DNA from: a virus
Taxonomy: Duplodnaviria > Heunggongvirae > Uroviricota > Caudoviricetes
Strand: one strand, 5' to 3'
Virus record (IMG/VR): IMGVR_UViG_2537562015_000005
Location: 1-27,033 of that record
Length of the DNA: 27,033 nt
Part shown: piece by piece, positions 1 to 27,033 of the stretch
How the letters are laid out: the number at the start of each line of letters is the position of its first letter
Numbering within the stretch: the first letter of the stretch is position 1
Made by a program: the position numbers and the translations under genes
The notes under the pieces: model-generated
Told to the model about the DNA's origin: nothing
The model's input: the letters and a program-made list of their open reading frames with translations, nothing else
Databases searched by the model: none

Positions 1-722
1 TTCCCGTAATTAAGATCAAGCCAGTAAGCGCGTACCCCCGTATACGCTTCGCGGTCAGCAATGCGGAACTGATGGCGATCGCCACTGCTGCGCGTGATGG
101 CGAACGAGGGCAACGGCTGGCCCTGTGCGTTCACGCCACCGCCTGGCATGATGAATAACAGATTACCGCTTTTTACCGTGGTGATTGCGCCCAACATTTC
201 CGCCATGCGCGTAAGGAAGGACATGTCGCTTTCTTCGGTCTGGTCGGCGTGGTCGATTTCGATATCCATCAGCATTTCGCTGATTTGCGGTTTCAGACCG
301 TACCGATGAGCGATGGCGGATACCACACGCTCAACGGTCACATCATGCCAGGACACCTCACGTTTAACGTTAAATTCATCCCGAAAATCTGCGCTTCTGG
401 CTGAAACAGTCAGCCTGTCCGGCGGTCCTTCGTGAGCGATTTCATCAACAATGTAAGTGCCTTTTTCTGTCAGCGGTTCTCCTTTCCAGCCAATGAGAAC
501 CGTCAGGCGCGCGCCCCGTGGCGGTAGCTGCAACTGACCATCCGCATCATCCAGCGTGATGGTGAGCTGGTCCGCCTCAAATCCCCGGTTGTCGGTCAGT
601 GACAGGCTCATCAGGCGCTCTGCCACGCCTGACAGCGTTTTACCCTCCGCGAGAATATCAAAATCCGGCATTTTCACGGGGTCTGTGCCCTGACTGAGCA
701 ATTGCATGGTGGTGTCGGTCAT
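1..722 (-). CDS. D: P2-like phage tail protein gpD (late control D family), N-terminal ~240 aa; continues past the left edge
   Basis: Reverse-strand frame opens at ATG 722..720 behind a GGGAGGGAG RBS and stays open to position 1 (hand-translated: MTDTTMQLLSQGTDPVKMPDFDILAEGKTLSGVAERLMSLSLTDNRGFEADQLTITLDDADGQLQLPPRGARLTVLIGWKGEPL...). Matches P2 gpD as recalled from memory. Not in the ORF track because no stop lies in the window. Confidence 0.8.
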   Translation of the reverse strand, partial: MTDTTMQLLSQGTDPVKMPDFDILAEGKTLSGVAERLMSLSLTDNRGFEADQLTITLDDADGQLQLPPRGARLTVLIGWKGEPLTEKGTYIVDEIAHEGPPDRLTVSARSADFRDEFNVKREVSWHDVTVERVVSAIAHRYGLKPQISEMLMDIEIDHADQTEESDMSFLTRMAEMLGAITTVKSGNLLFIMPGGGVNAQGQPLPSFAITRSSGDRHQFRIADREAYTGVRAYWLDLNYG

Positions 723-879
723 CTGCTCCCTCCCTGTGCGGCATGGTCGCATGTGCGTGCGGAGGGGGTTACTGCTTTTTGTTGTCGCCGTGGCGGGAGA
801 ACGGCGCAGGGGTGAGATTACGCGCGTGGTGGGTGATGATTGTTGCCGAATCATTTAACGGATACAAGGGGCTGAAGCT

Positions 880-2065
880 ATGAGTGAAACTCGTTTTCAT
901 GGTGCCCGTGTTACGGAAAATACCGACCTGGTAACAGCGATTAACGATGTTGATTCCAGCGTTATCGGTATCGTGGCAACGGCGGATGATGCGGACGCGA
1001 AGCTGTTCCCGCTGAACAAGCCCACACTGCTGACCCGCGTCAATGACGTGCTGGGAAAATGCGGGAACAACGGGGACGCTTTATCGTGCGCTTAAGGCCA
1101 TCGCAGACCAGGTGAGCACAAAGGTGATCGTCGTTCGCGTGGCTGAACACAAAGAAGAAGACGGAAAAACGCAGGATCAACTGGTTATCGGTGGTTCTGA
1201 ATCTGACGGCAGCTATACGGGGATGTATGCGCTGCTTGTTGCAGAGCAGGATGAAAGCATCGGATACCGTCCGCGTATTCTGGCCGCGCCGGAGCTGGAC
1301 ACGGAGGCGGTAACAAAATCCCTGTGCGTGATTGCGGGTAAACTGCGCGCGTTTGTGTATGCCTCATGTCACGGCTGTAACACGATGGCTGAGGCGATTA
1401 CCTACCGCCAGAAATTCAACGAACGTGAGGTGATGCTCTTATGGCCGGACTTCATCGCCTACAACCCGAAAAGTGGCAAAAACGAAACGTTCCCCGCGCC
1501 TGCCTATGCGTGCGGCCTTCGTGCGTACATTGACCATGAGCAGGGTTGGCACAAATCGCTGTCCAACGTTCCGGTTAAAAATGTGCTGGGGATGTCCAGG
1601 CATGTGTTCTGGTCGTTGCAGGCCGAAGACAGTGATGCCAACAGCCTCAACAACAAAGAAATCACGACCATTATTCGTCGCAACGGGTTCCGCTTCTGGG
1701 GCAACCGCACACCGGAAACGAACGCCTACATCTTTGAGGTGTATACCCGAACCGCACAGGTGCTGGCTGATTCAATTGCGGAAGCGCAGTTTGAAACCAT
1801 CGATAGTCCACTGACGCCTGCGAACGTGAAGGATGTTATCAGTGCCATCAGGGCAAAACTGGATTCACTGGTGACTGCCGGGAAACTGATTGGGGCGTCG
1901 TGCTGGTATGACGTGGTGGATAACAGCACCACGAATTTACGTCAGGGGCGTGTGCATATTCGCTACAAATATACGCCCGTTCCTCCGCTGGAAGACATGG
2001 AGCTTTACCAGTCGTTTACTGATGAATTCTTTGGTCCCGCATTTGCGGTGCTGGGAGGTGCCTGA
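880..2065 (+). pseudogene. FI: P2-like tail sheath protein FI, frame-disrupted: 880..1095 and 1043..2065 are the same gene in two frames
   Basis: Both ORFs match P2 FI colinearly (MSETRFHGARV...FPLNKPTLLTRVNDVLGK then AGTTGTLYRALKAIADQV...WGNRT...YKYTPVPPLE). The frame switches at GGA AAA T GCG (extra nucleotide near 1060). The 1043..2065 ORF alone would give an N-terminally truncated sheath. Confidence 0.85.
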
Positions 2066-2577
2066 TGGCTGTACCAAAACATCTTCGCTTTTTTACGCTG
2101 TTTGTGGATGGTGAAAACGAAGTGGGTAAGGTGACGTCCGTCACCCTGCCTAAACTGACGCGCAAAACCGACAGCTACCGGGGTGGTGGCATGATGGGTG
2201 CGGTAAGTATTGATCTCGGTCTGGACGACTCCGCGCTTGATGCGAGCTTTGTCATGGGGGGCGCAGTTCGTGAGCTGTTCCTTAAGTATGGCGGCACGAT
2301 TGACGGCACGCTACTGCGTTTTGCGGGTGAATACTACACCGATGCAGAAAGCGACCTGTATGAAGTCGAAATGCGCGGACGCGTGACGGAAATTGATATG
2401 GGGGAAGCCAAACAGGGCGAAGCCACATCACACACTTACGCCATTAAAAACACCTACTACAAGCTGAGTGTTAACGATCGTCCGTTGTGGGAGATTGACC
2501 TGCTGAACTTCATTTACCGGAAGGACGGCAAGGACATTGTGCCCGATCGCATCCGTTCCGCGCTTGGGCTTGGCTGA
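2065..2577 (+). CDS. FII: P2-like tail tube protein FII
   Basis: 170 aa; start overlaps the FI stop. Matches P2 FII (LPKLTRK..YRGGGM..DLGLDD..LRFAGEY..EVEMRGR..EIDMGE). Confidence 0.85.
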   Translation: MAVPKHLRFFTLFVDGENEVGKVTSVTLPKLTRKTDSYRGGGMMGAVSIDLGLDDSALDASFVMGGAVRELFLKYGGTIDGTLLRFAGEYYTDAESDLYEVEMRGRVTEIDMGEAKQGEATSHTYAIKNTYYKLSVNDRPLWEIDLLNFIYRKDGKDIVPDRIRSALGLG

Positions 2578-2631
2578 TAAGTAATATGCAGGCGGCGCAG
2601 TGCGTCGCCTCTGACTGAAAGGAGTTTCCTG

Positions 2632-2997
2632 ATGAAAGAGACGAAAAACATCGATACCGAAAACACGGTAGTTGCTGACACTGTGAAAGAAACCAGTGAG
2701 CGTGGCGTAAAACTTACCCAACCAATTGAGCGAGGCGGCGAAAAAATCACGTATGTGGAGATCACCGGGGCTATTGAGCAGGCTGGATCTCTGCGAGATT
2801 TGTCGCTGTCTGATGTGCTGAATCTGAAAGCGGAATCCATGTTTACGCTGCTGTCACGAGTGACATCACCGCGACTGGATGAAGTGACGATCAAAAAAAT
2901 GGCATCCCGTGACTTTATTCAGTTATGTGTGGTTGCCGTAAATTTTTTGAGCGGTGCGGACTCTGGCGGGAAGAACGAACAGGCGACGGAAGCCTGA
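2632..2997 (+). CDS. E: P2-like tail assembly chaperone gpE
   Basis: 121 aa; position between tube and tape measure; contains the T TTT TTG slippery heptamer near its 3' end. Confidence 0.8.
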   Translation: MKETKNIDTENTVVADTVKETSERGVKLTQPIERGGEKITYVEITGAIEQAGSLRDLSLSDVLNLKAESMFTLLSRVTSPRLDEVTIKKMASRDFIQLCVVAVNFLSGADSGGKNEQATEA

Positions 2998-3161
2998 TCA
3001 CGGTTGTGTGCTTTGAGCACATAGAAGACTTTGTGGCAGATATTGCCGTTATTTTTAACTGGTCGCCCGCCGAAATCTTCATGATGACGCCCGGCGAAGT
3101 GGTTAGCTGGCGTGAGCGGGCGGCACTTCGCAGCGGGAATGCAGACAATGAAGACTCTTGA
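2632..3161 (+). CDS. E': gpE+E' fusion made by programmed -1 frameshift (join 2632..2948 with 2949..3161 in the -1 frame)
   Basis: Slippery TTTTTTG at 2943..2949. The -1 frame continues as ERCGLWREERTGDGSLITVVCFEHIEDF...WRERAALRSGNADNEDS and stops at 3161, overlapping the T start, as in the P2 E/E' arrangement. Confidence 0.7.
2943..2949 (+). other. Programmed -1 ribosomal frameshift slippery site (T_TTT_TTG) of the gpE/E' pair
   Basis: Heptamer read directly; frames on either side verified by hand translation. Confidence 0.7.
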
Positions 3162-5955
3162 TATCCGGGTCGCTTTCAGCGCCGTTGACAGGCTGACCCA
3201 GCCTGCCGAAAACGCCCGCCGCCTGATGGGGCAGTTTGGTGACTCCATCCAGCGAACGCAGGGGGCGATCAAAAATCTCGAGCGTCAGGCGCGTTCATTT
3301 GAGCGCGCCCGCGACGCTGTCAGTAAAGCGGATGCGGGTATCGTGAAAGCACGACGCCAGCTTAACGCCCTTAATCAGTTACAACGCACGGGTACAGTGC
3401 TCAGCGAAAAACAACAAAAGCTGATGCAGCAGTTAAGCACCCGGCTTGAACGCCTGAATGAATCGCGCACGCGGGAAATTCAGAAAATGCGGGAGCTTGG
3501 CGGAGAGCTGAAACGCCACGGCATTTCCCTGACAGGCAGCGATAACACCATCCAGCAGGCCATCAGACGCACCGAACAGTACAACAATCAGCTTGAACGC
3601 GAACGGCAGGCGCTTGCGCGTGTAACGCGGGCGCGTGAGCGGTATTCGCGCGCGCAGGAAACAGCGGGAAAACTGAAAACAGGTGGTGCACTGGCAATTG
3701 GTGCGGCAGCGGCGGGCGGCTATGCTGCCGGGCGTTTTTTGCAGCCTGCGATCGGGTTCGGGAAAGAGATGTCCCGCGTTCAGGCACTGACGCGAATCGA
3801 CCAGAACAGCCCGCAGTTTAAGGCGCTGCGTGAGCAGGCGTTAAAACTTGGCTCTGAAACGCAGTTCACCGCAGGCGATGCCGCCAGTGGGCAGGCATTT
3901 CTGGCAATGGCTGGCTTCACACCGCAGGCCATTCAGGCTGCGCTTCCCGGCGTGCTGAGCATGGCAACGGCTGGCGGTATGGACCTTGGCGAGACGGCAG
4001 ATATTGGCTCAAATATCCTGACGCAGTTCGGCCTCTCCGCTGACCAGATGGACCGGGTCGGTGACACGCTTACAGCAGTGTTTACCCGTACTAACACTGA
4101 CCTTCGCGCACTGGGCGAAACCATGAAATATGCAGGTCCGGTGGCGGGTAAGCTGGGAATATCGCTGGAGCAGGCCGCAGCGATGGCGGGCGTGCTGGCG
4201 AATATGGGTATCAGAGGGAGTGATGCCGGGACGGCAATGCGTGCCAGCCTGGCTCGTCTGGCATCACCGCCAAAGGCGGCAGCAGAAGCGCTGAAAGAGC
4301 TGGGTGTGTCCGTCTCTGATGCGAACGGCAAAATGCGCCCGATGGAAGATGTGCTGGCCGACCTTTATAAAGCCACCCGTAAATACGGGGAAGTTGACCG
4401 GGTATCGTTCTTTAAGGACATTGCCGGGGAAGAGGCTTTCACGTCGTTTATGGCTCTCGTTGATGCGGCGGGTGACGGCTCCCTGCCCAAACTGAGAAAA
4501 GAACTTGAGGGCGCACGCGGTGAGGCTGAACGCACGGCAAAGGTTATGGCCAATAACCTTGATGGCGACCTGAAATCACTCGGCAGTGCATGGGAAGGGC
4601 TGCGTATCCGCATTGCAGATCTGATTGATGGTCCGCTGCGTTCTGTCACGCAGTGGCTCACGCGGGTGGTCTCAAAGGTGACGGCGCTGGCACAGGCCCA
4701 TCCGGTACTGACGCGCCAGTTACTGATAGCAGGCGGTGCGCTGCTGGCAATGACTGCAACGGTTGGCTCGTTGTCGCTGGTTATTGGAGTGCTTCACGGG
4801 AAGCTGGCCACGTTGCGTCTTGGTTTTTCTCTCCTGACCGGATCAATGAATGCTGTCAGGCTCCTGCCAGCACTATGGGGAATGGTGACGGGTTCCGTTT
4901 CGTTACTGGGGGGCGCTATCGGGGCGCTGTTCAGCCCGGTCGGATTGATTGCTGCTGCGTTTGTGGCTGCGGCAGTTCTCATCTGGAAATACTGGGAACC
5001 CATCAAGGCGTTTTATGCCGGGGTGTTCAGCGGGATTATGGAGCGGCTGGCCCCGTTACGCGAAACCTTTGAACGGTTTGGTCCTGTTTTTGACGCAATC
5101 GGAAGCGGGATAAGTCAGGTGTTTAACTGGTTTAAATCGTTGCTGTCACCGATGGAGTCCAGCAAGGAAACGCTGGATAAATGTACCAGTGCTGGCGAGA
5201 TATTCGGTAACGTTCTTGGCGGTGCGTTACAGCTTGTTCTGACGCCCGCAAAAATGTTGCTGGATACGCTGGCGTGGATACTTGAAAAACTCGGTGTGCT
5301 TCCGGATGAAGCGGAAAGGGCGAGAAAGAAAATCGAAGACGCACAGCGTGCGGCCATTCTTCAGGACAAGGTTGCTCTGTTTCAGGGAGACATTGCGAAA
5401 ATCAATCCGCCGAAGTCTGCGGAAAATGGCAATGGCACCGGAGGTGATAAACCCAAAGACAATAAACCGCTCACAGACAGCAATACCGGTACGCTACGCA
5501 GACTCAGCAAAATTGCTGATAACACAGGTAAGCTGGTTGATGAGACGAAAAAACGTATTGGCCCCGGCGATATTGTCTTTAAGAACCTGCCCCGCGCACT
5601 TGCCGTTCGTGGGGAGTGGCAGGAGCGGAAGATTGTGCAGGTCAGTAAGCCTGCCCCCGCAATTAATATCACACCCGTGGTCCCGGCTCCGCTGCCTCCG
5701 GCGCTGGTCCCTGTTGTTGCGGCCAACTCCCGCCCGGTGGCGGAGGCCATACGATCTCCAGTGGCATCAGTTCCTGTAACTTCCCGTAACCGGGAGCCTG
5801 TTGCCTCCGGATTTGGTGGTGAAATTCATGTTCATCTGCATAACGTTGTTACGCAGAATCCCCGCGAACTGGCGAAACTGGTCGGTGAAATGGTCAGGGC
5901 AGAAATGGAACGGCGCGCCCGTGCCGGGCGTGGCAGTTTTTACGATAAAGATTGA
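3112..5955 (+). CDS. T: P2-like tail tape measure protein gpT
   Basis: 947 aa; coiled-coil-rich N-terminus, central hydrophobic/glycine-rich stretch (LLIAGGALLAMTATVGSLSLVIG...), location after E/E'. The track start at 3112 is GTG; ATG at 3139 or 3148 are alternative starts. Confidence 0.85.
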   Translation: MSGRHFAAGMQTMKTLDIRVAFSAVDRLTQPAENARRLMGQFGDSIQRTQGAIKNLERQARSFERARDAVSKADAGIVKARRQLNALNQLQRTGTVLSEKQQKLMQQLSTRLERLNESRTREIQKMRELGGELKRHGISLTGSDNTIQQAIRRTEQYNNQLERERQALARVTRARERYSRAQETAGKLKTGGALAIGAAAAGGYAAGRFLQPAIGFGKEMSRVQALTRIDQNSPQFKALREQALKLGSETQFTAGDAASGQAFLAMAGFTPQAIQAALPGVLSMATAGGMDLGETADIGSNILTQFGLSADQMDRVGDTLTAVFTRTNTDLRALGETMKYAGPVAGKLGISLEQAAAMAGVLANMGIRGSDAGTAMRASLARLASPPKAAAEALKELGVSVSDANGKMRPMEDVLADLYKATRKYGEVDRVSFFKDIAGEEAFTSFMALVDAAGDGSLPKLRKELEGARGEAERTAKVMANNLDGDLKSLGSAWEGLRIRIADLIDGPLRSVTQWLTRVVSKVTALAQAHPVLTRQLLIAGGALLAMTATVGSLSLVIGVLHGKLATLRLGFSLLTGSMNAVRLLPALWGMVTGSVSLLGGAIGALFSPVGLIAAAFVAAAVLIWKYWEPIKAFYAGVFSGIMERLAPLRETFERFGPVFDAIGSGISQVFNWFKSLLSPMESSKETLDKCTSAGEIFGNVLGGALQLVLTPAKMLLDTLAWILEKLGVLPDEAERARKKIEDAQRAAILQDKVALFQGDIAKINPPKSAENGNGTGGDKPKDNKPLTDSNTGTLRRLSKIADNTGKLVDETKKRIGPGDIVFKNLPRALAVRGEWQERKIVQVSKPAPAINITPVVPAPLPPALVPVVAANSRPVAEAIRSPVASVPVTSRNREPVASGFGGEIHVHLHNVVTQNPRELAKLVGEMVRAEMERRARAGRGSFYDKD

Positions 5956-5961
5956 GGAGTC

Positions 5962-6456
5962 ATGGCCATGATGATGATCTACGGCATGTTTGTTTTTGAG
6001 CTGCGCACGCTGCCGCATCAGCAGTTACAGCAAAACAAAAGCTGGCGGCATGTGAAAAATGAACGCGTTAACCGTTCAGCAAGCTGGCAGTATATCGGTG
6101 CAGGTGATGATCGCATCGTTCTTTCTGGTGTGCTTTATCCTGAAATTACAGGTGGCGAAGTGTCGCTGTCGCTGCTGACCACGCAGGCGTATACAGGACG
6201 ACCCTGGCCTTTGATTGATGGCGTCGGGCAGATTTACGGCATGTATGTCCTGACCGGAACGAACACGACCCGTTCCGAGTTTGATCGCTACGGTAAGGCG
6301 AAAAAGATAGAATTTTCACTGACCCTTGAACGCTGTGATGAGGATTTGCGGGAGCGCCTGCAATCCTCATCGTTCAGCGATATGCTGTCCGGCTTCAAAG
6401 ATAAAGTGACATCATCCCTTAACAGCGCGGCCAGTTCAGTTAAAGGGCTGTTCTGA
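5962..6456 (+). CDS. U: P2-like tail protein gpU
   Basis: 164 aa directly after T; resembles P2 gpU N-terminus (MMMIYGMFVFELRTLPHQQLQ...). Confidence 0.75.
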   Translation: MAMMMIYGMFVFELRTLPHQQLQQNKSWRHVKNERVNRSASWQYIGAGDDRIVLSGVLYPEITGGEVSLSLLTTQAYTGRPWPLIDGVGQIYGMYVLTGTNTTRSEFDRYGKAKKIEFSLTLERCDEDLRERLQSSSFSDMLSGFKDKVTSSLNSAASSVKGLF

Positions 6457-6618
6457 TTTAATGCTGGCCACTCATACCTGGTAATAAGTGGCCAGTCTTA
6501 ACACTCACCATTTGATTGCACCCGCGTTAACGATTTGTTACTGGGTATCAGACATGCTGGATAGCCAGTAGAAACATACCATTAAAATTATTACAATAAT
6601 TGGTCACATGATTATCTT

Positions 6619-6843
6619 ATGCTGAATAATAGAGATATGAATATTAATGAACTTAAAGACTGTATTCACTATGAAGTAATCGGTAGCGAGCGTCCTTTCT
6701 CCTGGCGAAAGGCAATTGTTCGCGCAATAAAACATAGAAGACTTCGTTATTTATTTTGGTGGCGCATAGCCAAATACCTTTTTGATAAAGGCGGATACTG
6801 CCGGAAGATTGCGGGGAAAATAGAACGTTTCATTCTTGGGTAG
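6619..6843 (+). pseudogene. N-terminal fragment of a putative hexapeptide-family (CysE/WbbJ-like) acetyltransferase, cut by IS1
   Basis: AT-rich 74-aa ORF with a helical N-terminal pattern (...LRYLFWWRIAKYLFDKGG..RKIAGKIERFILG) like the N-terminus of sugar O-acetyltransferases. Its stop codon TAG (6841..6843) lies inside the IS1 terminus (IS1 starts 6839). Family assignment is tentative. Confidence 0.3.
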
Positions 6844-6853
6844 TGACTCCAAC

Positions 6854-7357
6854 TTACTGATAGTGTTTTATGTTCAGATAATGCCCGATGACCTTGTCAT
6901 GCAGCTCCACCGATTTTGAGAACGACAGTGACTTCCGTCCCAGCCTTGCCAGATGTTGTCTCAGATTCAGATTATGTCGCTCAATGCGCTGAGTGTAACG
7001 CTTGCTGATAACGTGCAGCTTTCCCTTCAGGCGTGATTCATACAGCGGCCAGCCATCCGTCATCCATACCACGACCTCAAAGGCCGACAGCAGGCTCAGA
7101 AGACGCGCCAGTGTGGCCAGAGTGCGTTCACCGAAAACGTGCGCCACAACTGTCCTCCGTATCCTGTCATACGCGTAAAACAGCCAGCGCTGACGTGATT
7201 TAGCACCGACGTAGCCCCACTGTTCGTCCATTTCCGCGCAGACAATCACATCACTGCCCGGTTGTATGCGCGAGGTTACCGACTGCGGCCTGAGTTTTTT
7301 AAGTGACGTAAAACCGTGTTGAGGCCAACGCCCATAATGCGGGCAGTTGCCCGGCAT
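6854..7357 (-). CDS. insB: IS1 transposase InsB (expressed as InsAB' by frameshift)
   Basis: 167 aa [18 protein letters not shown]...; canonical IS1 insB. Confidence 0.9.
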
Positions 7358-7551
7358 CCAACGCCATTCATGGCCATATCAATGATTTTCTGGTGCGTAC
7401 CGGGTTGAGAAGCGGTGTAAGTGAACTGCAGTTGCCATGTTTTACGGCAGTGAGAGCAGAGATAGCGCTGATGTCCGGCGGTGCTTTTGCCGTTACGCAC
7501 CACCCCGTCAGTAGCTGAACAGGAGGGACAGCTGATAGAAACAGAAGCCAC
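7276..7551 (-). CDS. insA: IS1 InsA
   Basis: 91 aa [39 protein letters not shown]...; canonical IS1 insA. Confidence 0.9.
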
Positions 7552-7760
7552 TGGAGCACCTCAAAAACACCATCATACACTAAATCAGTAAGTTGGCAGC
7601 ATCACCCAGGTTTGGCTCGAATAAAAGGTAAAACATTTGGTGCGTTACCGTTAGATAACAATAATCCATTTTGGCTAGATAATGATGCCGCCCCAGGGTT
7701 AAAAAAGAGCCTGGGGGATGTCACTAAGGCTGCATTTGATTTATGTGATAAGTAACTAAA

Positions 7761-8762
7761 ATGTCGGTTCGTAAGATTCCATCAGGTAAATGGCTTTGCG
7801 AATGTTATCCCTACGGGGCATCGGGAAAACGCATTCGTAAACAGTTTGCGACAAAAAGTGAGGCGCTCTCTTATGAGCGCCGTTTAATGAATAGTAGAGT
7901 TGGAGACGAGTTTCAAGATGGTTCTGGTCCTCGTCTTTCTGAGTTGATTGCTCGTTGGTTTGAGATGTACGGTAAAACCTTGTCCTCTGGTGCAGAGCGC
8001 AAAGTCAAACTTGAGGCGATTTGTTCCAGGCTGGGAGATCCATTTGCTTCTCAGTTTGACAAAAATATGTTTGCCACTTATCGGGAAAGAAGGTTATCAG
8101 GAGAGTGGAATCCCAAGGGGAAGAAAAAACTTAGTGAAGCAACCGTTAATCGCGAGCAGTCATATCTACATGCTGTTTTTGCCGAACTGAAGCGCCTTGG
8201 GGAGTGGTCTGGTGAAAACCCCCTGACTGGTATTCGCAAGTTTCGTGAGGAAGAAAAGGAACTGGCGTTTCTGTATGTAGATGAGATTGAACGCCTTCTG
8301 ATTGCGTGTGATGAGTCACGGAATAAAGATTTGGGGGTTGTTGTCCGTATTGGGCTTGCGACTGGTGCTCGGTGGAGTGAAGCAGAAGGGTTAAAGCAAT
8401 CTCAAGTACTGCCCGGTCGAATCACATTTGTTAAAACTAAAGGAAAGAAGAACCGCACTGTACCGATTTCACCTCAATTGCAGGCTATGCTTCCCAAAAA
8501 ACGAGGAGCGCTATTTTCACCATGTTATGAGGCTTTTGACGCTGCAATTAAGAGAGCGAAGATCGAGCTTCCTGATGGGCAATTAACTCATGTGCTACGT
8601 CACACGTTTGCCAGTCATTTTATGATGCGGGGCGGAAATATTCTTGTGTTGCAAAAAATACTGGGGCATAGCGATATAAAAATGACTATGCGTTATGCGC
8701 ATTTTGCTCCAGGTCATTTAGAGGCTGCTGTTGAATTGAACCCTTTTGACAATAGAGGGTAA
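7761..8762 (+). CDS. int: P2-type phage integrase (tyrosine recombinase)
   Basis: 333 aa; C-terminal catalytic region ...GARWSEAEGL...TFVKTKGKKNRTVPIS...HVLRHTFASHFMMRGGNILVLQKILGHSDIKMTMRYAHFAPGHLEAAVELNP closely parallels P2 Int as recalled. Sits next to a tRNA 3' fragment. Confidence 0.9.
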   Translation: MSVRKIPSGKWLCECYPYGASGKRIRKQFATKSEALSYERRLMNSRVGDEFQDGSGPRLSELIARWFEMYGKTLSSGAERKVKLEAICSRLGDPFASQFDKNMFATYRERRLSGEWNPKGKKKLSEATVNREQSYLHAVFAELKRLGEWSGENPLTGIRKFREEEKELAFLYVDEIERLLIACDESRNKDLGVVVRIGLATGARWSEAEGLKQSQVLPGRITFVKTKGKKNRTVPISPQLQAMLPKKRGALFSPCYEAFDAAIKRAKIELPDGQLTHVLRHTFASHFMMRGGNILVLQKILGHSDIKMTMRYAHFAPGHLEAAVELNPFDNRG

Positions 8763-8868
8763 AAAGTGGCGATAAAAAGTGACAATAGATTCAAATGGCG
8801 TTGTATAGAGCCATTTTCAAAGTTAATAAAATCATAAGGTTATGATTTATAAATGGTGGTTGATAGTT

Positions 8869-8923
8869 TTTAAAATCCCTCGGCGTTCGCGCTGTGCGGG
8901 TTCAAGTCCCGCTCCGGGTACCA
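8869..8923 (+). other. tRNA-Leu(UAA) 3' fragment (anticodon loop to CCA), attachment-site remnant
   Basis: TTTAAAATCCCTCGGCGTTCGCGCTGTGCGGGTTCAAGTCCCGCTCCGGGTACCA matches the 3' 55 nt of E. coli leuZ as recalled. The upstream sequence cannot form the acceptor or D arm, so this is not a complete tRNA. Confidence 0.75.
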
Positions 8924-8963
8924 TGGGAAAGACAAGAATAATCAAAGCAATAAGCAGTGTCGT

Positions 8964-8990
8964 GAAACCACCTACGGGTGGTTTTTTTGT
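8964..8990. terminator. Rho-independent terminator-like hairpin, possibly bidirectional
   Basis: AAACCACC-TACG-GGTGGTTT followed by a T-run, with an A-run before the stem. Lies between the tRNA fragment and the 3' end of the minus-strand gene 9024..9905. Confidence 0.55.
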
Positions 8991-9023
8991 GCCTGAAATT
9001 CACGCCCTGTGCATATCCTGTGC

Positions 9024-9905
9024 TCACGGGGTGCAATGAGCCGCAATCTCCAGCCTGGCAATGCCGAATCGAACGTGTCGCCTCCAGCATAGAGAACCAG
9101 GCCGCTTTGCCTGTTTTCCGGTACTCTTCCGGGAAGGGTGGCCTGCTGAGCAAGTTGTAATGCTCTGGCCGCCCTTAGTACAAAGTTGCTTAATTCGTGC
9201 AATCACCTCATCTCTGTACTTCTGGTGTCCGCGCATAGCCCTTGGATGGGCAATTCTGAAACAGATTGTATTACCTGTTTTGAACTCCCACAGCTTCCCC
9301 GGAATGACTGAAGAAGTCTCATAACCGCCCAGCTCAGTAAGCACCTGTTTAATGATGTAGTCTGTTCTCCGGGCTCCGGATGCAAAGATCATGAAATCAG
9401 GCTCAAGGTGTTTAATTTGTACCGCCAGCAGCTTCAGCGAGGCTAATATGACTTCCTGCACTTCATTTTGAGGGCGATTGAGAGGGGTCAGTCCGTCGTA
9501 ATCCCACGCCAGTAGATTGGCATACACGATAGCCTGAGGAGGAATATTAAGCTCCCGGGCCAGCCTGAAATGATATTGCGTGAAGCGGCTACGTGATTTG
9601 AGGTTGGTGGTGCCATCATTTTGTACCGGAAGATGTTTCCTGTAACGATCTACAGCTTCTTCAACCACCTGCCCGATGGTGACGTCAGGCATAAGTCCCA
9701 ACACCCGTGATATCGTATTCTTACCATTCAGCGTATTCCAGCCTGCGGTTTCACGTCTAACCAGCATGATTTTTACCGGTGAATGCCAGTATTCTTCAAA
9801 CGGCACGGGTAAAAAGACGCCTGAGTATTTATCTTCATTCAGGTTAAATGACTGGGCGTCAACTTCCTGTAATATCCGTTTGTACGCGTCTAATAGCCTT
9901 TCCAT
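9024..9905 (-). CDS. Hypothetical protein; C-terminal ~60 aa may not be native
   Basis: 293-aa ORF with an RBS; no family recognised. The last ~60 codons (about 9024..9200) are GC-rich and low-complexity (..GGQSITTCSAGHPSRKSTGKQAKRPGSLCWRRH..), unlike the rest of the gene. Confidence 0.5.
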   Translation of the reverse strand: MERLLDAYKRILQEVDAQSFNLNEDKYSGVFLPVPFEEYWHSPVKIMLVRRETAGWNTLNGKNTISRVLGLMPDVTIGQVVEEAVDRYRKHLPVQNDGTTNLKSRSRFTQYHFRLARELNIPPQAIVYANLLAWDYDGLTPLNRPQNEVQEVILASLKLLAVQIKHLEPDFMIFASGARRTDYIIKQVLTELGGYETSSVIPGKLWEFKTGNTICFRIAHPRAMRGHQKYRDEVIARIKQLCTKGGQSITTCSAGHPSRKSTGKQAKRPGSLCWRRHVRFGIARLEIAAHCTP

Positions 9906-9985
9906 TCTTCAATCCTGCCCCGTAATAAAAACACCTTCAGATATATATTATTTTCATGATATCAATCAGATATATGAGGATAAAT

Positions 9986-11185
9986 ATGCAAAAATCCTTC
10001 CGATTCACCAATTCATCCATCAAAGCCCTTCCGGCAAACACAGATACCCGATCTACAGAGCTTGAGGTATCCGATACTGAGGTCATTGGCCTCAAATGCC
10101 TCTCAGGTCGAACGGGTAACAAACGTTTCCTCCTGCGCTACACATTCCACGGTACCAAAAAAAGTATCAGTATTGGCAGATTCCCTGAAATTGATGTGGG
10201 GACAGCCCGTCAGATAGCTCGTCGTCACAAGGAGGCGATTGCACTGGGAAATGACCCTAAGGCAGAACGCGATAATTATCGTGCTATGCCAACGCTTAGT
10301 GAGTTTTTTCACCAGACCTATGTTCCGTTCATCAAACGCCATAAAAAGTCCTGGGATAAGGATGTTCAGCGTTTCACGCAATACATTGAACCTTGTCTGG
10401 GGAAGATACGTTACTGTGACCTTCGGGCCCGGGAAATCCAGCAGGTGCTTTTCGACATGCTTGAGGGTCGTATTCACGGGCAGCAATATGCGCCGTCTAC
10501 CTGTAACAGAGCCCTTGCTATTCTGAAAACGATGGGGCGTTATGCGTTGCGACAGGATGTGCTGGAAAAGAATGAAGCCGATAAGATCCCTTTACTGAAA
10601 GAGAATAATCAGCGGACGCGCTTTTTTGATGCTGATGAGATCAGGCGCATTCTTGACGCTGCTACCCAATATCCCAACAAAGCTGCCGGGGGATTGATAG
10701 CCATGTTGTTGTTAACCGGTACACGCAAAACAGAAATGCTTAATGTCAGGCATGAACATATCGACCGGGCCAATCGTACTCTGTTCATTCCTTATACAAA
10801 AAATGGTCGCAGTCGGACGGTATATCTAAGCGATGCCGCATTATCGATTATTGATGCTATCCCACGAGTTGGCAGTAATCCGTATCTGTTCGCCATTAAG
10901 GATAATGGCAAACCGATATCGGAACCCCGATGGGCATATGAAAAAATACTGGCACAGTGCGGTATAGACAAGAATGAAGTCTGTTTTCACACCACACGTC
11001 ATTCTGTTGCCTCTTTACTGGTTTCGAGTGGTCAATTCAGCCTGTATGACGTTAAAGCCCAACTGGCGCATGCCAGTATTCAGAGTACAGAACGTTACGC
11101 GAAATTAACACCGGAACGTATGCGTCAGACAGGGCAGGGAGTGACTGACCTGCTTCTGAATACTGCGGCTACGAAGCAGATGTGA
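9986..11185 (+). CDS. int: P4-type integrase (tyrosine recombinase)
   Basis: ATG at 9986 preceded by GAGGA (the track ORF starts upstream at 9956 in the same frame). N-terminal arm-binding-type region plus C-terminal catalytic region (..LLLTGTRKTEM..HTTRHSVASLL..ERYAKL). Confidence 0.85.
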   Translation: MQKSFRFTNSSIKALPANTDTRSTELEVSDTEVIGLKCLSGRTGNKRFLLRYTFHGTKKSISIGRFPEIDVGTARQIARRHKEAIALGNDPKAERDNYRAMPTLSEFFHQTYVPFIKRHKKSWDKDVQRFTQYIEPCLGKIRYCDLRAREIQQVLFDMLEGRIHGQQYAPSTCNRALAILKTMGRYALRQDVLEKNEADKIPLLKENNQRTRFFDADEIRRILDAATQYPNKAAGGLIAMLLLTGTRKTEMLNVRHEHIDRANRTLFIPYTKNGRSRTVYLSDAALSIIDAIPRVGSNPYLFAIKDNGKPISEPRWAYEKILAQCGIDKNEVCFHTTRHSVASLLVSSGQFSLYDVKAQLAHASIQSTERYAKLTPERMRQTGQGVTDLLLNTAATKQM

Positions 11186-11215
11186 CTACTTTTTAGCAAA
11201 CTATAAATATGGAGA

Positions 11216-11458
11216 ATGAGGATGCATTTAAAATGCCCACAGTGTGGCAGTTGTAATACATTGATAAGTTCAGCAGGAAAACTGCCATCGATAACCGATA
11301 ATAAACACTCTGGGTATATTAGCCTGGAGTTTTTACCTGAAATACTGAAAGAAATTATTAAGGCTATTAAAAAACTATTTGGATTCCTTGAACAGTGTGA
11401 AAGGAATAATGCTCCAGTGCTTATCTGTATGGACTGTGGATATTATGAAAGAATTTAA
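11216..11458 (+). CDS. Small zinc-ribbon protein, hypothetical
   Basis: 80 aa with paired Cys motifs (CPQCGSC ... CMDCGYY); followed by a strong terminator. Confidence 0.45.
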   Translation: MRMHLKCPQCGSCNTLISSAGKLPSITDNKHSGYISLEFLPEILKEIIKAIKKLFGFLEQCERNNAPVLICMDCGYYERI

Positions 11459-11503
11459 ATAGAAAACCAATAACTGTAAATAATAGTTATGCGGATGTAT
11501 AAA

Positions 11504-11537
11504 AACCTCGATACGTTAATCGTATCGGGTTTTTTGT
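11504..11537 (+). terminator. Rho-independent terminator
   Basis: ACCTCGATACG-TTAAT-CGTATCGGGT followed by TTTTTT. Confidence 0.6.
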
Positions 11538-11553
11538 TTATGAGGATTATTCA

Positions 11554-11925
11554 ATGAAATTTGTCTCGAACTGGCAAGACCTGCCGTCGCTCCTTCTTCC
11601 GGAGTCAGTAATGAGTCTGTTGAAAACAGAGCTGGTACTCCCATTTGAAGATGAATACTCTGCAATGAGTTTCTGGGATGAAGTCGGGGTGACATTAATA
11701 TATGTCGAGCCCGATGATGTACCTGAAGATATTAAAGCGCAGGTATTAAATGTGATTCATCAGTTAATTGCAAATCCAGAATTTGTAGTCCGTCTGACAG
11801 ATGACTATTACCTGATGCTTTCTGTTACGGAAGATAACGGGAACGGTATTTATCTGTTATTTCACCCCGATTGCCCTCTGAAGGGTATTGATTTATTAAT
11901 TTCTATGGCCGAATCACGCTATTAA
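11554..11925 (+). CDS. Hypothetical acidic protein
   Basis: 123-aa ORF; no family recognised. Confidence 0.5.
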   Translation: MKFVSNWQDLPSLLLPESVMSLLKTELVLPFEDEYSAMSFWDEVGVTLIYVEPDDVPEDIKAQVLNVIHQLIANPEFVVRLTDDYYLMLSVTEDNGNGIYLLFHPDCPLKGIDLLISMAESRY

Positions 11926-11950
11926 ACACAAGCAAAACCAGGAACGCAAA

Positions 11951-12484
11951 ATGAGTAAATCAAAATTAGTTAAAAATAATGTTGAGTCAGTTTCGAAGGA
12001 GATTAAAAATGAGGCAGAGGTTATTCATGAAAATCTCAGTGCAGATGAACAAACATTATCTGATGTAAAAGACTATCAGTTGCTCATTGAAACAGGCCAG
12101 GCAGAAAAAATCAGTCCTAAGGCAAGTGGTATGCTGACATGGCAACTGGCGATATCAGAGGTGGATAATGAACTTTATCTTCGTCTGGTGGCAAATGGCT
12201 GTGGAGGGTTGTTCTCTAAGGACTGGATCTCACTTTCAAAGATTGCAACTGTTCTGGAAACACAACCTGCTACCGGCTTCTCATCCGGAGTATTCAGGCC
12301 GCTATTCAAAGGGGCAAGCGCCAACAATGCAGGTTTTCTGGCTGCTGTTTTACGCTCCCCGGATATATGTCTGCTGGAGGCACATCCAGAGAAGTTATTT
12401 ACTCATGTATTATACCCGGACTGGAGGGAGCGGTTGAATAAACTTAATACGATCAGTAGCCAGGAAAAGATTACAGAGGATTAA
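11951..12484 (+). CDS. Hypothetical protein
   Basis: 177-aa ORF; no family recognised. Confidence 0.5.
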   Translation: MSKSKLVKNNVESVSKEIKNEAEVIHENLSADEQTLSDVKDYQLLIETGQAEKISPKASGMLTWQLAISEVDNELYLRLVANGCGGLFSKDWISLSKIATVLETQPATGFSSGVFRPLFKGASANNAGFLAAVLRSPDICLLEAHPEKLFTHVLYPDWRERLNKLNTISSQEKITED

Positions 12485-12566
12485 TTTATTTCCTGCACTG
12501 TTATACAACCAGAAATCACCACACACCACTATTTACTTTCTAAAGGAAAATGGTAGTGACTCCAAC

Positions 12567-13070
12567 TTACTGATAGTGTTTTATGTTCAGATAATGCCCG
12601 ATGACCTTGTCATGCAGCTCCACCGATTTTGAGAACGACAGTGACTTCCGTCCCAGCCTTGCCAGATGTTGTCTCAGATTCAGATTATGTCGCTCAATGC
12701 GCTGAGTGTAACGCTTGCTGATAACGTGCAGCTTTCCCTTCAGGCGTGATTCATACAGCGGCCAGCCATCCGTCATCCATACCACGACCTCAAAGGCCGA
12801 CAGCAGGCTCAGAAGACGCGCCAGTGTGGCCAGAGTGCGTTCACCGAAAACGTGCGCCACAACTGTCCTCCGTATCCTGTCATACGCGTAAAACAGCCAG
12901 CGCTGACGTGATTTAGCACCGACGTAGCCCCACTGTTCGTCCATTTCCGCGCAGACAATCACATCACTGCCCGGTTGTATGCGCGAGGTTACCGACTGCG
13001 GCCTGAGTTTTTTAAGTGACGTAAAACCGTGTTGAGGCCAACGCCCATAATGCGGGCAGTTGCCCGGCAT
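12567..13070 (-). CDS. insB: IS1 transposase InsB
   Basis: Identical to 6854..7357. Confidence 0.9.
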
Positions 13071-13264
13071 CCAACGCCATTCATGGCCATATCAATGATT
13101 TTCTGGTGCGTACCGGGTTGAGAAGCGGTGTAAGTGAACTGCAGTTGCCATGTTTTACGGCAGTGAGAGCAGAGATAGCGCTGATGTCCGGCGGTGCTTT
13201 TGCCGTTACGCACCACCCCGTCAGTAGCTGAACAGGAGGGACAGCTGATAGAAACAGAAGCCAC
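12989..13264 (-). CDS. insA: IS1 InsA
   Basis: Identical to 7276..7551. Confidence 0.9.
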
Positions 13265-13314
13265 TGGAGCACCTCAAAAACACCATCATACACTAAATCA
13301 GTAAGTTGGCAGCA

Positions 13315-14139
13315 TCACCCAGAGTATACAATGCTTAAAATTATGGCGTTACTTATATTATTAATTGCAGTTGGGTAAATATGCAGGTTGCTTATCAATT
13401 CTGAAAGGCAAAGTAAAACACCAGTGATGTTAGGTTTTCTGCCAGATATTGTGGTGGTGTTGAAAATGTGCCGATTCTTACGACTTATATTGACAAATTT
13501 ATGAGTGCAGAACTCTATATGTTCGACGATTTTATCTTGACTATTTTTAATGTATTTTGAAATGTTAGTGATTCGTCCATTCAACGTTAGCTCATCAAGT
13601 AATATGTCATTTTTAATACTGCGAATTTCATCGCAATGTTTAGATTCAAAAACTATCTCATGTAATACATAACTCGACGTATTGCGGGGTGACGCTGATA
13701 TGTAATCTAAAATAGAAGGCTCGATTTTGATTTTTTGTTTGTATTTTTTAATGCACTGTTTGATTATTTTTTGTAGAGTATTTGAGATGTGTTTTTTATA
13801 TTCTTTTAGAAAATCATGCTCTAAAAAGAGTGAGGAGAAGATCAACTGCTGGCGAGATAATTTAATCTCAGGCTTGATCAATTTAATCCGGAAAACTCTT
13901 CCCTCCAACTCATAGCTGAACATGGAAGATAAGTCATAGTGGGGTGATAAATGTTCGAGTAACGACATTCGTGTATTCATTAGCCGCTTGAATTTATGGT
14001 CAGCATACATAAGTATTTTTTTTATTTGCTCATCGTAAAGTGGGCCGATAACGCAATTAGCAATACTCATACTATCCGGAGACCTCCAGTCAACAGGGGA
14101 ATCACATTGACGGCCACCATTACAATCAAAGGGTATCAA
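13315..14139 (-). CDS. AT-rich hypothetical protein (K/I/N-rich), probably truncated at the 3' end by IS1; likely start near 14071 (MSIANCVIG...)
   Basis: Visibly AT-rich ORF, foreign to its neighbours. Its stop codon (13315..13317) lies inside the IS1 terminus (IS1 ends 13319). Divergent from hsdM. No family recognised. Confidence 0.5.
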   Translation of the reverse strand: MIPFDCNGGRQCDSPVDWRSPDSMSIANCVIGPLYDEQIKKILMYADHKFKRLMNTRMSLLEHLSPHYDLSSMFSYELEGRVFRIKLIKPEIKLSRQQLIFSSLFLEHDFLKEYKKHISNTLQKIIKQCIKKYKQKIKIEPSILDYISASPRNTSSYVLHEIVFESKHCDEIRSIKNDILLDELTLNGRITNISKYIKNSQDKIVEHIEFCTHKFVNISRKNRHIFNTTTISGRKPNITGVLLCLSELISNLHIYPTAINNISNAIILSIVYSG

Positions 14140-14442
14140 CTTTGCCGATTATGGATCATGTCAGCTTCACACACCAGAATGGGTGATATATGGATCATCA
14201 TTACCCCAACGGCAGTTTTACACCATGGCTAATATGGATGCTATCTTACTAAGATAATTGGTTTTTAGCGAGTGACGAGCCAGGTTGTGTCAGTCTGTCT
14301 CATGTCGATATTACGGGGATGATGCAAACCTGAATGCTGCGATATTGGCGTGTCAGGGGAGGCATCTTACGGTATCATTTACCGCAATTTTTAAGATGCA
14401 AAGCCCTGCATCGCTAGCTTTTTCTTCAGACCAGGATGATTC

Positions 14443-16029
14443 ATGAACGACAAAATCAGTCAGGACACGATCAACAAAGCCCTGTGGGCCGCGTGTGATA
14501 CGTTCCGTGGCACCATCAGTGCTGATACCTATAAAGACTTTATCCTTACCATGCTGTTCCTTAAGTACATTTCGGATGTCTGGCAGGATCATTACGATGA
14601 ATATAAAAAACAGTATGGTGATGCACCAGAACTCATTGAAGCCATGATGTCGAATGAACGTTTCGTATTGCCGAAAAGCGCCAGTTTCTATGCGCTGTAT
14701 GAACGTCGTCATGAACCGGGCAATGGTGAGCGCATCGACCAGGCTCTGCATGCGATTGAAGAAGCTAATGGCACCAAACTGAAAGACGCCGGGAAAAGCG
14801 TGTTCCAGGATATTTCGTTTAACACCGATCGCCTAGGTGAAGAAAAACAGAAGAACACCATCCTGCGTCAGCTGCTGGAAGACTTTGCCGGTCAAGATCT
14901 TAACCTGAAGCCGAGCCGTGTCGGTACGCTGGACGTTATCGGTAATGCCTACGAATATCTGATCAAAAACTTTGCTGCCAGCGGTGGGCAGAAAGCCGGG
15001 GAATTCTATACCCCACCAGAAGTTTCGGACCTGATTGCAGAACTGCTCGATCCGCAACCGGGTGATACCATCTGCGATCCGGCCTGTGGTTCCGGTTCAT
15101 TATTGATGAAGTGTGGGCGTAAAATTGTCTCCGGGCATGATAGTCGTAACTATGCATTGTTCGGTCAGGAAGCGATCGGTTCTACGTGGTCGCTGGCGAA
15201 AATGAATATGTTCCTGCACGGGGAAGACAACCATAAAATCGAGTGGGGCGATACCATTCGTAACCCGAAGCTGCTCGATAAAAATGGCGACCTGATGCTG
15301 TTTGATATCGTGACCGCTAACCCACCGTTCAGCCTCGATAAGTGGGGCCATGACGAGGCCGAGAACGATAAGTTTGGCCGTTTTCGTCGCGGTGTACCGC
15401 CGAAGACTAAAGGCGATTACGCCTTTATCTCACATATGATCGAAACCCTGAAACCAGGAACGGGGCGTATGGGCGTAGTTGTGCCACACGGTGTGCTGTT
15501 CCGTGGTTCCAGCGAAGGTAAAATTCGCCAGAAACTGATCGACGAAAATCTGCTGGATGCCGTCATTGGCTTGCCGGAAAAACTGTTCTACGGTACAGGT
15601 ATTCCTGCTGCGATTCTGATTTTCAAAAAACAGAAAGTGGATGACAAGGTACTGTTTATCGATGCCAGCCGTGAATATAAGGCGGGCAAAAACCAGAACC
15701 AGCTCAGCGCAGAAAATATCCAGAAGATCGTTAACACCTATCGTGAAGGCGATAACGTCGAGAAATACGCCTATCTCGCCAGCCTGAAAGAGATTCAGGA
15801 CAACGACTATAACCTTAATATTCCACGCTATGTCGATACCTTTGAGGAAGAAGACGAAATTGATTTGCTGGCGGTACGTGCTGAGCGTGAGCAACTGAAA
15901 GCGGAACTGGTAAAGCTGGAAATGGAGATGGCTGGGTATTTGAAAGAATTAGGGTACGATTGGCAGAAAGATTCCGAGGGCACACAAAAAATAAACTCTG
16001 CGGAAGTGAATTTTGGAGATTTTGAATGA
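14443..16029 (+). CDS. hsdM: Type I restriction-modification N6-adenine DNA methyltransferase HsdM
   Basis: 528 aa; AdoMet motif DPACGSGSLL and catalytic NPPF; N-terminal HsdM-type helical domain. Confidence 0.95.
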   Translation: MNDKISQDTINKALWAACDTFRGTISADTYKDFILTMLFLKYISDVWQDHYDEYKKQYGDAPELIEAMMSNERFVLPKSASFYALYERRHEPGNGERIDQALHAIEEANGTKLKDAGKSVFQDISFNTDRLGEEKQKNTILRQLLEDFAGQDLNLKPSRVGTLDVIGNAYEYLIKNFAASGGQKAGEFYTPPEVSDLIAELLDPQPGDTICDPACGSGSLLMKCGRKIVSGHDSRNYALFGQEAIGSTWSLAKMNMFLHGEDNHKIEWGDTIRNPKLLDKNGDLMLFDIVTANPPFSLDKWGHDEAENDKFGRFRRGVPPKTKGDYAFISHMIETLKPGTGRMGVVVPHGVLFRGSSEGKIRQKLIDENLLDAVIGLPEKLFYGTGIPAAILIFKKQKVDDKVLFIDASREYKAGKNQNQLSAENIQKIVNTYREGDNVEKYAYLASLKEIQDNDYNLNIPRYVDTFEEEDEIDLLAVRAEREQLKAELVKLEMEMAGYLKELGYDWQKDSEGTQKINSAEVNFGDFE

Positions 16030-17123
16030 CTCTTAAATGGGAAAAGGTTCGTTTAGGAGATGTCGCAGAATTACAACGTGGTTTTGATCTACCCAGTACT
16101 AAGCGTATTGAAGGGGAGATTCCTATTGTTTCATCAAGTGGAATAACAGGCTTCCATGTTGAAGCGAAGGCAAAGGCTCCAGGAGTTGTCACTGGGCGAT
16201 ATGGTTCGATTGGTGATGTTTTTTATTTAGAACAGGATTTTTGGCCATTAAATACATCCTTATGGGTTAAAGATTTTCATGGAAATGACGAAAAATTTAT
16301 CTACTTTCTGTTGAGTAACTTTGACTTTAAAAAATTTAGTGACAAAACAGGTGTGCCCGGTGTTAACCGTAATGACTTGCATGCAGTGAATGTATTACTG
16401 CCGCCACTCTCGGAGCAAAAGAAAATCGCCCAAATCCTGTCAACCTGGGATAAAGCTATTTCGGTGACGGAAAAGCTTCTCACCAACAGCCAGCAGCAGA
16501 AAAAAGCCCTGATGCAGCAATTACTTACCGGGAAGAAACGCTTGCTGGATGAGAGGGGGGGCAGGTATGGTGGTGAGTGGCATCGTGCTGAGCTTGGCGC
16601 AGTTTTAGATTATATGCAGCCAACCCCTTATCTAGTTGATTCTACTGATTATAATGATAGTTACTCAATCCCAGTTCTTACAGCAGGTAAAAGTTTCATT
16701 CTTGGCTATACCAATGAAGAACATGGTATTTATCATGCACCTTTGCCTGCCATAATTTTTGATGATTTCACGACTGATAGTAAGTTCGTCGATTTTGAAT
16801 TCAAAGCAAAATCCAGTGCGATGAAAATTCTTACAGCCAAAAAAGGAGTATCTGCAAAGTATATTTTTGAAGCAATGCAAATGTTGAAATTTAAAATAGG
16901 TGGGCATCAGCGGCATTGGATTTCAATTTATTCCAACTTAGTAATACCTATTCCAGATGCCAAGGAACAACAAAAAATCGCCGCCGTCCTTTCCGCTGCA
17001 GACGCCGAAATCTCCACACTGGAGAAAAAACTCGCCTGCCTGAAAGACGAGAAAAAAGCCCTGATGCAGCAGTTACTGACCGGAAAACGTCGGGTGAAAA
17101 TCGATGAGGCTGTTGCTGCATGA
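16026..17123 (+). CDS. hsdS: Type I R-M specificity subunit HsdS
   Basis: 365 aa with two target-recognition domains separated by conserved helical repeats (QQKKALMQQLLTGKKRL and EKKALMQQLLTGKRRV). ATGA overlap with hsdM. TRD2 is visibly more AT-rich. Confidence 0.9.
   Translation: MTLKWEKVRLGDVAELQRGFDLPSTKRIEGEIPIVSSSGITGFHVEAKAKAPGVVTGRYGSIGDVFYLEQDFWPLNTSLWVKDFHGNDEKFIYFLLSNFDFKKFSDKTGVPGVNRNDLHAVNVLLPPLSEQKKIAQILSTWDKAISVTEKLLTNSQQQKKALMQQLLTGKKRLLDERGGRYGGEWHRAELGAVLDYMQPTPYLVDSTDYNDSYSIPVLTAGKSFILGYTNEEHGIYHAPLPAIIFDDFTTDSKFVDFEFKAKSSAMKILTAKKGVSAKYIFEAMQMLKFKIGGHQRHWISIYSNLVIPIPDAKEQQKIAAVLSAADAEISTLEKKLACLKDEKKALMQQLLTGKRRVKIDEAVAA
16500..16540 (+). repeat. hsdS conserved central repeat; direct repeat partner at 17052..17089
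   Basis: AAAAAAGCCCTGATGCAGCA(A/G)TTACT(T/G)ACCGG occurs twice within hsdS, about 550 bp apart. Confidence 0.8.
17052..17089 (+). repeat. hsdS conserved C-terminal repeat; partner of 16500..16540
   Basis: See partner repeat. Confidence 0.8.
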
Positions 17124-17803
17124 AACTGACGAAAAGTGGTCCACTGACTGACCGGGAAATCGACTGGCTGGAAGAGGTGTTGATGAAATACGGCAATGAT
17201 GACTCTGTGCTCTGTTTCTCTGAGCTGGATGGCTTTCTGACGGCGATTGTCTCTGGCCCGAATACGATTTCCCCTAATACCTGGCTCAGTGCTATCTGGG
17301 GGCGAGGTGATTACCACCCTCGCTGGACCACTGAAAAAGAGATGACGCGTTTTGTGGGGCTGTGTTTTCAGCATATGAACGATATCGCTGGCTGCCTGTA
17401 TGAGGCCCCTGAACAGTTTGAACCGATTTTCAATGAGCGTGAGGTAAAGGGGGAAAAATATACCATTGTGGAAGAGTGGTGTTTTGGTTATATGAAAGGA
17501 AAGTCACTGGATGACTGGTCTGGTCTTCCCGGTGAGTTACGGCCTTCTCTGGAAGTGATCGCTCTTCATGGCGTGGAGAAGAATTTTCCTGTACTTGAGA
17601 AAATGACCGGAGAGCAGTTTGAGAAAAGTATTTCCCTTATTCAGCCTGCTGCACTGGCACTTTATCAGTACTGGTTGTCAGTGAGAATGTCAGAGGCATC
17701 ATCCCGGCCTGTTCCAGTGAAGGGGGCAGAAAACATGCCCGGGCGAAATGACCCGTGTCCGTGTGGCAGCGGTAAAAAATTTAAGAAGTGCTGTCTGCAT
17801 TGA
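17120..17803 (+). CDS. YecA-like protein (UPF0149 domain + C-terminal SEC-C zinc-binding motif) embedded in the hsd operon
   Basis: 227 aa ending GRNDPCPCGSGKKFKKCCLH (SEC-C motif as in the SecA C-terminus and YecA). N-terminal region resembles YecA. Start overlaps the hsdS stop (ATGA). Confidence 0.8.
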   Translation: MKLTKSGPLTDREIDWLEEVLMKYGNDDSVLCFSELDGFLTAIVSGPNTISPNTWLSAIWGRGDYHPRWTTEKEMTRFVGLCFQHMNDIAGCLYEAPEQFEPIFNEREVKGEKYTIVEEWCFGYMKGKSLDDWSGLPGELRPSLEVIALHGVEKNFPVLEKMTGEQFEKSISLIQPAALALYQYWLSVRMSEASSRPVPVKGAENMPGRNDPCPCGSGKKFKKCCLH

Positions 17804-17852
17804 TGAATCTTCATGTGACCAGTAGCGAGTAGCGCCAGAAAGAAAAGGATTA

Positions 17853-20800
17853 ATGATGAACCAGACGTACACGCCAAAATTCCAGGAAGAATACAGCGCC
17901 AAAATTCCGGCACTGACGTTACTGACCAGCCTCGGCTGGACGTTTTTATCTCCGAAACAGATTATGGATTACCGGGGCTATAAACAGGATGAGGTGGTGC
18001 TGCGTCCGGTTCTGCGTGAAGAGCTGTCGAAGCGTTCCTTTATGGCGGGTGGCAAAACCTGCCAGTTATCGGAAAAAGCACTGGATAACCTGATATCACA
18101 GGTCTGTTCTCCGGCGCTCAATGAAGGGCTGCTCAAAGCCAATGAACGGATGTATAACCATCTGCTCTACGGTATCGCCGTCACGGAGTTTGTCGATGGC
18201 AAGAAGGTCAACCCCACCATTGCGCTGATCGACTGGGAACATCCGGAAAATAACCAGTTCCATTTTACTGAAGAATTTACGGTATTGCGGTCAGGTGGTG
18301 TTGAAACCCGGAGGCCAGATATTGTCTGCTTTGTTAATGGTATCCCGCTGGCTGTTATTGAAGCGAAAAGCCCGGCTGGTCATGGCAAGAAAGGGCCAAC
18401 CATTGACGAGGGGATATCCCAGAGTATCCGCAACCAGTTCAACGATGAAATCCCGCAGCTGTTTGTCTACAGCCAGTTATTACTTTCGATTAACGGTCAT
18501 GACGGGCGCTACGGTACATGCCATACGCCAATGAAATTCTGGGCGGCATGGCGCGAAGAAGATATTACCGATGCGCAGATGTATGCTCTGCGCAACCATC
18601 CTTTATCGACTGAACAAATTCATGCGTTGTTTGATCATCGTCCATCAGCCGATCTCAACTGGTACCAACAGTTAATCGCCGCCGGTGAACTGGCTGTCAG
18701 TGGACAGGACAAACTGCTCATCAGCCTGCTTTCGCCGGAACGTCTGCTGGAGATGACCCGCTTCTTCACTCTGTTTGATAAAAAGACCGGGAAAATTGTC
18801 GCCCGCTATCAGCAGGTGTTCGGTATTAAAAGACTGCTGGAGCGCATCAGTACCCGCAGACCCGATGGGGGCAGGGAAGGTGGTGTTATCTGGCATACCA
18901 CCGGCTCTGGCAAATCGTACACCATGGTGTTCCTCAGCAAGGCGCTGATTCTTCATGACAGCCTGAAGCGGTGTCGTATCGTGGTGGTGACGGACCGTAT
19001 CGATCTTGAAGAACAGCTCAGCAGTACCTTTGCATCCGGCGGCGAGTTGGCCGGGAAAAAAGACAAAGCCAATGCAATGGCGACATCCGGGCAGATGCTG
19101 GCGAAACAGATTGGCTCTGGTAAAGAACGCATCATTTTCACCCTAATCCAGAAATTTAATTCAGCGACAAAACTTCCTGAATGCGTCAATACCAGCCCCG
19201 ATATCATCGTTCTGATTGATGAAGGACACCGTAGCCAGGGTGGTGAGAACCATGTGCGAATGAAACTGGCACTGCCGAACGCCGCCTTTGTAGCATTTAC
19301 TGGTACGCCATTGCTAAAAGAAGATAAGACCACCAATAAATTCGGACCGATTGTCCACGCTTATACCATGCAGCGAGCGGTAGAAGATAAAGCCGTTACA
19401 CCTTTGCTGTATGAAGAACGTATTCCCGACCTTGAGGTTAACGATCGGGCAATAGATGCCTGGTTTGATCGTATTACCGATGGGTTAAGCGAAGCGCAAA
19501 AAGCCGACCTTAAGCGTAAATATGCCCGTAAAGGTGAGGTTTATAGTGCAGATGATCGCATCCGTCTGATCGCACTCGATATCGCCACGCACTTCTCGAA
19601 GAATATTGATGAGGGACTGAAAGGCCAGCTTGCCTGCGACAGCAAGATTTCCGCCATCAAATATAAAAAGTATCTTGATGAAGCCGGGTTGTTTGAGTCA
19701 GCTGTAGTTATCAGCCCGCCGGATACCCGGGAAGGGAATACTGAGGTGGATGAAAGCAAACTGCCGGAAGTGACGAAATGGTGGAAAGATAACGTCGGCA
19801 CGCAGGATGAGTCTGTGTATACCCGCAATATCATCAGTCGTTTCGATACCGATGAGAAGCTCAAATTGCTGATAGTCGTTGATAAACTGCTCACCGGGTT
19901 TGATGAGCCGAAGAATACCGTGCTGTATATCGACAAGCCGCTTAAGTCCCACAACCTTATCCAGGCGATTGCGCGGGTGAACCGACTGCATCCACTAAAA
20001 AAGTTCGGTCTGCTGATTGATTATCGCGGTATTCTGGCTGAGCTGGACACGACTATCGGCAAATATCAGGACCTCGCCTCCCGAACTCAGGGCGGATACG
20101 ACATCAAAGATATTGACGGGCTGTACAGCGCCATGAGCTCTGAATACAAGCGCCTGCCGCATCTGTATAACCAGCTGTGGGCCATATTTGCTGGTGTCAA
20201 AAACAAAAATGATACTGAGCAGTTACGTGCGGTACTGGTGCCTAAAATGGAAGAACGTGACGGAGAGATGGTCGATATCCATCAGAAAACCCGTGATGAT
20301 TTCTTCGAGGCGTTAACGGCCTTTGCCGGATGCCTGAAAGTGGCATTGCAGTCCGCCACCTTCTTCACCGACAAGAGCTTTACGGAACAAGACCGAAATC
20401 TCTATAAAGAAACCGTAAAACAGATGTCCAGCCTGCGCCAGTGGGCGATGCAGGTAAGTGGAGAGCAGGTCAATTATGACGACTACGCTGAGCAGGTGAA
20501 AAAACTGCTGGATAAGCATGTCACCGGCGTTGAGGTTCGTGAACCGGATGGCGTGTATGAAGTCGGTAAAATGGGCAAGAGCGAAAAGCCCGAAGAGTGG
20601 GACAACAATAAAACCCGCAATGAAACCGACATCATTAAAACCCGTGTGACAAAGATGATTGAGCAGGAGCTGCGTGATGACCCGTATGCTCAGGAAGCCT
20701 TTTCAAAACTCCTGCGTATGGCTATTGAAGAGGCTGAAAAACTGTTCGACCATCCGTTGAAACAGTATCTCTTGTTCCGTGAATTTGAAGAACAGGTTGA

Positions 20801-21140
20801 AGCCCGTAAGCTCAGCGATATCCCGGATGCACTGGCGGTAAACAAGCATGCTCAGGCGTATTACGGTGTATTTAAAAAAGAGCTACCAGAGGTTTTTGCG
20901 GTAAACGACGTTCAGGTGCAGGATAAGTGGACGAAGCTGGCTTTTGAAGTGGACAACATTATCGTCAAAGCGGTGGCAGAAAACTCCCTGAACCCACAGG
21001 ATATTGAAAAAGCCGTTAAGACAAGTCTTTTGCCGCTGCTGTTTACGGCCTGCCGGGAGATGGGTGCCGGAATGAATCAGGTTAACCGTATTGTGGAAAC
21101 CATCATCCAGATACTGCGCGTTGGTTTGATGAAATCATGA
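17853..21140 (+). CDS. hsdR: Type I restriction enzyme R subunit HsdR (EcoR124-like, probably type IC)
   Basis: 1095 aa; nuclease region (FVNGIPLAVIEAKS), helicase motifs (GGVIWHTTGSGKS, LIDEGHRSQ, FTGTP, LLTGFDEP, QAIARVNR) colinear with EcoR124 HsdR as recalled. Confidence 0.95.
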   Translation: MMNQTYTPKFQEEYSAKIPALTLLTSLGWTFLSPKQIMDYRGYKQDEVVLRPVLREELSKRSFMAGGKTCQLSEKALDNLISQVCSPALNEGLLKANERMYNHLLYGIAVTEFVDGKKVNPTIALIDWEHPENNQFHFTEEFTVLRSGGVETRRPDIVCFVNGIPLAVIEAKSPAGHGKKGPTIDEGISQSIRNQFNDEIPQLFVYSQLLLSINGHDGRYGTCHTPMKFWAAWREEDITDAQMYALRNHPLSTEQIHALFDHRPSADLNWYQQLIAAGELAVSGQDKLLISLLSPERLLEMTRFFTLFDKKTGKIVARYQQVFGIKRLLERISTRRPDGGREGGVIWHTTGSGKSYTMVFLSKALILHDSLKRCRIVVVTDRIDLEEQLSSTFASGGELAGKKDKANAMATSGQMLAKQIGSGKERIIFTLIQKFNSATKLPECVNTSPDIIVLIDEGHRSQGGENHVRMKLALPNAAFVAFTGTPLLKEDKTTNKFGPIVHAYTMQRAVEDKAVTPLLYEERIPDLEVNDRAIDAWFDRITDGLSEAQKADLKRKYARKGEVYSADDRIRLIALDIATHFSKNIDEGLKGQLACDSKISAIKYKKYLDEAGLFESAVVISPPDTREGNTEVDESKLPEVTKWWKDNVGTQDESVYTRNIISRFDTDEKLKLLIVVDKLLTGFDEPKNTVLYIDKPLKSHNLIQAIARVNRLHPLKKFGLLIDYRGILAELDTTIGKYQDLASRTQGGYDIKDIDGLYSAMSSEYKRLPHLYNQLWAIFAGVKNKNDTEQLRAVLVPKMEERDGEMVDIHQKTRDDFFEALTAFAGCLKVALQSATFFTDKSFTEQDRNLYKETVKQMSSLRQWAMQVSGEQVNYDDYAEQVKKLLDKHVTGVEVREPDGVYEVGKMGKSEKPEEWDNNKTRNETDIIKTRVTKMIEQELRDDPYAQEAFSKLLRMAIEEAEKLFDHPLKQYLLFREFEEQVEARKLSDIPDALAVNKHAQAYYGVFKKELPEVFAVNDVQVQDKWTKLAFEVDNIIVKAVAENSLNPQDIEKAVKTSLLPLLFTACREMGAGMNQVNRIVETIIQILRVGLMKS

Positions 21141-21892
21141 GTGAAAAAGAATCGCCATCAATGAAAGCGTTACGCATTGTTTATGGTGATGAGGTCATCA
21201 CCGTACAGTGTGTTCCGCGTCAGGTCGTAAAGGGCAGGGTGCTCATCAAGGTTTATCCGGACTGCCGGGTTGTGGCCTCTGTACCGCCTGAAACACCGGA
21301 GCACGAGGTATTGTCTGCGCTGAAAAAACGAGGGCGCTGGATATACCAGCAACTGCGTGATTTCAGGGTGCAACAGACACACATTGTTCCGCGTCAGTAT
21401 GTCAGCGGAGAAAGCCATTATTATCTCGGTAAGCAATATCAGTTGAAAGTGACAGAAGACGCTACTGTGCCGCAACGAGTGAAAATGTTGCGTGGGCGTC
21501 TGGAAGTGACTGTCAGACACAAATCGGCAGAAAAGATTAAAGCCTTGCTGGCTGAATGGTATCGGGAACGCGCCAGAGATGTTTTTCAGCGCAGGCTTGA
21601 TTTACTGATTCCGCAGACCCTTTGGGTCAGTGAGCGTCCTCCGATACGTCTGCGGGCGATGCAAACGCAATGGGGCAACTGCTCTGCAAAAGGCTGTCTG
21701 ACCCTGAATCCATGGCTGGTTAAGGCATCCTCAGAATGTATCGATTATGTCTTGCTACATGAGTTATGCCATGTGGCTGAGCACAACCATAGTGAGGAGT
21801 TTTACCGCTTGATGGGGCAGGTTATGCCGGGGTGGGAAAAGGTTAAGAAGCGACTGGATGGTATGGCTGGGATGTTGTTGGCAGATATGTAG
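21137..21892 (+). CDS. HExxH zinc metallopeptidase-like protein (DUF45/YgjP-like), translationally coupled to hsdR
   Basis: 251 aa with LLHELCHVAEHNH (HExxH) near the C-terminus; start overlaps the hsdR stop (ATGA). Confidence 0.8.
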   Translation: MSEKESPSMKALRIVYGDEVITVQCVPRQVVKGRVLIKVYPDCRVVASVPPETPEHEVLSALKKRGRWIYQQLRDFRVQQTHIVPRQYVSGESHYYLGKQYQLKVTEDATVPQRVKMLRGRLEVTVRHKSAEKIKALLAEWYRERARDVFQRRLDLLIPQTLWVSERPPIRLRAMQTQWGNCSAKGCLTLNPWLVKASSECIDYVLLHELCHVAEHNHSEEFYRLMGQVMPGWEKVKKRLDGMAGMLLADM

Positions 21893-21923
21893 TTTCTAAC
21901 TTATTCCAATGGGCTCATTTGTC

Positions 21924-22525
<602 letters not shown>

Positions 22526-22546
22526 CCACTTCATACCGCAGGAGGC

Positions 22547-24001
22547 ATGATGGAGAGCATTAATAATCAAGTGCAGTCGGTACGCCAGTTGCTGGCCATT
22601 CCCCAACTGGCCATCCCAAGCTATCAGCGACCTTACCGCTGGGGCTCCAAGAATATCTCGGATCTCTTTACCGATTTGGCAACCCATCAGGACAAGAGCG
22701 CCTACCGGCTGGGCTCGGTGGTGTTTCATCAGCACACCGATAGTGAGCAGGGCGAGATGCTTGATATCGTCGATGGTCAGCAACGCACCCTGACCCTGAT
22801 GTTGACCGTCAAGGCGCTGATCGAGGTGCTGGATAACGAAAATCGCAGTGGCAAAGAGAAGAGTATCCGGTTTCAACGTCAGGATCTGCGTGAGCAATTG
22901 CAGGTCTTGCGTGGACCTATCGATGCGTTTATGCAGCGCCAGCGCTTCCCCAGCCGGGATTCGGAGTTCAACCTCAGACGTAACTATCTGGAGTTGCGTC
23001 GGCTGGTGGCCCGCCCTGAGTTTGACGAGCAGCAAATTGACTTTCTGCTCAACCGCTGTCAGGTGGTCTGCTTTGTACTGCAGGATATCTCGGAGGCGTT
23101 CCAGTTCTTCGATTCGCAAAATGCCCGGGGGCGCGATCTGGCTCCTCACGATCTGCTCAAGGCATTTCACCTGCGCGAGTTTGCCGGTCATGAGGCCAAT
23201 CTCAAGGCCGAGGCGGTCGCCCATTGGGAGCGCCAGCCAAGCGACGAGCTGGCCAATCTGTTCGCCCTCTATCTCTATCGGGTACGCCAGTGGGCCGAGG
23301 GCAAGTCGGCCCGCTACTTTGGCAAGGGGGAGGTGGATCTCTTCAAGGGGGTCAACCTAGATCGGGTAGGGCATTATCCTTACGTGGAGTCGCTGCGCAT
23401 CGCCCACCACTTTGTCGATGAGTACAACAGCCAGTACCAGCGCAAGATTGACGGCCAGTACATGACGTTTCCCTTTCATCTCGACCAGATGATCATCAAT
23501 GGTCGGCGCTTTTTCGAGATGGCCGAGTACTACCAGACGCGGGTGGCCGCCATCGTGGCCGAGGAGTCTGATTCCGGCAAGGCGCAATCTGCCACCCTGC
23601 TCGGCGAAACGCTGACACCGATGGCCAGCAAGGTGCTATCGACCCTGGGCAGCTACGAGCGTCGCCACCGCACCGGGGATCGTTATGTGCGGGCCATGTT
23701 CGACTGCGCCCTGATCTTCTATATCGACAAGTTCGGCAGCCAAGGGCTGTCACTGGCCATCGAGAAGTGCTTTATCTGGGCCTATCGCTGCCGCATCCGC
23801 CAGCAGGTAGTGCAGTTGGCAACCATGGATAACTATGTGCTGGAGCACAATCTGATCCGTGCCATTCGTGATGCTCGTCTGCCGGGAGATCTGCACGGCT
23901 TCCCTTTGCCTAGCATGAGCAGTCGAGAGAACAAGAACAATCGCAATGGTGCCGAAGATGAGCTGGTCGGGCTGTTTCGGGAGATGAAATATTATGAATG
24001 A
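22547..24001 (+). CDS. DUF262-domain protein (ParB-like/GmrS-like N-terminal module; no nuclease motif seen)
   Basis: 484 aa; N-terminal motifs [10 protein letters not shown] and [12 protein letters not shown], then [22 protein letters not shown]. High GC. Overlaps the next gene by 8 nt. Confidence 0.8.
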
Positions 24002-26036
24002 TGCAGGCGTTCGCCCCTTTTCCATTCGTGCACTGCTTGAAGATCGCGCCCGCTATCTGGTGCCCATGTACCAGCGCAACTATGCCTGGGGTGAGGGAGA
24101 GATCACCCAGCTGCTGCAGGATGTGCTGGATTATCAGCAAAAATTGGTCAGTGGTAAGGGGCCGCAAACCTACTATATCGGCACCCTGGTGGTGTTTGCC
24201 CGGGACGATGGCAGTTTCGAGGTAATCGATGGCCAGCAGCGCTTTACTACCCTCTCTCTGCTGGCCAATTGGCTCAAACATCACGCGATAGATTCGGTGG
24301 ATATGAGCTGGTATCAGACCATCAACCTCGCTTTTGAGAGTCGCCCGATATCGAGCCATACCTTCGAGCGCTTATGGCAGGGTGTTGCCCCCGACGATTT
24401 GCGGGGGAGTACCTTCAATGAAGGTTTGGTGAACGGTTTTGAGCTGATTGGCAAGGCAATGGCGGATCTTGGTTTGGTAGGGGCTAAACTGACGGCCTTT
24501 TGCGACTACCTCTTCAAGCATGTGCAGATCTCTCGTATCGAAGTACCCAAGGATACCGATCTCAATCACTTCTTCGAGGCGATGAACAATCGCGGCGAGC
24601 AGTTGGAAAAGCATGAAGTGATCAAGGCGCGGCTGATGGAGACGCTGAACCAGATACCCGAGGAAGAGCATCGTCGCCAAAGTATTCATATCCTGACCCG
24701 GGTATGGGATGCCTGCGCCAATATGGAGCGCTATATCCAGTACGGCTTTACCCCGCAAGAGCGCCACCGTCTGTTTGGTGAGAGCGACTGGGGTCAGTTT
24801 GTGCCCCGTGATTTTGCCCATCTGCTTGAACTGCTAGGATCCCCAAACACGGCCGACGCTGCCGATAAAAGCCGTGCAGCTGCCGGTAGCCAAGGGCGCA
24901 CCTTGTTGGCCATTTTGCAGGATGACAAGCTTGATGGTGAGCAGACGGTGGAGGAGGAGAGCGCAGGCTCCGAGCGCTTTAACAGCGTCATCAACTTCTC
25001 CAACTTCTTGCTCCATGTGCTGCGACTCGTGAGCCGCGACCCGGGTGATACGGAGGGGGTGCCGCTTGATGATAAACAACTGGTCGATCAGTTTGAGCTG
25101 CGAGTGATAAGGCAACCGGATCCAGTAGCGGCAGTTCAGCGTTTTATCTATGGCCTGTTAAAGAGCAAGTATCTGTTTGATCAGTTCATCATCAAGCGCG
25201 AGTTTGCCGATGGCAAGGATAGTTGGAGTCTGAAGCGGCTGCACTGGTATTCGGAAAAGAGCGTCAGTTACATCAATACCTTTGACAAGGATGAAAATGA
25301 GAATGGTTTCTCTGGTGTTAACCGGCGGGTCCTGATGTTGCTGTCGGCGTTTCATGTGTCGACCCCGACCCTGGTTTACAAACATTGGCTGAATGGTGCA
25401 CTGAGATATCTGTTCGACAATTGTCACCCTGATCAACCGGTGGATGCCGGGGCTTATCTGTCCTATCTGGAGAGTCAGGCTCGCCGCTTTGTCTTCCAGC
25501 GCTTTTTGGCGCCTGGTGAAGGGGCTTCCTATTACCAGATGCTCTACCTTGATAACGCCCTGTTGCCCGCCATCAATGTGGATGAGAGTTGGCACAAGGT
25601 GATTACATCCAAACTTCGCTTCGGTCATATCGAGAACAACTTTGTCTTCAACTTCCTTGACTATCTGCTGTGGGTACGAGATCGGAATAGCGACAAAGTT
25701 GCTGGCTCCTTTGAGTTCACTTTCCGCAGCTCGGTGGAGCACTTCTCACCCCAGCATCCGATGGATGGCTATAAACCGGTTGAGCAGAGTGCACTCCATT
25801 CGTTTGGCAACCTTTGCCTTATCAGCCACAGCAAGAACTCGCGCTTGAGTAACTTCCAGCCGCAACAGAAGCAGGAGCACTTTGAAGCAAGCCTTGCCAA
25901 TAACCAGACTGATAGTCTTAAATTGCTTGCTATGATTCGGCTGATGAAAGATAAAGGTCGTTGGCTGGAAGATGAGATAGCTGAGCATCAACAAGATATG
26001 TTGCAGGTCTTACTATCCAATCAAATTCAGCAATAA
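23994..26036 (+). CDS. DUF262 + DUF1524 protein (GmrSD-like, candidate type IV / modification-dependent endonuclease)
   Basis: 680 aa; N-terminal [38 protein letters not shown]; C-terminal His-Me-finger-like region [15 protein letters not shown]...[20 protein letters not shown]. High GC. Confidence 0.85.
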
Positions 26037-26111
26037 CGGATTGAATCTGTTTATGAAATTTGGCTGCTATCAACTAATGGGCGTTAAGTTGATTGTATGA
26101 TCTGATTGATA

Positions 26112-26143
26112 AAGAAGGGGAGACTAAAAATCTCCTCTTCTTT
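26112..26143 (+). terminator. Possible terminator hairpin downstream of the DUF262 cassette
   Basis: AAGAAGGGGAGA-CTAAAAA-TCTCCTCTTCTT, a 12-bp stem with one mismatch; weak T tract. Confidence 0.35.
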
Positions 26144-26223
26144 GCAGCAGTTTACTGCGGTCTTTTTGTGATGCATCAGCATAAAACGTTTTACTTGTGG
26201 ACCCCTAAGAAATGGAGAACATT

Positions 26224-27033
<810 letters not shown>

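What the first reader, a model, noticed from the sequence alone, without database searches (positions are those of the whole stretch)
1..6456. P2-like tail module is decayed and in non-canonical order: gpD divergent from FI-FII-E-T-U, and tail genes co-oriented with int
In P2 the order is FI FII E E' T U D on one strand, with int transcribed in the opposite direction from the other side of att. Here gpD is on the minus strand upstream of FI, nothing phage-like follows gpU, and the P2-type int lies downstream on the same strand as the tail genes. A simple explanation is an inversion of the FI-to-U segment followed by IS1-associated deletion of D-distal and replication genes; the alternative is two separate remnants. 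Either way this is a defective prophage.
Basis: partly seen in the sequence, partly recalled or inferred. Interest (0 to 1): 0.4.

Follow-up and report, generated by a model that had tools for sequence, protein, structure and literature searches.

The report
IS1-gutted P88-like prophage remnant
This is the leftover of a common P88-type (P2-related) prophage whose "odd" tail-gene order is simply the normal layout of that phage genus, and whose middle was removed by an IS1 insertion sequence; it is ordinary.

Summary
gpD lies on the minus strand (1-722), FI-FII-E/E'-T-U on the plus strand (880-6456), then IS1 and a P2-type integrase on the plus strand.

The D-divergent order is not decay. Window 1-6461 aligns as one colinear piece (97% identity) with viable Xuanwuvirus phages P88 and PhiSM. 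These phages have the same D<->FI arrangement, and their int is co-oriented with FI-U. The same junction occurs in 1,355 of 5,426 complete E. coli genomes.

The IS1 idea is correct and can be shown base by base:
- One sibling ETEC strain has an intact acetyltransferase gene after gpU and the rest of the prophage, ending in the same int.
- A second sibling has IS1 inserted in that gene with a 9-bp target duplication.
- The window keeps the same left IS1 junction, but its right junction falls in a DUF2511 gene 16,343 bp away, with no duplication.

A 122-bp leuZ-derived repeat (attL/attR) brackets the whole element, so it is one prophage, not two remnants. The retained tail genes are intact, including the E/E' slippery site, apart from a unique +1 A in FI. 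Verdict: a known kind of element, of low interest.

The parts
1..722 (-). 5' part of gpD (tail/baseplate hub, N-terminal 240 aa). The gene continues left of the window.
   Evidence: Pfam Phage_GPD. 55% identity to P2 gpD residues 15-232. The full 1110-bp gene, then ogr, hok and tRNA-Leu, lie to the left in E1739 and L1_E925.
723..879 (.). D<->FI divergent intergenic region, native to P88-type phages. It contains a candidate late-activator site, TTGT-N12-AGAAC, at 782-802.
   Evidence: Colinear and 97% identical to P88 33176-33332. The junction is present in 1,355 of 5,426 E. coli genomes. The motif is shared with the P88 terminase/scaffold divergent region. It was derived post hoc and is a lead only.
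880..2065 (+). FI tail sheath gene, split by a +1 A at 1066/1067 into ORFs 880-1095 and 1043-2065.
   Evidence: Alignment to P88 shows one gap at 1066. Pfam sheath domains. The insertion is absent from every complete E. coli genome that has the gene.
2065..2577 (+). FII tail tube gene.
   Evidence: Pfam Phage_tube, E = 7.5e-47.
2632..3161 (+). gpE / gpE+E' tail chaperone pair. E spans 2632-2997, the slippery TTTTTTG lies at 2943-2949, and the -1 frame extends to 3161.
   Evidence: Sequence. ORFs 2632-2997 and 2925-3161. The same annotation appears in E1739 and P88. The P2 E/E' -1 frameshift is annotated.
3148..5955 (+). gpT tape-measure gene, 2808 bp as in P88.
   Evidence: Pfam PhageMin_Tail. 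Same length as P88 28101-30908.
5968..6456 (+). gpU tail gene. Homology to P88 ends 5 bp after its stop codon, at 6461.
   Evidence: Pfam Phage_P2_GpU. 46% identity to P2 gpU. End of the blast alignment.
6457..6838 (+). Upstream region and first 67 codons (6637-6837) of a hexapeptide (WcaB-like) acetyltransferase cargo gene, truncated by IS1.
   Evidence: Full-length gene in strain 2014EL-1346-6, L005 21636-22181, with Pfam Hexapep. It is split by IS1 with a target duplication in L1_E925.
6839..7606 (-). IS1 (768 bp, transposase on the minus strand). No target-site duplication: the left flank is tcattcttg and the right flank is caggtttgg.
   Evidence: Sequence of both ends. Comparison with the L1_E925 simple insertion, which has the TSD tcattcttg.
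7607..7755 (+). 3' fragment of a DUF2511 cargo gene. This is the distal endpoint of the 16,343-bp deletion.
   Evidence: Window 7607 joins to L007 27780. The full gene carries Pfam DUF2511.
7761..8762 (+). Prophage integrase (P2-type tyrosine recombinase, 333 aa, WP_001300279).
   Evidence: Pfam Int_N plus Phage_integrase. The same protein ends the contiguous prophage in sibling strains. 97.8% DNA identity to phage 520873. 39% aa identity to P88 int.
8869..8990 (+). attR: a copy of the 3' 55 nt of tRNA-Leu (leuZ) plus its downstream terminator.
   Evidence: Direct repeat with the leuZ copy at attL. ARAGORN finds no full tRNA in the window.

Best explanation
The region is the right- and left-end remainder of one P88-type (genus Xuanwuvirus, family Peduoviridae) prophage integrated at the 3' end of tRNA-Leu (leuZ).

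In this genus the FI-FII-E/E'-T-U block is natively transcribed divergently from gpD-ogr, and therefore in the same direction as int. The layout is normal for the phage and says nothing about decay.

The decay itself ran as follows. IS1 first inserted into an acetyltransferase cargo gene just downstream of gpU. Then, most likely by intramolecular (one-ended) IS1 transposition, it deleted the 16.3 kb next to its right end. The deleted stretch held what was left of the tail-fibre, baseplate, head and terminase genes, the complete replication gene, the early genes and the repressor region. The deletion ends inside a DUF2511 gene just upstream of int.

What remains cannot make particles, replicate or be regulated. 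It consists of ogr, D, sheath, tube, chaperones, tape measure, U, int and both att sites.

Shown: the native layout, the single-prophage identity, the insertion-then-deletion series and the exact junctions.

Inferred: the one-ended transposition mechanism (as against recombination between two IS1 copies), and the idea that D and FI are driven by divergent Ogr-dependent late promoters in the 157-bp spacer.
For: Native layout:
- Window 1-6461 aligns to P88 34054-27595 as a single 97.1% alignment with one gap.
- The P88 annotation shows U..FI on the minus strand, D on the plus strand and int on the minus strand. PhiSM is the same.
- Thirteen phage records cover 92% of window 1-7000 colinearly.
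- P88 and PhiSM are viable (PMC5285337; PMC6456863).
- The D/FI junction is colinear in 1,355 of 5,426 E. coli genomes.

Single prophage:
- Strains 2014EL-1346-6 and L1_E925 carry, at the same leuZ site, D-FI..U-acetyltransferase-fibres-...-replication-HTH-DUF2511-int, with the identical int protein.
- A roughly 122-bp leuZ-derived direct repeat flanks the element.

IS1 deletion:
- L1_E925 has IS1 with a 9-bp duplication, tcattcttg.
- The window has the identical left junction, but its right junction is at L007 27780, with no duplication.
- No genome carries a second IS1 at the distal endpoint.
Against: - The one-ended mechanism cannot be formally separated from a transient second IS1 insertion followed by IS1-IS1 recombination. 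The absence of an intermediate among 5,426 genomes is negative evidence only.
- The sibling prophages are themselves already internally deleted, each in a different way. The exact ancestor of the window's form is therefore inferred, not observed.
- The int module is only 39% identical to that of P88, so the element is a mosaic relative of P88 rather than P88 itself.
- The proposed activator motif was defined from the two sites it 'finds', so that test is circular.
Confidence: 0.93

Rival explanations
1. One reading: the FI-to-U segment was inverted within this particular prophage as part of its decay, before IS1-associated deletion.
For: Relative to P2, the FI-U block is indeed flipped while D, ogr and int keep their P2-like relative orientation. 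An inversion therefore did happen at some point in the evolution of the lineage.
Against: - The flipped arrangement is shared, base-for-base colinear, with viable phages P88 and PhiSM and eleven more phage records. It is also present in 1,355 E. coli genomes.
- No inverted repeats flank the block.
- P88 has only two gix-like invertase sites, both around the tail-fibre segment.
- The inversion therefore predates the genus and is not a decay event here.
Confidence: 0.02
2. Two separate remnants: a P2-like tail fragment and an unrelated integrase-bearing element that happen to be brought together by IS1.
For: The int is only 39% identical to the P88 int. A second, P4-type integrase island lies immediately to the right, at 9956-11185.
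Against: - In two sibling strains the same int protein (WP_001300279) is the terminal gene of a contiguous prophage beginning with the same ogr-D-FI..U.
- Phage record 520873 carries both modules.
- The leuZ-derived attL and attR bracket ogr...int.
Confidence: 0.02
3. Mechanistic variant: the 16.3-kb loss arose by homologous recombination between the resident IS1 and a second, same-orientation IS1 that had inserted in DUF2511. It did not arise by one-ended intramolecular transposition.
For: The product would be identical: one IS1 and no matching target duplications. These genomes carry many IS1 copies, with up to 68 matches per genome to a window segment containing IS1. A second IS1-adjacent loss occurs 5 kb to the right.
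Against: A search for the predicted DUF2511|IS1 left junction found no genome with it among 5,426. The sibling with the simple insertion has only that one IS1 inside the prophage.
Confidence: 0.25
4. The retained sheath-tube-tape-measure-U-D-ogr set is a domesticated contractile device (a tailocin or helper function) kept by selection.
For: All retained tail ORFs except FI are full length, and the E/E' frameshift site is preserved.
Against: - There are no baseplate (V, W, J, I), fibre, tail-completion (R, S) or lysis genes.
- FI carries a frameshift in this window.
- The deleted form is seen in only one other complete genome, E1739. The sequence is 99.9% identical to its siblings, so the deletion is too recent for conservation to mean anything.
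Confidence: 0.02

Closest known systems
Escherichia phage P88 (Xuanwuvirus P88, Peduoviridae) and Citrobacter phage PhiSM
   Same: 97% (P88) and 95% (PhiSM) nucleotide identity, colinear over window 1-6461. The D<->FI divergent layout, gene lengths and E/E' frameshift site are the same. int is co-oriented with FI-U.
   Different: - The window lacks everything between gpU and int: invertase, fibres, baseplate, lysis, head, replication and immunity genes.
- An acetyltransferase cargo gene replaces the invertase and alternative-fibre segment after gpU.
- The int module differs (39% aa identity to P88 int) and targets leuZ.
- FI carries a +1 frameshift.
Escherichia phage 520873 (NC_049344) and the prophages at leuZ in ETEC L1_E925 and 2014EL-1346-6
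   Same: Same tail block (95-99.9% identity), same DUF2511-int-attR module (97.8-100% identity) and same chromosomal site.
   Different: These relatives retain the fibre-to-repressor segment, although the two ETEC copies each have their own internal deletions. The window has lost it by the IS1-adjacent deletion.
Bacteriophage P2 (Peduovirus P2) F operon
   Same: Orthologous genes: FI 46%, D 55% and U 46% aa identity. Also an Ogr-type activator, the TTTTTTG E/E' frameshift, and D-ogr converging on int across att.
   Different: In P2, FI-FII-E-E'-T-U-D-ogr form one unit on one strand. Here, and throughout Xuanwuvirus, FI-U is flipped, so D is divergent and must have its own promoter.
IS1-mediated adjacent deletion (the classical behaviour of IS1; from established knowledge)
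   Same: An intact 768-bp IS1 is retained. One junction is unchanged from the precursor insertion. The other junction has moved to a new site, with loss of the intervening DNA and of the 9-bp duplication.
   Different: Nothing unusual. The transposition-versus-recombination route is not resolved.

Membership tests
Xuanwuvirus (P88-like) prophage | High nucleotide identity and colinearity with type phage P88 across the tail module. | tested here: met
   Window 1-6461 against P88: 97.1% identity, a single alignment with one gap.
Xuanwuvirus (P88-like) prophage | gpD divergent from FI-FII-E-E'-T-U, with int co-oriented with FI-U. | tested here: met
   P88 and PhiSM annotations. Window ORFs and Pfam hits.
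Xuanwuvirus (P88-like) prophage | A complete set of head, baseplate, fibre, lysis, replication and immunity genes, i.e. an intact phage. | tested here: not met
   All of these are absent between 6457 and 7760. They are present at least in part in sibling strains. The element is therefore a defective remnant of this kind, not a functional member.
Xuanwuvirus (P88-like) prophage | Bounded by att repeats, with an integrase at one end. | tested here: met
   A roughly 122-bp leuZ-derived direct repeat. attL lies outside the window and attR at 8869-8990. int is at 7761-8762.
P2 / Peduovirus canonical F operon | FI FII E E' T U D ogr on one strand in that order. | tested here: not met
   D is on the opposite strand, upstream of FI, in contrast to P2.
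IS1 adjacent deletion | A full IS1 with terminal inverted repeats is retained at the deletion site. | tested here: met
   Positions 6839-7606, 768 bp, with ends ggtagtgactccaacttactgat and atcagtaagttggcagcatcacc.
IS1 adjacent deletion | A precursor simple insertion at the same site with a 9-bp target duplication. The deleted form keeps one junction and loses the duplication. | tested here: met
   L1_E925 has the TSD tcattcttg on both sides. In the window the left flank is the same and the right flank is caggtttgg, which corresponds to L007 27780.
IS1 adjacent deletion | It arose by intramolecular transposition rather than recombination between two IS1 copies. | tested here: inconclusive
   No two-IS1 intermediate was found in 5,426 genomes. 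This is negative evidence only.
R-type tailocin / domesticated contractile tail | Baseplate, fibre, tail-completion and lysis genes accompany the sheath and tube genes. | tested here: not met
   None are present in the window next to the tail genes. FI is frameshifted.

The most novel reading that the evidence does not exclude
The flip of FI-U in the whole Xuanwuvirus genus split the single P2-type F operon. The 157-bp D<->FI spacer (window 723-879) may have become a bidirectional Ogr-dependent late promoter region, analogous to the P2 pP/pO pair. A TTGT-N12-AGAAC activator site at 782-802 is also found in the P88 terminase/scaffold divergent region. I did not find this described in the two P88/PhiSM papers I read. 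It would be a modest new detail of P2-family late regulation, not a property of this remnant.
Probability: 0.4. Interest if true: 0.2.

Novelty: already known. Interest (0 to 1): 0.1.

Why it matters
It matters little beyond correct annotation.

The case shows that P2 is not the right synteny template for the very common P88-type prophages, which are present in about a quarter of complete E. coli genomes. Their D-divergent tail cluster should not be scored as a rearrangement.

The three sibling states (intact cargo gene, IS1 insertion with target duplication, IS1 with a 16.3-kb adjacent deletion) give a clean, base-resolved example of how IS1 erodes prophages within one ETEC lineage.

Tried and rejected
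- Inverted repeats or breakpoint scars around FI-U in the window: only short, chance-level pairs were found.
- Invertase crossover sites at the FI-U borders in P88: only the two expected gix-like sites around the tail-fibre segment were found. The block is therefore not an invertible segment.
- Sigma-70 promoter scan of the D/FI spacer: nothing was found in the spacer itself. This is expected for activator-dependent late promoters.
- Direct matching of the P2 pF and pO activator sites to the spacer: weak, 15 of 30 positions. The alternative motif TTGT-N12-AGAAC was derived post hoc, and its enrichment test is circular.
- Search for the hypothetical second IS1 insertion at the DUF2511 endpoint: none was found.
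- Search for the FI +1 A in other genomes: none was found, so I cannot tell a mutation from a sequencing error.
- ARAGORN on the window: no tRNA. This is consistent with attR holding only the 3' 55 nt of leuZ.
- Literature search for 'Xuanwuvirus' and P88: no explicit description of the flipped F operon turned up in the two papers I read.

Full report
**Observation**

- an N-terminal gpD fragment on the minus strand (3-722; Phage_GPD)
- sheath FI (880-2065)
- tube FII (2065-2577)
- gpE and E' (2632-3161)
- tape measure T (3148-5955)
- gpU (5968-6456) on the plus strand
- IS1 (6839-7606)
- a P2-type tyrosine integrase on the plus strand (7761-8762)

The proteins are true orthologues of P2 FI, D and U, at 46%, 55% and 46% identity. 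The P2 record confirms the canonical order: FI FII E E' T U D ogr on one strand, with int opposite across attP. The order here is therefore really different from P2.

**The arrangement is native, not decay**

A megablast of window 1-7000 against 50,697 phage records found 13 records covering 1-6461 colinearly at 94.5-97.5% identity. A pairwise blast to phage P88 gives one alignment: window 1-6461 against P88 34054-27595, 97.1% identity, 185 mismatches and a single gap.

In the P88 record, gpU, T, E', E, FII and FI are on the minus strand (27600-33175). gpD is on the plus strand (33333-34433) and int on the minus strand (108-1103). D is thus divergent from FI, and int is co-oriented with FI-U, exactly as in the window. 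Citrobacter phage PhiSM has the same layout.

P88 was induced, forms plaques, and has a measured burst size and electron micrographs (PMC5285337). PhiSM is a spontaneously released, lysogenising temperate phage that the authors aligned to P88 (PMC6456863).

The D/FI junction itself (window 520-1060) is present as one colinear piece in 1,355 of 5,426 complete E. coli genomes. There are no inverted repeats at the borders of the FI-U block. P88 has only two gix-like invertase sites, both flanking the tail-fibre segment, so the block is not a switchable segment.

Relative to D-ogr, int keeps its P2-like convergent orientation. Only FI-U is flipped. An inversion did occur, but in the ancestry of the genus Xuanwuvirus.

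**One prophage, bounded by att sites**

The window is 99.9% identical to ETEC chromosomes. In E1739 and L1_E925 the sequence left of the window holds the following, in order:
- the rest of gpD (1110 bp in total)
- ogr (Pfam Ogr_Delta)
- a hok/gef gene
- a small ORF
- tRNA-Leu of the glyW-cysT-leuZ cluster

A roughly 122-bp direct repeat comprises the 3' 55 nt of leuZ plus its terminator. One copy lies at the tRNA and the other 107 bp downstream of int, at window 8869-8990.

In ETEC strains 2014EL-1346-6 and L1_E925 the same site carries a contiguous prophage with this gene order:
- ogr-D | FI..U
- acetyltransferase
- tail-fibre assembly and fibre genes
- baseplate and head genes, each strain with its own internal deletions
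- replication endonuclease
- early genes
- HTH repressor-like gene
- hypothetical gene
- DUF2511
- int

The int protein is the same accession (WP_001300279) as in E1739, whose sequence matches the window. Phage record 520873 carries both the tail block and this int-attR module at 97.8% identity. The 'two remnants' alternative is therefore rejected. The int is only 39% identical to the P88 int, which is ordinary modular mosaicism.

**The IS1 deletion, base by base**

In 2014EL-1346-6 the hexapeptide acetyltransferase after gpU is intact (Pfam Hexapep).

In L1_E925 an IS1 sits inside it, flanked by the 9-bp duplication tcattcttg.

In the window the left junction is identical (...tcattcttg|ggtagtgactcc..., 6838|6839). 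The right IS1 end (...gcatcacc, 7606) abuts caggtttgg..., which is L007 position 27780 inside DUF2511. The window thus lacks L007 11437-27779 (16,343 bp) and has no target duplication.

This is the signature of an IS1-adjacent deletion. A search for the junction that a second IS1 in DUF2511 would create found none among 5,426 genomes. I therefore favour one-ended intramolecular transposition, though IS1-IS1 recombination cannot be excluded. Among complete genomes only E1739 shares the deleted form.

**State of the retained genes**

All retained tail genes have the same lengths as in P88. The TTTTTTG slippery heptamer for the -1 E/E' frameshift is in frame at 2943-2949. 'Decayed' therefore applies to the prophage, not to this module.

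The one lesion is an extra A at 1066/1067, which splits FI. None of the 1,370 complete genomes carrying this gene has it. It is either private to the source strain or a sequencing error.

**How it works, or no longer works**

In intact relatives the FI-U unit and D must be expressed from the 157-bp divergent spacer. No sigma-70 consensus promoter lies there, as expected for Ogr-dependent late promoters.

A TTGT-N12-AGAAC element at 782-802 also occurs in the P88 divergent terminase/scaffold spacer. This is a post hoc lead, not a demonstration.

In this window the element lacks fibres, baseplate, tail-completion, lysis, capsid, terminase, replication and repressor genes. It cannot form particles or tailocins, replicate or maintain immunity. 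With int and both att sites it might in principle still excise, but no cox-type gene remains.

**Comparison and novelty**

The element is a defective member of a known phage genus, damaged by a classical IS1 mechanism. Nothing about it is new in kind.

The only mildly new idea is regulatory: a bidirectional late promoter created by the genus-wide flip. That belongs to P88-type phages in general.

**Verdict**

- Observation: confirmed.
- Interpretation: partly supported. The IS1 deletion and defective status are right. Inversion-as-decay and 'non-canonical' are wrong.
- Novelty and interest: already known, low interest.

Noticed in passing
window 1060-1070: There is an extra A (GGGAACAAC against GGGACAAC) that frameshifts the FI sheath gene. 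It is absent from all 1,370 complete E. coli genomes carrying this gene, so it is a private mutation or a sequencing error.
   Followed up: yes
window 9956-11185 (with 9024-9905 on the minus strand): A second, P4-type integrase (Arm-DNA-bind_3 plus Phage_integrase) lies immediately after the prophage attR. A separate leuZ-associated genomic island appears to sit in tandem with the prophage.
   Followed up: partly
window 12552-13319: A second IS1 copy. Relative to strain L1_E925, the 2.8 kb next to it is missing (L007 32725-35562: DUF2787, DUF726 and an HTH regulator). This suggests a second IS1-adjacent deletion in the same neighbourhood.
   Followed up: partly
window 14443-21892: A type I restriction-modification operon (hsdM, hsdS, hsdR). 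A UPF0149/SEC-C gene is inserted between hsdS and hsdR; it matches the PADLOC candidate defence family PDC-S12 at E = 1e-100. A YgjP-like metallopeptidase gene overlaps the end of hsdR.
   Followed up: partly
window 22547-26036: Two overlapping GmrSD-like (DUF262) genes. The first carries GmrSD_N plus DUF7834, the second GmrSD_N plus GmrSD_C. Both match PADLOC HEC-06 / Orf5 / SspE-like models, so this is probably a type IV restriction-like defence pair. It is flanked by IS1 and IS3 fragments (21924-22525) and by IS100 at the window end.
   Followed up: partly
L005 25430-26529 and L007 16805-19724 (sibling ETEC strains): The same prophage carries different internal deletions in different strains of one ETEC lineage. 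One has a gpI'/gpM' junction. The other has a gpV'/capsid' junction plus a truncated terminase. This points to repeated, independent erosion.
   Followed up: no
window 6457-6838; L005 21636-22181: In this ETEC prophage a hexapeptide (WcaB-like) acetyltransferase occupies the slot between gpU and the tail-fibre genes. P88 has a DNA invertase and an alternative fibre segment there. The gene is a possible lysogenic-conversion cargo gene.
   Followed up: partly
window 782-802; L001 14214-14234 and 33253-33273: The motif TTGT-N12-AGAAC is shared by the D/FI spacer and the P88 terminase/scaffold divergent spacer. It is a candidate Ogr-type activator site. It was found post hoc, so its enrichment is not an independent test.
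   Followed up: partly
L004 42462-45832 (strain EC5931 prophage): A near-complete relative of this prophage at the same leuZ site carries an S8 peptidase plus AAA ATPase pair between the portal and replication genes. That position matches where P2 carries old and tin, so it is possibly a defence cargo.
   Followed up: no

What the first reader, a model, noticed from the sequence alone, without database searches (positions are those of the whole stretch)
6839..13319. Two identical direct IS1 copies without target-site duplications, each abutting a truncated ORF
Copy 1 (6839..7606) and copy 2 (12552..13319) appear identical over 768 bp and lie in the same orientation, 4.9 kb apart. None of the four flanking 9-mers match, so neither copy is a simple insertion and the pair is not a freshly transposed composite. 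The outer end of each copy terminates an ORF one or two codons inside the IS (6619..6843 plus strand; 13315..14139 minus strand). Together with the missing P2 functions between gpU and int, this points to IS1-mediated deletions or inversions having shaped the locus. The third, inverted and divergent IS1 fragment at 21924..22300 provides a substrate for further inversion.
Basis: seen in the sequence. Interest (0 to 1): 0.45.

Follow-up and report, generated by a model that had tools for sequence, protein, structure and literature searches.

The report
IS1-anchored deletions in prophage–pipolin island
Two identical copies of the jumping gene IS1 mark where an enterotoxigenic E. coli strain lost about 16-19 kb of a defective prophage and 10.6 kb of a neighbouring mobile island; this is a well-documented example of an ordinary, long-known process.

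Summary
IS1 copies at 6839-7606 and 12552-13319 are 768/768 identical, lie in direct orientation, and share no target-site duplication in any flank pairing. Each outer end supplies the stop codon of a truncated ORF.

The window is the tRNA-Leu (leuZ) hotspot of ETEC strain E1739: a P88-like prophage remnant next to a pipolin defence island. Sister genomes that are about 99.9-100% identical let me reconstruct the history.

- **IS-free state:** strain B2C has no IS1 at either site. It carries 18,775 bp where copy 1 sits and 10,564 bp where copy 2 sits.
- **Copy 1:** it is a simple insertion with a perfect 9-bp duplication (TCATTCTTG) in the two sister genomes checked. Its left joint is shared by eight genomes. 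Its right joint is unique to E1739.
- **Copy 2:** its left joint is shared only with E54, which has lost a further 18 kb to the right.
- **Wider pattern:** related strains show at least 12 different IS1 joints here, in nested sets that each keep one IS end fixed.

So IS1-anchored one-sided deletions are strongly supported. I found no inversion of genes in the window. Whether the route was transposase-mediated adjacent deletion or IS1-IS1 recombination is unresolved. This is a known phenomenon and of low novelty.

The parts
1..6456 (.). Surviving tail module of a P88-like (Xuanwuvirus) prophage. gpD is on the minus strand; FI, FII, E, E', T and U are on the plus strand.
   Evidence: RefSeq annotation of E1739. 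Window 1-6461 aligns as one collinear piece at 95-97.5% identity to phage P88, PhiR44_2 and others.
6637..6838 (+). 5' stub (67 of 181 codons) of a prophage-borne hexapeptide-repeat acetyltransferase gene. The stop codon TAG (6841-6843) is supplied by the IS1 IRR.
   Evidence: The gene is intact in B2C, FORC_031 and 254D-1. Pfam Hexapep and NCBIfam acetyltransferase hits. Translation.
6839..7606 (-). IS1 copy 1 (IS1-A). The left (IRR) joint is the original insertion joint. The right (IRL) joint is a secondary deletion joint.
   Evidence: 768/768 identical to copy 2. The same insertion has the 9-bp duplication TCATTCTTG in E1620 and E925. The left joint is in 8 genomes; the right joint is only in E1739.
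7607..7755 (+). 3' stub of the prophage DUF2511 gene, with its first 199 bp lost.
   Evidence: Window 7607 aligns to REF 34994, inside the intact 348-bp gene of B2C. Annotated as partial.
7761..8762 (+). Prophage tyrosine integrase, intact but now orphaned.
   Evidence: Annotation WP_001300279.1. Tyrosine recombinase hits.
8869..8990 (+). Middle att repeat: a copy of the 3' part of tRNA-Leu(taa) plus downstream sequence. It is the boundary between the prophage and the pipolin.
   Evidence: 96.8% identical over 124 columns to the genuine tRNA-Leu region. A third copy lies next to yecA in E54. Three att repeats are described for pipolin plus myovirus tandems (PMC7385651).
9168..12551 (.). Left end of the pipolin kept between the IS copies: a pseudogene (9168-9905, minus strand), an integrase (9986-11185, plus) and two small ORFs (11554-11925 and 11951-12484, plus).
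   Evidence: Annotation. 100% identical and collinear with B2C REF 34994-39938. Recombinase hits.
12552..13319 (-). IS1 copy 2. It replaces 10,564 bp of the pipolin, including the piPolB gene.
   Evidence: The left joint is shared only with E54. The right joint is only in E1739.
13320..14136 (-). 5' part (about 272 of 410 codons) of a pipolin ORF of unknown function. The stop codon TGA is supplied by the IS1 IRL.
   Evidence: The ORF is full length (1,233 bp) in B2C, E925 and FDAARGOS_1077. Only a sub-threshold AbiJ_NTD4 hit. Translation.
21924..22299 (+). Old IS1A-like fragment (IRL half), inverted relative to copies 1 and 2. It is cut off by the adjoining fragment of an IS3-type (integrase-core) transposase gene.
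   Evidence: 97.6% identical to the full copies and 99.2% to K-12 IS1A. Present unchanged in every relative examined, including B2C, which has no full IS1 at the two window sites.

Best explanation
The window is the tRNA-Leu (leuZ) integration hotspot of ETEC strain E1739 or a near-identical sibling. It holds a defective P88-like prophage in tandem with a pipolin defence island.

**Shown by comparison with sister genomes**
1. IS1-A inserted normally into a prophage acetyltransferase gene and made the 9-bp duplication TCATTCTTG.
2. In E1739 alone, everything from the IRL end of IS1-A to the middle of the DUF2511 gene was then lost. That is 16.3 kb measured against the E925-like sister state, or 18.8 kb against B2C. 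The lost DNA carried tail-fibre, baseplate, head, terminase, replication and immunity genes.
3. A second IS1 in the pipolin now replaces 10.6 kb. That segment carried DUF2787, DUF726, a WYL regulator, piPolB, a second tyrosine recombinase and two further ORFs. It also carried the 3' end of a 410-aa ORF.
4. Both events are one-sided deletions that end exactly at an intact IS1 terminus. This explains the missing duplications and the ORFs that stop inside the inverted repeats.

**Inferred**
- The most likely route is intramolecular replicative transposition 'in cis' by the IS1 InsAB' transposase, the classical IS1 adjacent deletion. I put this at about 60:40 over RecA recombination with a transient second IS1 copy.
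- Copy 2 lies in the opposite orientation to the older pipolin IS1 seen in sister strains. It therefore arose in one of two ways. One is a fresh insertion at its left joint. The other is an inversion-type ('in trans') event. Either was followed by a rightward deletion that removed the old copy.
For: **Identity of the locus**
- Window = E1739, covered at about 100% identity.
- B2C has no IS1 at either site. It is 100% identical on the inner block and 99.85-99.97% on the outer blocks, which are collinear. It carries 18,775 bp and 10,564 bp at the two IS positions.

**Joint distribution among 5,426 complete E. coli genomes**
- Perfect 9-bp duplication around IS1-A in E1620 and E925.
- J1 (left joint of copy 1) is in 8 genomes.
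- J2 (right joint of copy 1) is only in E1739.
- J3 (left joint of copy 2) is in E1739 and E54.
- J4 (right joint of copy 2) is only in E1739.

**Nested series with one IS end fixed**
- J3 fixed: the right joint is at REF 50503 in E1739, and 17,981 bp further on, inside hhe, in E54.
- IRL joint at REF 42776 fixed: the right joint is at 49143 (E925) or 53200 (FORC_031, 254D-1).
- IRR joint at 49143 fixed: the left joint is at 42776 (E925) or 17158 (E1620).

**Other support**
- All full IS1 copies examined at this locus in these lineage strains are 768/768 identical. They carry intact insA, the A6C frameshift motif and insB'.
- There is no microhomology at the joints I inspected (J2 in particular), and every IS end is complete.
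- The deleted segments do not appear as full copies elsewhere in E1739.
- Literature: deletions without duplications are the expected product of in-cis intramolecular replicative transposition, and the IS1 family appears to use it (PMC4471558, citing Turlan & Chandler 1995).
Against: - The final products of transposase-mediated adjacent deletion and of IS1-IS1 homologous recombination are identical, so sequence alone cannot separate them.
- J2 and J4 each rest on one strain. The window does differ from the RefSeq record at 10 sites, so it may be a second assembly.
- The order of events rests on parsimony over joints and a few SNPs (14015A is shared with E1648), not on a whole-genome phylogeny.
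- The states of E8, E1433, E1654, 360D-1 and TW10598 were inferred from search rows and not inspected base by base.
- Searches list only the top rows. They exclude a full-length relocated copy in E1739, but not small fragments.
Confidence: 0.85

Rival explanations
1. The same deletions arose by RecA-dependent homologous recombination between IS1-A (or the pipolin IS1) and a second, same-orientation IS1 that had first inserted at the far end of the lost segment. The hybrid IS1 left behind has mismatched flanks.
For: - These strains have at least 40 IS1-matching pieces per chromosome, all examined copies identical, so new insertions are frequent and recombination substrates are perfect.
- E1739 itself now carries two direct copies 4.9 kb apart, which is exactly the kind of intermediate this route needs.
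- An unrelated strain, NCTC9080, shows an independent simple IS1 insertion with an 8-bp duplication in the same 410-aa ORF. IS1 therefore does land in this region.
Against: - No genome among 5,426 carries an IS1 at the J2 or J4 position in any other context.
- Each of at least 10 secondary joints would need an extra insertion in the right orientation followed by recombination. The in-cis route needs one step per joint.
- IS1 is a classical adjacent-deletion former (my own knowledge: Reif & Saedler 1975; Turlan & Chandler 1995, the latter cited in PMC4471558).
Confidence: 0.35
2. The IS1-4.9 kb-IS1 unit is a Tn9-like composite transposon that inserted here as a unit.
For: Two full, identical IS1 copies in direct orientation bracket a 4,945-bp segment, as in Tn9.
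Against: - There is no duplication around the unit.
- The inner segment (DUF2511 stub, integrase, att, pipolin left end) and both outer flanks lie in the same order and orientation as in B2C, which has no IS1 at either site.
- J1 and J3 exist separately in other strains that lack the other joints.
Confidence: 0.01
3. Assembly artefact: the assembler jumped between IS1 copies and dropped the intervening DNA.
For: J2 and J4 are seen in a single strain. The record is a chromosome-level 'whole genome shotgun' assembly.
Against: - The 'missing' DNA does not appear as a full copy elsewhere in the E1739 records.
- J1 and J3 are reproduced in independent assemblies.
- The same kind of clean, nested deletion is seen in about 10 other assemblies from different laboratories.
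- A 768-bp repeat is trivially spanned by long reads.
- The window differs from the RefSeq record at 10 sites yet has the same joints.
Confidence: 0.03
4. Horizontal replacement: E1739 acquired a shorter version of the island or prophage by recombination with another strain, rather than deleting DNA in situ.
For: The tRNA-Leu site is a busy hotspot, occupied in 21% of E. coli genomes according to PMC11551731. One SNP (26706, in IS100) conflicts with the other markers.
Against: - The retained DNA is identical, or differs at only 1-4 sites, compared with sister strains.
- The joints are private to E1739 or shared only with E54 among 5,426 genomes, so no donor is visible.
- Every breakpoint coincides exactly with an IS1 end.
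Confidence: 0.03

Closest known systems
IS1 adjacent deletions / intramolecular replicative transposition in cis (Reif & Saedler 1975 and Turlan & Chandler 1995, from my own knowledge; the latter is cited in PMC4471558)
   Same: - One IS end and its flank stay fixed.
- DNA contiguous to the other end is lost up to a new target.
- The IS terminus stays intact to the last base.
- No target duplication is left.
- Related isolates show nested series of endpoints.
   Different: Nothing differs in kind. Here the process is read from natural isolates, not from a selection experiment. Dependence on the transposase is not shown.
IS26-driven plasmid reorganisation by intramolecular replicative transposition (He et al. 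2015, PMC4471558)
   Same: The logic of inference from flanking sequences is the same. Abutted duplications mean simple insertion, missing duplications plus lost DNA mean an in-cis deletion, and inverted matched repeats mean an in-trans inversion.
   Different: The IS family differs (IS6 versus IS1) and the setting is chromosomal. No matched inverted repeats survive here, so the inversion step proposed for copy 2 remains untested.
Tn9-type composite transposon (direct IS1 repeats flanking cargo)
   Same: Two identical IS1 copies in direct orientation bracket a 4.9-kb segment.
   Different: There is no flanking duplication. The cargo is the native neighbouring DNA in its native order. The two copies have separate histories. 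The unit is therefore not a transposed composite, although it could in principle transpose or recombine out.
E. coli pipolins at tRNA-Leu with a co-integrated myovirus prophage (strains H10407 and 2014EL-1346-6; PMC7385651, PMC11551731)
   Same: - Same integration site between pgsA and yecA.
- Three att repeats.
- The same defence cargo: type I RM, a DUF262 pair and hhe.
- The 10.6-kb segment missing from the window is 100% identical in 2014EL-1346-6 and 98.3% identical in H10407.
   Different: The window's element has lost the defining piPolB gene, the inner tyrosine recombinase and the WYL regulator. It is a pipolin remnant.

Membership tests
IS1 family insertion sequence | A 768-bp element with imperfect terminal inverted repeats of about 23 bp | tested here: met
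   The ends are GGTGATGCTGCCAACTTACTGAT and GGTAGTGACTCCAACTTACTGAT. The length is 768 bp for both copies.
IS1 family insertion sequence | insA and insB' reading frames joined by a -1 frameshift at an A6C motif | tested here: met
   The 91-codon insA is intact, AAAAAAC lies at IS position 307, and the insB' frame is open. RefSeq annotates an 'IS1 family transposase, programmed frameshift'.
IS1 family insertion sequence | Sequence similarity to reference IS1 | tested here: met
   94.4% identity to K-12 IS1A over 768 bp with no gaps. The element is mosaic: about 100% in the insA half and about 88% in the insB half.
IS1 family insertion sequence | An 8-9 bp target-site duplication at a simple insertion | tested here: not met
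   Not present in the window for either copy. For copy 1 it is met in sister genomes E1620 and E925 (TCATTCTTG). This shows the window state is secondary.
IS-anchored adjacent (one-sided) deletion | One joint is shared with relatives while the other is novel, and the lost DNA was contiguous to the IS in the ancestor | tested here: met
   J1 is in 8 genomes and J2 in 1. J3 is in 2 genomes and J4 in 1. The mapping onto B2C shows contiguous losses at REF 16219-34993 and 39939-50502.
IS-anchored adjacent (one-sided) deletion | The breakpoint lies exactly at the terminal IS nucleotide, with no microhomology | tested here: met
   All joints end at ...CATCACC or ...CACTACC. The target contexts at the window's joints share no bases with the old flank.
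IS-anchored adjacent (one-sided) deletion | Dependence on transposase and independence of RecA | not testable with these tools
   This needs genetics. It is what would separate the event from IS1-IS1 homologous recombination.
Composite transposon (Tn9-like) | A target duplication flanking the whole IS-cargo-IS unit, and a unit that is foreign to the site | tested here: not met
   The outer flanks TCATTCTTG and CAGAGTATA match at 1 of 9 positions. Cargo and flanks are collinear with B2C, which lacks both IS1 copies.
Pipolin | Encodes a primer-independent family-B DNA polymerase (piPolB) | tested here: not met
   The 866-aa gene is present in B2C (REF 43526-46126). RefSeq names it a type-B DNA polymerase in other genomes, and Pfam DNA_pol_B_2 gives only E=0.009. 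It lies inside the 10.6 kb missing from the window.
Pipolin | att-like direct repeats with one overlapping tRNA-Leu, plus tyrosine recombinase(s) | tested here: met
   An att copy lies at window 8869-8990, the genuine tRNA-Leu lies upstream of the window, and a third copy lies by yecA in E54. The integrase is at 9986-11185. The criteria are taken from PMC7385651.
P88-like peduovirus (Xuanwuvirus) prophage | Collinear nucleotide similarity to sequenced members of the genus | tested here: met
   Window 1-6461 matches as a single piece at 95-97.5% identity to P88, PhiR44_2 and Xuanwuvirus P884B11. Only the tail module and the integrase remain, so the prophage is defective.

The most novel reading that the evidence does not exclude
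The pipolin IS1 changed orientation between sister strains. It is (+) in E925, E1620 and FORC_031 and (-) in E1739, E54 and E1648, and the (-) joints lie outside the (+) joints on both sides. This would fit an in-trans duplicative inversion followed by an in-cis deletion. If so, the locus records both outcomes of IS1 intramolecular replicative transposition in natural isolates.

Separately, 4 of 12 secondary joints begin with CAG, against 2 of 90 background IS1 flanks. That could reflect a target preference specific to intramolecular events.
Probability: 0.15. Interest if true: 0.35.

Novelty: already known. Interest (0 to 1): 0.2.

Why it matters
The value here is as a worked example, not a discovery.

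- **Speed of decay:** About 15 nearly identical genomes carry at least 12 distinct joints. This shows how fast IS1 can dismantle mobile elements and their cargo.
- **What E1739 lost and kept:** E1739 lost the pipolin's hallmark polymerase, its inner recombinase and its WYL regulator. E1739 kept its type I RM, DUF262 and Hhe genes. Some sister strains lost hsdM, or the whole RM-DUF262 block and part of hhe.
- **Link to an open question:** a pipolin paper (PMC11551731) left open the unexplained deletions, the suspected IS elements near the integrases and the link to prophage co-integration in Enterobacterales pipolins. This lineage offers a concrete case.
- **Annotation:** the two ORFs that end inside IS1 are gene stubs, not genes.

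Tried and rejected
1. **Prophage inversion.** D and ogr lie on the minus strand while FI-U lie on the plus strand, unlike P2, so I suspected an IS1-mediated inversion. Rejected: B2C, which has no IS1 at that site, has the same layout, and P88-like phages have it in one collinear piece.
2. **Hidden duplications.** I looked for target duplications in every direct and inverted combination of the five flanks at 8-10 nt. There are none.
3. **Relocation instead of loss.** I searched all E. coli genomes with 7.9 kb of the lost prophage region and with the full 10.6-kb pipolin segment. E1739 is not among the full-length 99.9-100% hits. The first attempt, with the B2C version of the prophage segment, was uninformative. 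The E925-type prophage has different internal deletions and would not rank high.
4. **CAG at the joints.** Four of 12 secondary joints begin with CAG. I scanned genome contigs for the IRL end and found 90 distinct flanks, only 2 of which begin with CAG. There is a mild purine preference at position 2 and a G/C preference at position 9. This is not a general IS1 preference, the sample is small, and it stays unexplained.
5. **Defence content of the deleted genes.** PADLOC found only the WYL regulator. Pfam and NCBIfam gave DUF2787, DUF726, WYL and a weak PolB hit.
6. **Literature on E1739.** The search found nothing relevant.
7. Searches failed because window = L001 - 7999, not - 8000. The cause is a 1-bp difference between the window and the RefSeq record.

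Full report
**1. Observation**

The two IS1 copies are real and are exactly as described. Window 6839-7606 and 12552-13319 are 768/768 identical, on the same strand, with 4,945 bp between them.

- **Structure of the element.** Each copy has the IS1 ends GGTGATGCTGCCAACTTACTGAT (IRL, at the right in the window) and GGTAGTGACTCCAACTTACTGAT (IRR, at the left). Each has an intact insA, the A6C frameshift motif and an open insB' frame. The element is 94.4% identical to K-12 IS1A. It is mosaic: about 100% in the insA half and about 88% in the insB half.
- **Flanks.** The four flanks are TCATTCTTG|IS|CAGGTTTGG and AAGGAAAAT|IS|CAGAGTATA. No pairing gives more than chance matches, whether direct or inverted, at 8 to 10 nt, with or without the third fragment.
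- **Truncated ORFs.** The plus-strand ORF ends at TAG 6841-6843, inside the IRR. The minus-strand ORF ends at a TGA inside the IRL (plus strand 13315-13317).
- **Third element.** It spans 21924-22299, is 376 nt long, is inverted, and is 97.6% identical to the full copies.

**2. Where the window comes from**

The window matches the chromosome of enterotoxigenic E. coli E1739 (NZ_CM180506.1) over its full length. It differs from that record at only 10 sites, all between 180 and 5726.

The locus lies just downstream of pgsA-glyW-cysT-leuZ. Reading from the left it holds:

- a prophage remnant: hok, ogr, gpD, and FI-FII-E-E'-T-U;
- a stub of an acetyltransferase gene;
- IS1 copy 1;
- a stub of a DUF2511 gene and a phage integrase;
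- a copy of the 3' part of tRNA-Leu (window 8869-8990);
- a second integrase and two small ORFs;
- IS1 copy 2;
- a stub of a 410-aa ORF;
- a type I restriction-modification system, an M48 peptidase and the IS1 fragment;
- two DUF262 genes;
- an hhe gene split by IS100.

The prophage is P88-like (genus Xuanwuvirus). Window 1-6461 aligns as a single piece at 95-97.5% identity to P88 and its relatives. The D(-)/FI-U(+) layout is therefore native and not an inversion.

The island is a pipolin. E. coli pipolins integrate at this tRNA-Leu gene, carry att repeats, and show three repeats when a myovirus shares the site. Strains 2014EL-1346-6 and H10407 are named examples (PMC7385651). Those strains hold the DNA missing from the window at 100% and 98.3% identity.

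**3. Reconstruction from sister genomes**

Strain B2C has no IS1 at either site. I used B2C as the reference ('REF', NZ_CP035874.1 2268000-2333182). The window maps onto it in three blocks:

| Window | REF |
|---|---|
| 1-6838 | 9382-16218 |
| 7607-12551 | 34994-39938 |
| 13320-27033 | 50503-64216 |

- **Copy 1** stands in for REF 16219-34993 (18,775 bp). That DNA holds the rest of the acetyltransferase gene, the tail fibre and what remains of the morphogenesis genes. It also holds the terminase, portal, par and replication genes, the immunity region and the 5' end of the DUF2511 gene.
- **Copy 2** stands in for REF 39939-50502 (10,564 bp). That DNA holds DUF2787, a DUF726 hydrolase and an HTH-WYL-WCX regulator. 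It also holds a small ORF, the 866-aa PolB-like gene (piPolB), two more small genes and a tyrosine recombinase. The segment ends with a 376-aa ORF and the 3' end of the 410-aa ORF.
- **Copy 1 began as a normal insertion.** In E1620 and E925 it sits at the same position and in the same orientation, with a perfect 9-bp duplication: TCATTCTTG|IS1|TCATTCTTG. Measured against this E925-like state, E1739 lost 16,343 bp.

**4. Distribution of the four joints among 5,426 complete genomes**

| Joint | Description | Genomes |
|---|---|---|
| J1 | acetyltransferase stub to IRR of copy 1 | 8: E925, E8, E54, E1433, E1620, E1648, E1654, E1739 |
| J2 | IRL of copy 1 to DUF2511 stub | E1739 only |
| J3 | left joint of copy 2 | E1739 and E54 |
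| J4 | right joint of copy 2 | E1739 only |

The only other hit for J4 is NCTC9080, from an unrelated lineage. It has an independent simple IS1 insertion about 300 bp away with its own 8-bp duplication, CGATTTTT.

E54 keeps J3, but its IS1 right end is joined to the 3' part of hhe. That is 17,981 bp further than in E1739.

**5. The wider series**

The pipolin IS1 of sister strains has these joints:

| Strain(s) | Orientation | Left joint (REF) | Right joint (REF) |
|---|---|---|---|
| FDAARGOS_1077 | (+) | 42744 | 46987 |
| E925 | (+) | 42776 | 49143 |
| FORC_031, 254D-1 | (+) | 42776 | 53200 |
| E1620 | (+) | 17158 (in the prophage) | 49143 |
| E1648 | (-) | 39356 | 50567 |
| E1739 (window) | (-) | 39938 | 50503 |
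| E54 | (-) | 39938 | inside hhe |

- Every joint lies exactly at a complete IS end.
- There is no microhomology at the joints I inspected, J2 in particular.
- The joints fall into nested sets that share one fixed joint.
- All full IS1 copies examined at this locus in these lineage strains are identical to the window's copies.

This is the classical signature of IS1-anchored one-sided deletions.

**6. Order of events (parsimony inference)**

1. FORC_031 and 254D-1 have the (+) pipolin IS1 with the same left joint as E925, but an intact acetyltransferase gene. The (+) copy therefore predates IS1-A.
2. It follows that the (-) orientation in E1739, E54 and E1648 is derived. Those strains also share SNP 14015A where the site is present.
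3. Copy 2's left joint (J3) arose either by a new insertion or by an inversion-type intramolecular event. A rightward deletion then removed the old (+) copy and produced J4. No sequence trace remains that could separate these two routes.
4. J2 is the most recent step, because it is private to E1739.

**7. Deletion or relocation?**

- A 7.9-kb probe from the lost prophage region finds full-length 99.9-100% matches in ten lineage genomes, but not in E1739.
- The 10.6-kb pipolin probe finds 100% matches in four genomes, but not in E1739.

These are losses, not translocations, within the limits of the top-row listings.

**8. Mechanism**

Shown: the deletions are anchored at IS1 ends.

Inferred: the molecular route.

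- **Favoured route.** Intramolecular replicative transposition in cis gives exactly this product in one step per joint. It is established for the IS1 family (PMC4471558, citing Turlan & Chandler 1995).
- **Alternative route.** Homologous recombination with a transient second IS1 gives the same product and cannot be excluded.

I favour the first at about 60:40.

**9. Consequences**

- The prophage keeps only its tail module and an orphan integrase.
- The pipolin has lost piPolB, its inner recombinase and its WYL regulator. It keeps its outer integrase, the att sites and its defence cargo.
- The two direct IS1 copies now bracket both integrases and the middle att site. Recombination between them would remove 5,713 bp. 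No genome shows that state.
- The IS1A-like fragment at 21924-22299 is present in all relatives examined, including B2C. No relative examined shows an inversion that uses it.

**10. Verdict**

The phenomenon is long known, so novelty and interest are low. Two things remain unexplained. One is the change of orientation of the pipolin IS1. The other is a small excess of CAG at secondary joints: 4 of 12, against 2 of 90 background flanks.

Noticed in passing
window 180-5726 (sites 180, 194, 300, 483, 675, 796, 1066, 1117, 1956, 5726): The window differs from the RefSeq E1739 record, and from E925, E1620 and B2C, at 10 private sites: 9 transitions plus an extra A at 1066. The extra A frameshifts the tail-sheath gene FI, which is intact in the record. 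Eight of the ten sites cluster in 180-1956. The cause could be a different assembly version, a sibling isolate, or a conversion patch.
   Followed up: partly
window 7607-7609 and 13320-13322; also E1648 (L004 17132) and E925 (L002 20552): Four of 12 distinct secondary IS1 joints at this locus start with CAG just outside the IS end, and all four are on the right-hand side. Across 90 distinct IS1 IRL flanks from other genomes CAG occurs twice. This is not a general IS1 target preference, and it remains unexplained.
   Followed up: partly
window 12552-13319 versus L002 19784-20551, L003 18555-19322 and L011 35727-36494: The pipolin IS1 lies in opposite orientations in sister strains: (+) in E925, E1620, FORC_031 and FDAARGOS_1077, and (-) in E1739, E54 and E1648. 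The (-) joints lie outside the (+) joints on both sides. This suggests replacement by a new insertion or a duplicative inversion, followed by deletion.
   Followed up: partly
window 8869-27033, with L005 11533-14133 for the missing gene: The island is a pipolin at tRNA-Leu whose defining piPolB gene (866 aa in B2C) has been deleted. Every strain examined that carries a full IS1 in this pipolin lacks piPolB. A pipolin paper reports that piPolB-less pipolins are rare, and leaves deletions near the integrases unexplained (PMC11551731).
   Followed up: partly
L007 19811-20910; L002 1026-1671; L011 18014-18473: The same prophage carries three different internal deletions in its morphogenesis region, none with an IS at the joint. 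B2C has an I'-M' fusion, the E925 group has V'-N', and the FORC_031 group has J'-O' (annotation).
   Followed up: no
L008 14383-15150 (strain NCTC9080): An unrelated lineage has an independent IS1 insertion in the same 410-aa pipolin ORF, about 300 bp from J4. It is 99.6% identical to the window's IS1 and has an 8-bp duplication, CGATTTTT.
   Followed up: yes
window 26224-27033: The anti-phage gene hhe (DUF4011) is split by an IS100 insertion. This state is shared by all lineage strains that retain the region. The istB allele of the window matches FDAARGOS_1077 and not its closest sisters (SNP 26706), which hints at conversion between IS100 copies.
   Followed up: no
window 6839-7606: This IS1 isoform is a mosaic relative to K-12 IS1A. 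The insA and IRL half is 99-100% identical, while the insB half is about 88% identical. The old fragment at 21924-22299 is 99.2% identical to IS1A.
   Followed up: yes
window 17120-17803 and 21137-21892: A YecA/YgfB-family gene sits between hsdS and hsdR, and an M48 metallopeptidase gene overlaps the end of hsdR. This unusual type I RM operon layout is conserved in related pipolins.
   Followed up: no

Follow-up and report, generated by a model that had tools for sequence, protein, structure and literature searches.

A leuZ 3′ fragment between two integrases is a junction shared by a P2-like prophage remnant and a pipolin-derived defence island

The window (the whole stretch of DNA analysed here, 27,033 nt) differs from ETEC strain E1739 by 9 SNPs and 1 indel, all within 180..5726. 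The locus has the order pgsA-glyW-cysT-leuZ / yecA, which is common to the source of the window and to the published arrays discussed below. In the source chromosome, the intact glyW-cysT-leuZ operon lies ~2.1 kb upstream of the window start, and the RefSeq annotation of E1739 places ogr, hok/gef and the intact leuZ to the left of gene D, beyond the window edge. The left part of the window contains the following features.

1..722 (−), 3′ part of late control gene D of a P2-like prophage; the window begins inside the gene (E1739 RefSeq annotation)
880..6456 (+), P2-like tail module: sheath, tube, gpE/E′, tape measure and gpU (Pfam, RefSeq annotation)
3148..5955 (+), tape measure gene of the prophage tail module
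5968..6456 (+), gpU of the prophage (Pfam Phage_P2_GpU, 1.5e-38)
6637..6837 (+), fragment of an acetyltransferase gene, cut by IS1; full length in FORC_031
6839..7606 (−), IS1 copy 1 (768 bp), without a target-site duplication
7609..7755 (+), 3′ fragment of a DUF2511 prophage gene (comparison with FORC_031, E1739 annotation)
7761..8762 (+), intact prophage integrase of the P2-like/Peduoviridae type, a 333-aa tyrosine integrase
8766..8773 and 8795..8802 (+), two RTGGCGDT motifs, candidate arm-type integrase sites of the prophage

These features belong to a first unit of 10,954 bp, a P2-like prophage of the Xuanwuvirus type that is now defective. The P2-type tail and late-control genes annotated in it are D, ogr, sheath, tube, E and T, and the tail module lies relative to D/ogr on the same strands as it naturally does in Xuanwuvirus phage 520873. 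In the window, the prophage is reduced to a D-tail-U block and int, and the sheath gene is frameshifted by an extra A at 1066. The unit is no complete phage genome with capsid, terminase, baseplate, replication genes, Cox and repressor; it measures 10,954 bp, whereas the record of phage 520873, with the flanking yecA and an IS100 included, comes to 37.6 kb. The integrase at 7761..8762, which an earlier note on this DNA had called P2-type from the letters, has the Int_N (5e-32) and Phage_integrase (2.5e-22) domains of Pfam and shares 96% amino acid identity with that of phage 520873, 56% with that of SopEPhi and about 39% with Peduovirus integrases, which bears the assignment out. All features described in that note were found where it places them. 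The same protein accession (WP_001300279.1) is found in E1739 and in O157:H7. Three more RTGGCGDT motifs with an 11-bp spacing lie just after the intact leuZ copy, and these repeats may be the arm-type sites bound by this integrase.

The prophage integrase reads toward a short piece of tRNA sequence.

8869..8923 (+), leuZ 3′ fragment (anticodon loop through CCA), second of three direct repeats
8924..8988 (+), copy of the 3′ETS-leuZ sRNA sponge with its terminator hairpin (65 nt)
8924..8995 (+), stretch to the repeat end; 7 nt past 8988 still match the native flank

It was found that the 55-nt piece matches E. coli leuZ, a tRNA-Leu(UAA) gene, at 55 of 55 positions, beginning with the first T of the anticodon loop and ending with the terminal CCA, and that the 5′ 32 nt of leuZ are missing. 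Since ARAGORN found no tRNA gene in the window and Rfam gave no tRNA match for the fragment, it is a truncated leuZ copy and not a gene, as the earlier note had proposed. A complete cloverleaf is absent, with only the positions from the anticodon loop on being present, and the DNA upstream of 8869 is prophage DNA without an acceptor or D arm.

The 3′ part of leuZ occurs in three direct copies in the source chromosome, one at every unit boundary. The first copy is the intact leuZ, followed by the ogr/D end of the prophage. The second is the copy in the window, with the prophage int before it and the island after it. The third has the end of the island before it; after it come the native spacer and yecA, in just the arrangement of K-12. 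The start-to-start distances are 10,954 and 28,959 bp, and an intact tRNA gene exists at one end of the array only (leuZ, outside the window). A search downstream for a further core copy or the intact tRNA had been suggested; the further copy does lie downstream, by yecA, while the intact gene turned out to be upstream. The full repeat is ~125 nt rather than 55, because it also includes the 3′ETS-leuZ small-RNA sponge and the terminator and runs to 8995. The crossovers would have taken place within the leuZ part of the repeat. The fragment at 8869..8923 serves both elements, closing the prophage as its distal att junction and opening the island as its proximal one. This is why the prophage int, which stops 106 nt short of the fragment, reads toward it, and why the island int begins 1,063 nt beyond it. 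The two elements had been described as nested or tandem; each unit is bounded by its own repeat pair, so the arrangement is tandem and not nested.

On the other side of the junction lies the island.

9005..9026 (+), CCCTGTGC / CCTGTGCTCA motifs, candidate arm-type sites of the island integrase
9024..9905 (−), UDG-like gene, decayed, typical of pipolins; a pseudogene in RefSeq
9986..11185 (+), intact island integrase, a 399-aa tyrosine integrase, or longer if read from 9956
11216..12484 (+), three orphan ORFs (80, 123 and 177 aa) found after the integrase in all related islands
12552..13319 (−), IS1 copy 2, with the same sequence and orientation as copy 1
13321..14139 (−), N-terminal 272 of 410 codons of a hypothetical gene, the rest cut off at IS1 copy 2
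14443..21892 (+), type I R-M cargo: hsdM, hsdS, a SEC-C/YecA-like protein, hsdR and an M48 peptidase
21924..22299 (+), partial IS1 (376 nt), facing the opposite way to the two full copies
22547..26036 (+), two DUF262 proteins, whose N-terminal domain resembles GmrSD, SspE and HEC-06
26212..27033 (strand:.), N-terminal fragment of Hhe, a defence gene that IS100 interrupts (from about 26551)

This second unit, which runs ~20 kb past the window to the third att copy adjoining yecA, is a pipolin remnant without piPolB, headed by a P4/IntSXT-type integrase. Its module is 97.6% identical over 4,945 bp to that of the piPolB-bearing pipolin of NCCP 13717, with amino acid identities of 99% for IntSXT and 95% for the UDG-like protein. 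In NCCP 13717, the module is followed by DUF2787, WYL, piPolB, HTH_17 and a second recombinase, and then by the same R-M/DUF262/Hhe cargo. The pipolin core genes DUF2787 and WYL, present in NCCP 13717 and FORC_031, are deleted here, and a tblastn search with the NCCP 13717 piPolB, the pipolin hallmark, gave no match in the window or the E1739 loci. A pipolin 'UDG' has been described (PMC7385651). The UDG-like ORF in the window has lost its stop codon (293 aa versus ~246 aa in the family), and its product has an Arg where the other six aligned homologues have an invariant Gly. The CCCTGTGC / CCTGTGCTCA motifs recur in the same order ~115-130 nt upstream of the third att copy, which hints that they might be arm-type sites of the island integrase. 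The R-M and DUF262 cargo was confirmed to lie in the unit headed by this second integrase (E1739 annotation, PADLOC), the SEC-C/YecA-like protein corresponding to PADLOC PDC-S12.

The island integrase has the Arm-DNA-bind_3 (3e-14) and Phage_integrase (4e-23) domains of Pfam. An alignment shows the R, HxxR, H and Y motifs of the catalytic site, and Arm-DNA-bind_3 was formerly named DUF4102. The earlier label 'P4-type' holds by domain architecture only: over 357 aa the protein is 23% identical to P4 Int (E 2e-8) and is probably a distant member of the family. With P4 and the leuX islands the unit shares the arm-type and tyrosine recombinase domains, a tRNA-Leu target and an integrase near the tRNA-proximal end. 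In contrast to P4, whose annotated core is 20 bp, its target is leuZ and its identity block starts from the anticodon loop. None of the P4 genes alpha (primase), sid, psu, delta, epsilon and cI is annotated between the second and third att copies, and Pfam, PHROGs and PADLOC gave no P4-gene matches for the unknown ORFs of the island. The island as a P4-like satellite, and the two units as a P2/P4 helper-satellite pair, were rejected on these grounds.

The state of leuZ was compared among genomes, and four states were found: empty, island only, phage only and tandem. The suggested comparison with an empty site is provided by K-12. Island-only strains, 100% identical to the window from 8869 on, are 2011EL-1370-2 and nine others among the matches listed. 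The phage alone occupies leuZ in O157:H7 strain 9234 and in the phage 520873 record, with yecA directly after the fragment in each. Among 5,426 complete genomes, 20 show the tandem state, and all of those examined have the int-fragment-int segment at the leuZ locus. A synthetic junction of the reverse physical order matched none of the 5,426 genomes, while the prophage integrase was found in 525 of them. The three leuZ copies and the four occupancy states uphold the earlier idea of successive integrations at the same tRNA site. Judging from these comparisons, I regard a tandem array at leuZ, with the pipolin first, the P2-like phage second and IS1 decay later, as very likely (roughly 0.9).

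The history was probably as follows. The attP of each element carries leuZ from the anticodon loop to CCA together with the 3′ETS-leuZ spacer and the terminator (~125 nt). Integration thus rebuilds an intact tRNA operon on the tRNA side, while a dead 3′ fragment stays on the far side. The first arrival at leuZ would have been the pipolin, which brought its IntSXT/P4-type integrase, its UDG-like gene and the defence cargo. A Xuanwuvirus-type P2-like myovirus would then have entered the regenerated leuZ and displaced the tRNA-proximal junction of the island, now a mere fragment, to 8869..8923. Finally, IS1-associated deletions took 14 kb of the prophage and 10.5 kb of the island. The island probably preceded the phage, since an intact attB is usually needed and since the distribution points the same way (no reverse order; island-only strains of the same lineage).

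A phage-first order with the island in the distal fragment would give the same final sequence.

In that reverse or nested history, the phage would have entered leuZ first and the island would later have entered the distal att fragment of the phage. Identical junction sequences and spacer alleles would be expected from it, and phage-only genomes are common, as the integrase count indicates. However, the distal fragment, without the 5′ arm of the anticodon stem, is an incomplete attB, island-only strains identical from 8869 occur among close ETEC relatives, the reverse physical order is seen in no genome, and the prophage is treated as the later co-integrant in the pipolin literature (PMC7385651). 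This order is therefore quite improbable.

The later deletions are marked by the two full IS1 copies, which bracket the int-fragment-int segment (7607..12551, 4,945 bp). Where IS1 copy 1 now stands, the prophage in FORC_031 has 14,042 bp more, with replication and head genes, cox and the repressor among them. IS1 copy 2 stands in place of 10,538 bp present in NCCP 13717, where DUF2787, DUF726, the WYL regulator, piPolB, an HTH_17 excisionase-like gene and a second tyrosine recombinase are found. Could IS1 itself, by rearrangement or composite transposition, have joined the integrases and the tRNA piece? The two copies are identical and direct, neither has a target-site duplication, and no matching flanks were found around the composite. 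However, the segment is contiguous and IS1-free at the same chromosomal site in FORC_031, H10407, NCCP 13717 and others; zero plasmids carry it, all tandem genomes examined have it at leuZ, and the IS1 copies coincide with deletions relative to the IS1-free strains. An IS1 artefact has next to no probability left, being refuted by these relatives, and because they hold the segment IS1-free the IS1 insertions are later events. From the genes lost, both elements are probably unable to excise, and the defence cargo would thus be fixed in place.

It is hardly credible, too, that the first integrase is the second, IntP2-type recombinase of the pipolin, so that there is one element and not two. Gammaproteobacterial pipolins do commonly encode IntSXT and IntP2 (PMC11551731). 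However, the first integrase lies outside the repeat pair of the island, is 96% identical to that of a Peduoviridae phage, shares its accession with an island-free O157:H7 prophage, and is only 25% identical over 211 aa to the second recombinase of the NCCP 13717 pipolin; the phage-only genomes refute this reading. That the 55 nt are part of a full-length functional tRNA gene is refuted outright, the perfect 3′ half being all there is, with ARAGORN and Rfam silent and prophage DNA upstream of 8869.

The tandem arrangement itself is already known from closely related strains. In 2020, a pipolin with an adjacent myovirus prophage and three att repeats at a Leu-tRNA was reported in H10407, 99-3165 and 2014EL-1346-6 (Flament-Simon et al., PMC7385651). 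IntSXT is known to lie near the integration site, with IntP2-type prophages co-integrated (Mateo-Caceres et al. 2024, PMC11551731), and leuZ is a prophage site in STEC (PMC8767318). The site, the three att repeats, the prophage integrase and the class of defence cargo are the same as in the published pipolin and myovirus arrays (PMC7385651, PMC11551731), and the UDG-like and IntSXT module is shared with H10407, 99-3165 and 2014EL-1346-6 at 98-100% nucleotide identity. Unlike those arrays, the one described here has lost piPolB, the excisionase-like gene, the second recombinase, DUF2787 and WYL beside one IS1 and 14 kb of prophage to another, and is a doubly decayed derivative. Phage 520873 and the O157:H7 leuZ prophage have the same attachment fragment, spacer and tail-module layout; they adjoin yecA directly without an island, whereas the window keeps D-tail-U and int. 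Tandem tRNA/tmRNA arrays and tandem SGI1 (PMC2297512) likewise regenerate their target, leave the site reusable and have direct repeats of the 3′ part between units. There is no difference in principle from such arrays, although the repeat here also includes 3′ETS-leuZ. In the usual reading of tandem tRNA arrays, the newest unit adjoins the intact gene. Sublocation rules for island integration at tRNA or tmRNA genes were reportedly set out by Williams in 2002.

The spacer within the repeat differs between the copies. The window has a Salmonella-type allele, which differs from that of K-12 by a T>C change, a 2-nt deletion and a T>A change in the terminator loop. All these differences lie outside the RyhB-pairing block, which is unchanged in every 3′ETS-leuZ copy. 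Folding gave a hairpin with a 9-bp stem followed by a T run, which a simple terminator scan did not flag. The intact-gene copy has a K-12-type spacer followed by phage DNA, the middle copy has the variant spacer, and in island-only strains the variant spacer sits on the functional leuZ. The alleles fit crossovers that would lie upstream of the first variable position, inside the tRNA part. The pipolin swaps the functional 3′ETS-leuZ of the host for the Salmonella-type allele, and the phage restores the E. coli-type allele. Both unrelated leuZ-targeting elements bear a complete 3′ETS-leuZ, beyond the part needed for rebuilding the tRNA, and two additional copies remain in the tandem array, where read-through from the integrase gene or from the last genes of the island could transcribe them. 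It is quite unlikely that the element-borne copies are expressed and measurably alter the buffering of RyhB and RybB; if they do, mobile elements at leuZ would tune the iron and envelope-stress sRNA network of the host. That a known regulatory RNA travels with the elements at the leuZ site, which exchange its alleles, is a loose thread of some wider interest.

The scrap of tRNA in the window delimits both elements exactly and offers a clean worked example of such an array. The defence cargo (type I R-M, the two DUF262 proteins and Hhe) belongs to the pipolin-derived island. For annotation, an island lacking piPolB is recognisable as a pipolin remnant by its IntSXT/UDG-like module and att repeats. 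The array also shows how integrases and cargo can end up fixed in the chromosome once IS1 has taken the excision functions from both neighbours and the polymerase from the pipolin.

Between two tyrosine integrase genes, 55 nt were found that match leuZ, the E. coli gene for tRNA-Leu(UAA), without a mismatch; they cover its 3′ part, starting at the first anticodon-loop base and ending with the terminal CCA. ARAGORN predicted no tRNA anywhere in the window, and Rfam, scanned permissively, gave none at 8869..8923. Thus, the piece is a fragment and not a functional tRNA, as the earlier note had held in calling it a remnant rather than a gene. The two flanking integrases, which that note assigned to different families, indeed differ in their Pfam domains, and identity between them is only 25%, over the catalytic domain. 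The features are as follows:

7761..8762, plus strand, first tyrosine integrase gene, 333 aa, Pfam Int_N and Phage_integrase
8869..8923, leuZ 3′ fragment
9024..9905, minus strand, UDG-like gene between the fragment and the second integrase gene, a pseudogene in RefSeq
9986..11185, plus strand, second tyrosine integrase gene, 399 aa, Pfam Arm-DNA-bind_3 (arm-type) and Phage_integrase

The window matches the chromosome of the ETEC strain E1739 (NZ_CM180506.1) over its full length. Relative to the RefSeq sequence, nine positions are substituted and an extra A stands at 1066; all these differences fall within 180..5726 in the D, sheath, and tape-measure region of the prophage, and the two sequences are identical from 5727 to the window end. 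With the extra A, the sheath gene is split into two ORFs, 880..1095 and 1043..2065. The E1739 chromosome has the intact glyW-cysT-leuZ operon about 2.1 kb ahead of window position 1, and this leuZ is followed by hok/gef, ogr, and D prophage genes, and then by the tail module that opens the window. On the other side, the island headed by the second integrase extends about 20 kb beyond the right end of the window, up to a third leuZ 3′ copy, after which the native downstream sequence and yecA follow, same as in K-12. Measured start to start, the intact gene (copy 1) and the window fragment (copy 2) are 10,954 bp apart, and copy 2 and the copy adjoining yecA (copy 3) are 28,959 bp apart. The earlier note had proposed searching beyond the window for a second core copy or an intact tRNA; both are present, and the three repeats delimit both units. 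Of its two suggested arrangements, nested or tandem islands at one att site, the array is the tandem one and is not nested.

How is this site occupied in other genomes? All four occupancy states were found: empty, island only, phage only, and tandem. In K-12, the leuZ-yecA site is empty, which supplies the empty-site comparison suggested beforehand. Strain 2011EL-1370-2 and at least nine further genomes have only the island; their 100% match to the window starts exactly at 8869, and a tRNA-Leu is annotated. The phage alone is found in O157:H7 strain 9234, whose integrase accession (WP_001300279.1) is shared with E1739, and in the record of Peduoviridae phage 520873; in both cases, yecA comes directly after the leuZ fragment. 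Both integrases are arranged as in the window in 20 of the 5,426 complete E. coli genomes, including FORC_031 and H10407. The UDG-like gene plus integrase module of the island occurs in 356 genomes and the prophage integrase in 525. The reverse physical order, with the island next to the intact tRNA and the phage distal, was rejected, since a synthetic junction query matched 0 of the 5,426 genomes.

The three repeats and the four occupancy states bear out the earlier proposal of successive integrations into the same tRNA site. The attP of each element would include the 3′ half of the tRNA together with spacer and terminator, and integration would thus restore the operon and recreate the target, leaving the site reusable. 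It is more likely that the island arrived first and the phage second, because only the intact gene is a complete attB, because island-only strains identical to the window are among the closest relatives, and because the reverse physical order is missing from the genomes searched. The opposite history, phage first and island second, is compatible with the final sequence alone but is less likely than the island-first one.

Unit 1, on the left, is a prophage with P2-type tail genes (GpU, E, tape measure, sheath, tube, D, and ogr). Its integrase shares 96% identity with the one of Escherichia phage 520873 (Xuanwuvirus), 52–56% with those of SopEPhi, PSP3, and ENT90, and about 39% with Peduovirus integrases. 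The sheath-to-U block is opposite in orientation to D and ogr; this is not a rearrangement, since phage 520873 has the same layout, which is native to its lineage. An IS1 (6839..7606) stands in place of 14,042 bp of FORC_031, in which replication, regulatory, and small DNA-binding genes are annotated; in phage 520873, the corresponding gene carries a Cox-like excisionase annotation. Thus, the prophage is a defective remnant, with its int intact. Five RTGGCGDT motifs, all in one orientation, lie near both prophage att junctions and look like candidate arm-type binding sites of the prophage integrase:

8766..8773 and 8795..8802, in the window
10554, 10565, and 10576 of L003, the locus holding copy 1 (11-bp spacing, just after copy 1)

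The integration site of pipolins in E. coli is known to be the Leu-tRNA gene located between pgsA and yecA; they have an IntSXT-family integrase close to this site and frequently a UDG gene (PMC7385651, PMC11551731). Strain NCCP 13717 shares the prophage int, the fragment, the UDG-like gene, and the integrase, with 97.6% nucleotide identity over 4,945 bp. Next come DUF2787, DUF726, a WYL regulator, an 866-aa type-B polymerase (piPolB), an HTH_17 excisionase-like gene, and a second tyrosine recombinase, and beyond these core genes lies the cargo that the island here also has: type I R-M, the DUF262 pair, and Hhe. This comparison confirms the link between the island and pipolins. The first integrase was also considered as the pipolin's own IntP2, which was rejected, since it occurs in phage-only genomes and is 25% identical to the second recombinase of the pipolin. 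In the window, a second IS1 (12552..13319) stands in place of 10,538 bp that hold all those core genes, of which tblastn found no trace in the E1739 loci. Thus, the island is a piPolB-less pipolin remnant (unit 2) that has retained the integrase module and the defence module. FORC_031 has lost piPolB via another IS1 deletion with different end points; thus, IS1-driven loss of the polymerase module appears to be recurrent. The IS1 sequences are as follows:

6839..7606, full IS1
12552..13319, full IS1
21924..22299, partial IS1

The two full copies are 100% identical, are in direct orientation, and bracket both integrases and the att fragment. They sit where relatives have an extra 14.0 kb (prophage) and 10.5 kb (pipolin core). 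An IS1 composite transposon, or a juxtaposition of the two units made by IS1, was rejected, since no target duplication was found around the copy at 6839..7606 or the other full copy, the same locus is IS1-free in relatives, and no plasmid copy of the segment was found. A P2/P4 helper-satellite pair can be dismissed, since no P4 genes were found in the island and the second integrase, though aligned with P4 Int over the whole length, is only 23% identical to it. The prophage lacks cox and the island lacks the excisionase-like gene, which suggests that both units may now be locked in place. NCCP 13717 retains both the excisionase-like gene of the island and a cox-like gene of the prophage.

The UDG-like gene belongs to a family widespread from Enterobacterales to Marinobacter and Pseudoalteromonas, with about 246 aa in most homologues and a uracil-DNA-glycosylase-like label in some sources. 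The copy in the window has lost its stop codon, and it has an Arg where all six other aligned homologues have the Gly of MLVGRETxGWN. It had no match in Pfam, NCBIfam, or PADLOC, and none in a PDB sequence search. No integrase is annotated within about 4 kb of the homologues in Pectobacterium and Stutzerimonas, and these neighbourhoods lend no support to a conserved module of UDG-like gene and integrase. The neighbours there include nuclease-domain and IS genes, and the Pectobacterium gene adjoins Mrr-type and PD-(D/E)XK nuclease-domain genes. A defence role is conceivable. For this gene and the orphan ORFs, PHROGs gave only uninformative near-identical families, which cover the UDG-like ORF and three orphan ORFs (9024..12484) over their full length (e.g., phrog_29550, 293/293). 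This suggests that a prophage prediction in this resource ran past the att fragment into the pipolin, and that island genes were filed there as phage genes. A common short pattern (CCCTGTGC, a gap of 4–5 nt, CTGTGCTCA, and CGCAATCT further on) was found on both att arms of the island, at 9005..9026 and about 115–130 nt upstream of the third att copy (locus L005, minus strand). It may represent arm sites of the island integrase or a trace of an older att arm.

The R-M and DUF262 cargo ascribed to the island in the earlier note is annotated there. The cargo in the window consists of hsdM, hsdS, hsdR, a SEC-C-type protein (PADLOC PDC-S12), an M48 peptidase, two DUF262 proteins, and the start of Hhe. 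The SEC-C/YecA-like gene lies between hsdS and hsdR, and the M48 peptidase gene after hsdR; NCCP 13717 has an extra cold-shock-domain protein inserted ahead of hsdR. The type I R-M operon is accessory-rich.

17120..17803, SEC-C/YecA-like protein, 227 aa, PADLOC candidate PDC-S12 at 1e-100

In the right part of the island (26212..27033 and beyond; 38723..46417 of L003), the Hhe defence gene is split by an IS100 near its 5′ end. Since the far end of the island also has IS3 fragments and a group II intron, this right part is mostly mobile-element debris.

Three att repeats in some E. coli pipolins, with the site shared with a myovirus prophage, were reported by Flament-Simon et al. 2020, who named H10407, 2014EL-1346-6, and 99-3165 (PMC7385651); all three are among the best genome matches to the window segment. 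Mateo-Caceres et al. 2024 described IntP2-type prophages co-integrated beside pipolins and found that deletions and ISs are frequent between IntSXT and piPolB (PMC11551731). leuZ is further listed among prophage sites for STEC O121 and among island sites for APEC O78 (PMC8767318, PMC4313913). Thus, the initial observation is confirmed and its interpretation supported, while the arrangement itself is already known. The window belongs to an array with the same site and three att repeats as the published ones, of which it represents a doubly decayed case.

In K-12, the 67 nt 3′ of leuZ are annotated as the small regulatory RNA 3′ETS-leuZ, a known RyhB sponge (PMC6191717). All three repeat copies include this spacer and the terminator hairpin, and the repeat thus exceeds 55 nt; a consensus terminator scan did not flag the hairpin. 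Whole copies of the sponge are located as follows:

8924..8995, in the window
10469..10537 of L003
43561..43490 of L005, minus strand
2556..2626 of locus L016

Copy 1 is of the K-12 type through TTTTTTTGT, from which point phage DNA follows, and copy 3 is of the K-12 type and runs on into the native flank. Thus, prophage and native site alike have the K-12 allele. In contrast, the window copy has T>C at +10, lacks two A's from the A run, and has T>A in the terminator loop; it has GTGCCTG in common with the native flank, and island DNA starts at 8996. Salmonella enterica has exactly this variant as its native leuZ spacer, and in island-only strains the variant is attached to the functional leuZ. 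The RyhB-complementary block AAGCAAUAAGCAGUGUCGUG is unchanged in all copies, and the three variant positions fall outside it. The allele pattern fits crossovers upstream of the first variable position, within the tRNA part. Since both identity blocks start at the anticodon loop, this loop is the likely overlap region. The leuZ 3′ part and the spacer were also found in several other phages, and the copy in mEp390 is annotated as attP. Elements at the leuZ site carry full copies and different alleles of the 3′ETS-leuZ sponge, which is the sole thread with some novelty. Island-only strains, having the island allele on their functional leuZ, would thus express a Salmonella-type spacer from the tRNA operon.

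Follow-up and report, generated by a model that had tools for sequence, protein, structure and literature searches.

An open reading frame at 9024..9905 on the minus strand of the window (the whole 27,033-nt stretch of the IMG/VR virus record analysed here) encodes a 293-aa protein from an ATG start, according to the program-made list of open reading frames. It raises two questions: why its last part differs in composition from the rest, and what kind of protein it specifies. A preliminary description, made from the letters of the sequence, had seen an accessory gene of no recognisable family, and had suggested that its C-terminus was exchanged by recombination for a GC-rich, low-complexity tail. 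Two of its simpler observations were borne out, namely the ribosome-binding site (a Shine-Dalgarno-like AGGA at 9913..9916 on the minus strand, 7 nt upstream of the ATG, read from the sequence) and the divergent orientation relative to a 409-aa P4-type integrase. The composition shift at the 3' end is real but modest, with GC contents of 0.576 (9024-9167), 0.477 (9168-9905) and 0.494 (the window as a whole); the break lies at 9167/9168, between codons 246 and 247, and not near 9200 as had been described. Low complexity was not found, since the 47 residues of the tail comprise 16 different residue types and form a basic peptide (pI 11.4) that is typical of translated non-coding DNA.

Protein alignment showed that the native end ...RIKQLCTKGG is complete in the window protein, which then continues past the point at which its homologues terminate (...CT(K/Q)GG). 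The alignment with homologues that the preliminary description had suggested thus places the point of divergence at codon 246/247, with the family C-terminus complete before it. The open reading frame consists of a native 246-codon coding region (9168..9905, minus strand) for an uncharacterised protein with a predicted uracil-DNA glycosylase (UDG) fold, and a non-native extension (9024..9167, minus strand) of 47 readthrough codons (9027-9167) followed by a new TGA stop (9024-9026). Codon 247 (9165-9167) is CAG in the window and TAG in other E. coli alleles; in the DNA alignment this appears on the plus strand as CTG against CTA in H10407, O145 RM11626 and JNEC-KY204. These three strains have an annotated, intact 246-aa CDS, whose product in H10407 is WP_000413229, and the base in the stop codon is the sole relevant difference. 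The spacer that follows the stop is collinear and 0.95-0.98 identical between the window and stop-retaining alleles, and the 170 nt downstream are the same in all alleles and also in Citrobacter, Buttiauxella, Enterobacter and Franconibacter. Because stop-retaining alleles have the same downstream DNA, there is no recombination junction inside the open reading frame, and the tail is a 47-codon readthrough after the loss of a stop codon by a single base change. For strains identical to the window, the PGAP annotation is limited to 9168-9905 and labelled a pseudogene.

A swap of the native C-terminus for foreign GC-rich sequence, by recombination at the att-proximal junction, would have accounted for a tail that is absent from homologues, lies 28 nt from the att repeat and differs in GC content from the gene body. 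This proposal is refuted by the intact 246 native residues, by the change from TAG to CAG as the only relevant difference from stop-bearing alleles, and by downstream DNA that is collinear and common to all alleles and four other genera; we consider it most improbable. The related claim that the tail is non-native was correct, as homologues with the same tail were seen only within the same allele lineage, and none of 290 aa or more with a conserved tail turned up in an unrelated lineage. With TAG changed to CAG at 9165-9167, translation would run on for 47 codons through the gene's own 3' untranslated region, enter the left arm of the island attachment site and end at a TGA that occurs there by chance, 28 nt short of the att repeat. 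The tail looks GC-rich simply because that is the composition of the non-coding island end. When the downstream DNA was shuffled, 14% of the shuffled sequences had a stop-free run of 47 or more codons, and an extension of this length therefore calls for no special explanation.

We examined the frequency of the stop loss using exact 61-mer matches among 5426 complete E. coli genomes for the allele counts. The element is present at leuZ in approximately 554 of these genomes (∼10%), and the 61-mer with CAG was found in 29. A sequencing or assembly error, with the normal 246-aa form as the true gene, might be suspected where the difference is a single base. The same base is seen in 29 complete genomes of independent projects, and the exact 293-aa protein on 321 contigs of a public collection; we rejected an error on the basis of this recurrence in independent assemblies, and give it next to no probability. 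The 49 loci from other genomes encode proteins of the native length of ∼241-256 aa, and a 293-aa-type tail was found in none of them (0/49). A second change in the lineage replaces the glycine at position 50 with arginine (G50R): the Arg50 61-mer matched exactly in 25 of the 5426 genomes, and 25 of the 29 stop-loss genomes also carry G50R. A second 293-aa form, with Gly50 retained, was found on four contigs. The existence of this form, along with the 29 CAG against 25 Arg50 genomes, indicates that in this single E. coli lineage the stop loss came first and G50R second. The stop-loss lineage includes O6:H16 ETEC strains.

The description of the gene as an accessory gene at the att-proximal edge of an island agrees with what we observed around it. 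The 55 nt at 8869..8923 (plus strand) are the 3' part of the tRNA-Leu(UAA) gene leuZ, from the anticodon loop to CCA; they are identical to K-12 leuZ from 'TTTAAAATCCC' on and form the core of the att direct repeat. ARAGORN detected no complete tRNA anywhere in the window. At 8924..8988 (plus strand) comes a copy of the 3'ETS-leuZ small RNA, which aligns with K-12 b4759, differs between strains in its 5' part, and ends in the hairpin and T-run of the leuZ operon terminator. Identity to K-12 extends a few bases more, to ∼8995, and the att direct repeat of ∼127 bp spans 8869..8995 (plus strand). The repeat flanks the leuZ island and is also the right junction of a P2-like prophage that lies to the left, inserted in leuZ, with its own integrase at 7761-8762. 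This prophage is absent from M9682-C1, where a full leuZ occupies the position of the leuZ fragment of the window and the order is pgsA, glyW, cysT, full leuZ, 3'ETS, spacer, the open reading frame, P4-type integrase, an island of ∼25 kb, and yecA. In M9682-C1, a second copy of the repeat (129 bp, 96.9% identical; L025 18463-18591) is found beside yecA, on the opposite side of the island. Since the repeat is found at both ends, island-specific DNA starts at ∼8996 and the open reading frame is the first gene inside it.

The integrase of the leuZ island (9956..11185, plus strand, 409 aa) is a P4-type tyrosine integrase with the Pfam domains Arm-DNA-bind_3 and Phage_integrase; PGAP annotates it as a site-specific integrase that starts at 9986. 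The features of a tRNA-targeting island are therefore present, with repeats of 127-129 bp at leuZ and by yecA and an integrase 0.96 kb from the repeat. In other genomes, orthologues of the integrase (94-99.5% identity) adjoin the gene at 10 loci, and the att repeat follows the gene in at least 15 loci from other Enterobacterales. The cargo of the island in the window comprises a type I restriction-modification operon, a YgjP-like peptidase and two GmrSD-like genes.

A comparison of the spacer with diverged alleles (CAVP776, Shimwellia and Pectobacterium) divided it into two halves. The gene-proximal half (9091..9164), which is the 3' untranslated region of normal alleles, is 0.64-0.68 identical to the diverged alleles, the value for third codon positions, and evolves close to neutrality; on the minus strand, a weak terminator-like hairpin lies within this half at 9113-9098. 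The att-proximal half (8996..9090), probably the integrase arm of attL, is 0.85-0.87 identical, similar to codon positions 1 and 2, and is constrained, with third positions at 0.63-0.68. It contains CCCTGTGC, CTGTGCTCA and three GCAAT. The motifs CCCTGTGC, CTGTGCTCA and CGCAATCT of this half are found again in M9682-C1, immediately within the opposite island end and with their order and orientation preserved. Given collinear repeats at both ends and an integrase with an arm-binding domain, arm-type sites are the likeliest reason for the constraint, and the repeats in 8996-9090 are most likely candidate arm-type binding sites of the adjacent P4-type integrase. The att-proximal half would then be kept because of short repeats that it has in common with the other island end.

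Atlantibacter and Pectobacterium have no adjacent integrase and yet conserve the segment 8996-9090, an observation that speaks against arm sites. Rfam gave nothing at the gathering threshold for the whole window, and a permissive search of 8800-9300 returned sub-threshold chance matches only, indicating that the spacer is not a known RNA. All three sense frames of the spacer are open for 47-87 codons. We considered and rejected the spacer as a remnant coding region, given the stops in diverged alleles and the neutral evolution of the gene-proximal half. A mobile repeat or a piece of the K-12 chromosome was also rejected, as the spacer is absent downstream of K-12 leuZ. In E. coli, the spacer is found only with the glycosylase-like gene, usually once per genome.

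These rates bear on whether the 47-residue extension could be a selected, functional C-terminal module, such as a basic DNA-binding tail. The 293-aa form is frequent in sampled genomes (the 321 contigs mentioned above), and so strongly basic a peptide could favour DNA binding. However, the tail is found in one allele lineage only, in 29 of the ∼554 element-bearing complete genomes, and this lineage later gained G50R at an invariant residue. DNA for the first half of the tail evolves neutrally, and that for the second half is constrained by the repeats common to the other island end, without a codon pattern. In addition, the frameshifted relatives P0002 and P0003 read the same DNA in another frame. 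We therefore regard a functional tail as very unlikely, and retain readthrough after stop loss as the explanation of the extension.

We then turn to the native part of the protein. The open reading frame protein had no match in Pfam, NCBIfam or PADLOC, including no PADLOC model, and the window protein did not match the Pfam UDG family PF03167 even at E ≤ 1. Distant members of the family reached PF03167 with an E value of 5e-5, at 23.9 bits against a cut-off of 24.3. PHROGs returned only phrog_29550, of function unknown, whose 293-position profile indicates that the extended form was collected from prophage predictions. A family-profile search of PDB sequences gave chance matches only and no glycosylase, and the automatic UniRef name is 'Uracil-DNA glycosylase-like domain-containing protein'. 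An AF2 model of residues 1-246, based on 106 sequences, had a pLDDT of 91.8 and a pTM of 0.91, and with Foldseek it matched UdgX, family-4 UDG, SMUG1 and TDG at E values of 3e-5 to 1e-3. The closest folds are those of repair enzymes (family 4 and 5 UDG, SMUG1, MUG and TDG), and the model is an alpha/beta/alpha sandwich with a central parallel beta-sheet that can be superposed on solved UDGs. In the model, the protein clearly adopts a single-domain fold of the UDG superfamily. The statement that the gene belongs to no recognisable family holds for curated sequence families, and fails at the level of the fold, which the structure search that had been suggested assigned clearly.

The family alignment has 29 invariant columns, many of them polar, which include N130, D135, Y136, R144 and E148. 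Motif A, which follows strand beta-1 in the UDG superfamily, is of the types GQDPY, GINPG, GMNPG or GEAPG. In the family studied here, the strongly conserved loop G50-R51-E52-T53-A54-G55-W56-N57 comes directly after beta-1 and, apart from position 54, is made up of invariant columns; it has neither a proline nor an Asp/Asn where these are canonical. The motif A equivalent (residues 50-56, 9738..9758, minus strand) reads GRETAGW in the family and RRETAGW in the window. The motif B equivalent is AHPRAMRGH (residues 219-227, 9225..9251, minus strand), after the strand 213-218. Within it, A219, H220, P221 and R222 are invariant in the 106 sequences and follow the last core strand, and we take this segment to resemble the HPS-type motif B of UDG families. 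C215 is the sole conserved cysteine in the 106 sequences, and with only one such cysteine the protein is not an Fe-S UDG of the family 4, family 5 or UdgX type.

These features set the family apart from known glycosylases. Identity to family 4 UDGs (UdgA; T. maritima TM0511, 1L9G; T. thermophilus, 1UI0; S. tokodaii, 4ZBY) and to UdgX is 9-15%. Family 4 UDGs and UdgX have GE(A/Q)PG as motif A where the window family has GRETAGW, and in families 4 and 5 and UdgX four cysteines, which the window family does not have, ligate a [4Fe-4S] cluster. Compared with family 4 UDGs and UdgX, the window family is longer by ∼50 residues, in an N-terminal helix and insertions, and is found on mobile islands, unlike those enzymes. 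The G(M/I)NPG motif of SMUG1/SMUG2 and MUG/TDG (UDG families 2 and 3) is missing from the window family, and similarity in sequence to these enzymes is not detectable. We therefore conclude that this is a distinct, uncharacterised family within the UDG superfamily, with motifs of its own, VGRETAGW and AHPRA.

The motif A loop also bears on the state of the copy in the window. Codon 50 (9756-9758) is AGA (Arg) in the window and GGA in H10407, and every one of the 105 homologues in the alignment has Gly50, as do the 49 loci from other genomes without exception. In the AF2 model, position 50 is the end of strand beta-1 (residues 46-50) and the start of the motif A loop. Two signs of decay are thus present in the window copy, a lost native stop and a substitution at a family-invariant residue. 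The 246 native codons are in frame and uninterrupted, with no frameshift, internal stop or truncation. On account of G50R at an invariant glycine in the loop equivalent to motif A, the window copy is probably impaired, and we think it rather likely that it is inactive or impaired. Stop-loss alleles of decaying accessory genes are similar: a single base changes a stop to a sense codon, the 3' untranslated region is read to the next chance stop, the allele is restricted to a lineage, and a second damaging substitution follows. The present allele differs from ordinary ones in that its extension crosses the arm of an att site, and is otherwise not unusual. The full native sequence is still encoded, and the 293-aa product could be active.

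Homologues of the protein numbered 172 in a large protein collection, nearly all of which cover only residues 1 to ∼246 and are 241-256 aa long, and ∼520 cluster representatives of the family were found among 1.84 billion proteins. The family is almost wholly gammaproteobacterial. Copies with 93-98% identity are present in Enterobacter, Franconibacter, Citrobacter and Buttiauxella, each with the same spacer after it; the leuZ repeat follows the spacer in all but one of these contigs, and one contig is labelled Vagococcus. The gene is thus mobile. It is under purifying selection, with an identity to a diverged allele of 0.88 at codon positions 1 and 2 and 0.68 at position 3. No copy was found among 50,697 records of a phage collection, and the few copies on plasmids have uninformative contexts. 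Many members of the family are paired with a 109-aa partner protein, one such pair being that of Stutzerimonas balearica.

Several neighbourhoods contain genes linked to defence. In Proteus, genes for an Mrr-type enzyme and a type I restriction-modification system follow it in the same orientation after a gap of 139 nt; on one contig of Intestinirhabdus alba it adjoins two GmrSD_N genes; and in Marinobacter a 370-aa ADP-ribosylglycohydrolase follows directly after it. Among 129 flanking proteins from 35 loci, Pfam identified ADP_ribosyl_GH (4), GmrSD_N (3), WYL, PLDc_2 and an HpaII restriction-modification pair, and PADLOC identified Hhe, Mokosh, PDC-S26 and PDC-S37 among the flanking proteins of these 35 loci. 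In Pectobacterium and in an Intestinirhabdus locus (L020), the Mrr and PD-(D/E)XK genes lie beyond a leuZ fragment, and hence in another inserted element, which makes them weaker evidence for defence than at first sight. Many neighbourhoods are without defence-related genes, and the association is not universal.

Glycosylases have recently been recognised as immune effectors, as exemplified by Brig1-3 and Dag1/2. The restriction and ADP-ribosylglycohydrolase neighbours and the absence of the gene from phage genomes suggest that the 246-aa family could consist of anti-phage glycosylases for modified bases. The protein would act on a non-canonical base with a phage-type modification, flipping it out of the DNA and cleaving the N-glycosidic bond, in a one-gene defence like that of Brig1, Brig2 and Brig3, and excision would leave abasic sites that block phage replication. 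We favour this reading, and put a role in anti-phage defence at a little below an even chance. Because motif A is without the usual arrangement of Pro or Asn/Asp, the putative catalysis is not assured. A literature search on the protein accession and on defence by leuZ islands found nothing specific.

The published systems provide a basis for comparison. Brig1, Brig2 and Brig3 are orphan UDG-fold anti-phage proteins in defence islands (PMC11078745; 10.1101/2025.10.29.685425; 10.64898/2026.02.25.707755). Brig1 targets alpha-glucosyl-hmC (PMC11078745), Brig2 modified thymidines (10.1101/2025.10.29.685425) and Brig3 5hmC (10.64898/2026.02.25.707755), and ADP-ribosyl glycohydrolase genes adjoin Brig1 and Brig3 (PMC11078745; 10.64898/2026.02.25.707755). 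The window family resembles Brig1-3 in having a UDG-superfamily fold outside the classical families and in its presence in mobile elements or defence islands, and members near ADP-ribosylglycohydrolases and restriction systems recall the Brig1 and Brig3 loci. The published active-site residues of Brig3 (N50, P51, S52, E55, D127 and N225) do not match those of the window family, which has G50, R51, E52, T53 and H220, P221, R222. Homologues of Brig1 are mostly actinobacterial and those of Brig2 are spread over several phyla, unlike the almost wholly gammaproteobacterial window family. Many members have the 109-aa protein as their partner and not BapA, and this too sets the family apart from Brig.

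The main rival to a defence role is that of a repair-type glycosylase for uracil, mismatches or damaged bases, carried by the island and not an immune effector. In its favour, the nearest folds are repair enzymes, and many neighbourhoods are not obviously defensive. However, the gene is patchily distributed and linked to mobile elements, with copies of 93-98% identity across genera; the motifs differ from those of all repair families; the cysteines that bind [4Fe-4S] in families 4 and 5 and in UdgX are missing; and ADP-ribosylglycohydrolases and modification-dependent restriction genes occur alongside the gene, as with Brig1 and Brig3. We consider a repair role unlikely, though it deserves more weight than any other alternative to defence.

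The place of the gene between attL and the integrase could also be explained if the protein were an accessory factor for integration or excision of the island, or for maintenance of the att site. The order of gene, spacer and leuZ repeat is indeed conserved in ∼18 enterobacterial loci, in 10 of which the divergent integrase is 50-80 nt away. However, Atlantibacter, Pectobacterium and Intestinirhabdus have the gene by leuZ without an adjacent integrase, and in ∼30 non-enterobacterial loci neither a tRNA nor the leuZ-island integrase is found at the gene. Moreover, we know of no recombination directionality factor with a UDG fold. Such a role is thus quite unlikely. The 246-aa gene, on a mobile defence island, is a reasonable candidate for an anti-phage glycosylase.

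Taken together, the best explanation of the locus as a whole, and one that we hold to be probable, is a stop-loss tail that runs into an att arm, in a probably impaired copy of a UDG-fold candidate defence glycosylase. A more far-reaching possibility, which we put forward only tentatively and regard as rather doubtful, is that the family is a fourth independent UDG-fold anti-phage lineage with a new base target, a partner module and capture at an island edge. The enzyme would then recognise a modified base to which no defence enzyme has so far been assigned. Together with an acidic 109-aa protein dedicated to it, which might be an inhibitor/immunity protein or a specificity factor, it would make up a two-gene module in marine and pseudomonad genomes. 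In enterobacteria, a leuZ island that passes from genus to genus would have captured the gene at its outermost edge.

The GC-rich tail itself is of little importance, being a classic example of extension by stop loss within a single ETEC-associated lineage, and the case illustrates how a single-base change can mimic a chimeric gene. What is new here is a compact, well-conserved UDG-fold family without a curated model. It includes a candidate native to E. coli, with an intact allele in H10407 and natural mutants (stop loss, and stop loss with G50R), that would be cheap to test.

The 47-codon tail that stop loss adds to the glycosylase-like protein (9027-9167, minus strand) lies in DNA whose three sense frames are all free of stop triplets, with open runs of 47, 64 and 87 codons. 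In the frameshifted relatives P0002 and P0003 (284 aa), the tail DNA is translated in a different frame. Among the alleles compared, the triple open frame was not retained in the diverged ones, and it therefore probably reflects chance together with GC content.

Analysis of the neighbourhoods of related genes in other genomes showed a 370-aa ORF directly downstream of the glycosylase-like gene in Marinobacter (8777-9886 in locus L056, and 8765-9874 in both L058 and L060), and this ORF overlaps the gene in two loci. A scan of 35 loci gave ADP-ribosylglycohydrolase matches for four flanking proteins, and the Marinobacter ORFs are likely to be the source of these matches. A probable ADP-ribosylglycohydrolase ORF beside the Marinobacter glycosylase-like gene resembles the neighbours of the anti-phage DNA glycosylases Brig1 and Brig3.

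Within the type I restriction-modification operon of the leuZ island, a yecA-like gene (17120-17803; UPF0149 and SEC-C motif) is placed between hsdS and hsdR. Chromosomal yecA is the gene found beside the far end of the island in strain M9682-C1. Downstream of this operon and of a YgjP-like peptidase gene (21137-21892) lie two adjoining GmrSD-family genes (22547-26036), encoding GmrSD_N with DUF7834 and GmrSD_N with GmrSD_C, which are likely to form a modification-dependent restriction pair.

Two full copies of IS1 (771 bp each; 6839-7609 and 12552-13322) are present in the window in the same orientation and are 100% identical. A third, partial and inverted copy (21924-22299) lies to the right of both. 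The full copies enclose a 5.7-kb segment in which both integrases (P2-like and P4-type) are found, together with the att repeat, the glycosylase-like ORF and two small ORFs. Such a layout resembles that of a composite transposon and could lead to deletion or transfer of the entire segment.

At the junction of the P2-like prophage (8866-8870), identity to leuZ starts in the anticodon loop, at TTTAAA|. Identity begins at this same point in the far-end repeat of the island and in a third element, seen at the junctions in Pectobacterium and Intestinirhabdus (loci L013 and L020). Several unrelated elements therefore appear to share one crossover point. The att repeat includes a promoterless copy of the small RNA 3'ETS-leuZ (8924-8988), which in K-12 acts as an sRNA sponge. 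Alignment of the DNA between strains showed that the 5' part of 3'ETS-leuZ is strain-dependent, reading GACAAGAAT, AACATCAGAAT or GATAAGAATAA. If the tRNA-proximal copy of the repeat is that of the incoming element, integration at leuZ may swap the 3'ETS on the live tRNA operon.

Follow-up and report, generated by a model that had tools for sequence, protein, structure and literature searches.

The window analyzed here, a stretch of 27,033 nucleotides, contains an AT-rich open reading frame that faces a type I R-M operon on one side and runs into an IS1 element on the other, and it raises the questions of what this gene is, how it came to end where it does, and whether it belongs with the R-M genes or with some other part of the locus. 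We refer to the copy in the window as X' and to its intact homologs as X. X' occupies bp 13315–14070 on the minus strand and encodes a 251 amino acid protein (RefSeq WP_001393407.1); a TTG start would extend it upstream through bp 14071–14139 on the same strand, and the longest ORF, bp 13315–14139, has 274 amino acids. All aligned X orthologs share an MSI(A/T/D)N start (MSIANC... in X'), and the DNA 5' of this ATG has indels between genera (E. coli vs. Salmonella) and no conserved coding. The shared start and the upstream indels indicate that the ATG at bp 14070, which is also the RefSeq start, is the real start of X, and the extension is probably not translated. The G+C content of X' is 33.5%, compared with 49.4% for the window, and its protein contains 14.3% isoleucine, 10.7% leucine, 10.3% serine, 9.9% lysine and 6.3% asparagine. 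It is oriented divergently from hsdM (bp 14443–16029, plus strand), from which it is separated by 372 bp. The initial annotation was thus right to describe an AT-rich ORF of 250 to 274 amino acids (the two start options) and foreign composition that lies upstream of, and divergent from, the R-M operon.

The window is E. coli DNA. The 2.1 kb section that was queried around this gene (bp 12400–14500) is 100% identical to ETEC strain E1739 (NZ_CM180506.1), and the exact 251 amino acid protein is found on nine public contigs. In its orthologs the X frame is open over 388–399 codons, down to 45% identity, and dN/dS between intact orthologs is 0.11–0.28. These ratios indicate that the intact copies are functional genes under purifying selection; on this comparative evidence X is a real gene, and a chance ORF is ruled out.

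The IS1 element into which X' runs is complete (768 bp; bp 12552–13319, minus strand), with IRL, IRR and the InsA and InsB ORFs all present and its IRL end toward X'. X' consists of 250 native codons (bp 14070–13321), followed by a hybrid glycine codon (GGG) and a TGA, both completed by the element; the last native base is 13320, the TGA is bases 3–5 of IS1, and the stop is, as had been claimed, the second codon that contains IS1 bases. In spite of its complete structure, this IS1 does not have the hallmarks of a simple insertion. Its flanks, AAGGAAAAT and CAGAGTATA, contain no 8–9 bp target-site duplication, and the target does not continue beyond the element. When both flanks were mapped on the H10407 genome they were found to be separated by 10,543 bp (NC_017633.1, 2116890–2127432), the left flank lying in the region of a 177 amino acid orphan beside the IntSXT integrase and the right flank at X codon 250. 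The missing 10,543 bp holds the 3' end of X, h376, IntP2, the excisionase, h212, piPolB, h108, a WYL regulator, DUF726 and DUF2787. Sister strains E1648, E1654 and E1316 carry the same joint between X' and IS1 with different DNA beyond the IS1, and the IS1 insertions in the X genes of the ST536 mussel strain and NCTC9080 have, unlike the window, both halves of X in place. The missing duplication and the replacement of 10,543 bp mark the truncation as the edge of a deletion and rule out a simple insertion; judged from these junctions, X' is what was left over when IS1 mediated a deletion or when IS1 recombined with IS1. The earlier description of the ORF as cut by IS1 therefore holds for the place of the truncation and fails for the simple insertion event that it implied.

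That the native C-terminus has been lost was also correctly surmised. X without this IS1 is found in many E. coli genomes. Intact X is 388 amino acids long in H10407 (locus tag ETEC_RS10620), M9682-C1 (O6:H16), Citrobacter, Franconibacter and Intestinirhabdus; X' is colinear with the intact protein, and identical to 388 amino acid homologs, through residue 250 (...NAIILSIVYS), and the remaining 138 residues (36%) are missing. No intact homolog that ends at X residue 250 was found.

The genes on either side of the joint identify the island. On the left, the window retains the IntSXT-type site-specific integrase of a pipolin (bp 9986–11185, plus strand) and, as the last pipolin gene before the IS1, the 177 amino acid orphan (WP_000045627.1; bp 11951–12484, plus strand), which in H10407 is followed by DUF2787. 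This left flank (1552 bp) covers the IntSXT integrase and 123 and 177 amino acid orphans and is 99.4% identical to H10407. Pipolins are integrative elements that encode piPolB and act as defense islands (PMC5695915, PMC7385651, PMC11551731); an IntSXT/DUF2787/WYL/piPolB/IntP2-Exc core and a distal defense-rich cargo module have been described (PMC11551731). The intact order, for example in H10407, is IntSXT, orphans, DUF2787, a 24 bp repeat, DUF726, WYL, h108, piPolB (866 amino acids), h212, Exc, IntP2, h376, X, the 24 bp repeat again, hsdM, hsdS, a YecA-like gene, hsdR, an M48 gene and further cargo, with a P2-like prophage on the IntSXT side and DUF262 after M48; the published E. coli/H10407 pipolin with its adjacent, co-integrated myovirus (P2-like prophage) has the same gene order (PMC7385651). 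Like the pipolins of H10407 and 3-373-03_S1_C2, within which an intact X homolog lies beside h376, IntP2, Exc and piPolB, the window has the P2-like prophage, IntSXT and the orphans on one side and distal defense cargo on the other (type I R-M, M48, two DUF262 genes and DUF4011 downstream). It differs from them in having no piPolB, IntP2, excisionase, WYL or DUF2787 gene, all of which fall within the interval replaced relative to H10407, so that detection by hallmark genes would miss it. piPolB is present in every intact X locus (E. coli, Citrobacter, Franconibacter, Intestinirhabdus, Salmonella and Edwardsiella). By gene content the window is thus a pipolin remnant without its core, and it is not a pipolin by the criterion of the piPolB hallmark. 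It seems quite likely that X' is the 5' 250 codons of the accessory orphan X in a core-deleted pipolin; an IS1-mediated deletion or IS1–IS1 recombination would have removed the replication and recombination core and left X' behind. IS-associated core deletions are known in Enterobacterales pipolins (PMC11551731), and IS1 genes occur in 33–41% of E. coli pipolins (PMC5695915, PMC7385651, PMC11551731). The window documents a pipolin stripped of its hallmark polymerase via IS1, and such islands escape piPolB-based screens yet still carry defense cargo.

The 372 bp divergent intergenic region between X' and hsdM (bp 14071–14442) holds a 24 bp motif, GGTGTAAAACTGCCGTTGGGGTAA, at bp 14201–14224 (minus strand); on one side of it the X ATG follows after 130 bp, on the other hsdM after 218 bp. 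The motif shows no variation across any of the pipolin loci examined or across 61 metagenome contigs, and its distance from hsdM is always 218 bp; in loci without X it lies 62–90 bp upstream of h376. Every locus long enough to show one has a second copy, in direct orientation and with 0–4 mismatches, at a distance of 7.3–10.8 kb, in the gap where DUF726/WYL and DUF2787 converge (at 19558 in locus L011, 20709 in L012, 12840 in L038, 7688 in L050, 10548 in L070 and 1778 in L010, H10407). The pair brackets [X]-h376-IntP2-Exc-h212-piPolB-h108-WYL-DUF726; the window keeps one copy, and the deletion took the second. The published att repeats of pipolins overlap tRNA-Leu and mark the outer ends of the element (PMC7385651), and no mention of inner direct repeats was found in the searchable texts of the pipolin literature. 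There is no tRNA gene in the window or the related loci, and neither an empty site nor a circular junction for the repeat was seen among the 61 metagenome contigs. From its position and orientation the repeat pair looks like candidate attL/attR-like sites of a nested unit served by IntP2/Exc. A role of the motif as promoter or operator is less likely. A sigma-70 consensus scan upstream of X gave nothing on the X strand, and the only promoter-like site that it placed in the intergenic region (bp 14350–14378) is directed toward hsdM. No Rfam family was matched in or near the X ORF. The repeat may define an inner excisable unit of the pipolin.

The initial annotation could not assign X' to any family, and this remains so after profile and structure searches, which also gave no match to any housekeeping family. 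X has no significant match in Pfam, NCBIfam, PHROGs or PADLOC; in PADLOC-DB 2.0 (systems to 2023) truncated and intact X gave no match at E ≤ 10, and the H10407 copy none at E ≤ 0.1. A profile search of 1.84 billion representative proteins returned only the X family and fragments of it, and among 5.8 billion proteins the family comprises 13 clusters, all from Enterobacterales. A profile search of the PDB gave no sequence match, and tblastn against plasmid and phage collections gave none. In the pipolin literature X can only match an unnamed "hypothetical" shell gene for which HHpred was blank (Table S3, PMC7385651). AlphaFold2 models of full-length X (from an 8-sequence alignment; pLDDT 41.9) and of its isolated C-terminal 149 residues (pLDDT 54.5) are mostly helical, and a Foldseek search of the PDB with the C-terminal model found nothing below E 3.5. 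Intact X is predicted to be a soluble, basic (pI ∼9.4), 45 kDa protein that is, in these low-confidence models, mainly α-helical. By all of these searches X is a true orphan: nothing related to it was detected beyond the family. A membrane protein was considered and rejected, as X has no conserved hydrophobic segment at the transmembrane level, and so was paralogy with its AT-rich neighbor h376, to which no relation was found.

In intact loci a palindromic hairpin with a 12 bp stem (8953–8983 in locus L007) lies ∼20 bp 3' of the X stop and is followed by a variable spacer of ∼500 bp before h376. The hairpin and the distance to h376 suggest that X is a stand-alone transcription unit. In many E. 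coli genomes megablast homology ends ∼5 bp past the X stop, which points to a recombination breakpoint at that place.

Comparison among genera indicates with which part of the island X has traveled. In tblastn searches with H10407 proteins, Edwardsiella tarda shows 58% identity for X, 69% for h376, 69% for IntP2 and 66–67% for piPolB, against 98–99% for hsdM/hsdR; in Salmonella the values are 58% for X, 69% for h376, 69% for IntP2 and 66% for piPolB, and the R-M cassette is absent. X thus tracks the divergence of the piPolB/IntP2 module and not that of the near-identical, exchangeable R-M genes, which argues that it is not R-M cargo; from these values the R-M genes are recently exchanged cargo, and X has diverged together with the piPolB/IntP2 module. 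In pipolins of Serratia, Lelliottia, Hafnia and Enterobacter, on the other hand, hsdM (or a remnant of it) faces h376 directly and there is no X, and a 45% identical X is found in another island that has a different integrase, a DUF927 primase and no piPolB. The X-less pipolins and the copy in a different island argue that X is accessory rather than core. Between IntP2 and hsdM, each with 50% G+C, X (34.5%) and h376 (35.6%) stand out as an AT-rich block, and in the other island X has 33% G+C as well. By distribution and composition, then, X is an optional, compositionally foreign accessory gene that borders the core module on its inner side.

X DNA was found in 270 of the 5,426 complete E. coli genomes searched, and in 240 of them at least 80% of it is contiguous. 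The gene has been disrupted repeatedly. IS1 lies in codon 12 (locus L049), near codon 51 (the ST536 mussel strain), at codon 250 (the window) and near codon 352 (NCTC9080), and in several contigs it lies upstream of X, 87 bp past the 24 bp motif, so that independent IS1 disruptions are seen at five or more positions. Other lesions are an IS5 in MLI110, a nonsense mutation at codon 17 in PS10-3, and copies with frameshifts or other truncations. An unselected metagenome sample contained 11 intact copies of X and at least five disrupted ones. IS1 prefers AT-rich target DNA, and the recurrent disruption could reflect either a cost of the gene or merely this preference.

For the function of intact X our tentative first choice, which falls well short of a firm assignment, is a single-gene conflict function, either phage defense or exclusion of competing elements; it is suggested by the moron-like position of X, its foreign composition and optional distribution, the defense-island setting in two contexts and the recurrent knock-outs. 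Going inward from the att-like repeat, X is in every case the first gene, and integrative elements typically carry morons at att-proximal positions. P2-like phages and P4-like satellites reportedly have att-proximal morons and defense hotspots, with genes such as old and tin. Like these, X is an optional gene of foreign composition with its own terminator, between an att-like repeat and a P2-family integrase module; it differs in that its carrier is the pipolin module and in that the att role of the repeat is a conjecture from its arrangement. PADLOC, as noted above, is blank for X, and the absence of plasmid or phage copies fits a pipolin-specific function better than defense; genuine pipolin defense cargo is reported to be exchanged with plasmids and phages (PMC11551731). 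A defense role is nonetheless plausible, and should X prove to be a defense or exclusion gene it would represent a new family without known homologs.

Second, in a ranking that is itself a guess, comes a role in the life cycle of the pipolin, in which X would regulate excision or replication or commandeer a helper for transfer, and would be lost along with the core. We regard this as possible though doubtful. It is favored by the co-divergence of X with piPolB and IntP2, the restriction of X to pipolin-type islands (it was never found on plasmids or phages in the collections searched), and its place just inside the att-like repeat on the strand that it shares with h376, IntP2, Exc and piPolB; the mechanism of pipolin transfer is, moreover, an unsettled matter (PMC11551731). 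It is difficult to reconcile, however, with pipolins of Serratia, Lelliottia, Hafnia and Enterobacter that have the same core and no X, with the 45% identical homolog in the DUF927-primase island from which piPolB is absent, and with the ∼15–25% of X copies in the unselected metagenome sample that are disrupted while the core is kept. A more specific form of the conflict function is rather unlikely, namely that intact X is a new conflict protein with an unrepresented fold, carried as a moron by a nested mini-element of ∼7–11 kb that IntP2/Exc can excise, and that the X knock-outs reflect a fitness cost. Such a mini-element would comprise [X], h376, IntP2, Exc, h212, piPolB, h108, WYL and DUF726 between the 24 bp repeats, and its excision by IntP2/Exc would be independent of the outer, tRNA-bound pipolin. 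As an orphan family that is restricted to the Enterobacterales, evolves under purifying selection and has often been knocked out, X is in any case a testable object.

The remnant in the window is another matter. The most highly conserved block of the family, SQYKYIEKEYLLGQLLxFLMYK, which is near-invariant at 45% overall identity, lies in the lost part of the protein, and X' is also without the native hairpin terminator of intact X. From the loss of 36% of the protein, of this block and of the terminator we infer that X' is non-functional. It is very unlikely that the truncated 251 amino acid product is still active, as an N-terminal domain or a neo-functionalized or antitoxin-like fragment, and has been kept for that reason. 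The exact X' is found without further decay on the nine contigs mentioned above and in no fewer than four complete ETEC genomes, and its upstream region and 24 bp motif are intact; those ETEC genomes, however, are close relatives from one collection, and their shared allele can be traced to a single recent event. Besides lacking the best-conserved block, the fragment shows no sign of an independent domain boundary at its end, since the break at residue 250 falls inside a predicted helix (H261–278 in the numbering of P0001, the 410 amino acid modeled X sequence, whose N-terminus is 22 residues longer). It is conceivable that the 250-residue fragment retains some activity or acts in a dominant-negative way. 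X' by itself carries little weight; it is almost certainly a dead remnant, of an ordinary kind.

It is highly improbable that X is a partner of the adjacent type I R-M system, whether it regulated that system or served as an R-M-linked abortive-infection protein in the style of PrrC. EcoprrI, a type Ic R-M locus, has the abortive-infection nuclease PrrC embedded in it, between hsdS and hsdR. X resembles PrrC in its accessory nature and its physical linkage to a type I R-M operon, and E. coli X and hsdM diverge from a common intergenic region; X differs in being outside the operon, divergently transcribed, dispensable for the cassette and independent in its evolution, and in the window it is the YecA-like gene, not X, that occupies the PrrC-like position. 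Neither co-occurrence nor co-evolution of X with the hsd genes was found. The same hsdM with its 218 bp upstream and the motif occurs without X in four genera, the same hsdM is also found adjoining IS1 and conjugation genes, and Salmonella X occurs without the R-M genes, in addition to the discordant divergence in Edwardsiella (X 58% vs. hsdM/hsdR 98%). The tie to the R-M operon that had been proposed is therefore not borne out: hsdM is a neighbor of X and not its functional partner, and what was an R-M-associated Abi candidate is reassigned to the piPolB/IntP2 module of the pipolin.

AbiJ of Lactococcus is an abortive-infection protein in which AbiJ N-terminal domains are combined with HEPN. 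X is like it in being a single AT-rich gene in a defense-rich island whose product is Lys/Ile-rich and mostly helical, but there is hardly any prospect that it is an AbiJ-like protein, in which an AbiJ_NTD4 sensor would be followed at the C-terminus by a HEPN RNase, the toxic effector that IS1 would have removed, since the Pfam AbiJ_NTD4 match (E = 0.002; residues 113–227 of the 274 amino acid version, or 90–204 of the 251 amino acid X') scores 18.9 bits against a PF18863 gathering score of 34 and is shared by only three of ten family members, the divergent ones matching unrelated coiled-coil or helical families instead; the Rx4H motif RVSRKH, present in the missing C-terminus in some E. coli alleles, is replaced by NVSHKH, NVSHKL, NVSHKY or RVSSMK in orthologs, so that no Rx4-6H is conserved; and the top Foldseek matches of the C-terminal model, Las1 HEPN nucleases, are non-significant (E ≥ 3.5, TM ∼0.28, model pLDDT 54) and lend no structural support. 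With neither the Pfam match nor the Rx4H conserved across the family, a HEPN/AbiJ identity was rejected. The label of abortive-infection or defense cargo first given to this gene is, as stated, not supported, as it rested on guilt by association, PADLOC is blank and AbiJ failed.

The R-M cassette has features of its own. Its genes are, from hsdM on, hsdS, the YecA-like gene (UPF0149 + SEC-C; bp 17120–17803, between hsdS and hsdR), hsdR, and an M48/YgjP-like metallopeptidase gene (bp 21137–21892) that overlaps the end of hsdR; in some strains an additional ∼600 amino acid cold-shock-domain protein is encoded between hsdS and hsdR (10501–12285 in locus L001, 11549–13396 in L009). These three genes may be R-M-linked accessory modules. 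The block from X' through M48 lies between the IS1 at bp 12552–13319 and a 376 bp IS1 fragment at bp 21924–22299, both with their IRL ends inward. Several metagenome contigs (L019, L024, L026, L056 and L062) have the same hsdM and motif joined via IS1 to conjugative-transfer genes, including a TraI-like ORF of 1752 amino acids, which suggests IS1-mediated shuttling of the cassette between pipolins and conjugative elements.

A second IS1, at bp 6839–7606, is 100% identical to the copy beside X' and likewise has no target duplication; in the region examined with its flanks (bp ∼6640–7760), it connects a truncated DUF2511 gene beside the prophage integrase with a wcaB-like fragment that comes after the P2-like tail genes. 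A joint without duplication indicates that the co-integrated P2-like prophage, too, is what remained after a deletion. The IS1 on the X' side in E1316, one of the sister strains, abuts a phage tape-measure gene.

The h376 gene, deleted in the window (7367–8497 in locus L007, H10407), is a second Enterobacterales-only orphan with 35.6% G+C and no Pfam or PADLOC match. In contrast to X, it occurs in every IntP2-type pipolin examined, at identities as low as 37% and always directly upstream of IntP2, and it is a candidate core gene. At the other end of the window, after an IS1/IS3 scar, there are two overlapping DUF262 genes (GmrSD-like; bp 22550–24001 and 23994–26036) followed by a DUF4011 fragment (bp 26224–27033), which are further defense-type cargo of the pipolin remnant. 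[quoted passage not shown]

Follow-up and report, generated by a model that had tools for sequence, protein, structure and literature searches.

The 27,033-nt stretch of DNA analyzed here (hereafter, the window) encodes a Type I restriction-modification (R-M) system whose specificity gene, hsdS, carries seven consecutive G between the regions for its two target-recognition domains (TRDs), which raises the question of whether this tract is a contingency switch or an ordinary piece of coding sequence. The original prediction, that the tract could drive phase variation, built on two premises that the literature bears out: half-length HsdS proteins can dimerize and change specificity, as truncations of EcoR124I and EcoDXXI do (PMC3874165), and homopolymers in hsdS drive phase variation in some bacteria, as does the G7 tract of NgoAV hsdS1, which phase-varies and alters specificity (PMC9577141). 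A true switch at this locus would bring epigenetic and restriction phase variation of the Neisseria style to E. coli, and barriers to gene flow would fluctuate inside individual clones of ETEC and other lineages.

Organization of the hsd operon and of HsdS

The genes of the system and their immediate neighbors are arranged as follows.

14443..16029, + strand: hsdM, 528 aa (PF02384, 3.6e-107; PF12161, 1.5e-22; TIGR00497, 280 bits against a cut-off of 243)
16026..17123, + strand: hsdS, Type I specificity subunit, 365 aa (PF01420 in two stretches, E 3.6e-30)
17120..17803, + strand: YecA-like gene between hsdS and hsdR (domain matches to UPF0149 and the SEC-C motif)
17853..21140, + strand: hsdR, 1095 aa (HSDR_N, SWI2_SNF2, and T1R_D3-like domains; TIGR00348, 461 bits)
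21137..21892, + strand: YgjP-like metallopeptidase gene, overlapping the end of hsdR (PF01863, 1.3e-57)

The three subunits have the composition of a Type I R-M system: HsdM is an N6-adenine methyltransferase with an HsdM N-terminal domain, HsdS combines two TRDs with two conserved helices, and HsdR joins an SF2 motor to an N-terminal nuclease domain. Gene junctions overlap at hsdM/hsdS, where the hsdS start and the hsdM stop share ATGA, at hsdS/YecA-like, where the hsdS stop runs into the start of the following gene, and at hsdR/YgjP-like. The placement of a YecA-like gene between hsdS and hsdR was common to all related loci viewed. In a related record, the YgjP-like gene is annotated as an M48 family metallopeptidase.

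The window hsdS is 100% identical in 17 complete E. coli genomes, mostly of the ETEC O6:H16 type (for example, 2014EL-1346-6, TW10598, and FORC_031), and the exact HsdS protein is present on 243 contigs in a collection of 15 billion proteins. On one of these contigs, the depositor annotated the hsdS product as 245 aa from an internal GTG. A literature search found no methylome paper on these ETEC strains.

Within hsdS, the following parts were delimited.

16026..16394, + strand: TRD1, aa 1-123, 38.9% GC (domain match and GC content)
16395..16553, + strand: central conserved helix D1 (LLPPLSEQKK...LLTGKKRLLDE), aa 124-176 (alignment to D2)
16554..16586, + strand: linker RGGRYGGEWHR between D1 and TRD2, derived from the family-wide NGVRFSGEW linker
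16587..16940, + strand: TRD2, aa 188-305, 35.5% GC, homologous to the N-terminal TRD of EcoR124I/II
16941..17123, + strand: C-terminal conserved helix D2 and tail (VIPIPDAKEQQK...LLTGKRRVKIDEAVAA) with the stop codon (D1/D2 alignment)

The match of TRD2 to residues 19-160 of 7bst_A, the N-terminal TRD of EcoR124II S, had an E-value of 1.3e-42, and at 35.5% GC this domain is poorer in GC than the conserved helices (48-51%). From this homology, a TRD2 half-site of GAA/TTC is expected. Between D1 and D2, 29 of 53 residues (55%) are identical.

The G7 tract and its predicted slip products

Four sites define the tract and the consequences of a change in its length.

16555..16561, + strand: G7 homopolymer, within codons AGG GGG GGC (R177 G178 G179)
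16574..16576, + strand: TGA stop after a +1 slip (G8), ending the 183-aa product
16606..16608, + strand: TAG stop after a -1 slip (G6), in the frame found in natural G6 alleles
16614..16616, + strand: in-frame ATG (M197), the gene-caller start of the 169-aa downstream half-ORF in split alleles (P0031, P0002)

The run lies in frame with the 365-aa ORF, positions 16551-16565 reading GAG AGG GGG GGC AGG (E176 R177 G178 G179 R180), directly 3' of LLTGKKRLLDE, the end of the D1 helix (…KKALMQQLLTGKKRLLDE), and upstream of the AT-rich TRD2, in the linker that joins the central coiled-coil helix to TRD2. Both the placement of the tract within the hsdS frame at the D1/TRD2 boundary and the truncation expected from a one-base slip, after TRD1 and the central repeat, were as originally predicted. 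Instead of 365 aa, the G6 frame is predicted to yield 193 aa, ending ...LLDERGAGMVVSGIVLSLAQF, and the G8 frame 183 aa, ending ...LLDERGGQVWW; both products would retain TRD1 and the entire D1 helix. The locus thus has one formal attribute of a phase-variable hsdS, an intragenic repeat tract in which a change of length changes the frame. In the alignment to EcoR124II S, M197, the start of the 169-aa downstream ORF, falls within the first TRD2 strand; inspection of the sequence ahead of M197 revealed no obvious ribosome-binding sequence, and the product of this half-ORF is probably inactive.

Tract length among natural alleles

All 23 complete E. coli genomes with the tract have G7; this set comprises the 17 genomes identical to the window and six with other TRD1s or an IS1-truncated hsdS, for which the length was either read directly (L001-L003) or inferred via indel-free alignments (H19, H22, H23). 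Three metagenome contigs with the tract are likewise all G7. On a larger scale, 583 contigs encode the in-frame ERGGR linker, representing, among the sequences listed, 40 distinct full-length proteins in which the linker follows 10 or more unrelated TRD1s. Many of these contigs come from few clones, such as the ETEC O6:H16 lineage, so that the 583 are not independent observations, and the lengths are those of consensus assemblies, in which minority lengths within a culture are invisible. Set against the 583 in-frame contigs are six G6 assemblies; hence about 1% deviate, all by -1, and about 99% of some 590 related assemblies have exactly G7.

For individual TRD1 alleles, exact predicted sequences were looked up in the 15-billion-protein collection, with the following results.

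Window TRD1 allele: 243 full-length G7 contigs; G6 absent; G8 absent
L002 TRD1 allele: 87 full-length G7 contigs; G6 absent; G8 absent
L003 TRD1 allele: 61 full-length G7 contigs; G6 present (2 contigs); G8 absent
L011 TRD1 allele: 21 full-length G7 contigs; G6 present (in DNA); G8 absent
L010 TRD1 allele: 8 full-length G7 contigs; G6 present (in DNA); G8 absent

Thus, G8 products were absent from this collection for all five TRD1 alleles queried, and the in-frame G4 (ERGR) and G10 (ERGGGR) forms were absent for the window, L002, and L003 alleles. The length polymorphism in both directions that would mark a phase-variable hsdS was not found among these 583 in-frame and six G6 sequences, and phase variation by this tract, the core of the original prediction, is not borne out by the tract lengths in the alleles queried. 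With seven bases, the tract is also shorter than the nine or more that a REBASE survey of repeat-bearing hsd genes required of mononucleotide tracts (PMC7383803).

Chance expectation and origin of the tract

The window contains one G7/C7 run, compared with 2.05 expected from dinucleotide-preserving shuffles, and at least one such run occurred in 79 of 100 shuffles; the presence of G7 in the window is no more than chance. An exact-pattern scan of species-representative genomes for the tract with a variable gap returned no match, and the second scan was therefore made protein-guided, which provided 80 loci of the same HsdS family in other species for linker comparison. Their consensus linker is LLD(E/K)NGVRFSGEW, encoded as GAT GAG/AAG AAT GGG GTG AGG TTT AGT GGG GAG TGG, and none of the 80 loci has seven or more G at the homologous codons. 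Runs of G6-G7 at other glycine codons of the linker are limited to a few species (L023, L035, L046), which is the chance expectation for GGN, AGG, and GAG codons.

A series of alleles leading to the tract was read from 120 cluster representatives that share the TRD2 of the window. The ENGVRF linker, the ancestral form, occurs in many genera; ENGVRY was found in two representatives, from Citrobacter; ERGVRY/ERGVKY, with an interrupted tract (G6TG; AGG GGG GTG in the DNA of strain 2EC1), in 27, from Enterobacter, Citrobacter, and E. coli; and ERGGRY, with G7, in 37, of which nearly all named ones are E. coli. An expanded glycine run in the linker was found in none of the 120 representatives. The TRD1 of the window is itself also paired with the interrupted form (G179V) on 12 contigs. 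Together with the linker series, this pairing indicates that G7 arose through point substitutions in a conserved linker, and the tract is evolutionarily young and not conserved across orthologous linkers.

G6 alleles and other lesions in hsdS

The G6 alleles were traced via the 169-aa downstream half-ORF of split hsdS genes, after which the DNA was read. Six assemblies carry G6 (ERR3549146, ERR3831474, SRR30896482, CP164631.1, ERR1622072, and SRR31599436), the first two being identical to each other, as are SRR30896482 and CP164631.1. The change from G7 to G6 represents at least three independent events in different alleles at the same site, and this recurrence implies a mutability above that of an average site. 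Full-length hsdM and hsdR calls are retained in ERR3549146/ERR3831474, ERR1622072, and SRR31599436. The SRR30896482/CP164631.1 lineage has an additional A9-to-A7 frameshift at the D1 start of hsdS, and hsdR is called at only 299 aa in the SRR30896482 assembly, a combination that points to decay, not reversion.

Lesions outside the tract affect hsdS at similar frequency. In the window allele, the A6 runs yielded one -1 (P0008) and one +1 (P0052) frameshift, and G7 yielded none; the A9 run of a sibling allele has A7, A8, and A10 variants. A small clone carries both an IS1 insertion and an A3-to-A2 change in hsdS, and elsewhere a deletion of ~390 bp removes TRD1, D1, and the tract. The frameshift site in EQKKI was dropped as an equal-length control, the sibling allele having A9 there against A4GA4 in the window; since A9 is longer than G7, better controls are provided by the A6 runs in the window allele. 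Indel rates in E. coli rise exponentially with run length (PMC8510543). The complete genome of strain 300081, with a match one base short and an hsdS also cut by IS1, was ruled out as a tract variant, the missing base being an A in GGAAAG and not a G.

Direct repeats and module reassortment

The two direct repeats noted in the original prediction are real and consist of the DNA of the conserved helices.

16498..16534, + strand: direct repeat copy 1, 37 nt, 92% identical to copy 2, coding for QKKALMQQLLTGK in D1
17050..17086, + strand: direct repeat copy 2, 37 nt, 92% identical to copy 1, coding for EKKALMQQLLTGK in D2

With a spacing of 552 nt, the copies are in frame with each other. They had been proposed to mediate exchange or deletion of TRDs, and the alleles bear out the exchange and not the deletion. 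Seven complete genomes have in common with the window only the 3' 711 nt of the gene (D1, linker, TRD2, and D2; 96-99% identity), and five others only the 5' 529-541 nt (TRD1 and D1; 97-98% identity); the window TRD1 recurs at 97-98% identity in E. coli alleles with a different TRD2 (H25-H29), a single TRD2 module occurs in combination with 10 or more TRD1s, and the allele breakpoints lie in the D1 region. The 181-213-aa products that an in-frame, repeat-mediated deletion of TRD2 would give were looked for with four alleles in the 15-billion-protein collection, and none was there. The diversity of the locus demonstrably derives from reassortment of TRD1 and TRD2 modules by homologous recombination in the conserved helices. 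Such reassortment across conserved repeats is well supported and already known.

Interpretation of the tract

We assign a probability of about 0.8 to an explanation by ordinary coding sequence: G7 would be a homopolymer where frameshifts arise at a low rate and in one direction only, a hot spot within a standard Type I hsdS that diversifies by module shuffling. In this reading, the tract is a by-product of coding, with Arg-Gly-Gly written AGG GGG GGC in the D1-TRD2 linker, and was reached by recent point substitutions from Asn-Gly-Val (AAT GGG GTG) through Arg-Gly-Val (AGG GGG GTG) to Arg-Gly-Gly. As a 7-base G run, it is a modest hot spot of replication slippage at which lineages occasionally lose one G; hsdS is then divided between one half with TRD1 and D1 and a TRD2 remnant that would be untranslated or inactive. 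Because the shortened alleles are rare (~1%), change in one direction, and have gained further lesions in one lineage, they appear to reflect sporadic loss of function rather than a reversible, selected switch. The rate of slippage per generation is presumably low in mismatch-repair-proficient E. coli, and the half-HsdS may be in either state, active or inactive.

The chief alternative is a true contingency locus like NgoAV, in which reversible slipped-strand mispairing at G7 would alternate between a full-length HsdS (TRD1 plus TRD2) with an asymmetric bipartite target and a half-HsdS homodimer with a palindromic TRD1 target, producing mixed methylomes and shifting restriction barriers. The NgoAV-like architecture, with G7 at the 3' end of the part encoding TRD1 plus helix (PMC9577141), the 55% identity of D1 and D2, as a D1-D1 zipper requires (PMC3874165), and the occurrence, in at least three lineages, of natural G6 alleles in which hsdS is split while hsdM and hsdR are called intact all fit this reading, which we nevertheless regard as unlikely. 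At NgoAV, 35% of the strains are non-modal, in both directions (60 G7, 15 G6, 7 G8, and 10 G9 among 92 gonococcal strains; PMC9577141), whereas here ~99% of ~590 assemblies are G7, the five alleles queried have no +1 variant, and the tract is below the nine-base criterion (PMC7383803). Moreover, the tract is young and is interrupted (G6TG) in many sister alleles, one of them with the same TRD1, and one G6 lineage gained further frameshifts without reverting. Mismatch repair is active in E. coli, a species that is not known to rely on homopolymer contingency loci. A variant of this alternative, in which the tract gives this widespread enterobacterial Type I family a low-rate switch tied to mismatch-repair status, sharply raised in natural mutators, with the G6 half-HsdS homodimer retargeting both methylation and restriction to a palindrome of the TRD1 half-site, we consider distinctly unlikely. 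Given the identity of D1 and D2, a homodimer of half-HsdS is plausible and the G6 product could be active on a palindromic target, so that the split is not necessarily a plain loss of function; if the low-rate switch were real, it would be without precedent in E. coli as a repeat-driven change of Type I specificity, and a half-HsdS homodimer would for the first time be shown outside Type IC.

That the tract is instead fully stable, the G6 alleles being artifacts, from sequencing or assembly, of the automated (Logan) assemblies, is suggested by the origin of five of the six G6 assemblies in automated assembly of public read sets and by the error-proneness of homopolymers on some sequencing platforms. 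This explanation is highly improbable given that the same G6 allele was recovered from two runs that otherwise agree in sequence (ERR3549146 and ERR3831474), that G6 is also present in CP164631.1, deposited as a complete genome, which over 3.7 kb does not differ from the independent run SRR30896482, and that no G8 was seen, although errors would be expected both ways. We give almost no credence to a role of the G-rich GAGAGGGGGGG in the RNA, whether as a Shine-Dalgarno-like element for internal initiation of a separate TRD2 protein, as a programmed frameshift site, or as a site of transcriptional slippage. An ATG does lie at 16567-16569, 5 nt past the purine-rich run, but this ATG and the next GTG are out of frame with hsdS, opening a 13-codon ORF that ends at 16606-16608, and on this ground an internal start or programmed frameshift was rejected; the first in-frame start, M197 (16614), has no such element ahead of it, and the motif is missing from the orthologous linkers.

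Taken together, the evidence points to a G run in coding sequence that is young and stable and that now and then inactivates hsdS, as one of several ordinary routes of Type I decay. In practice, G6 in an assembly at this site should be taken as probably genuine and as the mark of a split hsdS, and a bipartite target should not be assumed when methylation motifs are predicted for G6 strains. The diversity of this HsdS family stems from the shuffling of TRD modules, a process that is already well understood.

Comparison with known systems

HsdM scored 233 bits against EcoR124II M over ~490 aa and 99 bits against EcoKI M, and the match of HsdR to EcoR124 was limited to the motor domain (119 bits), which suggests that the system is related to Type IC but forms a distinct family, nearer to EcoR124 than to EcoKI and not close to it.

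The nearest parallel to the tract is NgoAV of N. gonorrhoeae FA1090, a Type IC system in which G7 likewise separates a TRD1-plus-helix part from a TRD2 part and a one-base change determines whether HsdS is half- or full-length. The truncated HsdS1 of NgoAV is active as a homodimer that recognizes the palindrome GCA N8 TGC (PMC9577141, PMC3874165), and the fused form recognizes GCA N7 STCA (PMC9577141). The two loci differ in that the split state is modal at the G7 of NgoAV whereas G7 is the in-frame state here, and in that lengths from G6 to G9 are all common in NgoAV whereas here ~1% of assemblies are G6 and none G8; the host here is E. coli. G7 tracts are able to phase-vary at high rates in Neisseria, the examples being pptA and NgoAV (cited in PMC7383803 and PMC9577141).

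As to half-length subunits, the truncated HsdS proteins of EcoR124I and EcoDXXI form homodimers with palindromic recognition, the similarity of the helices being thought to permit D1-D1 zippering in EcoR124I(delta50), EcoDXXI, and NgoAV homodimers, and a review reports no half-HsdS homodimers outside Type IC (PMC3874165). The predicted G6 and G8 products resemble EcoR124I HsdS(delta50) and EcoDXXI::Tn5, engineered or accidental C-terminal truncations whose dimers recognize a palindrome of the TRD1 half-site (PMC3874165), in retaining TRD1 and helix D1, and the TRD2 of the window is a close homologue of the EcoR124I N-terminal TRD; those two proteins, however, are Type IC and experimentally tested, whereas the activity of a half-HsdS of the present family is putative.

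Among cataloged repeat-bearing genes, the REBASE catalogue of Atack et al. 2019 records G[12] in two hsdS genes of Salmonella enterica serovar India (PMC7383803). By their description, these genes resemble the present one in having a G tract that separates a variable TRD1 from a shared TRD2, but their tracts of 12 exceed the catalogue minimum of nine bases, unlike the tract of seven here.

The exchange of modules, finally, follows a familiar pattern. TRD swaps via the conserved central region are a classical Type I mechanism (references in PMC7383803 and PMC3874165), and the TRD reassortment seen at this locus is like that of StySP and StySB giving StySQ and of the EcoR124I/EcoDXXI hybrids, with no essential difference beyond its occurrence in another family.

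Mobile elements and defence genes around the operon

The Type I restriction-modification operon is located in a prophage-adjacent island and is flanked on both sides by IS1 sequence, two IS1 copies and one partial copy thus bracketing it. The features of this neighbourhood, in window coordinates, are as follows.

1043-6456: P2-like tail genes (sheath, tube, tape-measure-like, GpU), a run that stops at an IS1
6839-7606 and 12552-13319: two IS1 copies in direct orientation, with a 300-nt exact repeat in common
7761-11185: two integrase genes or fragments, after the P2-like tail genes and IS1
17120-17803: YecA-like gene (UPF0149 and SEC-C zinc motif) between hsdS and hsdR, with overlapping stop/start codons
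21137-21892: YgjP-like metallopeptidase gene, overlapping the end of hsdR
21924-22299: partial IS1 (376 nt) in inverted orientation, directly after the Type I operon
22547-26036: a pair of GmrSD-family (DUF262) genes next to each other, downstream of the operon

One of the paired GmrSD-family genes encodes DUF7834 and the other the GmrSD_C nuclease domain. Given that this pair is followed in the complete genome by IS100 and an Hhe (DUF4011) anti-phage gene, the region downstream of the Type I operon is a defence island.

The YecA-like gene is retained in all related loci, including those of hundreds of Klebsiella plasmids. In E. coli strains 2EC1, XPFI_3_2 and PS10-3, a cold-shock-domain-containing protein of ~600-620 aa is annotated after this gene instead of hsdR (related loci L004:2836-3711, L005:3217-3541 and L006:3295-3529).

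Variation and loss of hsdS

Where the central helix begins, a sibling hsdS allele from E. coli 2015-01-2097 (locus L003) contains an uninterrupted A9 run (L003:1498-1506; GAG CAA AAA AAA ATC, encoding EQKKI). The homologous positions of the window (16417-16425) are interrupted by a G, giving A4GA4. Frameshift variants of the sibling run with A7, A8 and A10 were found in the databases (proteins P0029, P0028 and P0018; loci L097 and L100), and its length polymorphism, which extends in both directions, exceeds that of the seven-G tract in the hsdS of the window.

In SRR9616017, a deletion of ~390 bp in hsdS (L096:1229-1495) fuses TRD1 codon 76 to GTGGTGAGTGG immediately past the G tract, with loss of the remainder of TRD1, the central helix D1 and the tract itself. 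This deletion is a further independent route of hsdS loss. Strain 300081 (locus L001) has an hsdS truncated by IS1.

Annotation and predicted specificity of HsdS

In a deposited annotation, apparently of the same DNA as the window (ENA25197.1 / ESS89258.1), HsdS is a 245-aa protein that begins at an internal GTG (V121; 16386-17123) and would be devoid of TRD1. The RefSeq call is the 365-aa form.

TRD2 (HsdS aa 188-324; window 16587-16997) and the N-terminal TRD of EcoR124I/II (7bst_A residues 19-160) align at E = 1.3e-42, with the majority of positions identical. The N-terminal TRD of EcoR124I/II reads GAA within the target GAA N6 RTCG, and the alignment of TRD2 with this domain points to GAA/TTC as the probable TRD2 half-site of the window's enzyme.

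What the first reader, a model, noticed from the sequence alone, without database searches (positions are those of the whole stretch)
22547..26036. High-GC two-gene cassette: DUF262 protein plus DUF262+DUF1524 (GmrSD-like) protein, a candidate modification-dependent defence system
Two overlapping genes (8-nt ATGAATGA overlap) encode (A) a 484-aa protein with the N-terminal DUF262 signatures (YQRPYRW, DGQQR) and no obvious nuclease motif, and (B) a 680-aa protein with the same N-terminal module fused to a C-terminal DUF1524-type His-Me-finger region (..[22 protein letters not shown]..). Classical GmrSD is a single fused polypeptide or a GmrS+GmrD pair; here a DUF262-only partner is coupled to a complete fused GmrSD-like enzyme, which suggests a regulator/sensor plus effector arrangement. 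The cassette is far more GC-rich than its surroundings and is boxed in by IS debris upstream and an IS21-cut gene downstream, as expected for recently acquired defence cargo. It may correspond to a recently named two-component type IV system; that cannot be settled without a search.
Basis: partly seen in the sequence, partly recalled or inferred. Interest (0 to 1): 0.8.

Follow-up and report, generated by a model that had tools for sequence, protein, structure and literature searches.

The report
Known two-gene GmrSD-type restriction system

Summary
Two intact genes, A (22547/22550-24001) and B (23994-26036), overlap by 8 nt. A is DUF262 (GmrSD_N) plus DUF7834. B is DUF262 plus a DUF1524 (GmrSD_C) His-Me nuclease.

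The system is already described. B is 676/680 and A 480/483 identical to GmrSD2 and GmrS1 of E. coli ECOR17 ('GmrSD_ECOR17', Nat Commun 2025, PMC12373910). That work showed:
- both genes are required;
- an E582A/H583A mutant is dead, and B has E582-H583;
- T2, T6 and T4 lacking ip2 and ip3 are restricted, while hypomodified T4 is not;
- T4 Ip3 blocks the system, and induction is toxic.

A cassette 100% identical in DNA (strain FORC_031) is listed as a TgvAB homologue in Table S5 of the V. cholerae TgvAB paper (PMC11411939). Similarity to V. cholerae TgvA/TgvB is distant (27-30% and 24%). Architecture, the 8-nt overlap and the residues tested in TgvB (H571, N602) are conserved.

The cassette is not embedded in the neighbouring type I R-M operon. 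It belongs to an IS3-end/A/B/hhe module that is 99.65% identical on Klebsiella plasmids. The GC excess is modest (54% against 49%).

Still open:
- the role of A and its DUF7834 domain;
- how this copy is transcribed;
- whether its Q230 substitution matters.

Novelty: already known. Interest: low.

The parts
22547..24001 (+). Gene A (GmrS1/TgvA-type): DUF262 NTPase-like domain plus DUF7834, with no nuclease domain. The likely true start is the ATG at 22550 (483 aa).
   Evidence: - ORF.
- Pfam GmrSD_N E 2e-28 and DUF7834 E 9e-77.
- 480/483 identical to ECOR17 GmrS1 (APT18_07330).
- RefSeq WP_001419185 belongs to CLS_004 of PMC12373910.
- 27-30% identical to V. cholerae TgvA, which has the same Pfam architecture.
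23994..26036 (+). Gene B (GmrSD2/TgvB-type): DUF262 plus a helical linker plus a DUF1524 His-Me finger nuclease. Catalytic E582-H583 and metal-ligand N615.
   Evidence: - ORF.
- Pfam GmrSD_N E 1.7e-29 and GmrSD_C E 1.7e-12.
- 676/680 identical to ECOR17 GmrSD2 (APT18_07335).
- 24% identical over the full length to V. cholerae TgvB (E 2e-31).
- H583 and N615 align with TgvB H571 and N602 in invariant columns.
23994..24001 (+). 8-nt overlap ATGAATGA between the stop codon of A and the start codon of B. A GGAG lies 10 nt upstream at 23980-23983. This is the geometry expected for translational coupling.
   Evidence: - Sequence.
- The same 8-nt overlap occurs in the Vogesella, Enterobacter, V. parahaemolyticus and V. 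cholerae loci.
- The overlap was reported for tgvAB.
22534..22546 (+). The only native upstream DNA left (13 nt, with the Shine-Dalgarno sequence AGGAGG). Everything further upstream belongs to an IS3-family element.
   Evidence: - Homology to the Vogesella cassette (86%) starts at 22534, and homology to the Klebsiella plasmids at 22287.
- Sequence.
22287..22533 (+). 3' end of an IS3-family element (transposase C-terminal fragment at 22319-22525) that abuts the cassette. The element is complete at the same position on Klebsiella plasmids.
   Evidence: - Pfam rve_3/rve_2.
- RefSeq 'integrase core domain' pseudogene.
- Complete IS3 transposase upstream of the cassette in L003.
- Extent of shared DNA.
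26212..26607 (+). N-terminal fragment of the anti-phage gene hhe (DUF4011), truncated by IS100. It travels with the cassette but is not part of the two-gene enzyme.
   Evidence: - PADLOC Hhe E 1.6e-65.
- NCBIfam Hhe_antiphage.
- RefSeq annotation.
- Intact hhe follows the cassette in L002 and L003.

Best explanation
The cassette is a two-subunit, modification-dependent (type IV) restriction enzyme of the GmrSD family. It is the E. coli 'GmrS1/GmrSD2' (GmrSD_ECOR17) system and belongs to the TgvAB-type architecture.

**Proposed working.**
- A and B are made from one transcript, probably in coupled amounts through the 8-nt stop/start overlap (inferred).
- Each protein carries a ParB-like DUF262 NTP-binding module with the QR, DGQQR and FxxxN motifs.
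- The two proteins act together, most likely as a hetero-oligomer (inferred).
- Together they recognise incoming phage DNA whose cytosines are glucosyl-hydroxymethylated.
- Recognition licenses the DUF1524 His-Me finger nuclease of B (E582, H583, N615) to cut that DNA, which stops T-even phage infection directly.
- T4 escapes by injecting the internal protein Ip3, which specifically inhibits this enzyme.

**Shown by others for an allele 99.4% identical:** both genes are needed; the E582/H583 site is needed; T2, T6 and T4 lacking ip2 and ip3 are restricted; hypomodified T4 is not restricted; Ip3 inhibits; induction is toxic.

**Shown for V. cholerae TgvAB:** the DGQQR motifs of both subunits and H571/N602 of TgvB are needed, and loss of glucosylation lets phage escape.

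**Inferred only:** complex formation, the role of DUF7834, NTP control of the nuclease, and expression of this particular copy.
For: 1. **Domains and motifs.**. The nuclease motif aligns with solved GmrSD-family chains and with TgvB H571/N602 in invariant columns.
2. **Near identity to the characterised ECOR17 proteins.** B is 676/680 identical and A 480/483. The sequences were rebuilt from Supplementary Dataset 5 of PMC12373910. Their mutant numbering, E582A/H583A, is exactly B's E582-H583.
3. **Cluster membership.** The RefSeq proteins of the 100%-identical FORC_031 cassette are members of that paper's clusters CLS_003 and CLS_004, which form the GmrSD_ECOR17-type two-gene system.
4. **TgvAB catalogue.** The same FORC_031 proteins are hit 101 of the TgvAB MacSyFinder model in Table S5 of PMC11411939.
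5. **Conserved pairing.** An A-type gene is followed by a B-type gene with an 8-nt overlap in unrelated contexts: beside CRISPR-Cas in Vogesella, beside SNF2/AAA/S8 genes in Enterobacter, and embedded in type I R-M operons in V. parahaemolyticus and V. cholerae.
6. **Published phenotypes.**
Against: - No experiment was done on this exact allele.
- It differs from ECOR17 at 4 positions in B and 3 in A. One of these, A Q230, falls where at least 90% of 49 homologues, ECOR17 and the Klebsiella alleles have Leu.
- An IS3-family end lies 13 nt upstream of the start codon, and no convincing promoter was found. Expression of this copy is therefore unproven.
- Identity to V. cholerae TgvA/TgvB is low (27-30% and 24%). 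Details transferred from TgvAB are inference, in particular the need for the DGQQR motif of each subunit.
- In-vitro cleavage specificity has not been reported for either two-gene system in the papers read.
Confidence: 0.92

Rival explanations
1. The cassette is intact in sequence but silent or impaired in this genome. It would be carried as inert cargo, either because the IS3-family insertion removed its promoter or because the A L230Q substitution weakens the partner subunit.
For: - Only 13 nt of native upstream DNA remain, and no promoter-like site is usefully placed.
- A Q230 lies at a nearly invariant Leu position.
- The neighbouring hhe is destroyed by IS100, which shows that the island is decaying.
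Against: - Both ORFs are full length with every catalytic motif intact.
- The same IS3 junction is kept at 99.65% identity on the Klebsiella plasmids examined (L002, L003), and the cassette is in 276 E. coli genomes. That fits maintained function.
- The published system is so toxic that leaky expression suffices, so read-through from the IS may be enough.
Confidence: 0.1
2. A, B and the downstream Hhe helicase-nuclease form one three-gene system, so the two-gene cassette would be incomplete here because hhe is cut by IS100.
For: A-B-hhe are contiguous, and the whole module is 99.65% identical between the E. coli chromosome and Klebsiella plasmids.
Against: - The two genes alone gave defence when cloned.
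- Deleting Hhe in ECOR17 did not let Ip3-less T4 infect.
- Divergent A-B pairs occur without hhe in Vogesella, Enterobacter and Vibrio.
- NCBI and PADLOC treat Hhe as a stand-alone system.
Confidence: 0.03
3. The pair senses a different DNA modification, as other DUF262/DUF1524 systems do: phosphorothioate (SspE, DndI) or 7-deazaguanine (GrwAB). Sugar-modified hydroxymethylcytosine would then not be its target.
For: - PADLOC partial hits to SspE models.
- PDB sequence hits to SspE and a fold hit to DndI.
- GrwAB shows that two-protein GmrSD-like systems can have other targets.
Against: - These matches cover little beyond the shared DUF262 domain: PADLOC best stretches are N-terminal but for one SspE model on the nuclease region, PDB E-values are 3e-6 to 0.3, and the fold TM-score is 0.32.
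- The 99.4%-identical allele restricts T-even phages but not hypomodified T4.
- No dnd or ssp modification genes lie in the window.
Confidence: 0.04

Closest known systems
GmrSD_ECOR17 (GmrS1 APT18_07330 + GmrSD2 APT18_07335) of E. coli ECOR17; clusters CLS_004/CLS_003 (Nat Commun 2025, PMC12373910)
   Same: - Essentially the same proteins: A 480/483 and B 676/680 identical.
- Same lengths and the same E582-H583 active site.
- The RefSeq ids of the identical FORC_031 proteins are listed in those clusters.
   Different: - Seven amino-acid substitutions: B D134, E279, R348 and E664 against Y, D, C and V; A D49, Q230 and S295 (484-aa numbering) against G, L and R.
- This allele has not been tested.
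- Whether the two loci share the same context was not compared.
TgvAB (VC1767/VC1766) of Vibrio cholerae VPI-2 (PMC11411939; bioRxiv 10.1101/2024.04.05.588314)
   Same: - Same two-gene architecture: A is GmrSD_N+DUF7834 and B is GmrSD_N+GmrSD_C.
- Same 8-nt ATGnnTGA overlap.
- Conserved QR, DGQQR and FxxxN motifs in both proteins, and H and N nuclease residues in B.
- Both genes are required, and the targets are T-even phages with glycosylated hmC.
- The identical FORC_031 cassette is listed as a homologue by the authors.
   Different: - Only 27-30% (A) and 24% (B) identity.
- Not embedded between hsdS and hsdR. Here it lies downstream of hsdR-M48, behind IS debris.
- TgvAB restricted wild-type T4, whereas wild-type T4 escapes the ECOR17 allele through Ip3.
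Single-chain GmrSD enzymes (Eco94GmrSD, GmrSD of CT596) and BrxU
   Same: B has the same DUF262, linker and DUF1524 layout and a His-Me finger. These enzymes are likewise modification-dependent and restrict T-even DNA.
   Different: - Those enzymes work as single polypeptides, whereas B alone is inactive.
- Apart from DGQQR there is almost no sequence similarity.
- Their inhibitors differ: Ip1 for the CT596 enzyme and Ip2 for BrxU/ECOR21, against Ip3 here.
GrwAB of WASA-lineage V. cholerae
   Same: A two-protein GmrSD-like system in which both partners carry DUF262 and one carries DUF1524.
   Different: - The DUF262-only partner has a different, extended C-terminus.
- It has a broader target range, including 7-deazaguanine-modified phages.
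SspE / DndI phosphorothioate-sensing nucleases
   Same: Shared DUF262 fold, and a DUF1524-type nuclease in SspE. These are the best solved-structure relatives.
   Different: - They depend on host phosphorothioate modification genes, which are absent here.
- Similarity is weak (E 3e-6 to 0.3; TM-score 0.32).

Membership tests
[quoted passage not shown] | N-terminal DUF262 (PF03235) with QR, DGQQR and FxxxN motifs | tested here: met
   Pfam E 2e-28 for A and 1.7e-29 for B. Motifs lie at A26-28, A76-80, A188-192 and B26-28, B79-83, B194-198. They are invariant in the alignments.
[quoted passage not shown] | C-terminal DUF1524 (PF07510) His-Me finger with an H...N...H/N motif | tested here: met
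   B residues 555-671, E 1.7e-12. H583, N606, N615 and N620 are invariant. The motif aligns with the nuclease motif of solved chains 20yv and 9jfl. A lacks this domain.
[quoted passage not shown] | Restriction depends on modified (glucosyl-hmC) DNA | not testable with these tools
   Reported at phage level for the 99.4%-identical ECOR17 allele: T2, T6 and T4 lacking ip2 and ip3 are restricted, and hypomodified T4 is not. Also reported for TgvAB.
GmrSD_ECOR17-type two-gene system (CLS_003/CLS_004) | Near identity to GmrS1 and GmrSD2 of ECOR17 | tested here: met
   A is 480/483 and B 676/680 identical. WP_001419185 is in CLS_004 and WP_000995973 in CLS_003.
GmrSD_ECOR17-type two-gene system (CLS_003/CLS_004) | Both genes required; inhibited by T4 Ip3 | not testable with these tools
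   Published for ECOR17. Not tested for this allele.
TgvAB | Adjacent genes: TgvA is DUF262 without a nuclease, TgvB is DUF262+DUF1524 | tested here: met
   for the window. Searches show that V. cholerae TgvA is also GmrSD_N+DUF7834 and TgvB is GmrSD_N+GmrSD_C.
TgvAB | tgvA and tgvB ORFs overlap by 8 bp | tested here: met
   ATGAATGA at 23994-24001. V. cholerae has ATGGGTGA.
TgvAB | Embedded inside a type I R-M operon, between hsdS and hsdR (the 'type I-embedded' part of the name) | tested here: not met
   The window order is hsdM, hsdS, yecA-like, hsdR, M48, IS1 and IS3 debris, then A-B. The Klebsiella plasmid copies examined have no annotated type I R-M gene within 8 kb. A 64%-identical pair in V. 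parahaemolyticus is embedded. The authors themselves count non-embedded pairs as homologues: 1,341 hits, 17 times the number of embedded ones.
TgvAB | Significant sequence homology to VC1767 and VC1766, and detection by the authors' model | tested here: met
   B against TgvB: E 2e-31, 24% identity, colinear over the full length. A against TgvA: E 8e-20, 30% over DUF262, plus DUF7834. The FORC_031 proteins are Table S5 hit 101.
TgvAB | Catalytic residues shown to be essential in TgvB (H571, N602) are conserved | tested here: met
   H583 and N615 of B align with them in invariant columns.
PADLOC-DB v2.0.0 defence models (HEC-06, Orf5, SspE, mREase_IV) | Full-length match to a named model | tested here: not met
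   Best-scoring stretches cover about the first 100-220 residues (the DUF262 domain), except one SspE model that matches B 578-646. No full-length match. This fits Srikant et al. 2022, where annotation pipelines missed the ECOR17 system.

The most novel reading that the evidence does not exclude
The system itself is known. What is not known is why a complete GmrSD-like nuclease needs a second, nuclease-less DUF262 protein.

The most novel reading still open is this. The DUF7834 domain of A would be a partner-dependent interface that folds only against B. It would act as the modification sensor or licensing switch of a hetero-oligomer, and possibly as the target of T4 Ip3. On this reading the tightly conserved 8-nt overlap fixes the stoichiometry of a toxic enzyme.

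A second point may not have been reported. The A-B-hhe module is carried at 99.7% identity on hundreds of conjugative Klebsiella plasmids.
Probability: 0.3. Interest if true: 0.45.

Novelty: already known. Interest (0 to 1): 0.15.

Why it matters
The finding adds no new kind of system. Its value is in annotation. About 5% of complete E. coli genomes (276 of 5,426) and more than 400 plasmid records, mostly from Klebsiella, carry this cassette. It is labelled only 'DUF262 domain-containing protein' twice, and neither NCBIfam release 20.0 nor PADLOC v2.0.0 names it. It can now be named as the Ip3-sensitive GmrS1/GmrSD2 (TgvAB-type) type IV restriction system. That bears on predicting the host range of T-even phages, including therapeutic ones. 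The open mechanistic question, what the DUF7834 partner does, is shared with TgvAB and remains worth structural work.

Tried and rejected
1. **PADLOC v2.0.0 and NCBIfam scans.** PADLOC gave only partial matches, almost all to the DUF262 domain (HEC-06, Orf5, SspE, mREase_IV), and NCBIfam gave nothing. Neither helped to name the system.
2. **Sequence search of solved structures.** It returned weak DUF262 hits and confirmed only the nuclease motif of B.
3. **Is A a nuclease-less paralogue of B beyond DUF262?** BLASTP and profile-profile comparison found similarity in DUF262 only (A 5-216 against B 4-222). DUF7834 is therefore not a recognisable copy of B's linker.
4. **AlphaFold2 model of A from 49 homologues.** Mean pLDDT was 68.6. 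DUF262 was confident, but residues 232-323 fell below 50. Foldseek against the PDB gave only DndI (9jfl) at TM-score 0.32. The model says nothing useful about DUF7834.
5. **Literature search for DUF7834.** No papers were found.
6. **Three-gene A-B-Hhe system.** Considered and rejected.
7. **Promoter scan upstream of A.** Nothing exceeded the shuffle expectation or was usefully placed.
8. **Not run.** I did not run a structure prediction of B or the large metagenome and genome-collection scans, because the identity of the system was already settled.
Full report
**1. What is in the sequence**

A runs from 22547 to 24001 (+, 484 aa) and B from 23994 to 26036 (+, 680 aa). They share the 8 nt ATGAATGA, so the stop of A lies inside the start of B.

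Pfam places these domains:
- A: GmrSD_N/DUF262 at 21-208 (E 2e-28) and DUF7834 at 220-465 (E 9e-77).
- B: GmrSD_N at 12-215 (E 1.7e-29) and GmrSD_C/DUF1524 at 555-671 (E 1.7e-12).

The quoted motifs are all present. These are YQR at residue 26 of both proteins, DGQQR at A76 and B79, FDSQN at A188 and FEAMN at B194. B also has E582-H583, G605-N606, N615 and N620.

Three details need correcting:
- The start of A is more likely the second ATG, at 22550. RefSeq and the ECOR17 annotation both give 483 aa, and the AGGAGG Shine-Dalgarno sequence ends 1 nt before 22547.
- A's C-terminal half is a conserved domain (DUF7834), not featureless sequence.
- The GC excess is modest. A is 56.6% GC, B 51.9% and the cassette 54.0%. 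The whole window is 49.4%, hsdR 49.5% and the hhe fragment 43.7%. The prophage part, window 1-6000, is 55.2%.

**2. Surroundings**

Upstream lies a type I R-M operon:

| Gene | Coordinates |
|---|---|
| hsdM | 14443-16029 |
| hsdS | 16026-17123 |
| yecA-like gene | 17120-17803 |
| hsdR | 17853-21140 |
| M48/YgjP-like peptidase | 21137-21892 |

An IS1 insA fragment (21979-22254) and the 3' end of an IS3-family transposase gene (22319-22525) follow. Downstream, an N-terminal fragment of the anti-phage gene hhe (26212-26607) is cut by IS100 (istB 26617-27033, minus strand). The 'boxed in by IS debris' description is therefore correct.

**3. Identification**

The 3,490-bp cassette is at least 99% identical in 276 of 5,426 complete E. 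coli genomes. It is 100% identical in strain FORC_031, where RefSeq calls both genes 'DUF262 domain-containing protein'. Two published data sets already hold these proteins.

*The TgvAB catalogue.* Table S5 of the V. cholerae TgvAB paper (PMC11411939) lists FORC31_2075 and FORC31_2076 as hit 101 of the authors' TgvAB model.

*The ECOR17 study.* PMC12373910 (Nat Commun 2025) describes 'a distinct Type IV RE [that] requires two GmrS-like genes' in E. coli ECOR17. I rebuilt GmrS1 (APT18_07330) and GmrSD2 (APT18_07335) from the alignments in its Supplementary Dataset 5.
- A is 480/483 identical to GmrS1, and B is 676/680 identical to GmrSD2.
- Their nuclease-dead mutant, E582A/H583A, uses exactly B's numbering.
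- The RefSeq accessions of the FORC_031 proteins sit in their clusters CLS_004 (WP_001419185) and CLS_003 (WP_000995973), which together define that two-gene type.

**4. What is experimentally known**

For the ECOR17 allele:
- Neither gene alone protects, even when overexpressed.
- Both together are toxic when induced, but under leaky expression they restrict T2, T6 and T4 lacking ip2 and ip3.
- Truncating GmrS1 or mutating E582/H583 abolishes defence.
- Hypomodified T4 is not restricted.
- T4 Ip3 specifically inhibits the system. This explains the earlier finding that T4 needs ipIII to infect ECOR17.
- In 2022 annotation pipelines missed the system. That fits my PADLOC v2.0.0 result, which shows only partial matches, nearly all to the DUF262 domain, and the absence of any NCBIfam model.

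For V. cholerae TgvAB:
- The DGQQR motif of each subunit is required, as are TgvB H571 and N602.
- T2 and T4 mutants that lose glucosylation escape.

**5. Relation to TgvAB, tested here**

I recovered full-length V. cholerae TgvB (P0121, 663 aa) and its locus L010. The gene order there is hsdM, hsdS, tgvA, tgvB, hsdR, zorA.
- B aligns colinearly with TgvB at 24% identity (E 2e-31).
- TgvB H571 and N602 correspond to B H583 and N615, both in invariant columns.
- A aligns with TgvA at 27-30% identity.
- TgvA has the same GmrSD_N+DUF7834 architecture as A.
- The V. cholerae genes overlap by ATGGGTGA, the same 8-nt geometry.

Closer relatives of A (57-90% identity) number in the thousands. In every locus examined they are followed by a B-type gene with an 8-nt overlap:
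- in Vogesella, beside type I-E CRISPR-Cas;
- in Enterobacter hormaechei, beside SNF2/AAA/S8-peptidase genes;
- in V. parahaemolyticus, embedded as hsdM, hsdS, A, B, hsdR, M48.

The pair is thus a conserved, self-contained unit that moves between defence islands. The one TgvAB feature not met here is embedding in the type I operon. The cassette lies behind hsdR-M48 and IS debris.

**6. Mobility**

Window 22287-26550 covers the IS3 end, A, B and the start of hhe. It is 99.65% identical to the Klebsiella plasmids examined (L002, L003). The cassette itself matches 406 plasmid records, 395 of them Klebsiella and 366 conjugative. On the two plasmids examined, a complete IS3-family transposase precedes the cassette and an intact hhe follows it.

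Homology to the 86%-identical Vogesella cassette begins only at 22534. Just 13 nt of native leader, including the Shine-Dalgarno sequence, therefore survive upstream of A. No convincing sigma-70 promoter was found. How this copy is transcribed is unknown. Because the enzyme is toxic and works at leaky levels, read-through may be enough.

**7. Mechanism**

The best-supported model has these steps:
- A and B are co-translated from overlapping ORFs. A GGAG lies 10 nt before B's ATG.
- They act together, probably as a complex.
- The DUF262 NTPase-like modules sense glucosyl-hmC DNA.
- B's His-Me finger cuts it.
- Ip3 blocks the enzyme.

Shown by others: both genes are needed, the nuclease site is needed, restriction depends on modification, and Ip3 inhibits. 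Inferred: complex formation, NTP gating (by analogy with BrxU and SspE, as reviewed), translational coupling, and any role for DUF7834.

My attempts to learn more about DUF7834 were uninformative:
- Profile comparison finds A-B similarity only in DUF262.
- The AlphaFold2 model is confident for DUF262 but below pLDDT 50 across residues 232-323.
- The only significant fold match is DndI, at TM-score 0.32.

**8. Caveats for this allele**

It differs from ECOR17 at seven residues. Six are at variable positions. The seventh is A Q230. ECOR17, the Klebsiella alleles and at least 90% of 49 homologues have Leu at that position. Activity of this exact allele and its expression in this context are untested.

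**9. Verdict**

The system is already known:
- catalogued in 2024 as a TgvAB homologue;
- characterised in 2025 as GmrSD_ECOR17.

Interest is low. What remains of value is better annotation of a widespread cassette and the unresolved role of the DUF7834 partner.

Noticed in passing
window 17120-17803 (+): A YecA-family gene (UPF0149 + SEC-C motif; NCBIfam PRK10396, E 2e-108) sits between hsdS and hsdR. In V. cholerae (L010) and V. parahaemolyticus (L008) that slot holds tgvAB. In FORC_031 the island lies close to the chromosomal yecA (L001 35532-36197). It may be another 'type I-embedded' accessory gene.
   Followed up: no
window 22287-26550; L002 3236-7498; L003 5147-9409: The module of IS3 end, A, B and hhe is 99.65% identical to the two Klebsiella plasmids examined (L002, L003). 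The cassette itself matches 406 plasmid records (395 Klebsiella, 366 conjugative), including pNJST258N3-type and IncFII plasmids. An anti-T-even restriction system is therefore spreading on clinical Klebsiella plasmids.
   Followed up: partly
window 26212-27033: The anti-phage gene hhe (DUF4011) is interrupted after about 113 codons by IS100 (IS21 family; istB at 26617-27033, minus strand). In FORC_031 the rest of hhe continues beyond the IS. On the Klebsiella plasmids examined hhe is intact (about 1,911 aa).
   Followed up: partly
window 22534-22550: Only 13 nt of native leader (with the Shine-Dalgarno sequence AGGAGG) separate the IS3-family end from gene A. No usable promoter was found, so the source of transcription is unexplained.
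   Followed up: partly
window 23234-23236 (codon 230 of A): A has Gln230 where ECOR17 GmrS1, the Klebsiella alleles and at least 90% of 49 homologues have Leu. This substitution is specific to the FORC_031-type allele, and its effect is unknown.
   Followed up: partly
proteins P0050 (449 aa) and P0074 (642 aa): Two database proteins are 100% identical to parts of A yet carry GmrSD_N, DUF7834 and GmrSD_C in one chain. They are probably internal-deletion fusions of A and B in some isolates. P0019 (476 aa, 89% identical over 89% of A) is named a DeoR regulator and also carries PF08220 (an HTH domain), so it may be a chimera.
   Followed up: no
window 1043-6456, 6839-7606, 7761-8762, 12551-13319: The window holds P2-like prophage tail genes (sheath, tube, tape measure, gpU), then an IS1 copy and a phage-type integrase. 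A second integrase (9956-11185) and a second IS1 copy precede the type I R-M genes. Unlike FORC_031, where IS1 directly precedes hsdS and no hsdM is annotated, this window has an intact hsdM (14443-16029).
   Followed up: partly
A residues 232-323 (window about 23240-23515): The first half of DUF7834 is strongly conserved, with many invariant residues in 49 homologues. AlphaFold2 nevertheless models it with pLDDT below 50 as a monomer. It may fold only against a partner.
   Followed up: partly
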